64,000 bases of DNA, taken from contig CDLV01000006.1 in the NCBI GenBank assembly GCA_001244265.2, positions 1 through 64,000 of the forward strand, read 5' to 3'. Numbering within the stretch: the first letter of the stretch is position 1; every line of letters starts with the position of its first letter. A model generated the notes under the pieces. The model did no database searches and had not been told where the DNA came from. It worked only from the letters and a program-made list of their open reading frames with translations. The position numbers were made by a program, and so were the translations under genes. The DNA is from Microbotryum violaceum. Taxonomy: Eukaryota. Positions 1 to 64,000 of the stretch are shown here, piece after piece.

Positions 1-3000
1 ATCGCACAATGGACAGCGACCCCACCACGCCTTCGTCCCCAGGGACCCCAGCCCTCTTGCGTCTTCGATCAGCGATCAACTCGCTACCCTGCAGGCCCAG
101 ATCGCCGCCCTGCAGGCCTCGCAGCACCCTGCCGCCCGCCGTCGCAGCCCCTGCCGCCACCGCCTCGCAGCCCCTGCCGCCAGCCGCCTCTACCGCCGCT
201 GCCTCGCAGCCCACTGCCACTACCGCCACGCCACCACCGCATCAAAAGTCGTCTTTCCAAGCACGCTCGCCTAGATGGCTCCAAGTCATTCACAAACTGG
301 TTGCGCCAACTCCGGCTCACGCTTCCAAATCAGATTCGTGGTTACGTCCTTGATGGAGTCGTTCCGCCCGACTGTGGACGGACAGACCAGCTGGCCGCTC
401 GCGACGACGCCGCGCCGGGAAATTATTCGTCGGCTCGATCGACTTCCGCCGACGTCTCAGCAACCCTCGATGCCATCCCAAGCACGACCTGTCGGCGCCA
501 CGCATCTTCAACGCACTCAAGGCTCGTTTCGCACGAACGACGCCACTCGCACTCTCGAATTATTCGCCCGCCTTTGGGACTTTCGGAAGATGCCCGCCTC
601 GTCGAGGCCTATGACACCTGGCTGCGAGAATACATGGCCATTGCTCAAGAGATTCGCGACGCCAAGACATCACTGAACGACGTCCTCGCCACGCACATTC
701 TCGCCATGGTACCGTCCTGTCTAGACAGCTTCCGTCTAACGTTCACGGACGAGCAGCGCGCCAGCGCGAACTCCCGGAGCTCACGACTTTAACGGACCGT
801 ATCCGCGTTCAGCTCCGATCCGCCGGCTCTCGACCTCGCATTCGGCCATGCTCGCCGACGCCCCCTCTTGCCCGCCTGCCGCGCCCCGGCCACCGCCTGC
901 GAGACTGCACTTCACGTGCAAAGCATCCGCCCACCGCCCTTGCCGCCGCTGCCAAAAGCGAGGTCACTGGGCCCTCGACTGCAAGAACCGGGGTCAACAG
1001 ACACGTACCAGCGACGACACCAGGACGACTTGTCTTCTTCCACGGCTCACCGACCGAACGTCGGCTATTTCGCCTCCTGCCTGTTTGCCGCCCGCCCAAC
1101 TCCGACCGACGCCTTCGTTGTCGACTCGGGCGCGACGACTCACATGGTCGCCGACCGCCCCTGTTCACGACTTATCGTCAAACGGCACACACCAAGATTG
1201 GCGCGCATTGCCGGCGGTATCACGGCCATTGGTATGGGGGATGTAGCGTTTGTTGCCAACACCGGACACCCGATCACGTTGCGCGGCGTTCTGCACGCGC
1301 CGGCGCTTCACGTCAACCTTCTCTCCGTCTCTCGCCTTTGTGACACCGACCGCGTCCGACTCGCTTTCACCAGCGACAGCATCGACATCACCAAGGACGG
1401 CCAGGCCATCGCTCACGGTACACGGGTTAACGACGGTCTCTACCTCCTGGACGCGGATCACACCAAATGTCAGCAGCTTGCCTTTCTCTCACGCTCTGAG
1501 TCTACCGTGCCCCTACTTACCCTCCACCGCTGCCTCGGCCATCTTGCTCCATCCTCTATACAGAAGATGATCGCTGCGGGTTTGCTGGACGGGTTTGGGG
1601 CCGGGTACAGTGACAAAGACGTAGAAGAGTTTGTTTGCAATGCTTGCCTTGGTTCCAAAGGCCATCGTCTTCCTTTTCCCGACTCGGAGTCACATTCCCC
1701 CGAGAGACTTGGCCTCGTGCACAGCGATGTCCTGTCGTTCCCCACTCCGTCCTTGACCGGGAAACGCTATCTTGTCACCTTCCTTGACGACCACTCTCGC
1801 AAACTCTGGGCAAACGAACGCGCGTTTACGGATCCTTCGCACCGACACGGCGGCGAATACCGATCCAACGCGTTCACGGAGTTCTGCCAGTCCAGGGGCA
1901 TTCGTCGCCAATACTCCATTCCATACACGCCTCAGCAAAACGGTCGTGCCGAACGTGTCAACCTCTCCATCGTCGAGGGCGTCCTCGCCCTCCTTGCCGA
2001 CTCTCACCTGCGCGCGCCACCTTTTGGGACGAAGCGGCTGCATACTTCGTTTATTGCAAAACAGGTGCTCACACTCAGCTTTGGCCAAACAGAATCCACA
2101 ATTCGTTTGGAACGGCCAACGCACCACGACCACGCCCCTTCACCCGTTCGGCTGCGCGGCCTGGCTCACGGGCGCGCCGGACCTTCGCAGCAAGCTCGAC
2201 CCCAAGGCCGCGCGCGTGATTTTTACTGGTTACGACCTCGCCTCCAAGGCTTTCCGTTTCTTCGACATTCCACCAACAAGGTTGTGCTTGGCCGAAATGC
2301 CACCTTCCTCGACGACGACTTCCCCGGCCTACCAGTCAGCACGCCCGTCGATGCGGACGCGCGAACGCCAGTTCATCATTCCCGCCGACACGCACGCCCC
2401 GCGACACGCACGCCCCCGCCGACACGCCCGCCCCGCCGTCAAGATGAGGACCCACTAGTAAGGTCGGCGCACATGGACGTCTCATCCCCCCTTGATGATT
2501 CTGCCATGAGGCGCCGTTGACGTGGCCCCAGGGTACACTGGGGATCCTTACTTAATTCTACAGATACCAGCCCCTCGTCGTCTCCGTCGTTCGCCCCGTT
2601 TTCGTCTCCCGCCACGCTCGCCGTCGGCCGGACGTCCATCGATGACTCGGATGATCCGCTTGACCTCCTGAACTCCGACACCGCGGTTCGCCTCAACCTG
2701 ATGGACGTACATCGATCCGACGACGACACCTCGGTGACACCCACGCCCGCCGCTGCCGCCTGGCAGCCCCCCGATGACGACTCTCCTGATGAGATCGATT
2801 TCCTCTCTCGCCATCATCGCGCTTTCATCGCCACGGACGACGACGACCCCGCCCTCAAGCCATTGAACCGTCAAATCGATCACTAGCGATCCCCAGACCT
2901 GGCGTGAAGCGATGTCCAGCGACGAGCACGACCTCTGGGCTCAAGCTGCCTCAGACGAGTTCACCGCCATGCGTGACGATTTCAAGGTGTTCACCATCGA

Positions 3001-4925
3001 GCCCGCTCCTCAGTACCGCCGCGGCGCCACCATCGTCACCTCCAAATTCGTCTGGAAGACCAAGCGCGATGCACAGGGTGATATCACAGGGCGGAAGGCA
3101 CGCCTTGTTGCACAGGGAAATCGCCAGCGCGACGGCATCGACTTCTCGGAGACGTTCGCACCCGTCGCCGTTTCTCCTCCATTCGCTGCCTTCTCGCCCT
3201 TGCCGCTGCCAATGGCTACCACGTTCATCAGGCCGACATCGACAAGGCTTACCTTCACGGCGAGCTCGATCACGATATCTGGATGACGACGCCACGAGGC
3301 TTCGACTTCCTGGGCGACAAGGTTCTCCGGCTGCGACGCTCGATCTACGGTCTTAAGCAGGCCGGTCGCATCTGGAATCGCCACATCGACACATCACTTC
3401 GAAGTCTTGGGTACAAGGCAACGGGCACTGATCACTGCATTTACTCTCGCATTGATGATCAGAAGCAGCCCCATTATATCGCATTGTATGTCGACGATCT
3501 CCTCATTGTCAGCCCCGCCTCGACAAGATCGAGCGTTCATCTACGGCCTCGAACAACGATACGGCGTCAAACGGCTCGGCCCCGCAGAATACATCCTCGG
3601 CATCCAGATTCGACGCCTGGAAGACGGCTCCATTGCTCTATCCCAGGAGCGCTACATCATGGACGTGCTCGCCCGCTTCCACTTCGACACCACAACGCGC
3701 GGCGCTACGGTGCCAATGACGCCCGGCCTCTCGCTCACGCTGTACCGGTCAGGGAACGGAACGCATTCGGTCGTGGTACCTGCAAGCCATCGGCTCCCTC
3801 CTATACATTTCACTTGGCACTCGGCCCGACATTGCCTTCGCCGTCTCGTACCTGTCCCGGTTCGCCAACAACCCCGGCCGCCGCCATTGGATTGCCGTCA
3901 AACACGTCCTTCGCTACCTTCGCGCTACGTACCGCGATGAGCTACTCTACGCCTGTGGCCCGCCAAAATTACGGGTGTGGTTGGCTATTCTGATGCGAAC
4001 TGGGGTGCCTGCGTCGACACGTCCATCTCACAATGGGCTTCGTCTTTTACTTGGCCGGCTCCGCCGTCTCTTGGTCATCGAAGCGTCAGACTCGGGTAGC
4101 AGATTCCACCACTGATGCCGAATACCTCGCCTTGTCGCATGCTGGTAAGGAAGCGATTTACCTTACGCAACTCCTCTCCGAGCTCCACGTTCGCCCGGTC
4201 GATGCAGCCCACATTTTCACCGACAACGAGGCCGCCGCCGCCGTCGCTCACGACCCCGTTCGCACTTCGGGCACTCGACACATACGCCTCCGCGAGCACT
4301 TTGTCCGCGACATGGTCAACCAAGGCGAGATCTCTCTCTCACACGTCGGCACAGCGAACATGGTTGCAGACATATTCACCAAGGCGCTAGGTCCCAAGAT
4401 TTTCGGTGCACATTGCTATACTCTAGGTCTCCGGACGCGTCACCCACGGCTCAAGTCTACCTCGCGTTCGCGTGGGGGGGGGTGTGAAGAATCCACTCTC
4501 CGCTCGGCTCAGGACTTAGGCGCGCGGATCAAGCCGGGCGCATCGGCACAGGTCTTAGGCGCGCTGAGCGAGCCGGGCGCATCGGCAGAGGACTTAGGCG
4601 CGCGGAACGGGCCAGGCGCACCGGCTCAGGACTTAGGCGCGCGGGCGCAGGACTTAGGCGCGCGGAGCGAGCCTGGGACTTAGGCGCGCCGGCTCAGGTC
4701 TTAGGCGCGCGGAGCGCGCCTGGGACTTAAGCGCAGGGAACGAGCCTGGCCCAAGGGTCCCAGGCTGAGGACTTGAGGCGCGCGGCTCCCATACTGTTAG
4801 CTTCCTATTCATCACTCTTGGCTATAACTACATCGCTGACGTAGTAGAGTTGATCGAATAGGTATGTTGTAATATTCATCACTCTTGGCTATAACTACAT
4901 CGCTGACGTAGTAGAGTTGATCGAA
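1..4925 (+). mobile_element. Ty1/Copia LTR retrotransposon, family A, copy 1 (5' LTR outside window; many frameshifts)
   Basis: Domains run gag zinc knuckle ([14 protein letters not shown]), protease DSGAT, GAG-pre-integrase LHRCLGH, integrase ([13 protein letters not shown]), RT YVDD, RNase H (WSSKRQ, ADIFTK), which is the Copia order. Poly-G PPT at 4474-4482; LTR starts TGTGA at 4483. Confidence 0.95.
4483..4925 (+). repeat. Family A 3' LTR with GC-rich ~39-bp minisatellite and duplicated 3' end
   Basis: Matches LTRs at 5899-6243(-), 7826-8231, 12823-13226, 17579-17852, 22805-23078 and 26323-26588. Confidence 0.9.
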
Positions 4926-5898
4926 AAAAAATACCTTAGGTCCGAGAGCCTTAGTGAAAATGTCGGCCACCATGTCGCTGGTTCCAACGTGCGAGAGTGA
5001 GATGTCGCCCCGATTCACCATGTCCCGAACGAAGTGCTCGCGCAAGCGTATGTGTCGAGTGCCGGTGACGCGGACAGGGTCGCGGGCGACTGCCGCAGCG
5101 GCTTTGTTGTCAGTAAAGATGTGAGCCGGTGCAACGGGTTGGACATGAAGCTCTTCGAGTAGCTGACTGAGGTAAATCCCTTCCTTGCCAGCATGCGAGA
5201 GGGCGAGATACTCAGCGTCGGTGGTGGAATCGGCAACTCGAGATTGACGTTTGGATGACCAGGACACGGCGGAGCCGGCGATGTAGAAGACGTAGCCCAT
5301 GGTGGACACCGATGTATCGACACAGCGCCCCCAATTCGCGTCGGAGTAGCCTACCACACCCGTGATACATGTCTCGCCACGAGCATAGAGCAGTTCGTTG
5401 CGATACGTGGCTCGGAGATAGCGGAGGACGTGCTTGACCGCGATCCAATGACGACTGCCGGGGTTGTTGGCGAAGCGGGCCAGGTAGGAGACGGCGAAGG
5501 CGATGTCGGGGCGGGTGCCAAGTGAGATGTAGAGAAGCGAGCGATAGCCTGCAGATACCATGACTTGATCTGTTCGGTGCCCTGACCCGGGATGGCGGTG
5601 AGCGAAGGCCGGGAGTCATGGGGACTGTAGTGCCGCGAGTCGTGGTGTCAAAATGGAACCGAGCGAGCACGTCCATGATGTACCGTTCCTGGGACAGGGC
5701 GATAGAACCGTCTGCGAGCCGCCTGATCTGAATGCCGAGGATGTATTCTGCCGGGCCAAGGCGCTTGACTCCGTAACGTCGTTCGAGGCCCAAGATGACA
5801 CGTTCGATTTTGGCCAGGTCCGGGCTGATCATGAGGAGGTCGTCGACGTACAGCGCGATGTAGTGTGAGCGTTGACGATCATCGAGCCGAGAGTATAT
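4926..5898 (-). mobile_element. Copia family B RT/RNase H fragment
   Basis: ORFs 5212-5832 and 4812-5561 match the family B pol at 30629-31890 ([26 protein letters not shown]). Confidence 0.9.
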
Positions 5899-7825
<1,927 letters not shown>

Positions 7826-10800
7826 TGTGAGGAATCCACTCTCCGCTCGGTCCAGGACTTAGTGCGCGCGGAGCGAGCCGGCGCGCATCGCGCACGGACC
7901 TATGCGCGCGGAGCAAGCCTGGCGCCTCGGCTCGGGACTTAGGCGCGCGGAGCGAGCCGGGCGCATCAGGTCGGGACTTAGGCGCGCGGAGCGAGCCGGG
8001 CGAAATGGCTCGGGACTTAGGCGCGCGGAACGAGCCTGGCCTATTGGGTCAGCCCTGAGGCTCACTGGCTGAGAAATTGGGCGCGCGGCTCATTCACTGT
8101 TAGCTTCCTATTCATCACTCTTGGCTATAACTACATTGCTAACGTAGTAGAGTTGATCGAATAGGTATGTTGAAATGATTGATCACTCTTGGCTATAACT
8201 ACATTGCTGACGTAGTAGAGTTGATCGAATAGGTTATCAGCCCACGAGCTACCAGCCGCCACTCGCGTTTTTTTCCTCGAGCCTCAGCCACTCGAGCCGC
8301 ACACGTCCATCACACATCGCACGATGGACAGCTCCCCCAACACGCCCTCGCCCACAGGGACTCCAGCCCCCTCGCATCTTCGATCACGATCAAATCGCCA
8401 CTCTACAGGCCAGCTCGCCGCTCTGCAGGCTTCACAGCCCCCTGCCGCCGCCGCCTCCAGCCCACTGCCGCCGCCGTCGTCGCCAACCCGGCCACGGTCG
8501 CCACCGCGTCCAAAGTCGTGTTTCCAAACACGCTCGTCTCGATGGACCCAAGTCGTTTACGAACTGGTTACGACAACTTCGTCTCGCGCTTCCCAACCAA
8601 CTTCGTGCGTACGTTCTTGACAGCGTCGCCCCCGCTACGTGGACGGCCGATCAGCTTGCCGCCCGCGACGACACCGCCGCGGAAATCATCGTTGGCTCCA
8701 TCGACTCCGCCGACGTCTCGGCGACGCTCGACGCCATTCCGAGCGACGATCTCTCGGCCCCACGCATCTTCGCCGCCCTCAAGGCTCGTTTCGCACCGGA
8801 CGACGCTACCCGCACTCTTGAGTTGTTTGCCCGCCTTTGGGATTCAGAAAGATGCCCGCCTCCGTCGACGCATACGACACCTGGCTACGCGAATACATGT
8901 CCATTGCACAAGAAATTCGCGACACCAAAACATCGCTCAACGACGTACTCGCCACCCACGTGCTCGCCATGGTTCCGTCGTGTCTCGACAGCTTCCGCCT
9001 CACGTTCACGGACGAGCAACGCAACCAACGCGACCTTCCCGAGCTGACGACGCTGACGGACCGCATTCGCATACAACTTCGTTCGGCGGGGCTCTCCACC
9101 TCACATTCGGCCATGATTGCCACCACCTCCCTTGCCCCGCCTGCCACGCCCCGGCCACCGCCTGCGCGACTGCACCTCACGCGCTCAGTACCCCCTGCCG
9201 CCCCTGCCGTCGCTGCAACAAGAAGGGTCACTGGGCCCTCGACTGCAAACCACGAGGCGGCCAACAACGAACCGGCGACGACAACCAGTCCGGCATGCCC
9301 TCATCTGCAGTTCACCAACCGAATGTCGGTTATTTCGCCTCCGGCCTGTTCGCTCGCCGGCAACTGCCGACTGACGCCTTCGTCGTCGACTCGGGTGCCA
9401 CGACACACATGGTAGCGATCGCTCTCTCTTCACGGCTTATCGCAAACGGCACACACCAAGATTGGAGGCATAGCCGGCGGGATCACAGCCATTGGTATGG
9501 GAGACGTCGCTTCGTTGCCAAGACCGGACATCGATCACGCTGCGTGGAGTTCTGCACACGCCGGGCCTTCACGTCAACCTCCTCTCCGTCTCTCGCCTCT
9601 GCGACACCGACCGCGTTCGACTCGCCTTCACCAGCGACGGTATCGACATCGCCAAGGACGGCCAGGCCATCGCTCATGGTACCAGGGTTAACGACGGGCT
9701 CTACCTTTTGGATGCGGATCACTCCAGATGTCAGCAGCTTGCCTTGCTCTCACGTTCCGAGTCCCCCGTGCCCCTGCTTCCCTCCACCGCTGCCTCGGCC
9801 ATCTTGCCCCATCCTCTATACAGAAGATGATTGCCGCAGGTTTGCTACACGGGTTTGGGGCCGGGTACAGTGACAAAGACGTAGAGGAGTTTGTTTGCAA
9901 TGCTTGCCTTGGTTCCAAAGGTCACCGTCTCCCTTTTCCCGACTCGGAGTCGCATTCCCCCGAGAGACTTGGCCTTGTGCACAGCGATGTCCTGTCGTTC
10001 CCCACTCCGTCCTTGACCGGAAAGCGCTACCTTGTGACATTCCTTGACGATCACTCTCGCAAACTCTGGGCATACGCGATCGATCCCAAAAGCGACGTCT
10101 TCCCGACCTTCCAGACTTGGCTCGCTGAAGTGGAGTTACAGACGGACGCACGTTTAAGGATCCTTCGCACCGACAACGCGGCGAGTACCGATCCAACGCA
10201 TTTACGGAGTTCTGCAAGTCCAGGGGCATTCGTCGCCAATACTCTATTCCCTACACACCTCAGCAAAACGGTCGTGCCGAACGTGTCAACCTCTCCATCG
10301 TCGAGGGCGTCCTCGCCCTCCTTGCTGACTCTCATCTGCCGGCCACCTTCTGGGATGAAGCGGCTGCGTACTTCGTTTATTGCAAAAACAGGTGCTCACA
10401 CTCAGCTTTGGCCAAACAGACCCCGAATTAGCTTGGGACGGCCAACGCACCACGGCCACCGCCCTCCACCCGTTCGGCTGCGCGGCCTGGCTCACGGTCG
10501 CGCCGGACCTTCGCAGCAAGCTCGACCCCAAGGCCACGCGCGTGATTTCACCGGTTACGACCTAGCCTCCAAGGCCTTCCGTTTCTTCGACCATTCCGCC
10601 AACAAGATTGTACTTGGCCGAAATGCCACCTTCCTCGACGACGATTTCCCCGGCCTCCCAGCCAACACGCCAGTCGATGCGGACAACACCGAACGCGAGT
10701 TCACCATCCCCGCCGACACGTGCGTCCCCACCAGCACGCCCGCCCCGCCAGCACGCCCGCCCCGCCAGCACCCCGCCCCCGCCGTCAAGACCAGGACCCC

Positions 10801-13226
10801 ACTAGTAAGGTCGGCGCACATGGACGTCTCATCCTCTATTGATGATTCTACCATGAGCGCCGTTGACGTGGCCCCAGGGTACACTGGCGGATCCTTACTT
10901 AATTCTACAGACACCAGTCTTTCGTCGTCTCCGTCGCTCCCCCCGTTTTCGTCTCCCGCCACGTCCTCGGCCGGGGGACCGTCCATCGATGACTCGGATG
11001 ACCCGCTTGACCTTCTCAACTCCAACACCGCGGTTCGTACCTCAACCGATGGACGTACATCGGTCCGGACGACACCGGTGACAACCACACCCGCCGTGCC
11101 TCGCCCTCTGATGACGACTCACCTGACGAGATCGACTTCCTCTCTCGCCATCACCGCGCCTTTATCGCCACAGACGACGACGATCCCGCCCTCGAAGCCA
11201 TTGAACCCGTAAAATCAATCACTAGCGATCCTCAGACCTGGCGCGAAGCGATGTCCAGCGACGAGCACGACCTCTGGGCTCAAGCTGCTGCCAACGAGTT
11301 CACAGCCATGCGCAACGATTTCAAGGTGTTCACCATCAAGCCTCGCTCCTCGGTGCCGCCGGGCGCCACCATTGTCACCTCCAAATTCGTCTGGAAGACC
11401 AAGCGAAATGCACGCGGTGATATCACAGGGCGGAAGGCACGCCTTGTAGCACAGGGTAACCGTCAGCGCGATGGCATCGACTTCTCGGAGACTTTCGCAC
11501 CGTCGCTCGGTTCTCGTCCATTCGCTGCCTCCTCGCTCTTGCCGCTGCCTATGGCTATCACGTTCATCAGGCCGACATCGACAAGGCTTATCTGCACGGC
11601 GAGCTCGATCACGATATCTGGATGACGACGCCACGGGGTTTCGACTTCCCGAGCGACAAGGTTCTCCGGCTGCGGCGCTCGATCTACGGTCTTAAGCAGG
11701 CCGGTCGCATCTGGAATCGTCACATTGACACATCGCTCAGAAGTCTGGGTACAGGGCAACGGGCACTGATCACTGCATTTACTCTCGCATTGATGATCAG
11801 CAGCAAACCCACTACATCGCCTTGTATGTCGACGATCTCCTCATTGTCAGCCCGCCCTAGACGAAATCGAACGTGTCATCTCAGGCCTCGAACGGCGATA
11901 CGGCGTCAAACGACTTGGCCCGCGGAATACATCCTCGGCATCCAAATCCGCCGCCTGGAAGACGGTTCCATTGCTCTTTCCCAGGAGCGCTACATCATGG
12001 ACGTGCTCGCCCGGTTTCATTTCGACACCACAACCGAGGTGCTACGGTGCCAATGACGCCCGGCCTCTCACTCACGGCAGTCCCGGGTCAGGGAACGGAA
12101 CGCATTCGGTCGTGGTACCTACAAGCCATTGGCTCTCTCCTATACATTTCCCTTGGCACTCGCCCCGACATAGCCTTCGCCGTCTCGTATCTGTCCCGGT
12201 TTGCCAACAACCCCGGCCGCCGCCATTGGATTGCCGTCAAACACGTCCTACGCTACCTTCGCGCTACGTACCGCGATGAACTACTCTATGCCAGCGGTTC
12301 ACCAAAATTACAGGTGTGGTTGGCTATTCTGATGCGAACTGGGGTGCCTGCGTCGACACGTCCATCTCCACGATGGGTTTCGTATTTTACTTGGCCGGCT
12401 CCGCCGTCTCTTGGTCATCGAAGCGTCAGACTCGGGTAGCAGACTCCACCACCGATGCCGAATACCTCGCCTTGTCGCACGCTGGTAAGGAAGCGATTTA
12501 CCTTACACAACTCCTCTCCGAGCTCCATGTTCGTCCAATCGAGGCAGCTCACATTTTCACGACAACGAGGCCGCCGCCGCCGTCGCTCACGACCCCGTTC
12601 GCACTTCTGGCACTCGACACATACGCCTCCGCGAACACTTTGTCCGCGACATGGTAAATCGGGGTGATATCTCCCTCTCACACGTTGGCACAGCAAACAT
12701 GGTTGCAGACGTATTCACCAAAGCGCTTGGCCCCAAGATTTTCGGTACACATTGCTATGCTCTAGGCCTCCGGACGCGACACCCACGGATCAAGTCTACC
12801 TCGCATTCGCGTGGGGGGGGGGTGTGAGGAATCCACTCTCCGCTTGGTCCAGGACTTAGGCGCGCGGAGCGAGCCGGGCGCATCGCGCACGGACCTATGC
12901 GCGCGGAGCGAGCCTGGCGCCTCGGCTCGGGACTTAGGCGCGCGGAGCGAGCCGGGCGCATCAGGTCGGGACTTAGGCGCGCGGAGCGAGCCGGGCGAAA
13001 TGGCTCGGGACTTAGGCGCGCGGAACGAGCCTGGCCTATTGGGTCAGCCCTGAGGCTCACTGGCTGAGAAATTGGGCGCGCGGCTCATTCACTGTTAGCT
13101 TCCTATTCATCACTCTTGGCTATAACTACATTGCTGACGTAGTAGAGTTGATCGAATAGGTATGTTGAAATGATTCATCACTCTTGGCTATAACTACATT
13201 GCTGACGTAGTAGAGTTGATCGAATA
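7826..13226 (+). mobile_element. Full-length Copia family A element with two near-identical LTRs (7826-8231, 12823-13226)
   Basis: LTR-PBS-gag-PR-IN-RT-RH-PPT-LTR. Flanks (TTGTG / CACCA) are not a TSD, suggesting recombination with another copy. Confidence 0.95.
8232..8254 (+). promoter_or_regulatory. Primer binding site, half-tRNAiMet (hemivirus) type
   Basis: GGTTATCAGCCC directly follows the LTR and resembles the copia/Ty5-type GGTTATGRGCCC. Also present at 17853, 23079 and 14861-14872(-). Confidence 0.85.
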
Positions 13227-15449
13227 CACCAAATGTAGGGCGAGGCATTTGCGCTACATCGACGTGGAGGAGATCCAGACGGCCAGAGGCGATGGACTTG
13301 GACCGGGCAAAGGGGAGGGCATGTGCTTTGGAAGCGAGACAAGCATTGCAGTAAAAATCCCGGAGCTCCTGATCCTTATACACCCAATCCACCCAGTAAC
13401 CAAGCCTTTCTGCACAACGTTTTTGATTTGCGCAACGGGCAAGTGCGCGAGGCGACGGTGCAGAGTCAGCAAGGACACTTTGGTAGGGATGGCGAGGAGG
13501 GCTTTGGGCGTACAGGGTGTAGGTCAAGTGCCAAGGCGTACAGGTTGTTCCCGATGGCTTGAGCGGTAGCAACGACGGCACCCGAGGGACGGGCAATGCT
13601 TGCACAACGAGATGCGAAGGAGACGCGGTAGCCAAGTTGATCCAACTGGAAGACGGACAGCAGGTTGCATGGGAGATCCGGTACCAGGAGGACATTGGAC
13701 ACGGTGATGGGACCCGTTGAAGTCTGGATGCAAATGGTGCCGCAGCCGGTGGAAGGGAGGGAGCCGGCGACGCCTCCAACTCGTGGGCCTGCGACCGTGC
13801 GAAGCTCGGAAAAAAGGCCCCTGTCGTTCGTCATATGGCGATTAGCGCCCGAGTCAAGAAGCCAAGCCGATTTGCGAAATGGCGAAGGTGTTGCGAGGAG
13901 ACAGGCCGTGAACGACACAGAGTTGGGTGTGTCCACTGCGGCTGGTGACGCGACTGGCTGGGAGGCCTTCTTCTCGGCGGTGCGACGAGCTTGGTAGGCG
14001 GCGGCCCAGGCGGTGTCGGGGCATTCCCGGAGCCAGTGCAACTTGCGACAAGACGGATTTGGGCACGGCCTTGAACAGCCGTGGCGGGCCTGCGGGGTGG
14101 CGACGGCGGCGGCGGCAACAGGAGTATCGACGGGGCGGGCTTTGACATCGCGGTAAAGGCGCGTGAAGATCTCGGTGGCGGAGGGCATCGCAGTGGAATC
14201 GCCCTGGTCAGCAACGAAGGTGGTGCGCCAGGCGTCGAAGGACGAAGGAAGGCGAGCAAGCAAGTGCGAGGCGAAAAGGGCGTTCACGGTGACCTGCGAG
14301 TCCTGCAGCAGCCGGGCGTCGTTTTCGAAACTGTCGCGGAATTGCAGGAACAGGTCGGGAGTGACGGGCACAGGGTCGGAGCTGAAGAGGCGTTGGATGA
14401 CCGGTAGCAGATCAACAGCAGACACGGTGCCGTAGCGTTCGCGAAGTGCCTGCCAGACCTTGGGTGCTGCGAGCAATTCGTCGAGGTAAGGTGACAGGCC
14501 GGGAGGACAGTTTGCGAATCGACGGAGGCGCAAATGGAGGAGCAGGCGTAGTGGTCCCAGAGAGGGACATACAAAGCAGGCCAAGACTCGAGTGGTACGC
14601 CCGTGTTGAGGTAACGGACAACGCCGGAGGGCAGGCGTGAACGGATGGCGAGGACCCAGTCTCGGTAGCCGGACGAGTTGCGAAGCAGCTTGGTCGTAGC
14701 GAAGGCCGCAGAGTGGTGGGGCGGCGCAAGGGCGGCGCATCGGGCGTGGGCTCGCGGAGCTTGGCTTCAGGCGCGGAGGCGCCGGCGTCGGACATGTTGC
14801 GTAGGGTGAAAAAATAGAGCGAAGGGCGGGCACGGAGGTGGCCGCACTGGTAGCTCGGTTGGGCTAATAACCTGTGATGTTGTCACGCCTGCTCAAGCGG
14901 TGGTAAGTCTCTGATCGAAGGACCAAGGGAGACCAGACCAAGAAGTTGCTTTGTTACACACCTGCTCAAGCACTACAGTAAGTTACCACATCTAGAGGGG
15001 TGAAAGATGATAGGAAGAGTAGTGCTCACCTGCTCAAGCGGTGGTAAGTCTCTGATCAAAGGACCAAGGGAGACCAGACCAAGAAGTTGCTTTGTTACAC
15101 ACCTGCTCAAGCACTACAGTAAGTTACCACATCTAGAGGGGTGAAAGATGATAGGAAGAGTAGTGCTCACCTGCTCAAGCGGTGGTAAGTCTCTGATCGA
15201 AGGACCAAGGGAAACCAGACCAAGAAGTTGCTTGAGCAGGAGAGAAACCAGAGTGGGGCCATTTGGCTGGGCCCAAGTCAGCCCAGCCAAAGTCAGGCGC
15301 ACGGACCTGGCCCAGGTGCAGAGACCAGGCCCAGAGTGGGAGAGCTAAGGTGGTGAAAAGTAGGCCAAAAGTGATCAAAACGAAGAGAGGAGGATGTTGA
15401 GGTAGGTACAAGATACAAGAAGGACATGAAGGAGATATTTGATCTCACA
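13227..15449 (-). mobile_element. Copia family C 5' half (LTR, PBS, gag, protease, start of integrase)
   Basis: CPNPSCRKLHWLREC knuckle, WLLDSGA protease, LHRRLAH, CNACLASK, LLHVDV. PBS GGTTATTAGCCC at 14861-14872. Confidence 0.92.
14873..15449 (-). repeat. Family C 5' LTR (TG..CA) containing a 141-bp tandem repeat (~2.4 copies)
   Basis: TGTGAGATC...ACATCACA on the minus strand; repeat spans 14889-15231. Confidence 0.88.
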
Positions 15450-18400
15450 TGTCATTCCCGCCGACGCGCCAGCACCTGACACCGCCGACACGCACGGCCC
15501 CGCCGCCACGCCCGCCCCCGCCGTCAAGACGAGGACCCCACTAGTAAGGTCGGCGCACATGGACGTCTCATCCCCTCTTGATGATTCTGCCATGAGCGCC
15601 GTTGACGTGGCCCCAGGGTACACTGGCGGATCCTTACTTAATTCTACAGATACCAGCCCCTCGTTGTCTCCGTCGCTCGCCCCGATTTCGTCTCCCGCCA
15701 CGTCCTCAGGGGGTAACCGTCCATCGAGGACTCGGATGATCCGCTTGACCTTCTGCACTCCGACACCGCGGTTCGCCTCCGCCTGATGGACGTACATCAA
15801 TCCAACGACGACACCCTGGTCACACCCACACCCGCCGTTGGCCCCGGGCAGCCCTCCGACGACGACTCCCCTGATGAGATCGATTTCCTCTCTCGTCATC
15901 ACCGCGCCTTCATCGCCACCGACGACGACGACCCCACCTCGAAGCCATTGAGCCGGTCAAATCGATCACTAGCGACCCTCAGACCTGGCGTGAAGTGATG
16001 TCCAGCGACGAGCACAACCTCTGGGCTCAAGCCGCCTCCAACGAGTTCACCGCCATGCGCGACGATTTCAAGGTGTTCACCATCGAGCCTCGTTCCTCGG
16101 TACCACCGGGCGCCACCATTGTCACCTCCAAATTCGTCTGGAAGACCAAGCGCAATGCACAGGGTGATATCACAGGGCGGAAGGCACGCCTTGTCGCGCA
16201 GGGTAACTGCCAGCGCGACGGCATTGACTTCTCGGAGACGTTCGCACCCGTCGCCCGTTTCTCCTCCATTCGCTGCCTCCTTGCCCTTGCTGCTGCCAAC
16301 GGCTAGGACGTTCATCAGGCTGACATCAACAAGGCTTACCTTCACGGCGAGCTCGATCACGACATCTGGATGACGACGCCACAAGGTTTCGACTTCCCGA
16401 GCGACCAGGTTCTCCGGCTGCGGCGCTCGATCTACGGTCTTAAGCAGGCCGGTCGCATCTGGAATCGCCACATTGACACATCACTCAGGAGTCTTGGGTA
16501 CACGGCAACGGGCACTGATCACTGCATTTACTCTCGCATTGATGATCAGAAGCAGCCCCATTATATCGCATTATATGTCGACGATCTCCTCATTGTCAGC
16601 CCCGCCCTCGACGAGATTGAGCGTGTCATCTCCGGCCTCGAACAGCGATACGGCGTCAAACGACTCGGCCCTGCAGAATACATCCTCGGCATCCAGATTC
16701 GACGCCTGGAAGACGGCTCCATTGCTTTATCTCAGGAGCGCTAGATCATGGACGTGCTCGCCCGCTTTCACTTTGACACCACAACACGCGGCGCTACGGT
16801 GCCAATGACGCCCGGCCTCTCGCTCACGGCAGTACCGGGTCAGGGAACGGAACGCATTCGGTCGTGGTACCTGCAAGCCATCGTCTCCCTCCTATACATT
16901 TCACTCGGCACTCGCCCCAACATTGCCTTCGCCGTCTCGTACTTGTCCCGGTTCGCCAACAACCCCGGCCGCCGCCATTGGGTCACCGTCAAACATGTCC
17001 TTTGCTACCTTCGCGCTACGTACCGTGATGAGCTACTCTACGCCTGCGGTCCAACCAAGATTACAGGGTGGTTGGCTACTCCGATGCAAACTGGGGTGCC
17101 TGCGTTGACACGTCAATCTCCACAATGGGCTTCGTCTTTTACTTGGCCGGCTCCGCCGTCTCTTGGTCATCGAAGCGTCAGACTCGGGTAGCAGATTCCA
17201 CCACTGATGCCGAATACCTCGCCTTGTTGCATGCTGGTAAGGAAGCGATTTACCTTACACAACTCCTCTCCGAGCTCCACGTTTGCCCGGTCGATGCGGC
17301 TCACATTTTCACGGACAACGAGGCCGCGGCCGCCGTTGCTCACGACCCCGTTCACACCTCTGGCACCCGACACATACGCCTCCGCGAGCACTTTGTCCTC
17401 GACATGGTCCACCAAGGCAATATCTCCCTCTCACACGTCGGCACAGCAAACATGGTTGCGGACATATTCACCAAGGTGCTAGGTCCCAAGATTTTTGGTG
17501 TACATTGCTATGTTCTAGGCCTCCGGACGCGTCACCCACGGCTCAAGTCTACCTTGCGTTCGCGTCGGGGGGGGGGGGTGTGAGGAATCCACTCTCCGCT
17601 CGGCTCAGGACTTAGGCGCGCGGAGCGAGCCAGGCACATTGGCCCAGGGCTAGGCGCGCAGAGCGAGCCGGAGCGAGTCGGGCGCATCGGCTCAGGACTT
17701 AGGCGCGCGGAGCGAGCCAGGCGCATTGGCCCAGGGCTAGGCGCGCGGAGCGAGCCTGGGGAACTTGGGGCGCGCAGCTCTCACACTGTTAGCTTCCTAT
17801 TCATCACTCTTGGCTAGAACTACATCGCTGACGTAGTAAAGTTGATCGAATAGGTTATAAGCCCAACGAGCTACCAGCCCGCTGCTCGCTCGCATTTTTC
17901 CTCGAGCCCAGCCACTTGAGCCGCCCACGTCCATCGCACCATCGCACAATGGACAGTCGCGACCCCACCACGCCTTCGTCCCCCAGGGACCCCAGCCCTC
18001 TTGCGTCTTCGATCAGCAATCAACTCGCTACCCTGCAGGCCCAGCTCGCCGCTCTGCAGGCCTCGCAGCCCCCTGCCGGCCCCGCCTCTACTGCCGCTGC
18101 CTTGCAGCCCACTGCCGCCGCCGCCGCCACCACCACCGCATCAAAAGTCGTCTTTCCCAAGCACACTCGCCTAGACGGCTCCAAGTCGTTCACGAACTGG
18201 TTACGCCAGCTCCGGCTCACGCTCCCGAATCAGGTTCGTGGTTACGTCCTTGATGGCATCGTTCCCCCGACGTGGACGGCCGACCAGCTGGCCGCTCGTG
18301 ACGACGCCGCGCGGGAAATTATCGTCGGCTCGATCGACTCCGCCGACGTCTCAGTAACCCTCGACGCCATCCCAAGCGACGACCTGTCGGCGCCACGCAT

Positions 18401-19470
18401 CTTTGCCGCACTCAAGGCTTGTTTCGCACCAAACGACGCCACTCGCACCCTCGAATTATTCGCCCGCCTTTGGGACTTTCGGAAGATGCCTGCCTCGGTC
18501 GAGGCCTATGACACCTGGCTGCGCAAATATATGGCCATTGCTCAAGAGATTCGCGACGCCAAGACATCGCTGAACAACGTCCTTGCCACACACATCCTCG
18601 CCATGGTACCGTCCTGCCTAGACAGCTTCCGCCTAACGTTCACGGACGAGCAGCGCGCCCAGCGCAACCTCCCGGAGCTCACGACCTTAACGGACCGTAT
18701 CCGCGTTCAGCTCCGATCCGCCAGCCTCTCGGCTTCGCATTTGGCCATGCTCGCCGACGCCCCCTCTTGCCCCGCCTGCCACGCCCCGGCCACCGCCTGC
18801 GCGACTGCACTTCACGTGCAAAGCATCCGCCCACCGGCCCCTGCCGCCGCTGCCAAAAGCGAGGTCACTGGGCCCTCGACTGCAAGAACCAGGGCCAACA
18901 GACACGTACCAGCAACGGCACCCAGGACAATTTGTCTTCTGCCACGGCTCACCGACCAAACGTCGGATATTTCGCCTCCTGCCTATTTGCCCGCCGCCAA
19001 CTCCCGACCAACGCCTTCGTAGTCGACTCGGGCGCCACGACTCACATGGTCGCCGACCGCTCCCTGTTCACGACTTATCGTCCAACGGCACACACCAAGA
19101 TTGGCGGCATTGCCGGCGGTATCACGGCCATTGGTATGGGGGATGTACCGTTTGTTGCCAACACCGGACACCCGATCACGTTGCGCGGCGTTCTGCATGC
19201 GCCGGGCCTTCACGTCAACCTTCTCTCCGTCTCTCGCCTTTGTGACACCGACCGCGTTCGACTTGCCTTCACCAGCGACAGCATCGCCATCACCAAGGAC
19301 GGCCAGGCCATCGCTCACGGTACACGGGTTAACGACGGTCTCTACCTCCTGGACGCGGACCACACCAAATGTCAGCAGCTTGCCTTTCTCTCACGCTCCG
19401 AGTCTACCGTGCCCCTACTTACCCTCCACCGCTGCCTTGGCCACCTTGCTCCATCCTCTATACAGAAGAT

Positions 19471-19810
19471 TGTGACAAGTCCACTCTCAGCTCGGCAGAG
19501 GCGCCTCGGTCGTTGCGCGCACCGCTAGCCCGCCCCCCTGCGCTGGGGACTTAGACGCGCGCGACTGACTCAGCGGGCCAGCGCCGGGTGGATCCGTGCG
19601 GGTGCCCACTAGGCCGCCCCTTGCGGTGGGGACTTAGGCGCGCGCGACTGCCTTAGCGCCGCGCGCCTGCCTTAGCGCGCTAGCAACTTCACCCGCGACT
19701 GGGCCTATCTCAGCGCGGGTCCCCTTTCTATTTCTTAGCTTCCCTCTCACCACTTCTGTTCAACAATCGACCTCTCCTGACAGTAGTGGTGATCGTCTCA
19801 TAGTCTCATA
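19471..19810 (+). repeat. Solo LTR of Copia family B inserted in family A integrase
   Basis: TG...TA termini with 5-bp TSD AAGAT; similar to LTRs at 27798 and 31723. Confidence 0.93.
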
Positions 19811-22800
19811 AAGATGATCGCTGCGGGTTTGCTGGACGGGTTTGGGGCCGGGTACAGTGACAAAGACGTAGAAGAGTTTGTTTGCAATGCTTGCCTTGGT
19901 TCCAAAGGCCATCGTCTTCCTTTTCCCGACTCGGAGTCACATTCCCCGAGAGACTTGGTCTCGTGCACAGCGATGTCCTGTTGTTTCCCACTCCGTCCTT
20001 GACCGGGAAACGCTATCTTGTCACCTTCCTTGATGACCACTCTCGCAAACTATGGGCATACGCAATCGATCACAAAAGTGACGTCTTCCCGACCTTCCAG
20101 ACTTGGCTCGCCGAAGTGGAGTTAGAAACGGACGCGCGTCTACGGATCCTTTGCACCGACAACGGCAGCGAATACCGATCCAACGCGTTCACGGAGTTCT
20201 GCCAGTCCAGGGGCATTCGTCGCCAATACTCTATTCCATATACGCCTCAGCAAAACGGCCGTGCCGAACGTGTCAACCTCTCCATCGTCGAGGGCGTCCT
20301 CGCCCTCCTTGCTGACTCCCACCTGCCGGCCATCTTTTGGGACGAAGCGGCTGCATACTTCGTTTATTGCAAAAACAGGTGCTCACACTCAGCTTTGGCC
20401 AAACAGAATCCACAATTCGTTTGGAACGGCCAACGCACCACGACCACCGCCCTTCACCCGTTCGGCTGCGCGGCCTGGCTCACGGGCGCGCCGGACCTTC
20501 GCAGCAAGCTCGACCCCAAGGCCGCGCGCGTGATTTTTACTGGTTACGACCTTGCCTCCAAAGCTTTCCGGTTCTTTGACCATTCCACCAACAAGGTTGT
20601 GCTTGGCCGAAATGCCACCTTCCTCGACGACGACTTCCCCGGCCTACCAGTCAACACGTCCGTCGATGCGGACGACGTCGAACGCCAGTTTGTCATTCCC
20701 GCCGACGCGCCAGGGCCTGACACCGCCGCCACGCCCGCTCCCGCCGTCAAGACGAGGACCCCACTAGTAAGGTCGGCGCACATGGACGTCTCATCCCCTC
20801 TTGATGATTCTGCCATGAGCGCCGTTGACGTGGCCCCAGGGTACACTGGCGGATCCTTACTTAATTCTACAGATACCAGCCCCTCGTTGTCTCCGTCGCT
20901 CGCCCCGATTTCGTCTCCCGCCACGTCCTCAGGGGGGTAACCGTCCATCGAGGACTCGGATGATCCGCTTGACCTTCTGCACTCCGACACCGCGGTTCGC
21001 CTCCGCCTGATGGACGTACATCAATCCAACGACGACACCCTGGTCACACCCACACCCGCCGTTGGCCCCGGGCAGCCCTCCGACGACGACTCCCCTGATG
21101 AGATCGATTTCCTCTCTCGTCATCACCGCGCCTTCATCGCCACCGACGACGACGACCCCACCCTCGAAGCCATTGAGCCGGTCAAATCGATCACTAGCGA
21201 CCCTCAGACCTGGCGTGAAGTGATGTCCAGCGACGAGCACAACCTCTGGGCTCAAGCCGCCTCCAACGAGTTCACCGCCATGCGCGACGATTTCAAGGTG
21301 TTCACCATCGAGCCTCGTTCCTCGGTACCACCGGGCGCCACCATTGTCACCTCCAAATTCGTCTGGAAGACCAAGCGCAATGCACAGGGTGATATCACAG
21401 GGCGGAAGGCACGCCTTGTCGCGCAGGGTAACTGCCAGCGCGACGGCATTGACTTCTCAGAGACGTTCGCACCCGTCGCCCGTTTCTCCTCCATTCGCTG
21501 CCTCCTTGCCCTTGCTGCTGCCAACGGCTAGGACGTTCATCAGGCTGACATCAACAAGGCTTACCTTCACGGCGAGCTCGATCACGACATCTGGATGACG
21601 ACGCCACAAGGTTTCGACTTCCCGAGCGACCAGGTTCTCCGGCTGCGGCGCTCGATCTACGGTCTTAAGCAGGCCGGTCGCATCTGGAATCGCCACATTG
21701 ACACATCACTCAGGAGTCTTGGGTACACGGCAACGGGCACTGATCACTGCATTTACTCTCGCATTGATGATCAGAAGCAGCCCCATTATATCGCATTATA
21801 TGTCGACGATCTCCTCATTGTCAGCCCCGCCCTCGACGAGATTGAGCGTGTCATCTCCGGCCTCGAACAGCGATACGGCGTCAAACGACTCGGCCCTGCA
21901 GAATACATCCTCGGCATCCAGATTCGACGCCTGGAAGACGGCTCCATTGCTTTATCTCAGGAGCGCTAGATCATGGACGTGCTCGCCCGCTTTCACTTTG
22001 ACACCACAACACGCGGCGCTACGGTGCCAATGACGCCCGGCCTCTCGCTCACGGCAGTACCGGGTCAGGGAACGGAACGCATTCGGTCGTGGTACCTGCA
22101 AGCCATCGTCTCCCTCCTATACATTTCACTCGGCACTCGCCCCAACATTGCCTTCGCCGTCTCGTACTTGTCCCGGTTCGCCAACAACCCCGGCCGCCGC
22201 CATTGGGTCACCGTCAAACATGTCCTTTGCTACCTTCGCGCTACGTACCGTGATGAGCTACTCTACGCCTGCGGTCCAACCAAGATTACAGGGGTGGTTG
22301 GCTACTCCGATGCAAACTGGGGTGCCTGCGTTGACACGTCAATCTCCACAATGGGCTTCGTCTTTTACTTGGCCGGCTCCGCCGTCTCTTGGTCATCGAA
22401 GCGTCAGACTCGGGTAGCAGATTCCACCACTGATGCCGAATACCTCGCCTTGTTGCATGCTGGTAAGGAAGCGATTTACCTTACACAACTCCTCTCCGAG
22501 CTCCACGTTTGCCCGGTCGATGCGGCTCACATTTTCACGGACAACGAGGCCGCGGCCGCCGTTGCTCACGACCCCGTTCACACCTCTGGCACCCGACACA
22601 TACGCCTCCGCGAGCACTTTGTCCTCGACATGGTCCACCAAGGCAATATCTCCCTCTCACACGTCGGCACAGCAAACATGGTTGCGGACATATTCACCAA
22701 GGTGCTAGGTCCCAAGATTTTTGGTGTACATTGCTATGTTCTAGGCCTCCGGACGCGTCACCCACGGCTCAAGTCTACCTTGCGTTCGCGTCGGGGGGGG

Positions 22801-23174
22801 GGGGTGTGAGGAATCCACTCTCCGCTCGGCTCAGGACTTAGGCGCGCGGAGCGAGCCAGGCACATTGGCCCAGGGCTAGGCGCGCAGAGCGAGCCGGAGC
22901 GAGTCGGGCGCATCGGCTCAGGACTTAGGCGCGCGGAGCGAGCCAGGCGCATTGGCCCAGGGCTAGGCGCGCGGAGCGAGCCTGGGGAACTTGGGGCGCG
23001 CAGCTCTCACACTGTTAGCTTCCTATTCATCACTCTTGGCTAGAACTACATCGCTGACGTAGTAAAGTTGATCGAATAGGTTATAAGCCCAACGAGCTAC
23101 CAGCCCGCTGCTCGCTCGCATTTTTCCTCGAGCCCAGCCACTTGAGCCGCCCACGTCCATCGCACCATCGCACA

Positions 23175-24697
23175 ATGGACAGTCGCGACCCCACCACGCC
23201 TTCGTCCCCCAGGGACCCCAGCCCTCTTGCGTCTTCGATCAGCAATCAACTCGCTACCCTGCAGGCCCAGCTCGCCGCTCTGCAGGCCTCGCAGCCCCCT
23301 GCCGGCCCCGCCTCTACTGCCGCTGCCTTGCAGCCCACTGCCGCCGCCGCCGCCACCACCACCGCATCAAAAGTCGTCTTTCCCAAGCACACTCGCCTAG
23401 ACGGCTCCAAGTCGTTCACGAACTGGTTACGCCAGCTCCGGCTCACGCTCCCGAATCAGGTTCGTGGTTACGTCCTTGATGGCGTCGTTCCCCCGACGTG
23501 GACGGCCGACCAGCTGGCCGCTCGTGACGACACCGCGCGGGAAATTATCGTCGGCTCGATCGACTCCGCCGACGTCTCAGTAACCCTCGACGCCATCCCA
23601 AGCGACGACCTGTCGGCGCCACGCATCTTTGCCGCACTCAAGGCTTGTTTCGCACCAAACGACGCCACTCGCACCCTCGAATTATTCGCCCGCCTTTGGG
23701 ACTTTCGGAAGATGCCTGCCTCGGTCGAGGCCTATGACACCTGGCTGCGCAAATATATGGCCATTGCTCAAGAGATTCGCGACGCCAAGACATCGCTGAA
23801 CAACGTCCTTGCCACACACATCCTCGCCATGGTACCGTCCTGCCTAGACAGCTTCCGCCTAACGTTCACGGACGAGCAGCGCGCCCAGCGCAACCTCCCG
23901 GAGCTCACGACCTTAACGGACCGTATCCGCGTTCAGCTCCGATCCGCCAGCCTCTCGGCTTCGCATTTGGCCATGCTCGCCGACGCCCCCTCTTGCCCCG
24001 CCTGCCACGCCCCCGGCCACCGCCTGCGCGACTGCACTTCACGTGCAAAGCATCCGCCCACCGGCCCCTGCCGCCGCTGCCAAAAGCGAGGTCACTGGGC
24101 CCTCGACTGCAAGAACCAGGGCCAACAGACACGTACCAGCAACGGCACCCAGGACAATTTGTCTTCTGCCACGGCTCACCGACCAAACGTCGGATATTTC
24201 GCCTCCTGCCTATTTGCCCGCCGCCAACTCCCGACCAACGCCTTCGTAGTCGACTCGGGCGCCACGACTCACATGGTCGCCGACCGCTCCCTGTTCACGA
24301 CTTATCGTCCAACGGCACACACCAAGATTGGCGGCATTGCCGGCGGTATCACGGCCATTGGTATGGGGGATGTACCGTTTGTTGCCAACACCGGACACCC
24401 GATCACGTTGCGCGGCGTTCTGCATGCGCCGGGCCTTCACGTCAACCTTCTCTCCGTCTCTCGCCTTTGTGACACCGACCGCGTTCGACTTGCCTTCACC
24501 AGCGACAGCATCGCCATCACCAAGGACGGCCAGGCCATCGCTCACGGTACACGGGTTAACGACGGTCTCTACCTCCTGGACGCGGACCACACCAAATGTC
24601 AGCAGCTTGCCTTTCTCTCACGCTCCGAGTCTACCGTGCCCCTACTTACCCTCCACCGCTGCCTTGGCCACCTTGCTCCATCCTCTATACAGAAGAT
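23175..24697 (+). CDS. Copia Gag-protease-(pre-integrase) polyprotein, interrupted by a solo LTR
   Basis: Open frame from ATG 23175 with two CCHC knuckles ([28 protein letters not shown]), DSGAT and LHRCLGH. Confidence 0.9.
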
Positions 24698-25037
24698 TGT
24701 GACAAGTCCACTCTCAGCTCGGCAGAGGCGCCTCGGTCGTTGCGCGCACCGCTAGCCCGCCCCCTGCGCTGGGGACTTAGACGCGCGCGACTGACTCAGC
24801 GGGCCAGCGCCGGGTGGATCCGTGCGGGTGCCCACTAGGCCGCCCCCTTGCGGTGGGGACTTAGGCGCGCGCGACTGCCTTAGCGCCGCGCGCCTGCCTT
24901 AGCGCGCTAGCAACTTCACCCGCGACTGGGCCTATCTCAGCGCGGGTCCCCTTTCTATTTCTTAGCTTCCCTCTCACCACTTCTGTTCAACAATCGACCT
25001 CTCCTGACAGTAGTGGTGATCGTCTCATAGTCTCATA
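24698..25037 (+). repeat. Duplicate of the family B solo LTR
   Basis: Same sequence, same AAGAT TSD and same insertion point as 19471-19810. Confidence 0.93.
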
Positions 25038-26588
25038 AAGATGATCGCTGCGGGTTTGCTGGACGGGTTTGGGGCCGGGTACAGTGACAAAGACGTAGAA
25101 GAGTTTGTTTGCAATGCTTGCCTTGGTTCCAAAGGCCATCGTCTTCCTTTTCCCGACTCGGAGTCACATTCCCCGAGAGACTTGGTCTCGTGCACAGCGA
25201 TGTCCTGTTGTTTCCCACTCCGTCCTTGACCGGGAAACGCTATCTTGTCACCTTCCTTGATGACCACTCTCGCAAACTATGGGCATACGCAATCGATCAC
25301 AAAAGTGACGTCTTCCCGACCTTCCAGACTTGGCTCGCCGAAGTGGAGTTAGAAACGGACGCGCGTCTACGGATCCTTTGCACCGACAACGGCAGCGAAT
25401 ACCGATCCAACGCGTTCACGGAGTTCTGCCAGTCCAGGGGCATTCGTCGCCAATACTCTATTCCATATACGCCTCAGCAAAACGGCCGTGCCGAACGTGT
25501 CAACCTCTCCATCGTCGAGGGCGTCCTCGCCCTCCTTGCTGACTCCCACCTGCCGGCCATCTTTTGGGACGAAGCGGCTGCATACTTCGTTTATTGCAAA
25601 AACAGGTGCTCACACTCAGCTTTGGCCAAACAGAATCCACAATTCGTTTGGAACGGCCAACGCACCACGACCACCGCCCTTCACCCGTTCGGCTGCGCGG
25701 CCTGGCTCACGGGCGCGCCGGACCTTCGCAGCAAGCTCGACCCCAAGGCCGCGCGCGTGATTTTTACTGGTTACGACCTTGCCTCCAAAGCTTTCCGGTT
25801 CTTTGACCATTCCACCAACAAGGTTGTGCTTGGCCGAAATGCCACCTTCCTCGACGACGACTTCCCCGGCCTACCAGTCAACACGTCCGTCGATGCGGAC
25901 GACGTCGAACGCCAGTTTGTCATTCCCGCCGACGCGCCAGGGCCTGACACCGCCGCCACGCCCGCTCCCGCCGTCAAGACGAGGACCCCACTAGTAAGGT
26001 CGGCGCACATGGACGTCTCATCCCCTCTTGATGATTCTGCCATGAGCGCCGTTGACGTGGCCCCAGGGTACACTGGCGGATCCTCAAGGATATAAAGTTA
26101 AAGCTTTAGAAGGAATTGGTTTCTGTAAATCTGATGAATTATTTAAAAACATGGTCCACCAAGGCAATATCTCCCTCTCACACGTCGGCACAGCAAACAT
26201 GGTTGCGGACATATTCACCAAGGCGCTAGGTCCCAAGATTTTTGGTGTACATTGCTATGCTCTAGGCCTCCGGACGCGTCACCCACGGCTCAAGTCTACC
26301 TCGCGTTCGCGTGGGGGGGGGGTGTGAGGAATCCACTCTCCGCTTGGCTCAGGACTTAGGCGCGCGGATCGAGCCAGGCGCACCGGCCCAGGGCTTAGGC
26401 GCGCAGAGCAAGCTGGGCACATCGGCTCAGGACTTAGGCGCGCGGAGCGAGCCGGGCGCATCGGCTCAGGACTTAGGCGCGCGGAGCGAGCCTGGAAACT
26501 TGGGGGCACGAGGCTCTCACACTGTTAGCTTCCTATTCATCACTCTTGGCTAGAACTACATCGCTGACGTAGTAGAGTTGATCAAATA

Positions 26589-32025
<5,437 letters not shown>

Positions 32026-32041
32026 TATTTCAGCATACCTA

Positions 32042-33451
<1,410 letters not shown>

Positions 33452-34427
33452 GGTGGCTCATCTCACTCGTTTCATGTCCGATCCTCAAGCCAAACACATT
33501 GCTCGCGCCAAGCATGTACTCCGCTACCTCAAGGGCACGGCGTCGCTTGGCCTCGTCTATCATCGGGACCTTGGAACCGAGATTGTGCCGTACTCCGATG
33601 CCAATCACGCTGGCAACAAGTCATCCCAGGTTTCCGTCTTGGGCCACGTTGTCCAGATGGCGGGCTCAATCACTTGGTCTGCCCAACGGCAAACTGGTGT
33701 GGCTCATTTGTCTGTCGAAGGCGAATATGTCGCCCTTTTGTCAACGTGCAGAGAAGTCATGTGGCTGCGCTCACTGTTATTTGCACTTGGATTCCCGTGC
33801 ATTGGTCCGACCATCATTCGAGCGGATTCCACGGGTGCCATTGCGCTCTCAAAGCATCCAACTTTGCACACAACAACAAAACACATCTCGGTCGCATAAC
33901 ACCTTTCCAGACGGTTGCAAGACGATGGCCATGTCAACATTTGCTGGGTCGAGACAAATCTCATGGTTGCCAACATCATGCATGACCAAGGGTCTGGGCA
34001 AGGCCAAGCACAAGCATTTCGTGGAACACCTTGGGCTCACAGCCGTAGCTCATCAGGGGAGGTGTTGGAATGGGTTGGTGCAACAGAAGACAATCTCGTC
34101 TGTGAGCACAATGGGAGCCAACTGGGTTGAGGCGGTGATCGCAAGTGAGAGCGAGGCCAGGGATTCTTGGGCTCAGTATTCATTAGAAAGTGTCCAATTG
34201 GGTATTGCTTAGACATTGTTAGGCTCCGCGTGCAGAAGCGGCTTAGTTTCTCCCCATCCGCTTCTCAATGTTGTAATACCCCAGTCCCTTCACGACTAGG
34301 TTACACAGTCCAAAAGACTGACAATTTCAATAGATGCATATTGAAATCAGAAGGGTACTTAAATAGCGTAAGGCAACCGAGCCTTACAAATGTGCTTTTG
34401 CTGATCAGGGAGTCAATTTCCTCAACG
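33452..34427 (+). mobile_element. Old Copia (further family) RT end/RNase H plus 3' LTR (~34063-34427)
   Basis: AKHVLRYLKGT, YSDA, ITWSAQRQ, TKHISV; PPT AGGGGAGG then TGTTG. Confidence 0.8.
34272..34388. repeat. 117-bp solo-LTR-like element (TGTAA..TTACA)
   Basis: 5-bp TSD AATGT. Further copies in the opposite orientation at ~52742-52850 (truncated) and 55295-55411. Confidence 0.85.
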
Positions 34428-34850
34428 TCTCTAAGAACTCTATAAAATTGTTGGAAGTCTACCCTACAAATCCCTATGAGGAGAGGCAATGCAGATAGCA
34501 CTTTGTTGACTACGGAGTTGAATGATGGAGTACAAGGATGGGTGGTGATGATCTGATTGAGTGTGATGGAGCACAGAGTAATGAGAATATTGCAACTGAA
34601 GAAGAAGAAGGAGAGAGAGAGAAGAGCTACCAAGAGTGGCTCGATACAGAGGCAGAAAAGATATCCCAAGTGCCGGGTTTCCCTGTCCGTCACGGACAGA
34701 TGGGACACAGCGGAAAGGAGTCATTTGGAGATCTTGGCAAAGACAGTCTGATGGAAGACAACAGTTAAAGAGGAGTTGATGATGGAGTAAAACAAGGCAG
34801 TTGGAAATGGGAAGGCCCAAGCTTCAAGTTGGAATCTTGACTATGACAGG

Positions 34851-35400
34851 ATGCCACTCCATGCTGTTTGAATGAAGGTCGTCTGCACGGCCATCCTGCT
34901 GCGCAATATGGACCCAGGCGCAGGGCTATGTAATGCCACCCAGCTGTTGTTGACACACTTGCAATCCCGTGTACTGGAAGCAATCATCTTGACTGGCAAT
35001 CATGCCGGACAAACCATCCTGCTGCCGTGGATCATGCTCAAGAATGCCTCTTCAGCAGATCTTCCGCTCACCCTCTACCAAACACAGTCCCCAATCCGGC
35101 TGGCCATGGCAATAACAATCAACAAATCACAAAGACAGTCTTTGGGTCATGTTGGGGTGTGTCTGGAAACCCCTGTCTTCTCACATGGACAGTTATACAT
35201 TGCACTCTCCCGAGCATCAAACGTAGATGGTGTTAAGGTTTTTCTGCCACCTACTACTGGCACTCAACAGGATCATGCTTCCCACAACATCACTGACAAC
35301 ATTGTGTTCAGAAGGATATTTGACTTGATGGCCTGAAATAACGTAACAGAACTGCTGATCTTCAATGTGAGGTGGCACATACGCGCGCCGCCGAACCTAG
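34851..35400 (+). mobile_element. Helitron 3' fragment (Pif1-type helicase C-terminus, terminal hairpin, CTAG end)
   Basis: ILLRNMDP..GLCN, AITINKSQ, VFSHGQLYIALSR. Decayed GC hairpin at 35371-35392, then CTAG|T at 35397-35401. Confidence 0.88.
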
Positions 35401-35726
35401 TATCAAGTATTACAGGAGTCGAGAATCAGAGGGCATTTTAGTCCTTTAGATAAGGGCATTTCTGTCCTTTTCTCTTTTTATAGAGGTAGTAAGGTAGCAT
35501 ATTTACATCAAGCATATGCGAAGATATAGCATCCGGGAAAAGCCCTTTGGATTAGAAAAATTACGGGACAATCACCGGACTAAATCAAGATTTGGAAACT
35601 GTCATGAATTGAGAGCATAGACCTCATAGTGAGCCAAGTTTCACCTATATGAAAGGCTAGCAGGTTGCGGTGATACCACGATGTACGTATTCACGAAAAG
35701 AAGGTAGATAACAAAATTCTAAAAAG

Positions 35727-35807
35727 TGACCGAATCGGGAGTCGAACCCGAGTCCTTCGTAGTCAAGAATGGGAAACGAAGATTCTAAACCTCTAAACTA
35801 TTCGGTC
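35727..35807 (-). tRNA. tRNA-Gly(CCC) with ~8-nt intron
   Basis: Acceptor stem GACCGAA/TTCGGTC, T-arm TCGGG-TTCGACT-CCCGA, anticodon stem TTCGT/ACGAA with TT-CCC-A, 4-nt variable loop, and a TTTTT Pol III terminator right after. Confidence 0.9.
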
Positions 35808-35871
35808 AACTGCAGCATTGTCGAATTCCTCCCTTTAGATAAATAAAAGCGTAGATTTTGCGCACTTTTCA

Positions 35872-38800
35872 TCCCAGGTCTTCGCCGGTCCGAGCGTATC
35901 CAGCGTCTCACCAGCGTTGCGCGCACATCGGACTGGAACGAATCGACTGCTGCGGAAAAAAAAAATCCCAGGGTCTTCGCCGGTCCGAGCGTATCCAGCG
36001 TCTCACCAGCGTTGCGCGCACATCGGACTGGAACGAATCAACTGCTGCGGACCCTCTCCCGTCACCCACATTTGGACCTATGTTGTCCATCAAGGGAGCT
36101 GCTGCTGCAACGAAGGCGCGATCGTAATGATTGAGTTCATCATCATGACCTGGAACGTCAACAGGGGCTTCAATACCCCTGAACGACGTCGTCTGCTTCT
36201 TTCGTATCTCACTTCGCTCACACCTCCCCCTTCTGCTATCCTTCTCCAGGAACATAATGTTCCTAAAGCACGACAATCTCACATACGCCACGAGTATGCC
36301 CAGTCCCACCAGGGCGAGGCCTACTTTTCTCAACACTGCCTCACTTTGATTCCAAGCTCTTCTCCTCTTCTCGGTGGTCATCGTCGCACGCGTCAGTCTC
36401 TTGGCGGGCGCTTACTCGTGACCACCTTCGATGTGCGGGGTTCGATGGACGTCGTCGAACTCAACAATATCTACGCTCCGGTTCAACCCGCCGAGCGCCT
36501 CCTCTTCTTCACCTCCCTTCACTTTCGGGCGACCGTCTCCTCTCATATTCGGTTCATCGCGGGAGATCTCAACGACTGCCCTATTCCCGCGGTGGATCGA
36601 GCGCAACAGGTGGACCGCCCGAACACCCACCACTGGCCTGTGCTTATGTCTCGGCTCGACGGGGCGTACACGGATGCCATTTGGCTCATGCACCCACTGT
36701 CGCCGGCGACCACGCGCCCACATCTCAGCAAGGACGGCCAGCTCATTTCGCGCGCGCGCATCGACTTTGTTCTGGTGCAGCGGCGACACGAGCGACGGGT
36801 CGTTTCTGCTTCTACTCTGTACAATATCTCTCGATCCATGTCGGATCATCGACCGGTTACGGTCACATTTAGGCTGCGCGCAAGTGGTGCCGAGGTCGAA
36901 GAGGAGCTCTGCCTTCCCCAGGCGGCTCATTTTCTGACCCGCATCAACTCGTCGACCTTCAAACACGCCGAGTTTAAGGAGTTTGTCACTCCTCTCCTTG
37001 AGCAGGCGCCGTCTGGGGATCCGGTCGCGGACCTTCAGCGCGTACTCTCGGAGTCTCGGGTCCAAGCTCTCGAGCTGTCTCGGCGTCTGTTTCGGGAGCG
37101 CAACGCCCTTGAGATGATGCTGGTATCTCGACTGCAGGACATTGAGTCTCGTCGGGTGCTGAGCCCCTTCGATATTATCGACTGGACGAACACCCACGAC
37201 GCTCTCTCCAAGCTTGTGAACGAGCGAGCAAGGCAGTCCCGGATCAGGGCGCACGTTCCCGAGATTGCATCCGAGGAACATCTCAGTCGTCCGGTACATG
37301 CCAAACTGGCTGCTCGGTCCCGCGATGTGAAGTTTCAGAGTATCCGGCTCGCTGATGGCGAGCTCACCACTGACATTGAGCGCGCGCTCGAACACACCCA
37401 TTCTCATTTCCAGCAGCACTACCTTGTCGAAGCGAAGGATCCGGAACAGGTCGTGACAATGCGGGATGAGCTCTTGGGACCCATCAGATCAGCAAGACCT
37501 TGTGACGACCCGCTTTCCGACGCTCGCTTCCTTCGGCGGTTCTCGAATTCGCACGTCGACGTTCTGGCCGAGCCCATCAGCGAGGCCAAGGTGCTCGCAG
37601 CGATTCGAACCACGCACGAAGGTCGATCTCCGGGTCCTTCAGGGGTCCCCTATGAGATGTATCGAGCCTGCCCCCTGCTTTGGGCCCCTCTCTTGACTCG
37701 AGCCTACAACGAGCTGATTACTCGAGGCTCCCTTACTCCACAACAGAGCCAGGCCAATGTGCGCCTCTTGTTCAAACACAACAAACCTGGTGCAGCGCGG
37801 TGCGACCTCAAATCGTATCGTCCGATCACCTTGCGGGAATGCGACTACAAGATCTTCACCAAGGTCTACGTGGCTCGTCTGAACCGGATCCTCCCCGATG
37901 TTCTTCCGGCCGGACGGCATGGGTTCGTCAAGGGGCGAAGACCAGCGGACGCGGCTTTGCATCTGCGGCTCCTGATCGATGAGATTAGGGGTCGTGGGGC
38001 AGAGTTCCCGACAGCAGCGCTCCTCTCCCTGGATCAGAGCTCGGCTTACGACATGGTCGAGCACGACTGGGTCTTTGCGGTGTTTGAGGCTCTCGGCGCG
38101 CCGGAACCTTTCCAGCGCGTCTTGCGGATGCTCTACAACGGCGAGACGTCCACAGCGCGGTACATTGCCAACGGTTTCCTCACCGAGACGGTGCGACTCC
38201 TGTGCGGTCTTGGCCAGGGCAATCCTCTCTCTTCTTCTGTCTGGGATGTGGTATTCCAACCCTTCCTTGATTCTCTCAGTCGACGCAACATTGCGCTGAC
38301 TATCACTCTTCCGGAGCTGGCTCATCATCCGCAGACTCGATGCATCACCAATTTGGCGTTCGCGGATGACGCCGTCGTCGCTGTTGCTGGGCCGGAAGCT
38401 ATTGCTTCGCTCGAGGCGTTAGCTCGGGATTGGCGACTCGCGACGAACGGACGTCTAAACACCGACAAAACTGTGGTGATGCCATTGGGCGCGACGTTGT
38501 GGGATCGCGCGGACTTGTCCAAACTGTCGTTCGTGGCACCGGACGAGTCTCTTCCCTGGATCGGTCTCCAGTTTGCGCCTGACGGCAACAACAGGCTGGG
38601 ATTCCATGATCTTGAGCGAAGGGTTGATTGAGTGATTCTATCGGTGCGCGACCGATGGATGACGCACCATACCCGGGCTTTCTATCTCAACCGCTACGGC
38701 ATCTCCAAGGTGCTGCACTCTCTCTCCGCCGACATCCCGCCATCCGACGTGATCAAGTCGATCGAGCGCAAGCTTGCTGACTTTGTGAAGGGAGGCCCGC

Positions 38801-41557
38801 GGCGCAGCGACTACAAGCAATCGGTCGTCTTCACGGCACGGGCGCGAGGCGGTCTCAGCGTCGTGAGCATCCAGGATGTGGTGGATTCAGTCTCGGTACG
38901 GATCTGGGATGTGCTGGCCGGCGGGTCAACTGCGATTTGGGGCGATCTGGCTCGGAGTTCCATCCGGCGAGCGCTTCCGACCTTTGACTTTGCTGCGGAT
39001 CTGTGGACGTGGAGGAACGCCGACGCACCCCGGGAGCTACATCCCCGCTGGCGAGCGGTGCTCTCGGTCGCTGAACGCTACCCTGCCGTCGTCGATCCTG
39101 CCAAACTTTCGGTCTCCAATCTTCTTTCTCTTTCCCCCCTCCAACCGGGTCTGCATGACTCGCGGGCGTTCTCGGAGCCGGATAAGCGTTTGGCGAAGCA
39201 TTTCAGTTTCGAACGCACCATCGCTGACATCTATGCTCGAGCTCAATACCCCGCAGCTCCAACGGTGCCCTGGACCCCTGAGAAGCATCCCCAAGGCGAC
39301 GGCTCGGAGCTGTCCAACCTTTGGCAATGGAAGCGCGATCAAGTCCAGGCGTGGATCCAGGTCGCAGGCGATCGCTTCATCCCGCCGCTTCCGCCTCCTG
39401 TTCCCGTCCTCGCACGTCGACCACCCGTCATTCGTGTCGTTGGAGCACCTGGAGCCCGGCCCGGCGGTCCCCTCGAGCACATCTTGCCCAGAGCGACTCC
39501 GGTCGGCATGCCTGATCAAAGACTTCCCCTCCCCTCCGCCCCCTTGCTTGCTAATCAGTGGAGAATGTTGAGCTTGGACAGACCCTACACCATTGCGCGA
39601 CTTCGACGCGTCATCAACCATCGACGTTTCGACGACACACAACGCCCTGGATCACTCGCCACACCCAAAGAAAGGCGACTCTTTTGGGGTGGTTCCACAC
39701 CAGGCCCGCCACGGCCCGCGAGCGCGAGGTGCACTTCAAGCTGGCGTACCACTTCACGCCAACGCGGAAGCGCCAGTTTGTGCAGCGGCATGGCGACTCG
39801 GCCTGCTGCCTTGTGCAGGCATGCAGCCTGGCAGGGGTGGAGGATGACTTTACTCACTTTTGGCATGATTGCCCTGACTCTTCTCAATTTTGGCAAGCAG
39901 CTAGGTCCATTATCTGCGACGCGCTGGGGGTCGTGTCGATCCTCGACCTCGACTACACGGCACTTCAGATCGAGCACGGCCTCCCTCGACTGCGCGCTCG
40001 CCTTCCGACGTCGAAAAAGCGTCCAATCCGCGCCTTCATTGCGCTGGCGCTCGACACTCTCAGCAACCGACGCTGGGATCTCCATCGCCACGCCAGAGCG
40101 ATGTCGAGCATGGACAAGGAGATGGCGGGACTGAAGGAGAGGTTGGAGCTCAGATTGGCGCGATGAAGTAGATGGCCCTCCCTCCCTATCCAAGCAAAAA
40201 CCAAACCCCCAAAAAATCACAAGTCCCTTTTCCCTCCTTCTCAATCTCCAAAATGTCTCCCAAACACGCCAGAATACTGAACCTGTTTTCTCTCGCTCTT
40301 TTTGCCATTCCTCCTCATAGGCTTCCGTACTCCCCAGGAGCCTCGGGTTCTTTGCGCCGGCGGGCATTGTCGCCCTTGGTTCGAGCTTCTGCCACATCAC
40401 GATGACACACAGCGAAAACGGATCCCCTTGGCCCTCTCCTGGACTATGCCGTGAGTTTTCCACTCCTCTCAAGGGCCGGGTCTGTCTTCTCTTTCGGTCG
40501 AGCGACTCCGTGATCTCCTGTTCAAGGCCGGCACAAACTGCCTGCGTGGCTCGCCTCTCCTTGCTTTGCTGCTCGCTCGGAGTCGCGGCCGCGCGGCGGG
40601 TGACTCGGGTACCAAACCGCCATACACATCCACACTCGAGCGAGGTCCCACCCAATGACATCACCGTCGTGGGCCTCATGCTCCTTCTTTCCCCAGTATC
40701 TGCGGTGATTGGGAACCACCTGCACGTACAAGGGGACTCGAGTGTGCGTTCCGAGATTGGGAGTACGCCGCAGGGAAGCGAGGCCCCTGCGGAAGGTATA
40801 CCCCGCCCTTGTCTCCAGCCGCGCGCCGGTGTTGACGGCCACCCGCCCGCGCTGCACCCGACCAAGGCGTGTCCAATGGACTGTCACATGCTCCGTGACT
40901 TTCCCCGGAAATCTCTGGATTGTGTGTTTTTGTGCGAAGTAGGCCTGTTTCGCAGTTGCAGTCATTGGAATGGGGGTGATCTAGGGTCGTGCGGTCGCGA
41001 GGGGGGCCGACTTTGGTAACCGAAAAGGGGTTTGGAATCCGCGGTGGAGATCCAGCGCAGATGGGTACAAGGGGTATGTGATTGCTGCGGTCGCAGGGGG
41101 TTACATTCCCCCTTTTGGACCACGTGAATCATTCGGATTGAGCGGGATGTTTGTGCCATCGGAGGCCTTGTTCAACGCGTCTCAAAGAATTAAGGGCCTC
41201 AAGGAGTATGGCAGTCTCAGGGGGGTCTGAAGTCAAAAGATCGAAGAAGGTTCAACTGTACAACTATGATCGGATTCACCTGTACAACACATGTACCACC
41301 ACCAACATTTCTTCCATCGTTTCCAGATTCCCCGTGTATTATCTTCAATCTTCCTTTCATTTGTCTCTGGGAGGGAGCAACCGTGGGTGGGGGGGACTTG
41401 AACTCGGATGTATCGGGTTGGTCTGTTCTGCTAGTTACAACGCATCAAGCGGCGGTTGTGGTCATCATCGTGCATACTGGGTAGCATCTCCTTTAGTTCC
41501 GTAGGGGGTTTTCTCGTCTTGCAAATTAGCGATGAGTTTCATACAAAAAAAAAAAAA
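35872..41557 (+). mobile_element. L1-type non-LTR retrotransposon (LINE-a), 5'-truncated in ORF1, long 3' UTR, poly(A) at 41545-41557
   Basis: APE endonuclease (TWNV, LLQEH, GDLND, RIDF, SDH), RT (YRPITL, QG, FADD), C-terminal Cys/His motif. The 3' boundary is inferred from the first poly(A). Confidence 0.88.
36127..40166 (+). pseudogene. LINE-a ORF2 (APE-RT-Zn finger), one in-frame stop (38629-38631) and one frameshift (~39690)
   Basis: ORFs 35917-38631, 38632-40134 and 39558-40166. The ATG overlaps the upstream stop as TAATG. Confidence 0.88.
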
Positions 41558-41563
41558 CGACTG

Positions 41564-41778
41564 AATCTTCAATCTTCCTTTCATTCGTCTCTGGGAGGGA
41601 GCAACCGTGGGTGGGGGGACTTGAACTTGGATGTATCGGGTTGGTCTGTTCTGCTAGTTACAACGCATCAAGCGGCGGTTGTGGTCATCATTGTGCATAC
41701 TGGGTAGCATCTCCTTTAGTTCCGTAGGGGGTTTTCTCGTCTTGCAAATTAGCGATGAGTTTCATACAAAAAAAAAAA
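41564..41778 (+). mobile_element. Short 5'-truncated copy of the LINE-a 3' end with poly(A)
   Basis: Repeat of 41341-41557, flanked on both sides by CGACTG (TSD-like). Confidence 0.8.
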
Positions 41779-41781
41779 CGA

Positions 41782-41887
41782 CTGCTTGCCGTCGTTGCTT
41801 TATAACCTCCTTTAGCTCTTTTTGTAGCGGTCCCAGCCAACCCGAAGGATTGCAATTTATGAGCCCCAGTCAAAAAAAAAAAAAAAA
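41782..41887 (+). mobile_element. ~90-bp copy of the LINE-b 3' end plus poly(A)
   Basis: Similar to 48717-48823. Confidence 0.8.
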
Positions 41888-44800
41888 GGCGTAACGTCCG
41901 TGCAAGTAGTACGCAAAGAATTGTCAACACGAACAAGCGATGCCGGATCCACCCGGCGCCCAAGCGCCACCGCCCAACAACCCGTTGGGCGGTAACCGCG
42001 CGAGTGACGACGAATCACTCAACACACTAACGCGTGAACCGGTCACTGGAGGAACCGCGAATCCTCCAGCGTGGTCCACTGAGGCAACTCAGGCTTGACT
42101 GGACTGCGAAAAGGTGATGCAAAACACCTTCAGAGTACTTGGGATCGTTCCCTCCGGCAAGTCGACCCGCCGACTGATGGTCCTGATGCACGACGCCTTG
42201 ACCCCGCCTTCGCAGGAGCCACTGCTCGCACGAGCCGCCCAAAGAGCGGTGCGAAACGACGCAGCCCCGGCCTCCAATGTGATCCGAGTCATTATGGATG
42301 GTCCTGGATCACCCAGAGGTCCTGTACAGATCGCGCTGCGCAAGCACTTTGGATTGGCAAAGACGCCGTTCATGTTTGCGTGGCCCGAGGGCATCGTGCT
42401 TGACCCCGAGGTTGAGAAGCTTTTCTCAAAATGCGTGAAGCTGAACCCGATTGTGACAAAAGCCACGGAGAGGTTCCCGATCGCTTGTCACATGTACGAG
42501 CTTGTATTCGAATCCGACCAAGCCTGTCTCGAAGCCGCTGCAGCGGGCCCATTCTCTCACCACGGCAAGGAGATGGTTACCGAGCTCCCCAGTGCCTCTC
42601 CCCTTAACCACGTCGTTCAGGTGCGATTCATGTTGCCCTCCTCCTCCAGCGCCACCCCCGCTTCCGTGCTTGGAAAATCTCTCGATGATGCTCTCACCCT
42701 TTCGTTCGGCCGCGCAGGTCGTACGCAAGGTTATACCCTGATGCAATTACAGCGGGGCCTCGTGGTCGATCCGAATGGAGATCCGATGGCCATGACCGAA
42801 GACGGGTTCCACTGCGCGTACCTTCGCTTACATGCTGATCTTTTCTAAGGCTCTACCGAGACGCAGAAGGCTGCGCTCAACGCCACCTTGCCACAAGAGA
42901 TCGAGATCCTGGGCGCCAAGTACGGCTTGCGACACGAATTCAAGACGCACTACTGCGCCGTGTGCAATCGCGCCGGACACCAGTGGGGCGCTTGCAGGAA
43001 GCCGGTTTCGACTCCGGCCACTGCCGCCCCTGTTCCGGGGGCCTCGACTTTGACTTCGACCACCGGCTTCCGAGTTGCTGGGAAGAATGGGAAGCACGGT
43101 GGGCCTGCCGCATTGAACTCTCGTGCCTCTGGCACGAACATGATCCAGCTGGGACCTCGTGCTAACCCCGCAGGTGCAGCAACCGGCAACAAGGACGATG
43201 CGAACGACGACGACGGCGGCGGCAAATCGGTCGCTTTGACCGAACCAGAGGGCGGCGACACTGGGAAAGAGACGTTGACCCGTGCGACCACGGGCCCAAC
43301 AAAGGAGACGCAGACGACGACAGCGGCGCCCGTTTCGACCCCGACCTCTCCTTCGCCTTCTGCTTCTGCTCCGGCATCGCCTTCGTCCGGTGGCACGTCG
43401 GAATCATCGGCAACCTCGACGACCTCGATAGCCTCGACGAGTCCTCGACGCCTTCGTTCGAGCTTGGCACCCGGCAACCAACGTGTCACCCGGGCGGGAT
43501 CCGCCATGATCCTCGGTGCATCAGGGGGTGACGGCTCAGGGGGCAACAGTTCAGGGGGTCACAGGTCCGAGATGACCAAATTTGAGGGGGGCGGCGCTGA
43601 TCCAATTTATTCATGATTGAGTCCCTCACCGTGTTAACGTTCAACGTCCGATCGATCAAGAACGCAGTCAACCAAGTCAAAATCATCTGCTATCTCAAAA
43701 CCCTTCGGCCGGCCCCTGCGGCCATTCTCCTGCAAGAGCACCACCTCAGCTACAACGCGTCGCGCGAAGGCTTCGAGAGTGCTTGGCCAGGGGCTTGTAT
43801 TCGTTTCACTCCTCATGTCCTTACCCTCATACCCGATGGCTCACCTTTGGCGGGCCATCTCCTTTCCTCTACCCCGGTCGTCTTTGCAGGAGCTCCTCGT
43901 CTCGACGGTCGGATTCTGCGCTCGGTGTTTCGTCTTGAGGAGCTCGATGTTGAGATCATCAACATGTACGCGCCGGTACAGGAGGACGATCGTCGCGACT
44001 TTTTCGGGCTCCTGCATTTCAACGCCCCGAGACCCAAGACTCTTCGGATCTTGGCCGGCGATCTCAATGATTGTCCGGATGTATCGGTTGACCGAGTGTC
44101 CATCACCGATCACGCTTGGACTCCTGTATCGCACTGGCAGACCTTGCTGTCAAAGATCGCGTTCAAGGCACTCGACACGGTCCGACATGTCCATTCTTGC
44201 ACCCCCGCATTCACTCGTCCTCACTACCGTGGTAGAGGGGAGGAGCGAAAGATTTGCTCGTGGTCGCGAATCGACTATATTCTTGTCCAATGCAGTTGGG
44301 CAAACCGGTTGTTGAGCGCTTCTACGCTCTTCGACGCGCCCTGTTCGGACCACAGACCTGTAGTTGCGACTTTCGCATTGCCTACGTCGAACGCTGATGC
44401 CGAACCCCCCTTTCTCTTCCCTCTACGAGCGATTTCATTTCGAGGCTCAACCCAACGGTCTTTGACGATCAAGACTTTGTCGCATCGATTCCCGGGGTCG
44501 TCGACAAGGTCTATCGAAGGCTCGAGGGGACCGCTCCGCTCGGCGACGTCTATGACGCCGCTCTGCAGGCGGTTGCAGTCGCTGGCCATGCACGATACCG
44601 CTCGACTCGTGCCGACATGCGCCGACTGCGGGCCGAGAGCCAATCCGTCATGGAGGCTTTGGAGGCACGCGGTGAGCACATGAATGAGGCCGAGCGCGAT
44701 GCGTATGCTTTTGCCAAGTCGCGGTTGGACCAGTTGGCGGTAAAGGATGCTCAGTGGCTGCGCATTCATGCGCATGTGCCGTCAGTCGACTCGAGGGAAG

Positions 44801-47800
44801 GTCAATCGGCAAGCATTCGCACGCGTCTCAACCGCCGGAGTCGCCAGACGAGCATCGTCTCGCTGGAGAATGTGGATGGCACCGAGACCGTTGACATGCA
44901 GGAGGCGCTGGGCATTGCTTCACGGCACGCACAGTCGCTCTTCACGCCGGACCCAGCTCGTGGCGACCCGACGAACCCACGTCGGTCCCTGCTCGACCCT
45001 ATTCGCGCGGCGAAATGCTACGATGACGACCGCTCGGACCCTACGTTCGGTCGTCGGCTGCCTCGTCAAGCGAGAGTGGCGCTTGACGAGCCCTTCACCC
45101 TCCTCGAGGTTGAAGCGGCGTTGAAGAAGATGGATTCGGGGCGATCACCGGGGCCCTCGGGCATTCCGTACGAGCTCTTCAAGGCGCTGCCAACCTACTT
45201 TGCTCCCAAGCTGTTGGATTTGTTCAACTCGATTTGGGAGGGGGAAAAATGACGACGTCCTTGGCAGAGGGGCTGGTGCGGCTTTTGCCCAAGAACAAAC
45301 CGGGGGCCAATCTGAAATCACTGGGGGCATATCGACCAATCACACTGCGCGAGACGACCTACAAGGTCCTCAGCAAGGTCTTGGTGGCGCGAATCAATGG
45401 GGTGCTTGGCGAGCTTTTGCCGCAGGCATAACATGGGTTCATGCCATCAAGACGTTCAGCGGACGCGGGAAGTCATCTCACTTTCCTTCTAGAAAAACTC
45501 CGATCACTCGTACTGATGTTTTCCCAGAGGGCGCCCTCTTGTCCTTGGATCAGCTGAGCGCGTACAATCGGGTCGATCAAGCATGGATCTTCGACGTCTT
45601 CGAGGCCTTTGGCTTTGGTGAGCGTTTCATTTCCCTGCTGCGCGCTCTGTACGATCCCGAGACTCTGGGGTGCGCTACCTCATCAATGGGTTCCCCACGG
45701 AGTTGGTGCGGTTGCTGTGTGGTCTCGGTCAGGGGATCCTCTCTTGTGCCCGGTTTGGAACATCATGTTCCAGCCCTTCCTCGACGCCCTCGTTCGGTGC
45801 GGGATCGCGCTCGACCTGCAGAAGGTGTGGCCAGGGGGCCGCGTGCGCAGCTTACGCATCTGGTGTTTGCCGACGATGCTGTGGTGGTGGTGGAGTCACC
45901 GGCGGCATTGTCGAAGCTGGAAACGCTGTCGCAGACGTGGTACAAGGCAACCAACGGAAAGACCAACACGGACAAGATGCTGGTGCTACCACTCGGACTG
46001 AACTGGCTTCGGGACGAGACTGCGCAGGCGCTGCCATTGGTGCAGGAGGGGGAGAGCTTCAAGTGGTGCGGCTATGCCTTCTTTCGCCATGGTGACTCGA
46101 AACTGTTTTGGACCCATGTTCTTGACAGGATCAAGGCCAAGACCCGCGCCGCGGGAGACCGGACACTTTTGCCGAGTGGGAAGGTCTTCTATGCCAACGC
46201 TCACATCATCTCGACGGTCCTCCACGTGCTGTCCTTCGACATACCGCCTCAATGGTTCATTAAGGCGGCGGAGACAGCACTTACGGATTTTGTCTGGGGA
46301 GGAGCAGGGCGAAATACCGTCGCTCGCGATTTCGTGTTCCAGGCTCAGGAGGACGGTGGCTTGGGCTTGATTTCGATCGGCGACATCGTTCATTTGGTGG
46401 CGCTTCGATTTTGGGATGCTGTGGCGGGCTTGAACGAGGCGATCTGGGCGCCCCTAGCTCGCGAGAGCTGGAGGTCCCTCGTCGCTGCGACCCGCGATTT
46501 CAGTCCGTGGGGGTTCTTCAGCAGCACGGCTCGGGTCGAGAAGCTGTATCGCGACTTGATGCGCTGGGGGCAGTCGTTGCAGCGGCCAGGGTCACAGTTC
46601 CAACCATCAAGTCCGAACTCCTTACGCTCCTCAAATTGCTCTCGCTTCCGCCTCGCCTCCCTTCACTCTATGCTGAAGGTGCCATGCACGCATATGACGA
46701 TGCGGACGCAGTGGCAAAGTTTGCGCAGATTGCGGACCTGTACTGGAGGGACGAAGGAAAGGGCTGGGCTCTGGTTGGTCATTGACGCGGTTTCTGGCAG
46801 CACTCTAAGGAACCAGCCCTGCGGCACGAGCACGTCTGGGAGCGCGTTGGTCAGAAGCTCAAGGCGAAAGCCTTGCTGCCCAAGACAGCGGTGCGACCTG
46901 CTAGGATCCCTCTCAAGGAGGATCCCCATTCTCGGTGCTTCAACTTCTTTGAGCTCACTCGACCGTTCACAATTCGCAAGCTTCGTCGGCTTGTGAACAC
47001 GGTTTGGTTCCTGGGGAAGGACGGTCAGGACCGAGCTCTGCCTGGTGGGCAACCTCAGGAGCCTCGGGTCAAGCGTTTCCCCGAGGGGACTTCTCAGAGC
47101 GGGAGGCAGCGCTTCTGGAGTTGGCTTCATGACCGGTTCGCGTCTGCTGCGGAGCAGGACACCCACTGGCGGCTTATGTACGATGTGACACCGACGCGCA
47201 AGAAGCAACATGTCCAGGGCCATGCTTCTTTGCCGTTGTCTGTTCTGTGGCAACGATGCAGCGGTCATCGAGACGGTGTCGCACTACTTCTTTGGGTGCG
47301 CGTACTCGGCCAGCTACTGGAGCGGGGTGCTGCGCATCCTGTTTGACAAGCTTGGCATCGAGGATACCGACGTCGATCCGTCGACGTTCACCCAGGAGCA
47401 GCTGACTATGGGGCTCCCCCTTTTGCGGGGTTGTGAGAGAACGACTTCGAAGTGGATGTGGGTTCGGTTGGCTTGTGCAATTGGGTTCCAGCGGTTGCAC
47501 TTGCTGCGCTGGCACGTCCACCAGCGGTTCGAGAAGGACCGCGTTGTGGCCCCTCCCTCGATCCCCAGTGCACTTAGAGCGTTCAAGCGAGATTTTCTCT
47601 CTCGGGCGGGTTTTGTTCCTGGGGCTCGAGATTGGGAGGTGTGATGACCGAGTTAAGTCTTTCCTTCCTTCCTTCCCTCTTTTCTCTCTCTCTTTCTTCC
47701 TTTTCCAAGGTCAACTTTCATTTTGGAAGCTGACTGTCTCAAAACTTGTTGCGCAGTGGAAGGCTGCGCACCTCTCTTCCTTTCTTTTGCCCAGTGGCAA

Positions 47801-48823
47801 TCTTTGTTTTTGGATGTTGGATCGGCAAGTAGGGTCAATCATTTGTGGAGGCTATGTGAAGTGCCCCTGTTTTTTTTTTATCTCCTCTCTTTCCCCCTTT
47901 TCCATTCTCTTTTCCCATCTGTCTCGCTCGGATGTTGACTATGCTTCAGCCACACTCCCCTTTTCCCTCCAAGCCGCTTGATGGATCTTGTTGAATGGAA
48001 TGGTCGTTACGGCATGGATCGGGAAGAAGGCTCGTTCGTTTTATTGGATCGTTTTCTTGCCCAACTTCCAATGGCTCAACAGCCAGCACTCGAGACTCAG
48101 CCAAGGAGGGCCATCGGGCGTTGTCGGGGTGACGAGTAGCTGGGGCTTGGCTGCGGCCTGTTAGTCTTTGGGGACCTCTATCCCTGGCTTTGACCCCTTT
48201 CTTCGTCTCTCGGGTGTGTCCCCCCTCCTCCCCCTCCTTTCCCCTTGTTTTAGTATTTTCCTTTTGTAGAAATCGAACAGCGATGTGCTGAACGAGTTGG
48301 CGGCAGTGGCAAGCCAATGAGTTCGTAATCAAGTAGAGATTGCAATAAAGGAGTTCTTCACACACCTGAACGAGTTGGCGGCAGTGGCAAGCCAATGAGT
48401 TCGTAATCAAGTGGAGAAGAAGAAGGAAAGACGCGATTGGACCGCGCGGCTAATACAAATAGAGACGCGCGCTAGGCAGATTTAAGGCAAGAGTAATCTA
48501 CCTCAACACCTTTCTCGGTGTTCCCATTTGTGACTTTCTGTATACTCTCTTCCTTCTTTCTCTAGGCGCTCTTGCCTGGTTTCGAGTATCTTCGCTCCCG
48601 TGCTTGGGACGTGAAGCGGCAGCAGTACTCACCGCCCGTTGGAGTCCGCGTTAGGTGCTCGGTGGGCTTTGATCTGCGCAGCGCTCTTTGCGCGCAGGGG
48701 TTTGATTTTCACCCAGCTGCTTGTCGTCGTTGCTTTATTACCTCTTTTAGCTCTTTTCGTAGCAATTCCAGCCAACCCGAAGGATTGTAATTTATGAGCC
48801 CAGTTAAACAAAAACAAAAAAAA
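41888..48823 (+). mobile_element. Near full-length L1-type non-LTR retrotransposon (LINE-b): ORF1 41940-43616, ORF2 43613-47644, both frameshifted; A-rich tail to 48823
   Basis: ORF1 begins MPDPPG and has a CAVCNRAGHQWGAC knuckle. ORF2 has TFNV, LLQEH, GDLND, SRIDY, SDH, FADD and CLFC..ETVSHYFFGC. ATGA stop/start overlap. Confidence 0.92.
48265..48508 (-). repeat. Solo LTR (family D) inserted in the LINE-b 3' UTR
   Basis: TG..CA termini, 5-bp TSD CCTTT, internal 47-bp direct repeat. Orientation inferred. Confidence 0.88.
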
Positions 48824-49818
48824 GACGACACCAACCACTACTTTTTCGGCTGGGTTGACTCGCGGAATGTCTGGATTGCGGCAAAGGGCGTGCTCTGCGA
48901 CGCACTCGGGTGCGACACGATTGAGGACGCCCAGTACAGGACACTGCAACGGCTCTTTGGCCTCCCCAGGCTCAAGGCCAAGCTCAGCGAACAGGAAGGG
49001 GCGGGCAGGAGAATTGAGATCTTCACGGGGATGGTTTTGGAAATGATCAGCAGTGGGAGATGGAGGATGCAGAAGCACGGGACGAGGATGGAAAGCCTGG
49101 AGAGGAGGAGAGTGGTACTGGAGGAGAGGATGAAGTTGAGAGCGGGAGGAGCAAGGGGTGGGCGAGGGCAGTAGAGGCTGGGTTCAATTTCCCCCCCACC
49201 ACACCCCACACACACACACCATCACGCTTCATCTTCCAACAAAACACTGTATACTAAATATCTTGCTTTCATCTTTCATCTATTACAGGTCTGCCTTTGT
49301 TGCTCATGGACCGGCTCGTGATTTGGGATTGACTCGACAGTGGCTTGCGCTCTTTGTCTTTGGGGTTCTGAGTCAAGGGAGGGATCAGCAGACACAGGCA
49401 GAAAGTTGGCTTTGAGGGGCCAGGGACTGCTGAGGTGGAGGTTTTGAGGGGCCTCCACCGCGTCTGGTTGTGACCAAGCATAGACTTGGGACTTCGCGGG
49501 TCAGGGTAGCTGCGCAGTTGCTCTCCTGTTTTTGTCTCGACCGAGTTGGGAAGTGGGTGTGGGGTGGGCCTCTTGTTGTTAGTAAATCGTTTTGTTACTC
49601 TTTCTCTCTCTCATCTCATTCATCTCCTGGGGGTGAGCAACTGCTTGGCTGGGGCACTTGAATCCCAAGTATTGGATTGGTGGACACCGGCCCATTTCTC
49701 GCATCTTGCGGGCAGTTTGTGTTATCATCGTTGACTTCCATCTAGTTTTTCCGTAGGCCAATCAGGGGGCACAGGAATTGGGCGCAATATGATGAGAAAG
49801 TTCTACAAAAAAAAAAAA
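48824..49818 (+). mobile_element. 5'-truncated LINE-c (ORF2 C-terminus, 3' UTR, poly(A))
   Basis: DDTNHYFFG..LCDALG..GLPRLKAKL is homologous to the LINE-a C-terminus; poly(A) at 49807-49818. Confidence 0.85.
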
Positions 49819-50482
49819 GTCGTAATCAAATTTGGCCAGGGTGTCCAGCCAACGGGCTTGTCGGCGAGAGAGAACGGTGCGGTGGGTCTGGAAGTGCTTG
49901 AGTGTGGAGTGATCAGTGAGGATGTGGAAGTGACCGCCAAACAAGTCAATGCGCCATTCCTTGAGTGCTTCGACAATGGCAAGGAGTTCCTGCTCGTGAG
50001 TTGGGTAGTTGCGTTCAGTGGGTATGTATTGCCTGGACCAGTACGCAATGGGGCAAGCCATCTTCCACTCCTGACCCTGGAGGAGGACACCACCAATTCC
50101 GTGATTGCTTGCATCAGTCATCACCCAGAACGGAGCGGCGTCGGTGGAGTGGTTGGGCGGCCAAAGGCAGTCAAGTGAGGTGACGATGGCCTTGATGGCT
50201 TTGAAGTGGCGGACCTCGTTGGGTGTCCAGAGCATGGCAATAGATGAGAGTCTTTGGCATGTCAAGGGAGTCAGCGCGGCGGTGTGCTCAGCGAGGCCAG
50301 GGATGAACTTGCAAAGATACTGCACCAGCCCAAGGAAACCCCTGAGTTCCTTGACCGTCTTGGGTAGGGCCCAGTCTTCAATGCGCTGGATCTTCTTGGG
50401 ATCAGCATGCACACCAGCACGGTTGATGATGTGGCCAAGGAATGAGCACTCCGCGGTGGCAAGGTTGGTTTTGGTTGGAGAG
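49819..50482 (-). mobile_element. Ty3/Gypsy RT C-terminus and RNase H fragment
   Basis: [41 protein letters not shown]. Confidence 0.92.
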
Positions 50483-52485
50483 CAGTACAGGTCCGTGATC
50501 TGCGCAAACTTTGCCACTGCGTCCGCATCGTCATATGCGTGCATGGCACCTTCAGCATAGAGTGAAGGGAGGCGAGGCGGAAGCGAGAGCAATTTGAGGA
50601 GCGTAAGGAGTTCGGACTTGATGGTTGGAACTGTGACCCTGGCCGCTGCAACGACTGCCCCCCAGCGCATCAAGTCGCGATACAGCTTCTCGACCCGAGC
50701 CGTGCTGCTGAAGAACCCCCACGGACTGAAATCGCGGGTCGCAGCGACGAGGGACCTCCAGCTCTCGCGAGCTAGGGGCGCCCAGATCGCCTCGTTCAAG
50801 CCCGCCACAGCATCCCAAAATCGAAGCGCCACCAAATGAACGATGTCGCCGATCGAAATCAAGCCCAAGCCACCGTCCTCCTGAGCCTGGAACACGAAAT
50901 CGCGAGCGACGGTATTTCGCCCTGCTCCTCCCCAGACAAAATCCGTAAGTGCTGTCTCCGCCGCCTTAATGAACCATTGAGGCGGTATGTCGAAGGACAG
51001 CACGTGGAGGACCGTCGAGATGATGTGAGCGTTGGCATAAAAGACCTTCCCACTCGGCGAAAGTGTCCGGTCTCCAGCGGCGCGGGTCTTGGCCTTGATC
51101 CTGTCAAGAACATGGGCCCAAAACAGTTTCGAGTCACCATGGCGAAAGAAGGCATAGCCGCACCACTTGAAGCTCTCCCCTTCCTGCACCAATGGCAGCG
51201 CCTGCGCAGTCTCGTCCCGAAGCCAGTTCGGTCCGAGTGGTAGCACCAGCGTCTTGTCCGTGTTGGTCTTTCCGTTGGTTGCCTTGTACCACGTCTGCGA
51301 CAGCGTTTCCAGCTTCGACAATGCCGCCGGTGACTCCACCACCACCACAGCATCGTCGGCAAACACCAGATGCGTAAGCTGCGCACGCGGCCCCCCTGGC
51401 CACACCTTCTGCAGGTCGAGCGCGATCCCGCACCGAACGAGGGCGTCGAGGAAGGGCTGGAACATGATGTTCCAAACCGGGCACAAGAGAGGATCCCCCT
51501 GACCGAGACCACACAGCAACCGCACCAACTCCGTGGGGAACCCATTGATGAGGTAGCGCACCCCCAGAGTCTCGGGATCGTACAGAGCGCGCAGCAGGGA
51601 AATGAAACGCTCACCAAAGCCAAAGGCCTCGAAGACGTCGAAGATCCATGCTTGATCGACCCGATTGTACGCGCTCAGCTGATCCAAGGACAAGAGGGCG
51701 CCCTCTGGGAAAACATCAGTACCGAGTGATCGGAGTTTTTCTAGAAGGAAAGTGAGATGACTTCCCGCGTCCGCTGAACGTCTTGATGGCATGAACCCAT
51801 GTTATGCCGGCGGCAAAAGCTTGCCGAGCACCCCATTGAGTCGCGCCACCAAGACCTTGCTGATGACATTGTAGGTTGTCTCGTGCAGTGTGATTGGTCG
51901 ATATGCCCCCAGTGATTTCAGATTGGCCCCCGGTTTGTTCTTGGGCAAAAGCCGCACCAGCCCCTCTGCCAAGGATGCCGTCATTTTACTCCCCTCCCAA
52001 ATCGAGTTGAACAAGTCCAACAGCTTCGGAGCAAAGTAGGTCGGCAGCGCCTTGAAATGCTCATACAGAATGCCCGAAGGCCCCGGTGATTGCCCTGAAA
52101 CCGTCTTCTTCAACGCCGCTTCGACCTCGGAAAGGTTGAAGGGCTCGTCAAGTGCCACTCTGGCTTGAAGGGGCAGCCGACAACCGAACGTAAGGTCCGA
52201 GCGGTCGTCATTGTAGCATTTCGCTGCGCAAAGAGGGTCGAGCAGGGACCGACGTGCGTTTGTCGGGTCGCCACGAGCTGGGTCCGGCGTGAAGAGTGAC
52301 TGTGCATGCCGTGAAGCAATACCCAGCGCCTCCTGCATGTCAACGGTCTTGGTGCCATCCACATCCTCCAGCGAGACGATGCTCGTCTGGCGACTCCAGC
52401 GGTTGAGGTGCGTGCAAATGCTTGCCGATTGACTTTCCCTCGAGTCGACTGACGGCACATGCACATGAATGCGCAGCCATTGAGC
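50483..52485 (-). mobile_element. Inverted partial copy of LINE-b ORF2 (RT region)
   Basis: Reverse-complement match to ~44750-46747. Confidence 0.92.
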
Positions 52486-52486
52486 C

Positions 52487-52740
52487 TTTGTTTTTTTTGT
52501 AGAAACTGTTCATCATATTGCCCCCAATTCCTGTTCCCCCTGATTGGCCTACGGAAAAACTAAATGGAAGTCGACGATGATAACACAAACCGCCCGCAAG
52601 ATGCAAGAAACGGGCCGGTGTCCACCAATCCAATATTTGGGATTCAAGTGTCCCAGCCAAGCGGTTGCTCCCCCCCAGGAGACGAATGAGAGAGAGATGA
52701 GAGAGATGGAGAGAGAAAGAGAAAGAGTAATGAAACGATC
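52487..52740 (-). mobile_element. LINE-c 3' UTR end with poly(A)
   Basis: Reverse-complement match to ~49586-49818. Confidence 0.85.
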
Positions 52741-52850
52741 TTGTAAGGCTTGGCTGCCTTACGCTATTTAACTACCCTTCTGATTTCAATATGCATCTAT
52801 TGAAATTGTCAGTCTTTTGGACCATGTAACCTAGTCGTGAAGGGCCCTGG

Positions 52851-53870
52851 AGTCAATATTCCTGATTGCTTGCGCGCATTGCGAGTCGTCCTGGTATCCG
52901 TCCCTGATTGCTTGGAGAAATGCTGGGTCGAGCGTTGTTTCCGCCAGCACATTGGCCATGTCACCATCTGGGAAAAAATGTCGGCTCAAGGCATCAGCAA
53001 CCGTGTTATGAGGACCCCTCACGTACTCGATTGTGAAGTCATAATCAGCCAGTTGTTCGGTCCATTGAACTTGACGCTGCAAGAGGTTGCCCTGCTTCAT
53101 GAAAGCCGCCAAGGCATGGTGGTCTGTGAGAATCTTGAAACCAACACCCAACAGATCCGCCCGCCAGTGGTGAAAAGCTTCCACTATAGCCAGCAGTTCC
53201 ATTTCATGCGCCGCATAATTGTGCTCTGCCGGAATGTATTGCCTTTACCAGTAACCCACTGGCATTGCCATCTGCCACTCCTTGCCCTGACTCAACGCTG
53301 CACCAATGCCCCAATCGCTTGCGTCCGTCATCAGCCATAATGGGTTGGCCCCTTCCAAATGATCAAATGGATGTAGAGACGGTAGCTTTCCCACCATTGC
53401 TTTGATTGCTTGGAATGCCGTCTTGTGCTCCTTTGTCCAGCCTTGGTCCACGTGCGGATAGCCGACATCATGTTCCACTGTGACCTTGCCAGTCGCTTGA
53501 AAGCTTTGTACCAGACCGCCTTGGCCCTTGGGAGTCCCGCCTTTGACGCTGCGACGTAGTCCAAGTCGTCTTGATGAAACCCCGTATTAGTAAGGAGATC
53601 GTTCTGTTGCAGCACCACGCTCAGTTGGGCATCCATGTTGAACAGTAATATCTTGATGAACTCCGCGCCGCTGAGAGCCGCCTGCCCGAGCTGGAGCTGA
53701 AGGGCGCGGAGTCCCGATGCCCATGTAGGGTAGTCCATGTTCCGTTGGTTGGAGTGTCAAATCTGTTTCTCCATGTCAAATGCAAAGTCCAGTGGTAGTG
53801 CCTTGCGGACCATCGCAACCTTAAATTCATCCCACGTGCGGTCTTCTGTCAATGATACCAGCCAGTCCTT
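52851..53870 (-). mobile_element. Decayed Gypsy gag and RT/RNase H fragments
   Basis: [39 protein letters not shown]. Confidence 0.85.
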
Positions 53871-54880
53871 CAGGTGGTCATGCTCAACATGGTTTTGTAT
53901 GAACATGATCTTGAACCCCATAAATTCGTAATTAACTCCAGCCTGAACAAGTCGACGGGAAAGACACTGTTTGAAGTGGTGCTGGGCTTCAATCCTGAGC
54001 TGACCCCGATTGCTCCACGGGACGGCTCAATGTGGAAGCACTGCGTGCAGCAGTGCTCCAGAACGATAGACAGGATCAAACAATAGTAATTCACTAGAAC
54101 CTTGGGTCAGTGAGCTAGCATACTACACATATGAGAAAAGGGGCACCCACCTAGAACCTCAGGTCAGTGAGCTGGCAAAAGCCAAGGGAGGTTCTAGGCG
54201 CGCGCAAGCTATTCAACTAAGCCAAAAGTTCTATTGCCTTCCATTGTACCTTGGGCAAAGGCCTCAGGCCTTGCACAATGGTGTTGCAGGCGGTGGAAGC
54301 GGTTGTGGACGATCGAGAAACAGCAGTGGTGGAAGCAAGGGACAACTTAGCAATTGCAAAGATCCAACAAGCCGAACAGAGCAACAGGAGTGAACCCCGG
54401 CGACAAGACGCACAATGTTTTCCATGTATCCAAGCTGCGGCAATGGGTAGCAAACGATGGGGAGGACTTCCCAGGCCGCCATGCAGCCAAACCAGCGGCA
54501 ATCATAGTGCAGGGAAACGAAGAATGGGAAGTGGAACGCATTGTGGATGAGGGAAAGGGAAAAGGAAGAAGTTCTTGGTTAAATGGAAGGGATGGGCGGA
54601 CAGCAACAACACTTGGGAGCCTAGATTGCATCTGGAAGAGACGGCAGCTTTAGACCGGTGGGAAAACGAGAACCGGGAAGGGGGGTAAGGACAGGGAAGA
54701 GAGGGTGTAAGGATAGGAGAGGGTAAGGCCCGTGCGCCTGACCCTTAGGAGAAGAGACGTGCGCCTGGGCACTCTTAGTCTCTCCTCAGCGACTAACGTA
54801 GAGTGTCCAGGTGAGCCCAAGTGTATCAGAAGGCATTGTCATAGTAATGACTAACGTAGTGTCCAGTGTCAATCCTACAT
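53871..54880 (+). mobile_element. Chromovirus integrase C-terminus with chromodomain, PPT and probable LTR start (~54706)
   Basis: [27 protein letters not shown], then a frameshifted [13 protein letters not shown]. Purine tract precedes TGTAAG. Confidence 0.8.
54033..54275 (-). repeat. Gypsy solo LTR
   Basis: TG..CA termini, 5-bp TSD CAATG; homologous to 33266-33451. Confidence 0.88.
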
Positions 54881-55294
54881 ACTTTGGTCCTGTGATCTTA
54901 TTGTTGTTGCTCCGGTGTGCACTCCTACGGGGTGTATTACAACAACCTTTGGTACCTGCCTGGCAAGGACAACATTGTAGCCAACGCCATGAGTCAATAC
55001 TCCTTCACCAATCCACTGCCCACCCTAGTGGCCTCTGTCTCCCATGTCAAGCTTTCGGATGCTGTCAAGCAGCAGATCCTCGACGCGTACGAGACCGACT
55101 ATCACAAAGGACAAAGATAGGAGGAATGAGCCGGACAAAGGGGCTCGAGACAAGGGGCAATGTAAGGCTGTAGCCCTTGGGCCAACCTAGTTATTTGATC
55201 TCTAATGGCCGTGACAAATGAATGAATGAACGGTGGGGCCATTAGAGATTTGTCTAATCATGCTTAGAGTATCTCTAAGTCTCGTGGTGGCAGA

Positions 55295-55411
55295 TGTAAG
55301 GCTCGGTTGCCTTACGCTATTTAACTACCCTTCTGATTTCAATATGCATCTATTGAAATTGTCAGTCTTTTGGACTGTGTAACCTAGTCGTGAAGGGCCT
55401 GGGGTATTACA
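55295..55411. repeat. 117-bp solo-LTR-like element, further copy
   Basis: Reverse complement of 34272-34388; no clean TSD. Confidence 0.8.
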
Positions 55412-55825
55412 GGCAAGGGACGAGGGACAAGTTGAGAGAGGTTCTAGGGACTTCTCAAGAGAGACAAGGACGAGGGACGAGTGCAAGGATGTGACCCTTG
55501 ACGAGATTCGAGTTGCAGAAGGGAAAGAGAGAAGTAAGCTACGGAAAAGGGGAACTAGACCAGAGGAGTCGGGGACGAGGTGACGAGCTTGAGGAGGCGA
55601 GGCACGAGGATCACGTAATAATGTTGAGGCTGAGGATCACATAATAGAGCTTGGTTGATGATCACGTAAGAGTCGGGGGCGAGAGGGTTGTGAGTGTGTA
55701 GTTGGAGGAGAAGAAAGCAGTGCAGGTGCCGAAGCGGGGAGAGGAGGTCCGAGGTGCGGGAAGGCCGAGGTCACGCGGATGACGAGAGTGCTGAGAGGCC
55801 GAACTCGGAGTGGCGAGCTTCCATT

Positions 55826-56087
55826 TGTGACACCGAACCATTCTGCCAGCAAGCCATGGCTAACATTGGCTCGGTCACATTGGACTTCAAAATTGTTGAT
55901 TCCTTGCTGTATTTACGGGGCCGGCTTATCATTCCATCACTAGCCCCGCTCCGTGAGTCCATCCTTCACAATGCTCATGATGCGCAGGGGCACCTAGGTG
56001 ATATGAAAATGTACCAGACCGTTCAGCAGGCATACTTCTGGCCAAACATGTCCCGGGACGTCAAGCACTACGTCCAACAATGTGATT
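55826..56087 (+). mobile_element. Gypsy integrase zinc-binding fragment
   Basis: LHNAHDAQGHLG..YFWPNM..VQQC. Confidence 0.85.
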
Positions 56088-58038
56088 CATCAGCAACTTT
56101 GCCACTTGCACTTTAGTGAAATTTAGCGCACTTTCTATAATCTCCGGTGGGTCACTAAATGACACTTAGAAGGCACTTAAGTGCACTTATAGTGCTTTTG
56201 CAACAACAACTTGATTTCAGTGCTATTATGTGTATAAGCGTGCTTGAGCAATTGATGCCTGGTAGTACTGGTACATGCTTGCATTCCACTCATAATCACA
56301 GTGCTAAGTACTAGGCTACTGCCTGCCAAACAATCTATTCTGAGTCCTCTTCTTATGTATCATTTGGCACCAACTGTGCCCTGTGCCAGGCCTGCCTTGA
56401 GCAAGTCTTTGGCCACTGCTTCGCCACCTGAAAACGGAAGCATACCCCCCCACCCCCCTCCACCCGGGGAAACAACTTGTGTATGTTGCAACATCTGGTG
56501 ATTGAGACTCGCCTGAGAACTCCGCAATTGGGACATCACCTTTTCAAGAGACACACGCGCCTATTGATGGGACCAGTAGACAAACGTTAGGTCAAATGTT
56601 ACAGGGATAAAACCGTAATCCGCGGAATATCTCTCAACTCACCGCAGCTTAAGCATAAGATACTAGACCAAAAGCCAGGGGTTGGTTGTCCGGCTGCGCC
56701 GCATTGAGGGAGGCCACCTTTTGGCTCTTGGCGCAAGCTGTGAACACGGCGACGAGATCGTTCAACAGTGAGTTTGACAGGTCGCCTGACTTTTGGCCAA
56801 ACTGGAAATCTCTCTGCAGTAATGCAAATACTTACTAGCCATTTCCTGCTCTGGACAACGGTATAAATTCTTCAAGATCACCCTAAAAGTGTGGCCACAG
56901 CGAAGTTCCAAGAACCCCTCCGAAGATGGTCAGCATTGCCAAGATGTGATGTGCGCCTCAGTCTGCTTCGTGTTCGGTTGACCGCGCATTGGTCCCGCCG
57001 GTCGCTGGCGGTGTCTTTGCCGGCGGCTTGTAATGCTTCAGCCATACCTTTCAATGACTGTGCCATACGGTCGACTCACTCGGAAATAGTCAGGGGCAGA
57101 TTGAAAGGTGATGGTGGAGGCAAGAGGGAACAAGGGATGGGGATTGCGAGCGGTGGCCGTGAGTGGGAGGAAGGAAAAGGAGGCTCGCGACGGTGTGTGG
57201 ACTTGGTAAACAACACGCGGCCGTGGCCTAATGCGAGTCACTTGGCCGTGACGGCGCTTGTGCCCACGTCCTGGCAAAGGCCCGGTTTGCGCGCCAGTTG
57301 AGTCGGCGCGCCGCACGCGGCGACTTGCGCCTTGCTCCCAAAATTTGTCTAAGTCCCACTCTGTCCGTAGGCGCAAGAGGCGCATTTCCTTCTTACGTCG
57401 CCGCACAGCGACTACTTCAATCTACGACACTCGGTTGAGGATGTTTTACGATCGGATCTTGGGCAGGTGCTATTTTGAGAAATGGAGATCACACGGGCAT
57501 GGAATATCCAGAATGTTGTGGACATCTGGAACAACCAGTTGACTGTAACTTGTGAGCATGTGATCGCTTTGGGAGGGTATTTAGCATCAAAATTCTACGT
57601 GATCCAAGAATGCCTCAGAGTCGCGGGAAGGGGAAAGGGAGGGCGGCGCAAATGGATCTGTCAGAATAGCCCCTGTCATGAGTTTGCTCAATTGAATCAT
57701 CAGTATAGCTTCAGTTCTGGTAGGAGAATATTTTGCAATACTGCAAACATGTGTTGAGAGCAAATCATGTCTTTATGTATCTATTGCAGGTCGAGTACTT
57801 GGTATACTGATACCTTGCTAGAGTTGGTAATAGGAAGAATAGCAACCAAGGCCTTACACCTCACCACAGCACTCCTCCAAAGTTTCAAGTGTCAACTTCA
57901 TCAAACTTTGCTAAGTTCATCAAACAGTGCCGATTTGAGTGCCGTTTTGTGCCATTTTGTGCCATTTTGCGCACTTTAGCGGTTTAGCGGCTCGATATTT
58001 ATTTAGTGGCATTTAGCAAAGTGGCAAAGTTGCTGATG
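56088..58038. mobile_element. Probable non-autonomous TIR DNA transposon (~1.95 kb)
   Basis: Perfect 20-bp inverted repeat CATCAGCAACTTTGCCACTT (56088-56107 / 58019-58038) with subterminal GCACTT and GTGCCATTTT repeats. No TSD and no recognisable transposase. Confidence 0.65.
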
Positions 58039-58579
58039 GAGGGAGGGCTTAGTTGAGCTTACATTATTCCCAATACTGGGACAGCCCGAATTTTTGGGGA
58101 TTGCCGGGATTTTTGTCACAAAACCTTTAGCTTTGGGCTTTGTAACCTTGTTCAGCCTAGATATATCAGGTGGGTCACATGTCCTTTAGAAGTCTTGAAC
58201 CAATGATCTCTCTCTTTGTCTGGCCTACCACTCAATCAATGTCTTTCACCGCTGTTGTCAATCCTTCAATTCCTGCGAGCCAGTGCAGCCACTCATTGGA
58301 TCGTACAATCCTGAGTTACTCCTTCAACAACCTCCTGCCTCTGTTGTGAGATGCCACGAACGGTAATCTGCGGGAGAAGTCTCAACCTTTCATGGAAAGG
58401 GCTGGACTGTTCTACAAATGACGGCAACCAGGAAGAGAGGTGTAGTCCTTGGCTTCAATATAGCGAGTGACTCCTTCATAGAGTGTGGGAACAAGAAAGA
58501 CAATGCTCAAAAAAAGCTGATTCATTGATATTTAAGACCTGAGAGGTCTGCCTTTGTGCTGCCTATGCCGTATGCCTGC

Positions 58580-59745
58580 TTAAACTCCTCCCATCACACT
58601 CCTGATATCATCCTTGCTCAGCCTCAGTTCCCCATTACTCAGCCTCCCAACCACGCCCTTCATACCGCGTTGCCGCTTATTGCCACGATCTTCCATTCTC
58701 TTCTCTTTTAAACTCTGTGTTTCGCGACCTCGTTTTGCGCCGACTGATATGCCAGCAGCGTCATCCCGGGCTTTTGCCTTCTTGAGGATTCCAGCAGCTT
58801 GCCCAGCCCTAAGTGAACGGGGGGCATTTTTTGGCAAAGGTGTCTGTCCTTTCATTGGTCTTGAAGAGTCAGGTGGCAGCGTACGTAGAAGCGTCGGTAG
58901 CTCCGCCTGCATTGATGTGGACAACATGTTTGTCAATGGTCGGATCATTGAGGACAACGCCGTGTCCAGTGACGAAAAAAGACTGCGCATGGGTTATTAA
59001 GACGTTCAGCCGCGGGACTAGTGACGAAAGCAACATCAGATTGCCACTTGCGCATCTTGAGTCGAATCCGAAGGTGTTGTCCGTCCCTGCCCTGGGTTCT
59101 TGACAGTTTTCGTGTTGACTTTGTCCGCCACGGATGGCTGGCTGGCCCTGTTCTTGACCTTTGATGACTGTGCAGCAGCAAATTGTTGTCCCTTGTGGGT
59201 CCCGTAAGAGGACATGAAACCAAATACCCAATTGGGACGTACCATGAATTTGTGTAGCATCCTCCGTGACGTGCGCTTTGGATGCGCTAAGAGTGACGTT
59301 CCCGCCATCGATTGCCCGCTAAGTACTGCCACTTCGGAACGATGCAGGGTCGCGCTAGCTGATGATGCATGAACTAGACGAAAGAGTCAAGCAGACAAAA
59401 CCGGATAAAGAGAAAAAGAAAGAAAGCACATGTCAGCAAGCGCTTTCTGCAGATGGCGAGAAGCACGCGAAGTAAGACACCTTTCGCAGCTGTCGCCTTT
59501 GCCGGCTCCCTCAACAGCAAGCTGCTCTGCAGATCGCGGGAATGCTCCAGCTGTCCCACGCATTCAGGACGCACAGTGGTTCCTCCCCCATTTTCAGCAT
59601 GCTCCGTTATCGCACTCTTCACATTCTTGTGCGCGTGAGACGGCCGTCCAGCCAAGTGGGACACCCCTACCGCAGAGGATGGCACAGCTGCTTCAAGGAA
59701 CTGCTGCTGATGGCGCAGCAGAGCTCCCAGCATCCGCGATCGCAT
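58580..59745 (-). CDS. FAF1/C1orf131 (DUF4602)-like small-subunit biogenesis protein, multi-exon (boundaries approximate)
   Basis: Basic C-terminal exon KRQRGMKGVVGRLSNGELRLSKDDI resembles, from memory, the family's terminal motif. Collinear minus-strand ORFs are separated by intron-sized gaps. Confidence 0.5.
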
Positions 59746-60662
59746 TTCCTCTTCACATTGTTGGCTCTCCTCATCCTCCAGATCGGAGCCTGATGTCGGA
59801 GGGGACAGCGATTGCCGCGGCCTGCGGATTCAGGGTAGCATGGAGACCTAGACATCAGAGCGCAGCCAGAGAGCGAGTCTGGCGACGGGAGTAACCAACC
59901 TGTTTGAGATTCTTGGTGCGGATGTTGCTATTGACCTTCGAGCCATGTCGGTAGCATACGCGCCTGGGTGCGGAGAGGAGAGTCGGAAGCCGCCTGCAAG
60001 GATGTAAGTCGCCGAGGCGGCGACGACCTTCGACCCAGAAGACGCTTCCTTTTTCAGCGAAGCAACCAAATACCTAAAACCGTAGGTGTAACCTTAGGTG
60101 TTCTTCTGTGTGTTTCGGCTAGTTTCGCGACGATTCATGGATGTAGGCCTGCACAGATATGTGCATATATGAGCTGGCCGATTTTTTGTTCAATCTAATA
60201 GATTGATAGTCTAATTGTATCAAGGCCCAGAGATCTCTGGACAGGTCGGAGAAGCTGCATTTAAGCCAGTAGTGTAGCCAGCATCTCCAAGTGAAGTCTT
60301 CGGAAAATTGCGACACGAAGCATAGCGATGCATGGGGTCACGGATCCGATGTTTGATTGCAGCTGCTAAACCAACGAATATTTCGACCTCGATGTGGGAG
60401 CCACGTGACAGACCTGCCTCCGGCCATTGCAACTTGAAAGAATTCTTTTACGACTCGATCGGAGCCCAATTTCAGAATTTGAAACTCCGCATCAAAAGAT
60501 CAAGTGATCGCCACTCTGCTTACTAAGCAACTGCAGTTAATCCATCTTCATAAACAATCGTCAGATTTGCCGGGGCTGGCTATGCCGTACAAGGCAATGA
60601 AAGTTGGAGTGGCTAGCGTCTACTACCCCCGCGCCTGGCAGACGCTTCCTCCGACCTGAGGC

Positions 60663-61340
60663 TCAGCCTTGAAAGAATATGAGCCGTGCGCAAATACTCA
60701 GGCCGAGGACCATCATCGAAAAGGGAACTTTGCGCTGCGGAAGAGCAGCGGCAATGTATCTGTTTTGTATATTTGTAAAGGGAGGGCAATGCCGGGCGCC
60801 GGGTGAGATTAATCCGGATTCGCCGAGTACCGAAGCGAGCAACTTGAGAGAGAGCCCCGGTCCTCGGATGAAATGAAAAACGAAAGAGACGTACGAGTCA
60901 TTTGGTCCACTCACTACTGTTCCGGTGGCTCCAGGGGCGACAGCCGTGAAAGCGGTGTTGCTGAACTCTGCCGGGGTGGTAGCGGTGATCGGACGACTCA
61001 AGTTCGACGTTGTCGTCGCTGCGGCGACTGGTGCCGACAGAGCGGACGCTGAGGTGCCGTTCACCAGTGTAGCTGTCGATAGGGATGTCAAGCTGACTGT
61101 AGAAAAACCTGTGCTCGCTACCCTTGCCAAAGTGGTTTCGGTAATGTTCCCGCTAGCCGACATCACCGTGCCATTCGTCACCGTTTGGCCCCAAGCGCCG
61201 AGTGAGAGGCTAGTACCCCACATGACAAGCACCTGCCAGTGAGTGACTCGCAGACCGGTGTCAGTGTTCCCGTACAGCCGGAATCCGAAAACGTGAGGAC
61301 AGGCTCTTTACTCACTGACAGGTACCGCATATCAGCATCG
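60663..61340 (-). CDS. Small secreted Ser/Thr-rich, probably GPI-anchored protein (start exon uncertain)
   Basis: Hydrophobic N-terminal stretch, S/T/A-rich body with N-glycosylation sequons, GTACGT..CAG intron joining PNDS-YIAAA, hydrophobic C-terminus. Confidence 0.6.
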
Positions 61341-62045
61341 CTGTGAACAATCAGAGGTCAACTCGAACGTTGCGCAAGCGGCGGTGCAGGGTCCACTTGT
61401 CCCCGAGGGAGCCGCTGGGAGCCGTGCAGGGTCGGCAGTGCGTCAACTGGTGCCGGTCACGGCCGTCCGCTCTGCGTCAGCTGAGGCTGTCGTGTCACGT
61501 GGCCCAACACGTGGCGCGTAGTGGGGCGCCGTCAAGGCCGTCAGGCAGCACTACACTACCGGGAAAAGGATCGAATCTCTCGAAAAAATAGGGAGAGAAG
61601 CCGAACGAACCAAGAAGGAAACTCGGACTCACTGCAGCGGAGCGCAAACTTAGGGCAAGCTTGAAAGCAGGCAAAAGCGCGCTCTCGAGAGCCCTCGAGA
61701 TCTCGACACCCAAAGGACCGGGCACACAATGAGAGATACCTCTATGCTTTTTGGATCTAGTCAATTTAGCTTGGACCGACTCTGCGACGACGTTTTGGGC
61801 AACAAGCAACGGGCGGTTGTCCTGCTGTTACAGCAATGAATGGATGTTCGTTCCTTTGCTCACCTTCGTATTGTGTTCTTTTACCTCTGCTCAATCCAAC
61901 TCTCTTGCTATTTGAATTTCATCATCCCGTTGATTTTACGGGTTCCCACTGGTCTACGAAAAAAAAAGGGGGGGGGGGGGGGGGGGCGCGTAGAGGCCGC
62001 GACGCGTAACGAGGCGGTTCAATTTCATGCGCTGGCGGCTCCTAT

Positions 62046-63207
62046 CTAGTACTCGACTTCTTCCTCGCCGCGCTCCACCGACCCAACCCTGGGCCGTAGC
62101 GCGTCAACTACCGGCGACCGGTCCCTGCTGACGTCATTGACTTGCACCTCGTTGTCGCCACTGCCGATGAGCTCTTGTCCAGCCGAGATTTGATCTTGAG
62201 AGGTTTGCTCAGCTTGGTCTTTAACCTCTTCAACGTTCTCTTGTAGCCGTAACGCCTTTTTCTTCATCTCGTCAATGTTGCCCTTTTCCATGCGGCTGTG
62301 TGCGAGCCATTCTGACTCTGCTTTCTTGATGCGGCGCGCGACATCCGCGACTTGATCATCCAGCTCGTTCTCTTGGCACTTCAGGAGGCGGAATGGCAGG
62401 TAGAAGATGGGTCGTTGTCTGTCTTGAGATACTATATGCTGTGATGAAAGAAGCTGGGCCGTATTGGGGAAAGACACCATATCGGAAGGTCCTGGCCGAT
62501 TGGACTTCGAGGGCGCGGCGTATAAAAACTCGGCTAGGTCGAGCTCGATTTCGTGTTGGGTTTGCATCTGGAAAATTCGAGACAAGACGTGAGGACCGTC
62601 ACCACCAGGGGCCATCCGGTACGAAGAGCGTTGTCGAAAGGAAAGGACTGACCGTTGCCTCCCACCTGGCTAGCTCCTCCTCCTTCAGCGAAATCGCGAG
62701 TACCAGGTCTCTCGCCTCTTTCGATCGATCTCGCTGGTCCATCATATGCTTCCTTTCGTCATGCAACTTTCTGTAAAGCTTATCCTCAAGTTGTTGTCTC
62801 TTCTTGGCCGCTTCGGATGTTTTGCTCGTGCCAGCTTGCTTCAGGGTATTCTGCAAGAGACCAAAAAATCGACGTCCTCGCTTCTGACTCTCGTCCGCGA
62901 CAATGCCAGATGCCTTTCGTTTTCTTGAAGCGAGTTCGTCTTGAGATTCTGTCAGCGCACGACCATTCTTGGCCCCGTCTTCTGAATGGATGTGGTGTGG
63001 GAGAGGGTTTGTCGCGGTTTCCGTCGCTGGCAAGTCGACTCCGCTGGCAGAGGCAACGGCTACAGAAAGTGCCCCGGGAGAGAGGGTGTTGGTGGAGGCC
63101 TGTTCTATAATGGTGCCTCCCGGAGATCCCGCTTCGTCCATGCTGTCATAAAGTGATCCTTGGCTGGGGCAGTCGACCGTGGCTTCCTTCAGGTCTGTTG
63201 TCGTCAT
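62046..63207 (-). CDS. Pinin/SDK/memA-domain protein (intron 62568-62652)
   Basis: KRGRRFFGLLQNTL, a coiled coil and PIFYLPFRL match Pinin motifs. A phase-0 GTCAGT..CAG intron joins the two ORFs in frame. Confidence 0.75.
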
Positions 63208-64000
63208 CGGCGATCGAAAATCTGGTGTGTATGGGTGCACAGCGTTAAGCTGACAAGGGTGTTCGAGAGCTACTGTGTCGCGCTGTGATAACAATGAAAG
63301 CGCAGTCGGACGTGCGATAATGCGACTTGAAGCGATAGATGAAGCCCCAAGCGCAAGATGGGCGCCATCTACGGGCCCTGCGAGGACTGGCGACGACGGG
63401 CGAAGACCAGCGACAAGGACAAATTAAATACGGCCCAAATACGGCCATTATAGGACCCCAGAAAGCCCAGCCAGAGGCGCATGTGGAAAAACGCACTTTT
63501 TTGGCCTTTTTGTCAATGTTTTTTACACTATTTTGGCCCTAAAATGTCAAAATTTCACATGCACCTCGAAAGTATTATCAAAATCCCTGAAGCTCTTAAG
63601 AGCTGAAGGTTTGTTCCACAAAAATTCGGCGGCGCGAGCTTGGGAAATTGACGACGATCTAAACGCCGGGGCCCTACGGGAAATTCACGCAACCGCAGTT
63701 GACCGCGGTTGGACGATTGCGCCGAAGTTAACCGCAGTTCAACCGCGGGCATCGCGCCGACCGCGATGCCCGCGGTTACGCGGATTACCAACTGCACGAG
63801 GTCGCCAACTTGGGAATGCTCCGTTACGCCCTGCAATTCTCAGTTGGCTCGTAGACTAAGGAGAACAGCCTGACTTTGAGACCTTATCTAGTGCAGTAGA
63901 CAACTCGTGATATAGTCTCGAGTGGTGCTCTAATTAAATACATCAACCTAAGAATGTGTAACATCTCCAGATTCAGATGTGGTGGTCTTGGAACTGGACA

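What the first reader, a model, noticed from the sequence alone, without database searches (positions are those of the whole stretch)
8099..8243. LTR 3' ends built from spliceosomal-intron-like repeat units whose excision regenerates the LTR end/PBS junction (family A)
Seen: the LTR end is duplicated. The extra unit (8165-8232, 68 nt) starts GTATGT, has GCTGAC about 20 nt from its end and finishes TAG, where TA is the LTR terminus and G is the first PBS base. Removing it gives GAATAG|GTTAT, exactly the junction in the single-unit LTRs at 17579-17852 and 22805-23078. The preceding unit (8099-8164, 66 nt) also reads GTTAGC..GCTAAC..TAG. Two-unit LTRs start at 4483, 5899(-), 7826 and 12823; one-unit LTRs at 17579, 22805 and 26323. 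Established: GTATGT / CTRAY / YAG and 60-80 nt are typical fungal intron signals, and retroelements normally lose introns. Inference: U5 is an intron, and the duplication lets the RNA be spliced (for stability or export in an intron-dependent host) while keeping an att end beside the PBS. One-unit LTRs may be cDNAs of spliced RNA. I know of no description of this arrangement.
Basis: partly seen in the sequence, partly recalled or inferred. Interest (0 to 1): 0.92.

Follow-up and report, generated by a model that had tools for sequence, protein, structure and literature searches.

The report
Intron-like units inside retrotransposon LTR ends
Several unrelated retrotransposon families in this fungal DNA carry, near the end of their terminal repeats, a short inserted unit built like an intron; if it is really spliced this would be an unusual way for such elements to keep an intron, but no RNA evidence could be obtained.

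Summary
The LTR end at 8099-8232 is a 66-nt unit followed by a 68-nt unit. The second unit is 13 new bases starting GTATGT plus a 55-nt copy of the first (53 of 55 identical). It holds CTGAC 22 nt before a TAG whose G is the first PBS base. The elements are degenerate Ty1/copia copies.

The same build occurs on the sense strand in the 3' third of six LTR families in the window: copia A, B and C, gypsy E and F, and solo LTR D. In each, a copy of the unit's own 3' end comes first, then a new stretch starting GTRNGY, then the stretch ending YAG. These joints hold 13 of the window's 28 AG|GTRNGY motifs. A motif-blind repeat scan found the build in 6 of 6 LTR 3'-region repeats and in 0 of 5 other repeats.

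My best reading (about 0.5) is that these are short leader introns born by duplication. Splicing itself is not shown. The public runs gave only contigs and no junction. Reverse-transcriptase slippage could also make the one-unit LTRs. The claims that unit 1 is an intron, and that the one-unit LTRs here are cDNAs of spliced RNA, are not supported.

The parts
7826..8231 (+). 5' LTR of copia element E3 (family A), two-unit form
   Evidence: Starts TGTGAGG as the other LTRs do after the G-run PPT. It is 99.0% identical to its 3' LTR at 12823-13226.
8099..8164 (+). Unit 1: the ancestral LTR 3' end, predicted hairpin; on the intron reading this is the upstream exon end
   Evidence: Fold -17.9 kcal/mol, z -2.6, with 4 of 200 shuffles folding as well.
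8165..8232 (+). Unit 2: candidate 68-nt intron (GTATGT ... CTGAC ... TAG)
   Evidence: GC is 0.37 against 0.63 for the rest of the LTR.
8165..8177 (+). New 13-nt stretch carrying the donor-like hexamer; it has no source elsewhere in the window
   Evidence: Found only at the unit joints of families A and C.
8207..8211 (+). CTGAC branch-like motif, with its A at 8210, 22 nt before the closing G
   Evidence: The motif is also present in one-unit LTRs and in family C.
8232..8255 (+). Primer binding site of the half-tRNA (anticodon-arm) kind; its first G completes the TAG
   Evidence: The same block is found in family B at 14872-14848(-). The assignment to this kind of PBS is inferred.
12823..13226 (+). 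3' LTR of E3, two units; unit 2 starts at 13160
4483..4927 (+). 3' LTR of element E1, two units; unit 2 starts at 4862
5899..6244 (-). 3' LTR of reverse-oriented element E2, two units; unit 2 starts at 5966
17579..17852 (+). One-unit family A LTR followed by a PBS. Its identical twin is at 22805-23078, and a third one-unit LTR is at 26323-26588.
27798..28179 (+). Family C (copia) LTR, two-unit form; candidate 69-nt intron at 28111-28179 (GTATGC ... CTGAC ... TAG)
   Evidence: The two unit cores are identical at 54 of 55 positions.
31724..32076 (+). Second family C LTR, rearranged: the unit end and the new stretch are present as an inverted copy
19471..19810 (+). One-unit solo LTR related to family C (82%), with a 5-bp target duplication and an 8-nt doubling of its very end. 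Its twin is at 24698-25037.
14873..15449 (-). Family B (copia) LTR. It holds four units at 14889-15170: 68 nt GTGAGC..CAG alternating with 73 nt GTGTGT..CAG. The last unit ends 16 nt before the LTR end.
54033..54275 (-). Family D solo LTR (TG..CA, 5-bp target duplication). Candidate 57-nt intron at 54094-54150 (GTGGGT ... CTGAC ... TAG). The sense strand is inferred.
33266..33451 (-). Second family D copy, lacking exactly the 57 nt
54706..54879 (+). Family E: 3' LTR of a chromovirus (gypsy). Candidate 56-nt intron at 54811-54866 (GTGAGC ... CTAAC ... CAG).
   Evidence: An integrase tail and a chromodomain-like ORF ending at 54688 lie just upstream.
48265..48508 (-). Family F: LTR behind the minus-strand gypsy pol. 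Candidate 78-nt intron at 48288-48365 (GTGTGT ... CAG).
   Evidence: The two copies of the repeated stretch are identical at 51 of 52 positions.

Best explanation
The extra 68-nt unit is a short spliceosomal-type intron inside the transcribed 3' part (R/U5) of the LTR. It arose when the last 55 nt of the LTR were copied again behind a short new stretch. The new stretch supplies the donor (GTATGT). The copied stretch supplies the branch motif (CTGAC) and the acceptor. In family A the acceptor is completed by the first base of the PBS, so the intron is whole only in the 5' LTR.

Removing the unit gives back the ancestral leader, with the same LTR end next to the PBS. Unspliced RNA, when reverse transcribed, hands the unit on to both LTRs. 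Spliced RNA, or a jump of reverse transcriptase between the two copies, gives one-unit LTRs. The same kind of event happened, or was kept, in at least five independent lineages in this genome: A with C, then B, D, E and F.

Shown here: the anatomy, its orientation, its recurrence, and its departure from chance. Inferred: that transcription starts upstream of the unit, that the unit is spliced, and any benefit. A benefit could be removal of the upstream ATGs that the new stretch brings in, or intron-aided expression as reported for Penelope.
For: 1. Anatomy of unit 2.
2. The same build lies on the sense strand in six LTR families. The donors are GTATGT, GTATGC, GTGAGC, GTGTGT, GTGGGT, GTGAGC and GTGTGT, each preceded by AG. 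G stands at +5 in 7 of 7 joint types. The units are 56-78 nt long and end YAG. CTRAY lies 12-23 nt before the end in 4 of 6 families.
3. The strand agrees with the element's own direction where this is known from PPT, PBS or pol, which is the case for A, B, C, E and F.
4. 13 of the 28 AG|GTRNGY motifs in the window (both strands) sit at these joints, leaving 15 in 128,000 strand positions elsewhere.
5. A repeat scan blind to the motif (spacing 45-110 nt) gave 11 distinct loci. The 6 in the 3' third of an LTR all have the build; the 5 others do not (two U3 arrays, a 95-nt repeat and two 11-15-nt matches).
6. Between families A and C the donor-bearing stretch is identical at 11 of 12 columns, while the rest of the unit is identical at 38 of 61. 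CTGAC and the closing ATAG are also kept.
7. The units of A, B and D share no significant sequence (p 0.2-0.8), so the likeness lies in the signals, not in descent.
8. The units are poorer in G+C than the rest of their LTR in 6 of 6 families.
9. Established knowledge. A duplication that holds AGGT can make a working intron (PMC3265369 and PMC4974935, search listing and abstract starts). In Neurospora a foreign transcript was spliced efficiently at sites present by chance (PMC4408805, abstract start). A retroelement can keep a leader intron that it needs for expression (Penelope, PMC2377424, passages).
Against: 1. No RNA evidence. No run on record as RNA held the stretch.
2. The two-unit state was passed on through lineages whose LTRs now differ by 10-17%. 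Unspliced RNA must therefore be a working template, and splicing cannot be near complete.
3. AGs at 5, 8 and 10 nt after the branch A could be used instead of the AG at 22 nt. They lie in a predicted stem.
4. Families B and F have no CTRAY.
5. Units 1 and 2 share lineage-specific changes. Two columns change in both units of one element, and a third column is homoplastic. This fits repeated jumps of reverse transcriptase between the copies, and such jumps alone would also give one-unit LTRs.
6. The unit is a predicted hairpin next to the PBS. Hairpins both stall reverse transcriptase and may be kept for priming, so part of the conservation has another possible cause.
7. CTGAC is also kept in one-unit LTRs.
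8. The one-unit LTRs of A and D do not look like fresh spliced derivatives.
9. Ascertainment. Only F and the 6-of-6 count come from a motif-blind scan.
Confidence: 0.5

Rival explanations
1. Plain tandem duplication of the U5 hairpin by reverse-transcriptase template switching or replication slippage, never spliced. On this reading the splice-like letters have no function, and unit number goes up and down by misaligned jumps.
For: The unit is a predicted hairpin beside the PBS in A, B and C (z -2.6, -4.5 and -3.9). Direct repeats of 19-55 nt flank every case. Units 1 and 2 evolve in concert. The related solo LTR at 19471-19810 has an 8-nt doubling of its very end. U3 holds 39-nt arrays of variable copy number. 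Family A's joint repeats the first three PBS bases, so the event happened in a PBS context. Reverse transcriptase is known to delete sequences between repeats by template switching (PMC3678115 and PMC3187697, listing and abstract starts).
Against: It does not explain why the new stretch starts GTRNGY right after AG in 7 of 7 joint types, always on the sense strand. It does not explain why that stretch is the best-kept part between A and C. The new stretches are not copies of neighbouring sequence, so this is not simple slippage.
Confidence: 0.27
2. The donor-like motif works without removal of the unit. It would act as a U1 snRNP binding site, or as a G/U-rich element just downstream of the poly(A) site at the R/U5 border, controlling where the LTR transcript ends.
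For: The motif lies in the 3' third of the LTR, where the R/U5 border is expected, after a YA dinucleotide. Control of LTR polyadenylation by a nearby donor is known in retroviruses (recalled, not read here).
Against: The motif would be present downstream of the poly(A) site in both LTRs, so it could not tell them apart. It does not explain the branch motif at 12-23 nt before a YAG in four families, nor the copied stretch. Several of the motifs are not G/U-rich beyond five bases.
Confidence: 0.08
3. The build is a mutational footprint. Reverse transcriptase left the element's RNA, copied another RNA up to its 5' end, and that RNA was an excised intron starting GU. It then jumped back and copied the LTR end a second time. 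The units look like introns because their first part is a piece of one, whether or not they are spliced now.
For: It explains three features at once: a new stretch of foreign sequence, its start with a donor consensus, and the second copy of the stretch already made. Reverse transcriptases pause at lariat branch points (PMC5399748, abstract start).
Against: It does not explain why the copied stretch always ends AG and mostly holds a branch motif. No source intron could be looked for, because no genome is held. The A and C stretches are only 13-14 nt long.
Confidence: 0.08
4. Duplication of a promoter or enhancer module. In family A the unit holds a TATA-like word and a TGACGTA (CRE-like) word.
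For: Both words are in the family A unit. Enhancer doublings are common in LTRs (recalled).
Against: Family C's homologous unit has no TATA-like word. In a one-unit LTR the TATA-like word lies about 35 nt from the LTR end, which would leave no room for R. This reading says nothing about the joints.
Confidence: 0.04

Closest known systems
Intron gain by tandem genomic duplication (Rogers model; Hellsten et al. 2011, PMC3265369; potato RdRp case, PMC4974935)
   Same: A duplicated stretch with AG|GT at the joint gives a donor from one copy and an acceptor from the other, and splicing restores the original RNA.
   Different: Here the site is a non-coding LTR leader of retroelements. Only the 3' part of the unit is a copy, and the 5' part (13 to about 57 nt) is new sequence. 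The build recurs in six families. No RNA proof exists. I saw only the listing and abstract starts of both papers.
Leader intron of Penelope-like elements (PMC2377424)
   Same: A retroelement keeps a 75-bp intron 46 bp downstream of its start site, inside its terminal repeat region. Both spliced and unspliced RNAs exist, and removing the intron abolishes reporter expression (passages).
   Different: Penelope is not an LTR retrotransposon, replicates differently and has no PBS. No copy of the exon end inside the intron is described in the passages I read.
Splice donors in retroviral leaders, and spliced subgenomic RNAs of copia-type elements
   Same: Unspliced RNA serves as the genome and spliced RNA as a message.
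   Different: Those donors pair with distant acceptors to make subgenomic messages. Here a complete 56-78-nt unit lies inside the LTR, upstream of the PBS.
Poorly spliced introns of transposon transcripts that trigger RNAi in Cryptococcus (SCANR; review PMC5851062)
   Same: A basidiomycete yeast whose transposon-derived transcripts hold introns, with splicing efficiency deciding their fate (passages).
   Different: The passages give no position or build for those introns. The host here is unknown and richer in G+C. The primary paper is not held.
Deletion and duplication of direct repeats by reverse-transcriptase template switching (PMC3678115, PMC3187697)
   Same: Direct repeats within the copied RNA, variable unit number, and concerted change of the copies.
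   Different: That process puts no constraint on the letters at the joint. I saw only the listing and abstract starts.
Half-tRNA priming in copia and Ty5 (review PMC5371799)
   Same: The PBS beside the LTR matches an internal, anticodon-arm part of a tRNA rather than its 3' end (passages; the match here is inferred from its form).
   Different: The tRNA of this host could not be read. The PBS copies differ at the position opposite the first anticodon base.

Membership tests
U2-type spliceosomal intron (short fungal kind) | Donor GT with consensus GTRNGY | tested here: met
   7 of 7 joint types in six families meet it. Unit 1 of family A (GTTAGC) does not.
U2-type spliceosomal intron (short fungal kind) | Branch motif CTRAY 10-40 nt before the acceptor | tested here: inconclusive
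   Present at 12-23 nt in A, C, D and E; absent in B and F. In family A three nearer AGs compete.
U2-type spliceosomal intron (short fungal kind) | Acceptor YAG | tested here: met
   In family A it is met only in the 5' LTR, where the PBS gives the G.
U2-type spliceosomal intron (short fungal kind) | Lies inside a transcript, downstream of the start site | not testable with these tools
   The runs were kept as contigs, which show no starts.
U2-type spliceosomal intron (short fungal kind) | Spliced junction or lariat seen in RNA | tested here: inconclusive
   No joint at 8164^8233 or 8098^8165 among the 15 joints listed, with 5 more not shown. The RNA label of three of the runs is a guess, and all four runs were contigs.
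U2-type spliceosomal intron (short fungal kind) | Length within the host's range | tested here: inconclusive
   Only one host intron could be read: 85 nt, GTCAGT..CAG, joining two frames in phase. The units are 56-78 nt.
Ty1/copia LTR retrotransposon (families A, B, C) | Gene order and domains: gag knuckle, protease barrel, integrase before RVT_2 | tested here: met
   Pfam hits Pol_BBD, zf-CCHC, gag_pre-integrs, rve, SH3_retrovirus and RVT_2. All copies are broken by stops or frameshifts.
Ty1/copia LTR retrotransposon (families A, B, C) | LTR pair, polypurine tract, PBS next to the 5' LTR | tested here: met
Ty1/copia LTR retrotransposon (families A, B, C) | TG..CA termini and 5-bp target duplication | tested here: inconclusive
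   Family A ends TA, not CA, and element E3 shows no target duplication. Family B ends CA. The solo LTR at 19471-19810 has a 5-bp duplication.
Intron born by tandem duplication (Rogers model) | Intron end is a copy of the upstream exon end, with AG|GT at the joint | tested here: met
   The copies are 55, 55, 52, 23, about 20 and 11-13 nt long in A, C, F, D, E and B.
Intron born by tandem duplication (Rogers model) | The whole intron derives from the duplicated stretch | tested here: not met
   The 5' part is new sequence with no source in the window and is unlike the sequence before unit 1.
Tandem repeat made by reverse-transcriptase slippage | Copy number varies among copies and the copies change in concert | tested here: met
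Tandem repeat made by reverse-transcriptase slippage | Joint sequence free of constraint | tested here: not met

The most novel reading that the evidence does not exclude
LTR retrotransposons of both superfamilies in this fungus keep a heritable intron inside R/U5. On this reading the copy of the intron's 3' end placed in the upstream exon is not a leftover but part of the mechanism. It gives spliced and unspliced RNA the same sequence next to the LTR end and PBS. It also lets a nascent minus strand begun on spliced RNA pair with the intron-end copy of an unspliced partner or of the 3' R. That pairing would restore the intron and keep the two copies alike. Such elements could be spliced for expression, or be read by a splicing-coupled silencing system, without losing the intron.
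Probability: 0.22. Interest if true: 0.85.

Novelty: new variant of a known kind. Interest (0 to 1): 0.64.

Why it matters
Retroelements copy themselves through RNA, so they are expected to shed introns. Two known exceptions (recalled, not read here) are retroviral donors that feed subgenomic messages and internal introns in some plant elements; a third, the Penelope leader intron, I read in passages. A complete mini-intron inside the LTR, upstream of the PBS, arising repeatedly by the same kind of duplication in copia and gypsy families of one genome, would be a new arrangement. It would offer a natural series of very young introns whose birth can be read base by base. It would also give a direct handle on how transposon RNAs meet the spliceosome in fungi, whether for expression or for splicing-coupled silencing. 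If the units prove unspliced, the finding still points to a joint-specific process in reverse transcription that needs explaining.

Tried and rejected
- Whole genome: none is held, so no genome-wide survey and no host intron set were possible.
- Sequencing runs: no RNA holder was listed.
- Laying X19, X20 and X24 (RNA only by guess) and X6 (DNA): no joint at 8164^8233 or 8098^8165 among the 15 joints listed, with 5 not shown. All four runs were contigs. One-unit LTRs in the genome would in any case give the same letters as a spliced joint.
- Metagenome scan with the unit-end pattern: 5 stretches, all unrelated chance matches on inspection.
- Viral contigs searched with the integrase: no relative.
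- Rfam on 4400-18200: 0 matches at E up to 1.
- Common descent of the units of A, B, D and C: only weak local matches (p about 0.02 for a 13-nt word shared by A and B, and for the start of A and C); the rest were not significant.
- A source for the new stretch: found only at the joints themselves.
- Read-through into the tRNA primer as the origin of the stretch: only the first three bases agree with the PBS.
- TATA box in unit 1 driving a start in unit 2: dropped, because family C has no such word.
- My early view that family C is a one-unit outgroup was wrong. Its copy at 27798-28179 has two units, and the copy at 31724 is rearranged.
- The other motif-scan hit at 52408(+) has no flanking repeat and counts as background.
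- Literature: searches (57 papers; 26 papers), read as listings only, showed no description of an intron inside the LTR or U5 of an LTR retrotransposon. This is not proof that none exists. Supplements were not consulted.
Full report
WHAT IS THERE. The first 32 kb of the window is a nest of degenerate Ty1/copia elements. The ORF pieces carry Pol_BBD, zinc knuckle, gag_pre-integrs, rve, SH3_retrovirus and RVT_2 domains, and every copy is broken. The rest of the window is also mostly transposons. It holds LINE-like and gypsy-like reverse transcriptases and a Pif1-like piece. There is one recognisable host gene, at 62046-63423(-). Family A LTRs start TGTGAGG right after a run of G (the polypurine tract) and end in ..ATA. 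In 5' LTRs a 24-nt PBS follows. The PBS has the form expected for priming by an internal, anticodon-arm part of a tRNA. This is known for copia and Ty5 (PMC5371799, passages). The assignment here is inferred.

Unit 2 is 13 new bases followed by a 55-nt copy of the end of unit 1, identical at 53 of 55 positions. Four LTRs have two units (4483, 5899 on the minus strand, 7826, 12823). Three have one (17579, 22805, 26323). The first two of these three are the same sequence inside a 5.2-kb tandem repeat. An independent DNA run also holds a two-unit joint (table 5c). The closing G of the TAG comes from the PBS, so the three 3'-LTR copies of the unit end TAA, TAC or AAA. The branch A lies at 8210, 22 nt before that G, but AGs also lie 5, 8 and 10 nt after it.

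FIRST READING, LATER REVISED. Several facts pointed to an ordinary duplication made by reverse transcriptase:
- The unit folds as a hairpin beside the PBS (z -2.6). Families B and C have their own hairpins there (z -4.5 and -3.9).
- Units 1 and 2 share element-specific changes at two columns, and a third column is homoplastic. The copies are therefore kept alike by some ongoing exchange.
- U3 carries a 39-nt array of variable length.
- The one-unit family A LTRs also lack a roughly 44-nt segment further upstream and differ at one unit position. Unit number therefore follows lineage.
- CTGAC is present in one-unit LTRs too.
- Any tandem duplication gives back the single-copy junction when one period is removed.

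WHAT CHANGED THE PICTURE. A scan for AG|GTRNGY followed by CTRAY and YAG within 50-90 nt gave only 8 hits in both strands of the window. Four were family A's unit 2. Of the other four, three turned out on inspection to be the same kind of object in other LTR families:
- 28111(+) lies in a second copy of the sister copia family C (27798-28179). This LTR has two units whose cores are identical at 54 of 55 positions. The new stretch between them is homologous to that of family A.
- 54150(-) lies in a solo LTR, family D (54033-54275), which has TG..CA ends and a 5-bp target duplication. A second copy at 33266-33451 lacks exactly 57 nt.
- 54811(+) lies in the 3' LTR (54706-54879) of a chromovirus, family E. 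Its integrase tail and chromodomain-like ORF end at 54688.
- The fourth hit, 52408(+), has no flanking repeat and counts as background.

A scan for direct repeats that took no account of splice motifs then added family F (48265-48508, minus strand), behind the minus-strand gypsy pol. Family B (14873-15449, minus strand) has four units of 68 and 73 nt, each starting GTGAGC or GTGTGT and ending CAG.

THE COMMON BUILD. In all six families the order on the sense strand is the same. First comes a stretch ending YAG. Next comes a new stretch of 13 to about 57 nt that starts GTRNGY. Last comes a second copy of the first stretch, 11 to 55 nt long. The units are 56-78 nt and lie 0-61 nt from the LTR's 3' end. 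G stands at +5 and AG at -2 and -1 in 7 of 7 joint types. CTRAY lies 12-23 nt before the end in A, C, D and E, and is absent in B and F. The sense strand is known from PPT, PBS or pol for A, B, C, E and F. For D it is inferred.

IS IT CHANCE? The motif AG|GTRNGY occurs 28 times in the window on both strands, and 13 of these are at the joints. Elsewhere the rate is 15 per 128,000 strand positions. The chance of finding the motif at the first base of the new stretch, on the right strand, at one locus is therefore about 1 in 10,000. In the motif-blind scan there are 11 distinct repeat loci with spacing 45-110 nt. The 6 in the 3' third of an LTR all show the build. The 5 others show none; they are two U3 arrays, a 95-nt repeat at 35877 and two matches of 11-15 nt. 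Ascertainment must be stated. F and the 6-of-6 count are the unbiased part. The units of A, B and D share no significant sequence, so what recurs is the signals. Between A and C the donor-bearing stretch is identical at 11 of 12 columns, and the remainder at 38 of 61.

BEST EXPLANATION AND ITS LIMITS. I read the units as short leader introns born by a duplication of the LTR's 3' stretch behind a new piece that supplies a donor. This is a variant of intron birth by tandem duplication (PMC3265369 and PMC4974935, listing and abstract starts). Splicing would give back the ancestral leader. Unspliced RNA would pass the unit on. In family A the intron is whole only in the 5' LTR. Fungal spliceosomes can act on very little information (PMC4408805, abstract start). 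A retroelement that keeps and needs a leader intron is known in Penelope (PMC2377424, passages).

No part of this is shown at the RNA level. No run on record as RNA held the stretch. The runs laid were contigs, and no junction was among the 15 joints listed. A spliced joint would in any case be letter-identical to a one-unit LTR. Against efficient splicing, the two-unit state survived in lineages whose LTRs now differ by 10-17%. The concerted change of the two copies is most simply explained by jumps of reverse transcriptase between them (PMC3678115 and PMC3187697, abstract starts). Such jumps would also produce one-unit LTRs without any splicing. In family D the one-unit copy agrees with the intron-end copy rather than the exon-end copy at 2 of 2 diagnostic positions. 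It is therefore not a spliced derivative of the present two-unit copy.

The core idea gains real support from the recurrence: the extra unit is an intron whose removal restores the LTR end and PBS junction. It remains unproven. The idea that unit 1 is also an intron fails, because GTTAGC is a poor donor and the sister family reads CT there. The idea that the one-unit LTRs in this window are cDNAs of spliced RNA is not supported. In searches (listings only) I found no description of this arrangement.

VERDICT. This is a real, non-random and recurrent feature. It is most likely an intron-like device in LTR leaders (about 0.5). The main rival is unspliced duplication by reverse transcriptase (about 0.27). 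It is a new variant of known kinds: retroelement introns, and intron birth by duplication. The decisive data are RNA reads linked to two-unit markers, mapped start sites and a genome-wide survey.

Noticed in passing
8232-8255(+), 17853-17877(+), 14872-14848(-): The PBS blocks of element E3, element E4 and family B are nearly the same but differ at the position opposite the first anticodon base (C, A and T; never G). A modified wobble base in the primer tRNA could cause this. The tRNA itself could not be read.
   Followed up: partly
8110-8164 and 8178-8232, with the matching units at 4806-4927, 5899-6021(-) and 13105-13226: Units 1 and 2 of one LTR share changes that differ between elements (columns 26 and 27 of the core), and column 3 is homoplastic. 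This is concerted evolution of the two copies within an LTR.
   Followed up: partly
15500-26588: Family A elements stand head to tail and share LTRs (internal part, LTR, internal part, LTR ...). One 5.2-kb period is repeated at 100% identity.
   Followed up: no
1-4482 compared with 8233-12822 and 17853-26322: Element E1 is a mosaic. Its gag-protease part is about 97% like E4 and 74% like E3, while its 3' end is closer to E3. Recombination between subfamilies is likely.
   Followed up: no
32010-32066: The family C LTR at 31724 ends in a palindrome. A 16-nt stretch of the unit is followed by the reverse complement of the new stretch and of the unit end, as a snap-back copy would give.
   Followed up: partly
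19795-19815: The solo LTR at 19471-19810 has its last 8 nt doubled, and is flanked by a 5-bp target duplication.
   Followed up: partly
7855-8040 and the matching parts of the other family A LTRs: A 39-nt G+C-rich array in U3 with 3.5 to about 5 copies. A related word (TAGGCGCGCG-like) recurs in the U3 of families C, D, E and F.
   Followed up: no
62568-62652(-): The only host intron that could be read: 85 nt, GTCAGT..CAG. It joins the two ORFs of a Pinin/SDK/memA-domain gene (62046-63423) in phase.
   Followed up: partly
35726-35807(-) and 35871-36051: A tRNA-Glu gene lies right beside the start of a LINE-like ORF that begins with a 95-nt tandem repeat.
   Followed up: no
8137 and the whole stretch 7700-12800: Differences between copies and between runs are mostly transitions (table 1). 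The family A change at core column 27 is TCG to TTG. This may fit a repeat-directed or methylation-linked C-to-T process.
   Followed up: no
41341-41778: A 223-nt tandem repeat, 2.0 copies at 98% identity, of unknown nature. It has no AGGT on either strand.
   Followed up: no

Follow-up and report, generated by a model that had tools for sequence, protein, structure and literature searches.

At the end of a retrotransposon LTR in an anther-smut fungus (Microbotryum-like), five modules abut one another in an arrangement that reads, on the minus strand, as a series of short introns with no exon between them. The locus raises the question of whether this series is a splicing device, as proposed in the initial annotation, which described a recursive-splicing-like stack, or a duplication whose boundaries resemble splice sites. 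We give roughly even chances to the reading that the array is a tandem duplication in the 3′ half (the presumed R/U5 side) of the LTR, made during replication of the element, with no dedicated recursive-splicing device. The analysis covers a 64-kb stretch of DNA, referred to here as the window, in which the relevant features are the following.

14873–15449, minus strand: LTR of "family C", 577 nt, Ty1/copia-type, with termini TGTGAGAT...ACATCACA (sequence read)
15241–15449, minus strand: 5′ part of the LTR, pyrimidine-rich and repeat-free, presumed to be U3 and the start of R
15262–15291, minus strand: hairpin H1, with a 12-bp stem and a 6-nt loop (fold)
15171–15240, minus strand: module A0, 70 nt, a partial A unit without a GT start (sequence read, fold)
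15103–15170, minus strand: unit B1, 68 nt, GTGAGC...ACTTAC-N6-GCTTGAGCAG (sequence read, unit alignment)
15030–15102, minus strand: unit A1, 73 nt, GTGTGT...ACTTAC-N4-GCTTGAGCAG (sequence read, unit alignment)
14962–15029, minus strand: unit B2, 68 nt, the same as B1 (unit alignment)
14889–14961, minus strand: unit A2, 73 nt, followed by CAG|GC and thus by no donor-like site (sequence read, motif scan)
14873–14888, minus strand: tail of the LTR, GCGTGACAACATCACA, 16 nt (sequence read)
14847–14872, minus strand: PBS-like segment GGTTATTAGCCCAACCGAGCTACCAG, adjoining the LTR end (similarity)
13227–14795, minus strand: gag, protease and the start of integrase, frameshifted (reading frames, domains, homologues)

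The modules follow one another in the order A0, B1, A1, B2, A2 (15240–14889) and occupy positions 210–561 of the LTR. TRF describes 14888–15233 as a repeat of period 141 with 2.5 copies, 98% matches, 0 indels, and a score of 678. The 73-nt A units and the 68-nt B units have a common end, ACTTAC-N4/6-GCTTGAGCAG|GTG, in which ACTTAC stands 4 or 6 nt upstream of the terminal GCTTGAGCAG in every unit. Four junctions read CAG|GT (15171/15170, 15103/15102, 15030/15029, and 14962/14961), and the final junction of the array, 14889/14888, reads CAG|GC. With 98% identity between copies, no difference between B1 and B2, and a single base different between A1 and A2, the repeat is young and exact. A1 equals A0 from AAGCAAC onward, bar two bases, and the 5′ stem arm of A0 is absent from A1. 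The core of B, AGCACTAC...GTAGTGCT, has an 8-bp terminal inverted repeat and carries the 10-nt sequence TGAGCAGGTG on either flank. The A and B cores are unrelated in sequence, as their alignment score of −4.5 compares with a shuffle mean of −4.51 and is reached by 1019 of 2000 shuffles. With up to two mismatches, the motif GCTTGAGCAGGTG occurs 10 times in the window, where 2.21 occurrences are expected and none of 100 shuffles reaches 10; five copies are on the minus strand within 14886–15180, and one inverted copy is on the plus strand at 15230–15242.

The initial annotation had placed four units at 15170–15103, 15102–15030, 15029–14962, and 14961–14889, and their coordinates, lengths, and starts proved to be exact. 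Its further descriptions, namely successive CAG|GT junctions with ACTTAC shortly before the unit ends, two unit types with unrelated cores and common signals, and an inverted copy of the motif upstream, were likewise borne out by the minus-strand reading, the core alignment, and the motif positions given above. The assignment of the surrounding sequence as an LTR also stands, in view of its termini, its boundary, the PBS-like segment, and the gag–protease–integrase region downstream.

In terms of the host element, the LTR ends TGTGA...TCACA form inverted TG..CA termini with the PBS-like segment directly behind, and the boundary at 15449/15450 is where similarity to a flanking multi-copy family stops. 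Over 27 nt, the PBS-like segment is 92.6% identical to 17852–17877 and 23078–23103 and 88.9% identical to 8231–8255, all of which lie directly behind LTR ends of another copia family. The coding part stops at 13227, where the LTR end of a different element interrupts it. It contains a Pol_BBD domain (PF22936, E = 1.6e-18), with an integrase N-terminal motif in the next frame, and is 97% identical to a 1262-aa protein of Microbotryum silenes-dioicae with rve and Pol_BBD. The best homologues have rve and RVT_2 (PF00665, PF07727) after Pol_BBD, and the RT part is absent from the truncated copy. Contigs of other genomes carry single-base insertions at 13391, 13524, 14498, and 14714. Judged from its sequence, the host element is of the Ty1/copia type, truncated and frameshifted, and belongs to a Microbotryum-like fungus.

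A similarity search of the 64-kb window finds no second LTR of family C and no further copy of 15241–15449. The contig depth, summed over 15252–15401, is about threefold that of the internal region in three runs, which is a weak hint and not a copy number. Two M. silenes-dioicae gene models read through this type of LTR: residues 801–832 of P0001 match 15268–15173 at 96.9%, and P0006 has a peptide resembling A0, after which its residues are unrelated. Because both models are transposon chimeras that include predicted introns, they were set aside where the order of the units is concerned.

The 3′ half of the LTR folds into two consecutive stable hairpins, H1 and A0, upstream of the PBS-like segment. 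The 46-nt stretch 15300–15255, which contains H1, reaches −25.9 kcal/mol (z = −3.61), and the A0 hairpin, closed by CCTGCTCAAGC / GCTTGAGCAGG, reaches −30.9 kcal/mol (z = −4.72); in each case, none of 200 shuffles is as stable. The inverted copy, which the initial annotation had suggested could mask an acceptor by pairing, coincides with the upstream stem arm of this hairpin (15240–15230), so that the hairpin may mask the first acceptor. The ACTTAC of A0 is base-paired within the stem, and the 3′ arm of the hairpin is the 13-nt motif behind all four CAG|GT junctions. When folded alone, B (z = 0.26; 115 of 200 shuffles as stable) and A1 (z = 0.17) are no better than shuffles. Retroviral R/U5 leaders have structured TAR and poly(A) hairpins, and H1 and A0 are like these in their location in the 3′ half of an LTR upstream of the PBS; unlike them, H1 and A0 have no sequence or Rfam relation to TAR or poly(A) hairpins, and their role here is putative.

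Rfam has no family at E ≤ 1 in 14780–15500; across the whole window, its sole entry at the gathering score is a tRNA. Two possible origins for parts of A were dropped. A derivation of the 5′ end of A from the 16-nt LTR tail, which would have set the phase of the duplication, is not significant, as 619 of 5000 shuffles score as high, and a tRNA- or snRNA-derived piece is unsupported by ARAGORN or Rfam; TRIMs can carry small-RNA sequences, according to the available text of PMC10886601. The 23-nt motif that closes unit A had 0 matches in a scan of metagenomes, and megablast against phage records, a collection not relevant to a fungal LTR, gave no match.

Tandem repeats are common in LTRs, and reverse transcriptases often delete or duplicate sequence between direct repeats. 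For the array as a replication-made duplication, the conserved functional piece would be A0, which folds behind H1 into a stem-loop of 70 nt with CCUGCUCAAGC/GCUUGAGCAGG as its closing arms and which may act as a leader or R-region structure of the genomic RNA, of a type that serves retroelements in strand transfer, priming, or packaging; the array would then lie within the transcript. The 3′ arm of the A0 stem holds CAGGTG, and repetition of segments that end there made every boundary read CAG|GT; all GT..AG boundaries of the array trace to this one repeated motif. The presence of ACTTAC in A0 is explained by complementarity, as it is paired in the stem. The repeated span, about 15233–14886, amounts to roughly 2.47 units, which points to an earlier A-B-A state. 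The likely order of events would be a duplication of A (73-nt period), then A-B-A, and then a 141-nt duplication, probably by template switching of reverse transcriptase or by unequal recombination at the shared motif of 13–23 nt. B, with its 8-bp inverted ends and the 10-nt direct repeat of the target on its flanks, may be a sister module that has diverged, or else a small insert.

The array is like other LTR tandem repeats that arise from template switching or unequal recombination in that it is young, exact, head-to-tail, and bounded by short direct repeats, that its unit content varies (A-A versus A-B-A), and that a second family is likewise duplicated. It is unlike them in that its unit is bipartite, with two unrelated cores and one end motif, and in that the array is in phase with complete splice-like signals.

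Recursive splicing, in which ratchet points or zero-length exons subdivide very long animal introns, shares with the array the juxtaposition of a CAG|GT acceptor and donor with no exon between. Here, however, the array spans 282 nt, the units are 68–73 nt long, and the sites are copies of a duplicated motif. An intron of 282 nt, beside a host intron of 85 nt, is not too long for removal in one step, and units no longer than the host intron need no subdividing, which argues against a designed stack. That all junctions go back to one motif, which forms the 3′ arm of A0, and that ACTTAC is base-paired within the A0 hairpin argue in the same direction. A stwintron was also considered and rejected, as the units follow one another head to tail and none of them interrupts a donor, branch, or acceptor.

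The intron-like phase of the array nevertheless counts against duplication as the full account, as it is statistically unusual. When the 141-nt unit was shuffled with dinucleotides preserved, every AG|GT-bounded segment was intron-like in 127 of 20,000 shuffles, and at least two intron-like AG|GT segments were present in 0 of 20,000, a null that takes the two junctions as independent when they are in fact one duplicated motif. Nine tandem repeats of period 47–223 were tested in the window, and the only two that are fully intron-like each sit at the 3′ end of a copia LTR and have the sense orientation of the element, which likewise speaks against duplication alone. The second of these belongs to a copia family with an unrelated LTR, the parallel to which the initial annotation had pointed and which holds: a 68-nt unit (8165–8232, plus strand; GTATGT..CTGAC..TAG) adjoins the PBS and is present in four of seven LTR ends in the window. 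Tandem duplication at LTR ends therefore recurs in these elements.

Also counting against duplication alone, the units, at 68 and 73 nt, are similar in length to the one verified host intron (85 nt, GTCAGT..CTCAC..CAG). As the available text of the Microbotryum genome paper (PMC4469406) gives no intron consensus, this single intron is the host yardstick; its CTCAC branch-like site indicates that CTNAC may be acceptable in the host. B shares with A, beyond the 10-nt repeat, ACTTAC and GCT, which the B stem does not need, suggesting a constraint on the bipartite motif. On the other side, AGGT in any tandem repeat gives the look of stacked introns, and removal of an AGGT-bearing tandem duplicate from GT to AG would give back the original by construction of the sequence.

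Part of the stretch is present in 20 of the 24 sequencing runs listed, none of which is recorded as RNA, and four runs were compared as Logan 31-mer contigs: X17 and X19 (presumed RNA) and X2 and X15 (DNA). A and B units are covered by contigs of all four runs. In two of the four, A is directly followed by A (at 14972, "behind", in X17 and X15; at 15027, "before", in X15). The block 15245–15168 is common to other genomes, where it occurs in other contexts, with loose ends into unlike sequence at 15168/15169 ("before"; X19, X2, and X15) and at 15243/15245 ("behind"; X17 and X2). In X19, one variant resembles B but differs in its 5′ part (loose end at 14985). Summed contig depth in the A bins is several-fold above that of the unique part of the LTR, which is not a copy number, and is much lower in the B bins than in the A bins, which is a weak hint. 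The contigs show no joint across 68, 73, 141, or 282 nt; their sole joint, in one X17 contig, leads from 13514 to 13925 (410 nt, GG..TT).

The initial annotation had called for a comparison with copies that lack a single unit exactly at AG|GT. The A-A junctions in two runs match this in form, but such copies do not discriminate. With a 13-nt direct repeat on the flanks of the units, the same A-A product would come from recombination, from template switching by reverse transcriptase, or from spliced RNA that is retrotransposed, and comparison of DNA copies is no test of splicing. The 31-mer contigs in turn say nothing about splicing: A0 and A2 close with the same sequence over more than 31 nt, so that a fully spliced leader has no word absent from the unspliced one, Logan contigs break in the repeat, and a spliced junction has the same 31-mers as the junction of A2 and the tail.

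A somewhat unlikely but possible reading is that the units would be U2-type introns in the 5′ leader, in which any donor could be used with any downstream acceptor. One or several steps would remove up to 282 nt and restore the unduplicated leader, A0 plus tail. This would be intron birth by tandem duplication of an AGGT segment (the Rogers model), and it could separate spliced, translated RNA from unspliced RNA that is packaged and copied. In its favor, all four units have donor-extended GT..AG ends (GTGAGC or GTGTGT starts, CAG ends) that fit GTRNGY donors, a CTNAC-type CTTAC 15–17 nt before the CAG, for which the host comparison is the single intron with CTCAC, a pyrimidine-rich interior, and lengths of 68 and 73 nt; at the sequence level, acceptor and donor are juxtaposed at the four junctions as CAG|GTGAGC and CAG|GTGTGT. 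The pattern is rarely reached by shuffles, and the sense-strand unit of the other copia family, adjoining the PBS, is even better, with GTATGT, CTGAC, and TAG. The CTCAC of the host intron and the B-less A-A junctions in DNA of other genomes, as predicted for retrotransposed, partly spliced RNA, are consistent with this reading as well. The potato RdRp gene is reportedly a case of intron creation by AGGT tandem duplication. Duplication alone can yield a working intron, as described in the available text of Hellsten et al. 2011 (PMC3265369), and the array is like such introns in its AGGT segment and in the exact restoration that splicing would bring; it is unlike them in being located in a transposon leader instead of a coding exon and in having several abutting candidate units. 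Against leader introns, the CAG|GT donor consensus doubles as an acceptor, so that repeats of a stem motif or a donor-like motif take on the look of a stack, the ACTTAC of A0 is engaged in base pairing, and recombination at the 13-nt repeat explains the A-A junctions equally. Moreover, the 5′ leader is the template for U5 in both new LTRs, and efficient splicing would therefore strip the units from new copies, yet A and B are found in all four runs.

The classic tandem repeats of LTRs are enhancers in U3, and the array could accordingly be read as DNA-level enhancer or promoter modules with a CAGGTG/CACCTG E-box-type site every 68–73 bp. Transcription would then start within the last units, and most units would be U3 rather than leader. 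The conservation of the motif across otherwise unrelated units and the lack of a TATA-like element for an upstream start, as read from the sequence, fit this proposal, which is nonetheless improbable: the 16 nt of LTR after the array are too short for R and U5 unless the start is within the array, the first 209 nt of the LTR are pyrimidine-rich and resemble fungal core promoters, which are pyrimidine-rich, and the strongest feature is an RNA-type hairpin. It is quite improbable that B is a miniature mobile insert in an A-A array, with a 58-nt core, 8-bp TIRs, and a 10-nt TSD, TGAGCAGGTG. The inverted ends AGCACTAC/GTAGTGCT are perfect, the same 10 nt stand on both flanks, and other genomes contain the A-A junction in its "empty" form; as the duplicated target holds AG|GT, such an insert would be spliceable in the manner of introner-type elements. 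However, known MITEs are far larger than 58 nt, the 64-kb window has no further B copy, the summed depth of the B bins is much below that of the A bins (a weak hint), the ACTTAC and GCT in common with A are outside the putative target duplication, and the B hairpin is no more stable than shuffles. Introners are reported in basidiomycetes in the available text of PMC12130899, and relative to that account B is alike in being short, with inverted ends and direct-repeat flanks that supply AG|GT, but differs in having no dispersed copies in the window, in its location outside a host gene, and in its much smaller size. Finally, GTAAGT, the complement of ACTTAC and a perfect donor hexamer, occurs in both unit types and hence twice per 141 nt on the plus strand, where it could provide donors of an antisense transcript or U1-binding sites. 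This is highly improbable, as the plus strand has 0 AG|GT junctions and no intron-like segment, no antisense gene or ORF is evident, and stem pairing explains the hexamer in A0.

As a template-switch duplication and no more, the array would be an ordinary LTR structure in a Microbotryum region that is rich in transposons and decaying. In practical terms, any tandem repeat holding AGGT mimics stacked introns, and DNA copies are no test of splicing where direct repeats flank the units. If the leader is spliceable, the spliceosome would remove the units to leave a compact leader for translation, and the unspliced, hairpin-rich RNA would be copied. Excision would make the array a natural case of recent and repeated intron birth by tandem duplication, with the copies of the element as many replicates, and would open a way to study the sorting of spliced from unspliced RNA by a retroelement. 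The broader proposition, which we consider unlikely, is that copia elements of anther-smut fungi tolerate or exploit leader duplications because these can be spliced. Two unrelated LTR families each have sense-strand, intron-shaped tandem units beside the PBS, and the array would then be a stack of introns born by duplication in the U5 of a transposon, sending one transcript to two fates.

The LTR of family C, a Ty1/copia-type element, carries on the minus strand, at 15240-14889, five abutting modules of two intron-like unit types, A and B. TRF describes the array as a single repeat with a period of 141, 2.5 copies, 98% matches and no indels; it occupies LTR positions 210-561, after which 16 nt of the LTR remain. 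The parts of the element are:

15449-14873, minus strand: family C LTR, 577 nt, TGTGAGAT...ACATCACA
15240-15171, minus strand: module A0, 70 nt
15170-15103, minus strand: module B1, 68 nt
15102-15030, minus strand: module A1, 73 nt
15029-14962, minus strand: module B2, 68 nt
14961-14889, minus strand: module A2, 73 nt
14872-14847, minus strand: primer-binding-site (PBS)-like segment, 26 nt, with 92.6% identity over 27 nt to the post-LTR segment of a second copia family
14795, minus strand: ATG downstream of the PBS-like segment
cut at 13227, minus strand: start of gag-protease-integrase, frameshifted (Pol_BBD, E 1.6e-18)

B1 has the same sequence as B2, and one base separates A1 from A2. Units of both types close with ACTTAC-N4/6-GCTTGAGCAG, followed by GTG, and the 13-nt motif GCTTGAGCAGGTG has four exact occurrences on the minus strand and a fifth with one mismatch; allowing up to two mismatches, the window holds 10 matches (2.21 expected). 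The unit coordinates, lengths and motifs of the initial annotation, which had described four back-to-back intron-like units with zero-length exons, all proved correct on minus-strand reading, TRF and motif search. So did its view that the two unit types are otherwise unrelated, the A and B cores aligning no better than shuffles (score -4.5, shuffle mean -4.51; 1019 of 2000 shuffles scored at least as high), and the inverted motif copy it placed upstream is present, as a single occurrence, at 15230-15242.

Intron-likeness was scored with a loose pattern: a segment had to begin with GT[AG]NG[CT], finish with YAG and contain a CTNAY whose A lies 8-40 nt before its end. The minus strand of the 141-nt unit contains two AG/GT junctions, and both segments match this pattern; the plus strand of the unit contains no such junction. 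All segments were intron-like in 127 of 20,000 dinucleotide-preserving shuffles of the unit and at least two in 0 of 20,000, under a null that assumes two independent junctions where the actual junctions are one motif. Of the nine tandem repeats in the window with periods of 47-223 that were scored, only two are fully intron-like, the array and a 68-nt unit of the second copia family. The intron-like phase of the array is not trivially expected.

The predicted fold of A0 is a nearly unbroken stem-loop (-30.9 kcal/mol, z = -4.72; 0 of 200 shuffles as good), with ACTTAC base-paired within the stem and GCTTGAGCAGGTG as its 3' arm. Predicted folds of B alone and A1 alone are no better than shuffles, and a second stable predicted hairpin (z = -3.61) lies just upstream of A0 at 15262-15291 on the minus strand. 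We prefer the reading that leader hairpin modules underwent an ordinary tandem duplication within a copia LTR, the intron-like phase stemming from one stem motif, because both junctions are that one motif, the 3' arm of the A0 hairpin; this reading holds about half of the weight in our judgment. Any tandem repeat containing AGGT yields GT..AG units with zero-length "exons", since the donor consensus CAG/GT is also an acceptor consensus, and tandem duplication is a long-known route to new introns (Hellsten et al. 2011; PMC3265369). The repeated span, about 15233-14886, amounts to 2.47 units, which implies an earlier A-B-A state before the 141-nt duplication. B may in turn have inserted at an A-A junction, because it has perfect 8-bp inverted ends between copies of the same 10 nt, TGAGCAGGTG; against this, the ACTTAC and GCT that it has in common with A lie beyond the 10-nt repeat.

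That the units are truly excised, as duplication-born introns in a transposon leader, we regard as unlikely but worth serious attention. The donors are good, the 68- and 73-nt sizes are near that of the single verified host intron (62568-62652, minus strand, in a pinin/SDK/memA-like gene; 85 nt, GTCAGT..CTCAC..CAG, from alignment to the orthologue P0020), and the second copia family has a still cleaner unit. Efficient splicing has a general argument against it: the U5 of both new LTRs is a copy of the 5' leader, so efficiently spliced genomic RNA would breed unit-less copies, yet A and B units are covered by 31-mer contigs in all four sequencing runs compared (X17, X19, X2 and X15). The initial annotation had proposed looking for copies lacking one unit exactly at AG/GT. 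Such copies exist, as A directly follows A in contigs of two of the four runs, but they do not discriminate, because identical sequence would result from recombination between the 13-nt direct repeats, from a template switch by the reverse transcriptase or from reverse transcription of a spliced RNA. The contigs are themselves blind to splicing at the array, since the ends of A0 and A2 are the same over >31 nt. We count the A-A junctions on the side of duplication, together with two further observations: in these other genomes the A block adjoins other sequences on both sides, and summed contig depth, not to be read as a copy number, is several times as high over the A bins as over the unique part of the LTR. 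The initial annotation had inferred a recursive-splicing-like stack; excision of the units would not be recursive splicing in the animal sense, nothing in the array being too long for a single step. The remaining weight is shared by repeats acting as enhancers at the DNA level, splicing of a B that arose as a mini-insert, and donors on the antisense strand.

The parallel drawn between the two LTR families is real. In the second, abundant family, a 68-nt LTR-end duplication (GTATGT...CTGAC...TAG) abuts the PBS on the sense strand and is also fully intron-like; four of the seven abundant-family LTR ends in the window have the duplication and three a single unit. The 14-nt spacer behind the first copy begins with GGT, as does the PBS.

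8165-8232, plus strand: 68-nt unit, intron-like, next to the PBS
13160-13226, 4861-4925 and 5899-5967, minus strand: further copies of the LTR-end duplication
14847-14872, minus strand, and 8232-8257, 17852-17877 and 23078-23103, plus strand: PBS-like segments immediately behind LTRs
4504-4749, 7855-8040, 12852-13035, 17613-17756, 22839-22982 and 26346-26492: GC-rich 39-nt arrays in the abundant-family U3

The PBS-like segment directly 3' of the LTR, GGTTAT[T/C/A]AGCCCA..GAGCTACCAG, is common to both families and unlike the complement of a tRNA 3' end, which suggests that an internal part of a tRNA primes both, the mode described for copia and Ty5. The GC-rich arrays (GGACTTAGGCGCGCGGAGCGAGCC...) start about 26 nt past the LTR start; loose ends of contigs suggest that the A block is combined with comparable GC-rich sequence in other LTR types.

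The stretch 13227-15449 has no second copy within the window, and both its flanks belong to the abundant family, an LTR end of which breaks off the family C coding region at 13227; the remainder of the element (RT, 3' LTR) is absent from the window. At 15449/15450 the family C LTR terminus adjoins the interior of an abundant-family copy, and at 13226/13227 an abundant-family LTR terminus adjoins the family C integrase region; from their sequence, these look like nested insertions. We assign the source genome to the anther-smut fungi of the Microbotryum silenes-dioicae group because the closest proteins to family C are M. silenes-dioicae copia polyproteins (97% identity) and the host gene at the right end of the window is 98% identical to its orthologue there. 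P0001, an M. silenes-dioicae gene model annotated at 1262 aa, is a chimera in which a copia polyprotein is followed by an LTR of the family C type and then by gag sequence of a different copia element, and its residues 801-832 match 15268-15173 at 96.9%.

The family C copy in the window (13227-14880) is decayed. Relative to it, contigs of other genomes have one extra base at each of 13391, 13524, 14498 and 14714 and lack 6 nt at 14104; the differences are mainly transitions (e.g. 10-13 A>G and 4-9 G>A changes per run). For copia elements, the Microbotryum genome paper (PMC4469406) mentions RIP-like hypermutation. In a single X17 contig, 13514 is followed directly by 13925, a 410-nt skip with GG..TT ends; as a splice pair these are non-canonical on both strands, and the contig probably stems from a deletion derivative of the element.

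Elsewhere in the window, a LINE-like ORF lies close to a tRNA gene and a tandem repeat:

35726-35807, minus strand: tRNA-Glu gene, just upstream of the LINE-like ORF
35917-38631: LINE-like ORF (Exo_endo_phos and RVT_1)
35871-36051: 95-nt tandem repeat ending in an A run

No Rfam family matched the array region (14780-15500, E<=1), a metagenome scan with the 23-nt end motif of unit A returned no related sequence, and a literature search found no report of a comparable stack in a fungal LTR. Each B unit contains a two-codon mini-uORF, ATG TGG TAA (15127-15135 and 14986-14994, minus strand). If the array lies in the leader, two such mini-uORFs would precede gag in the unspliced RNA.
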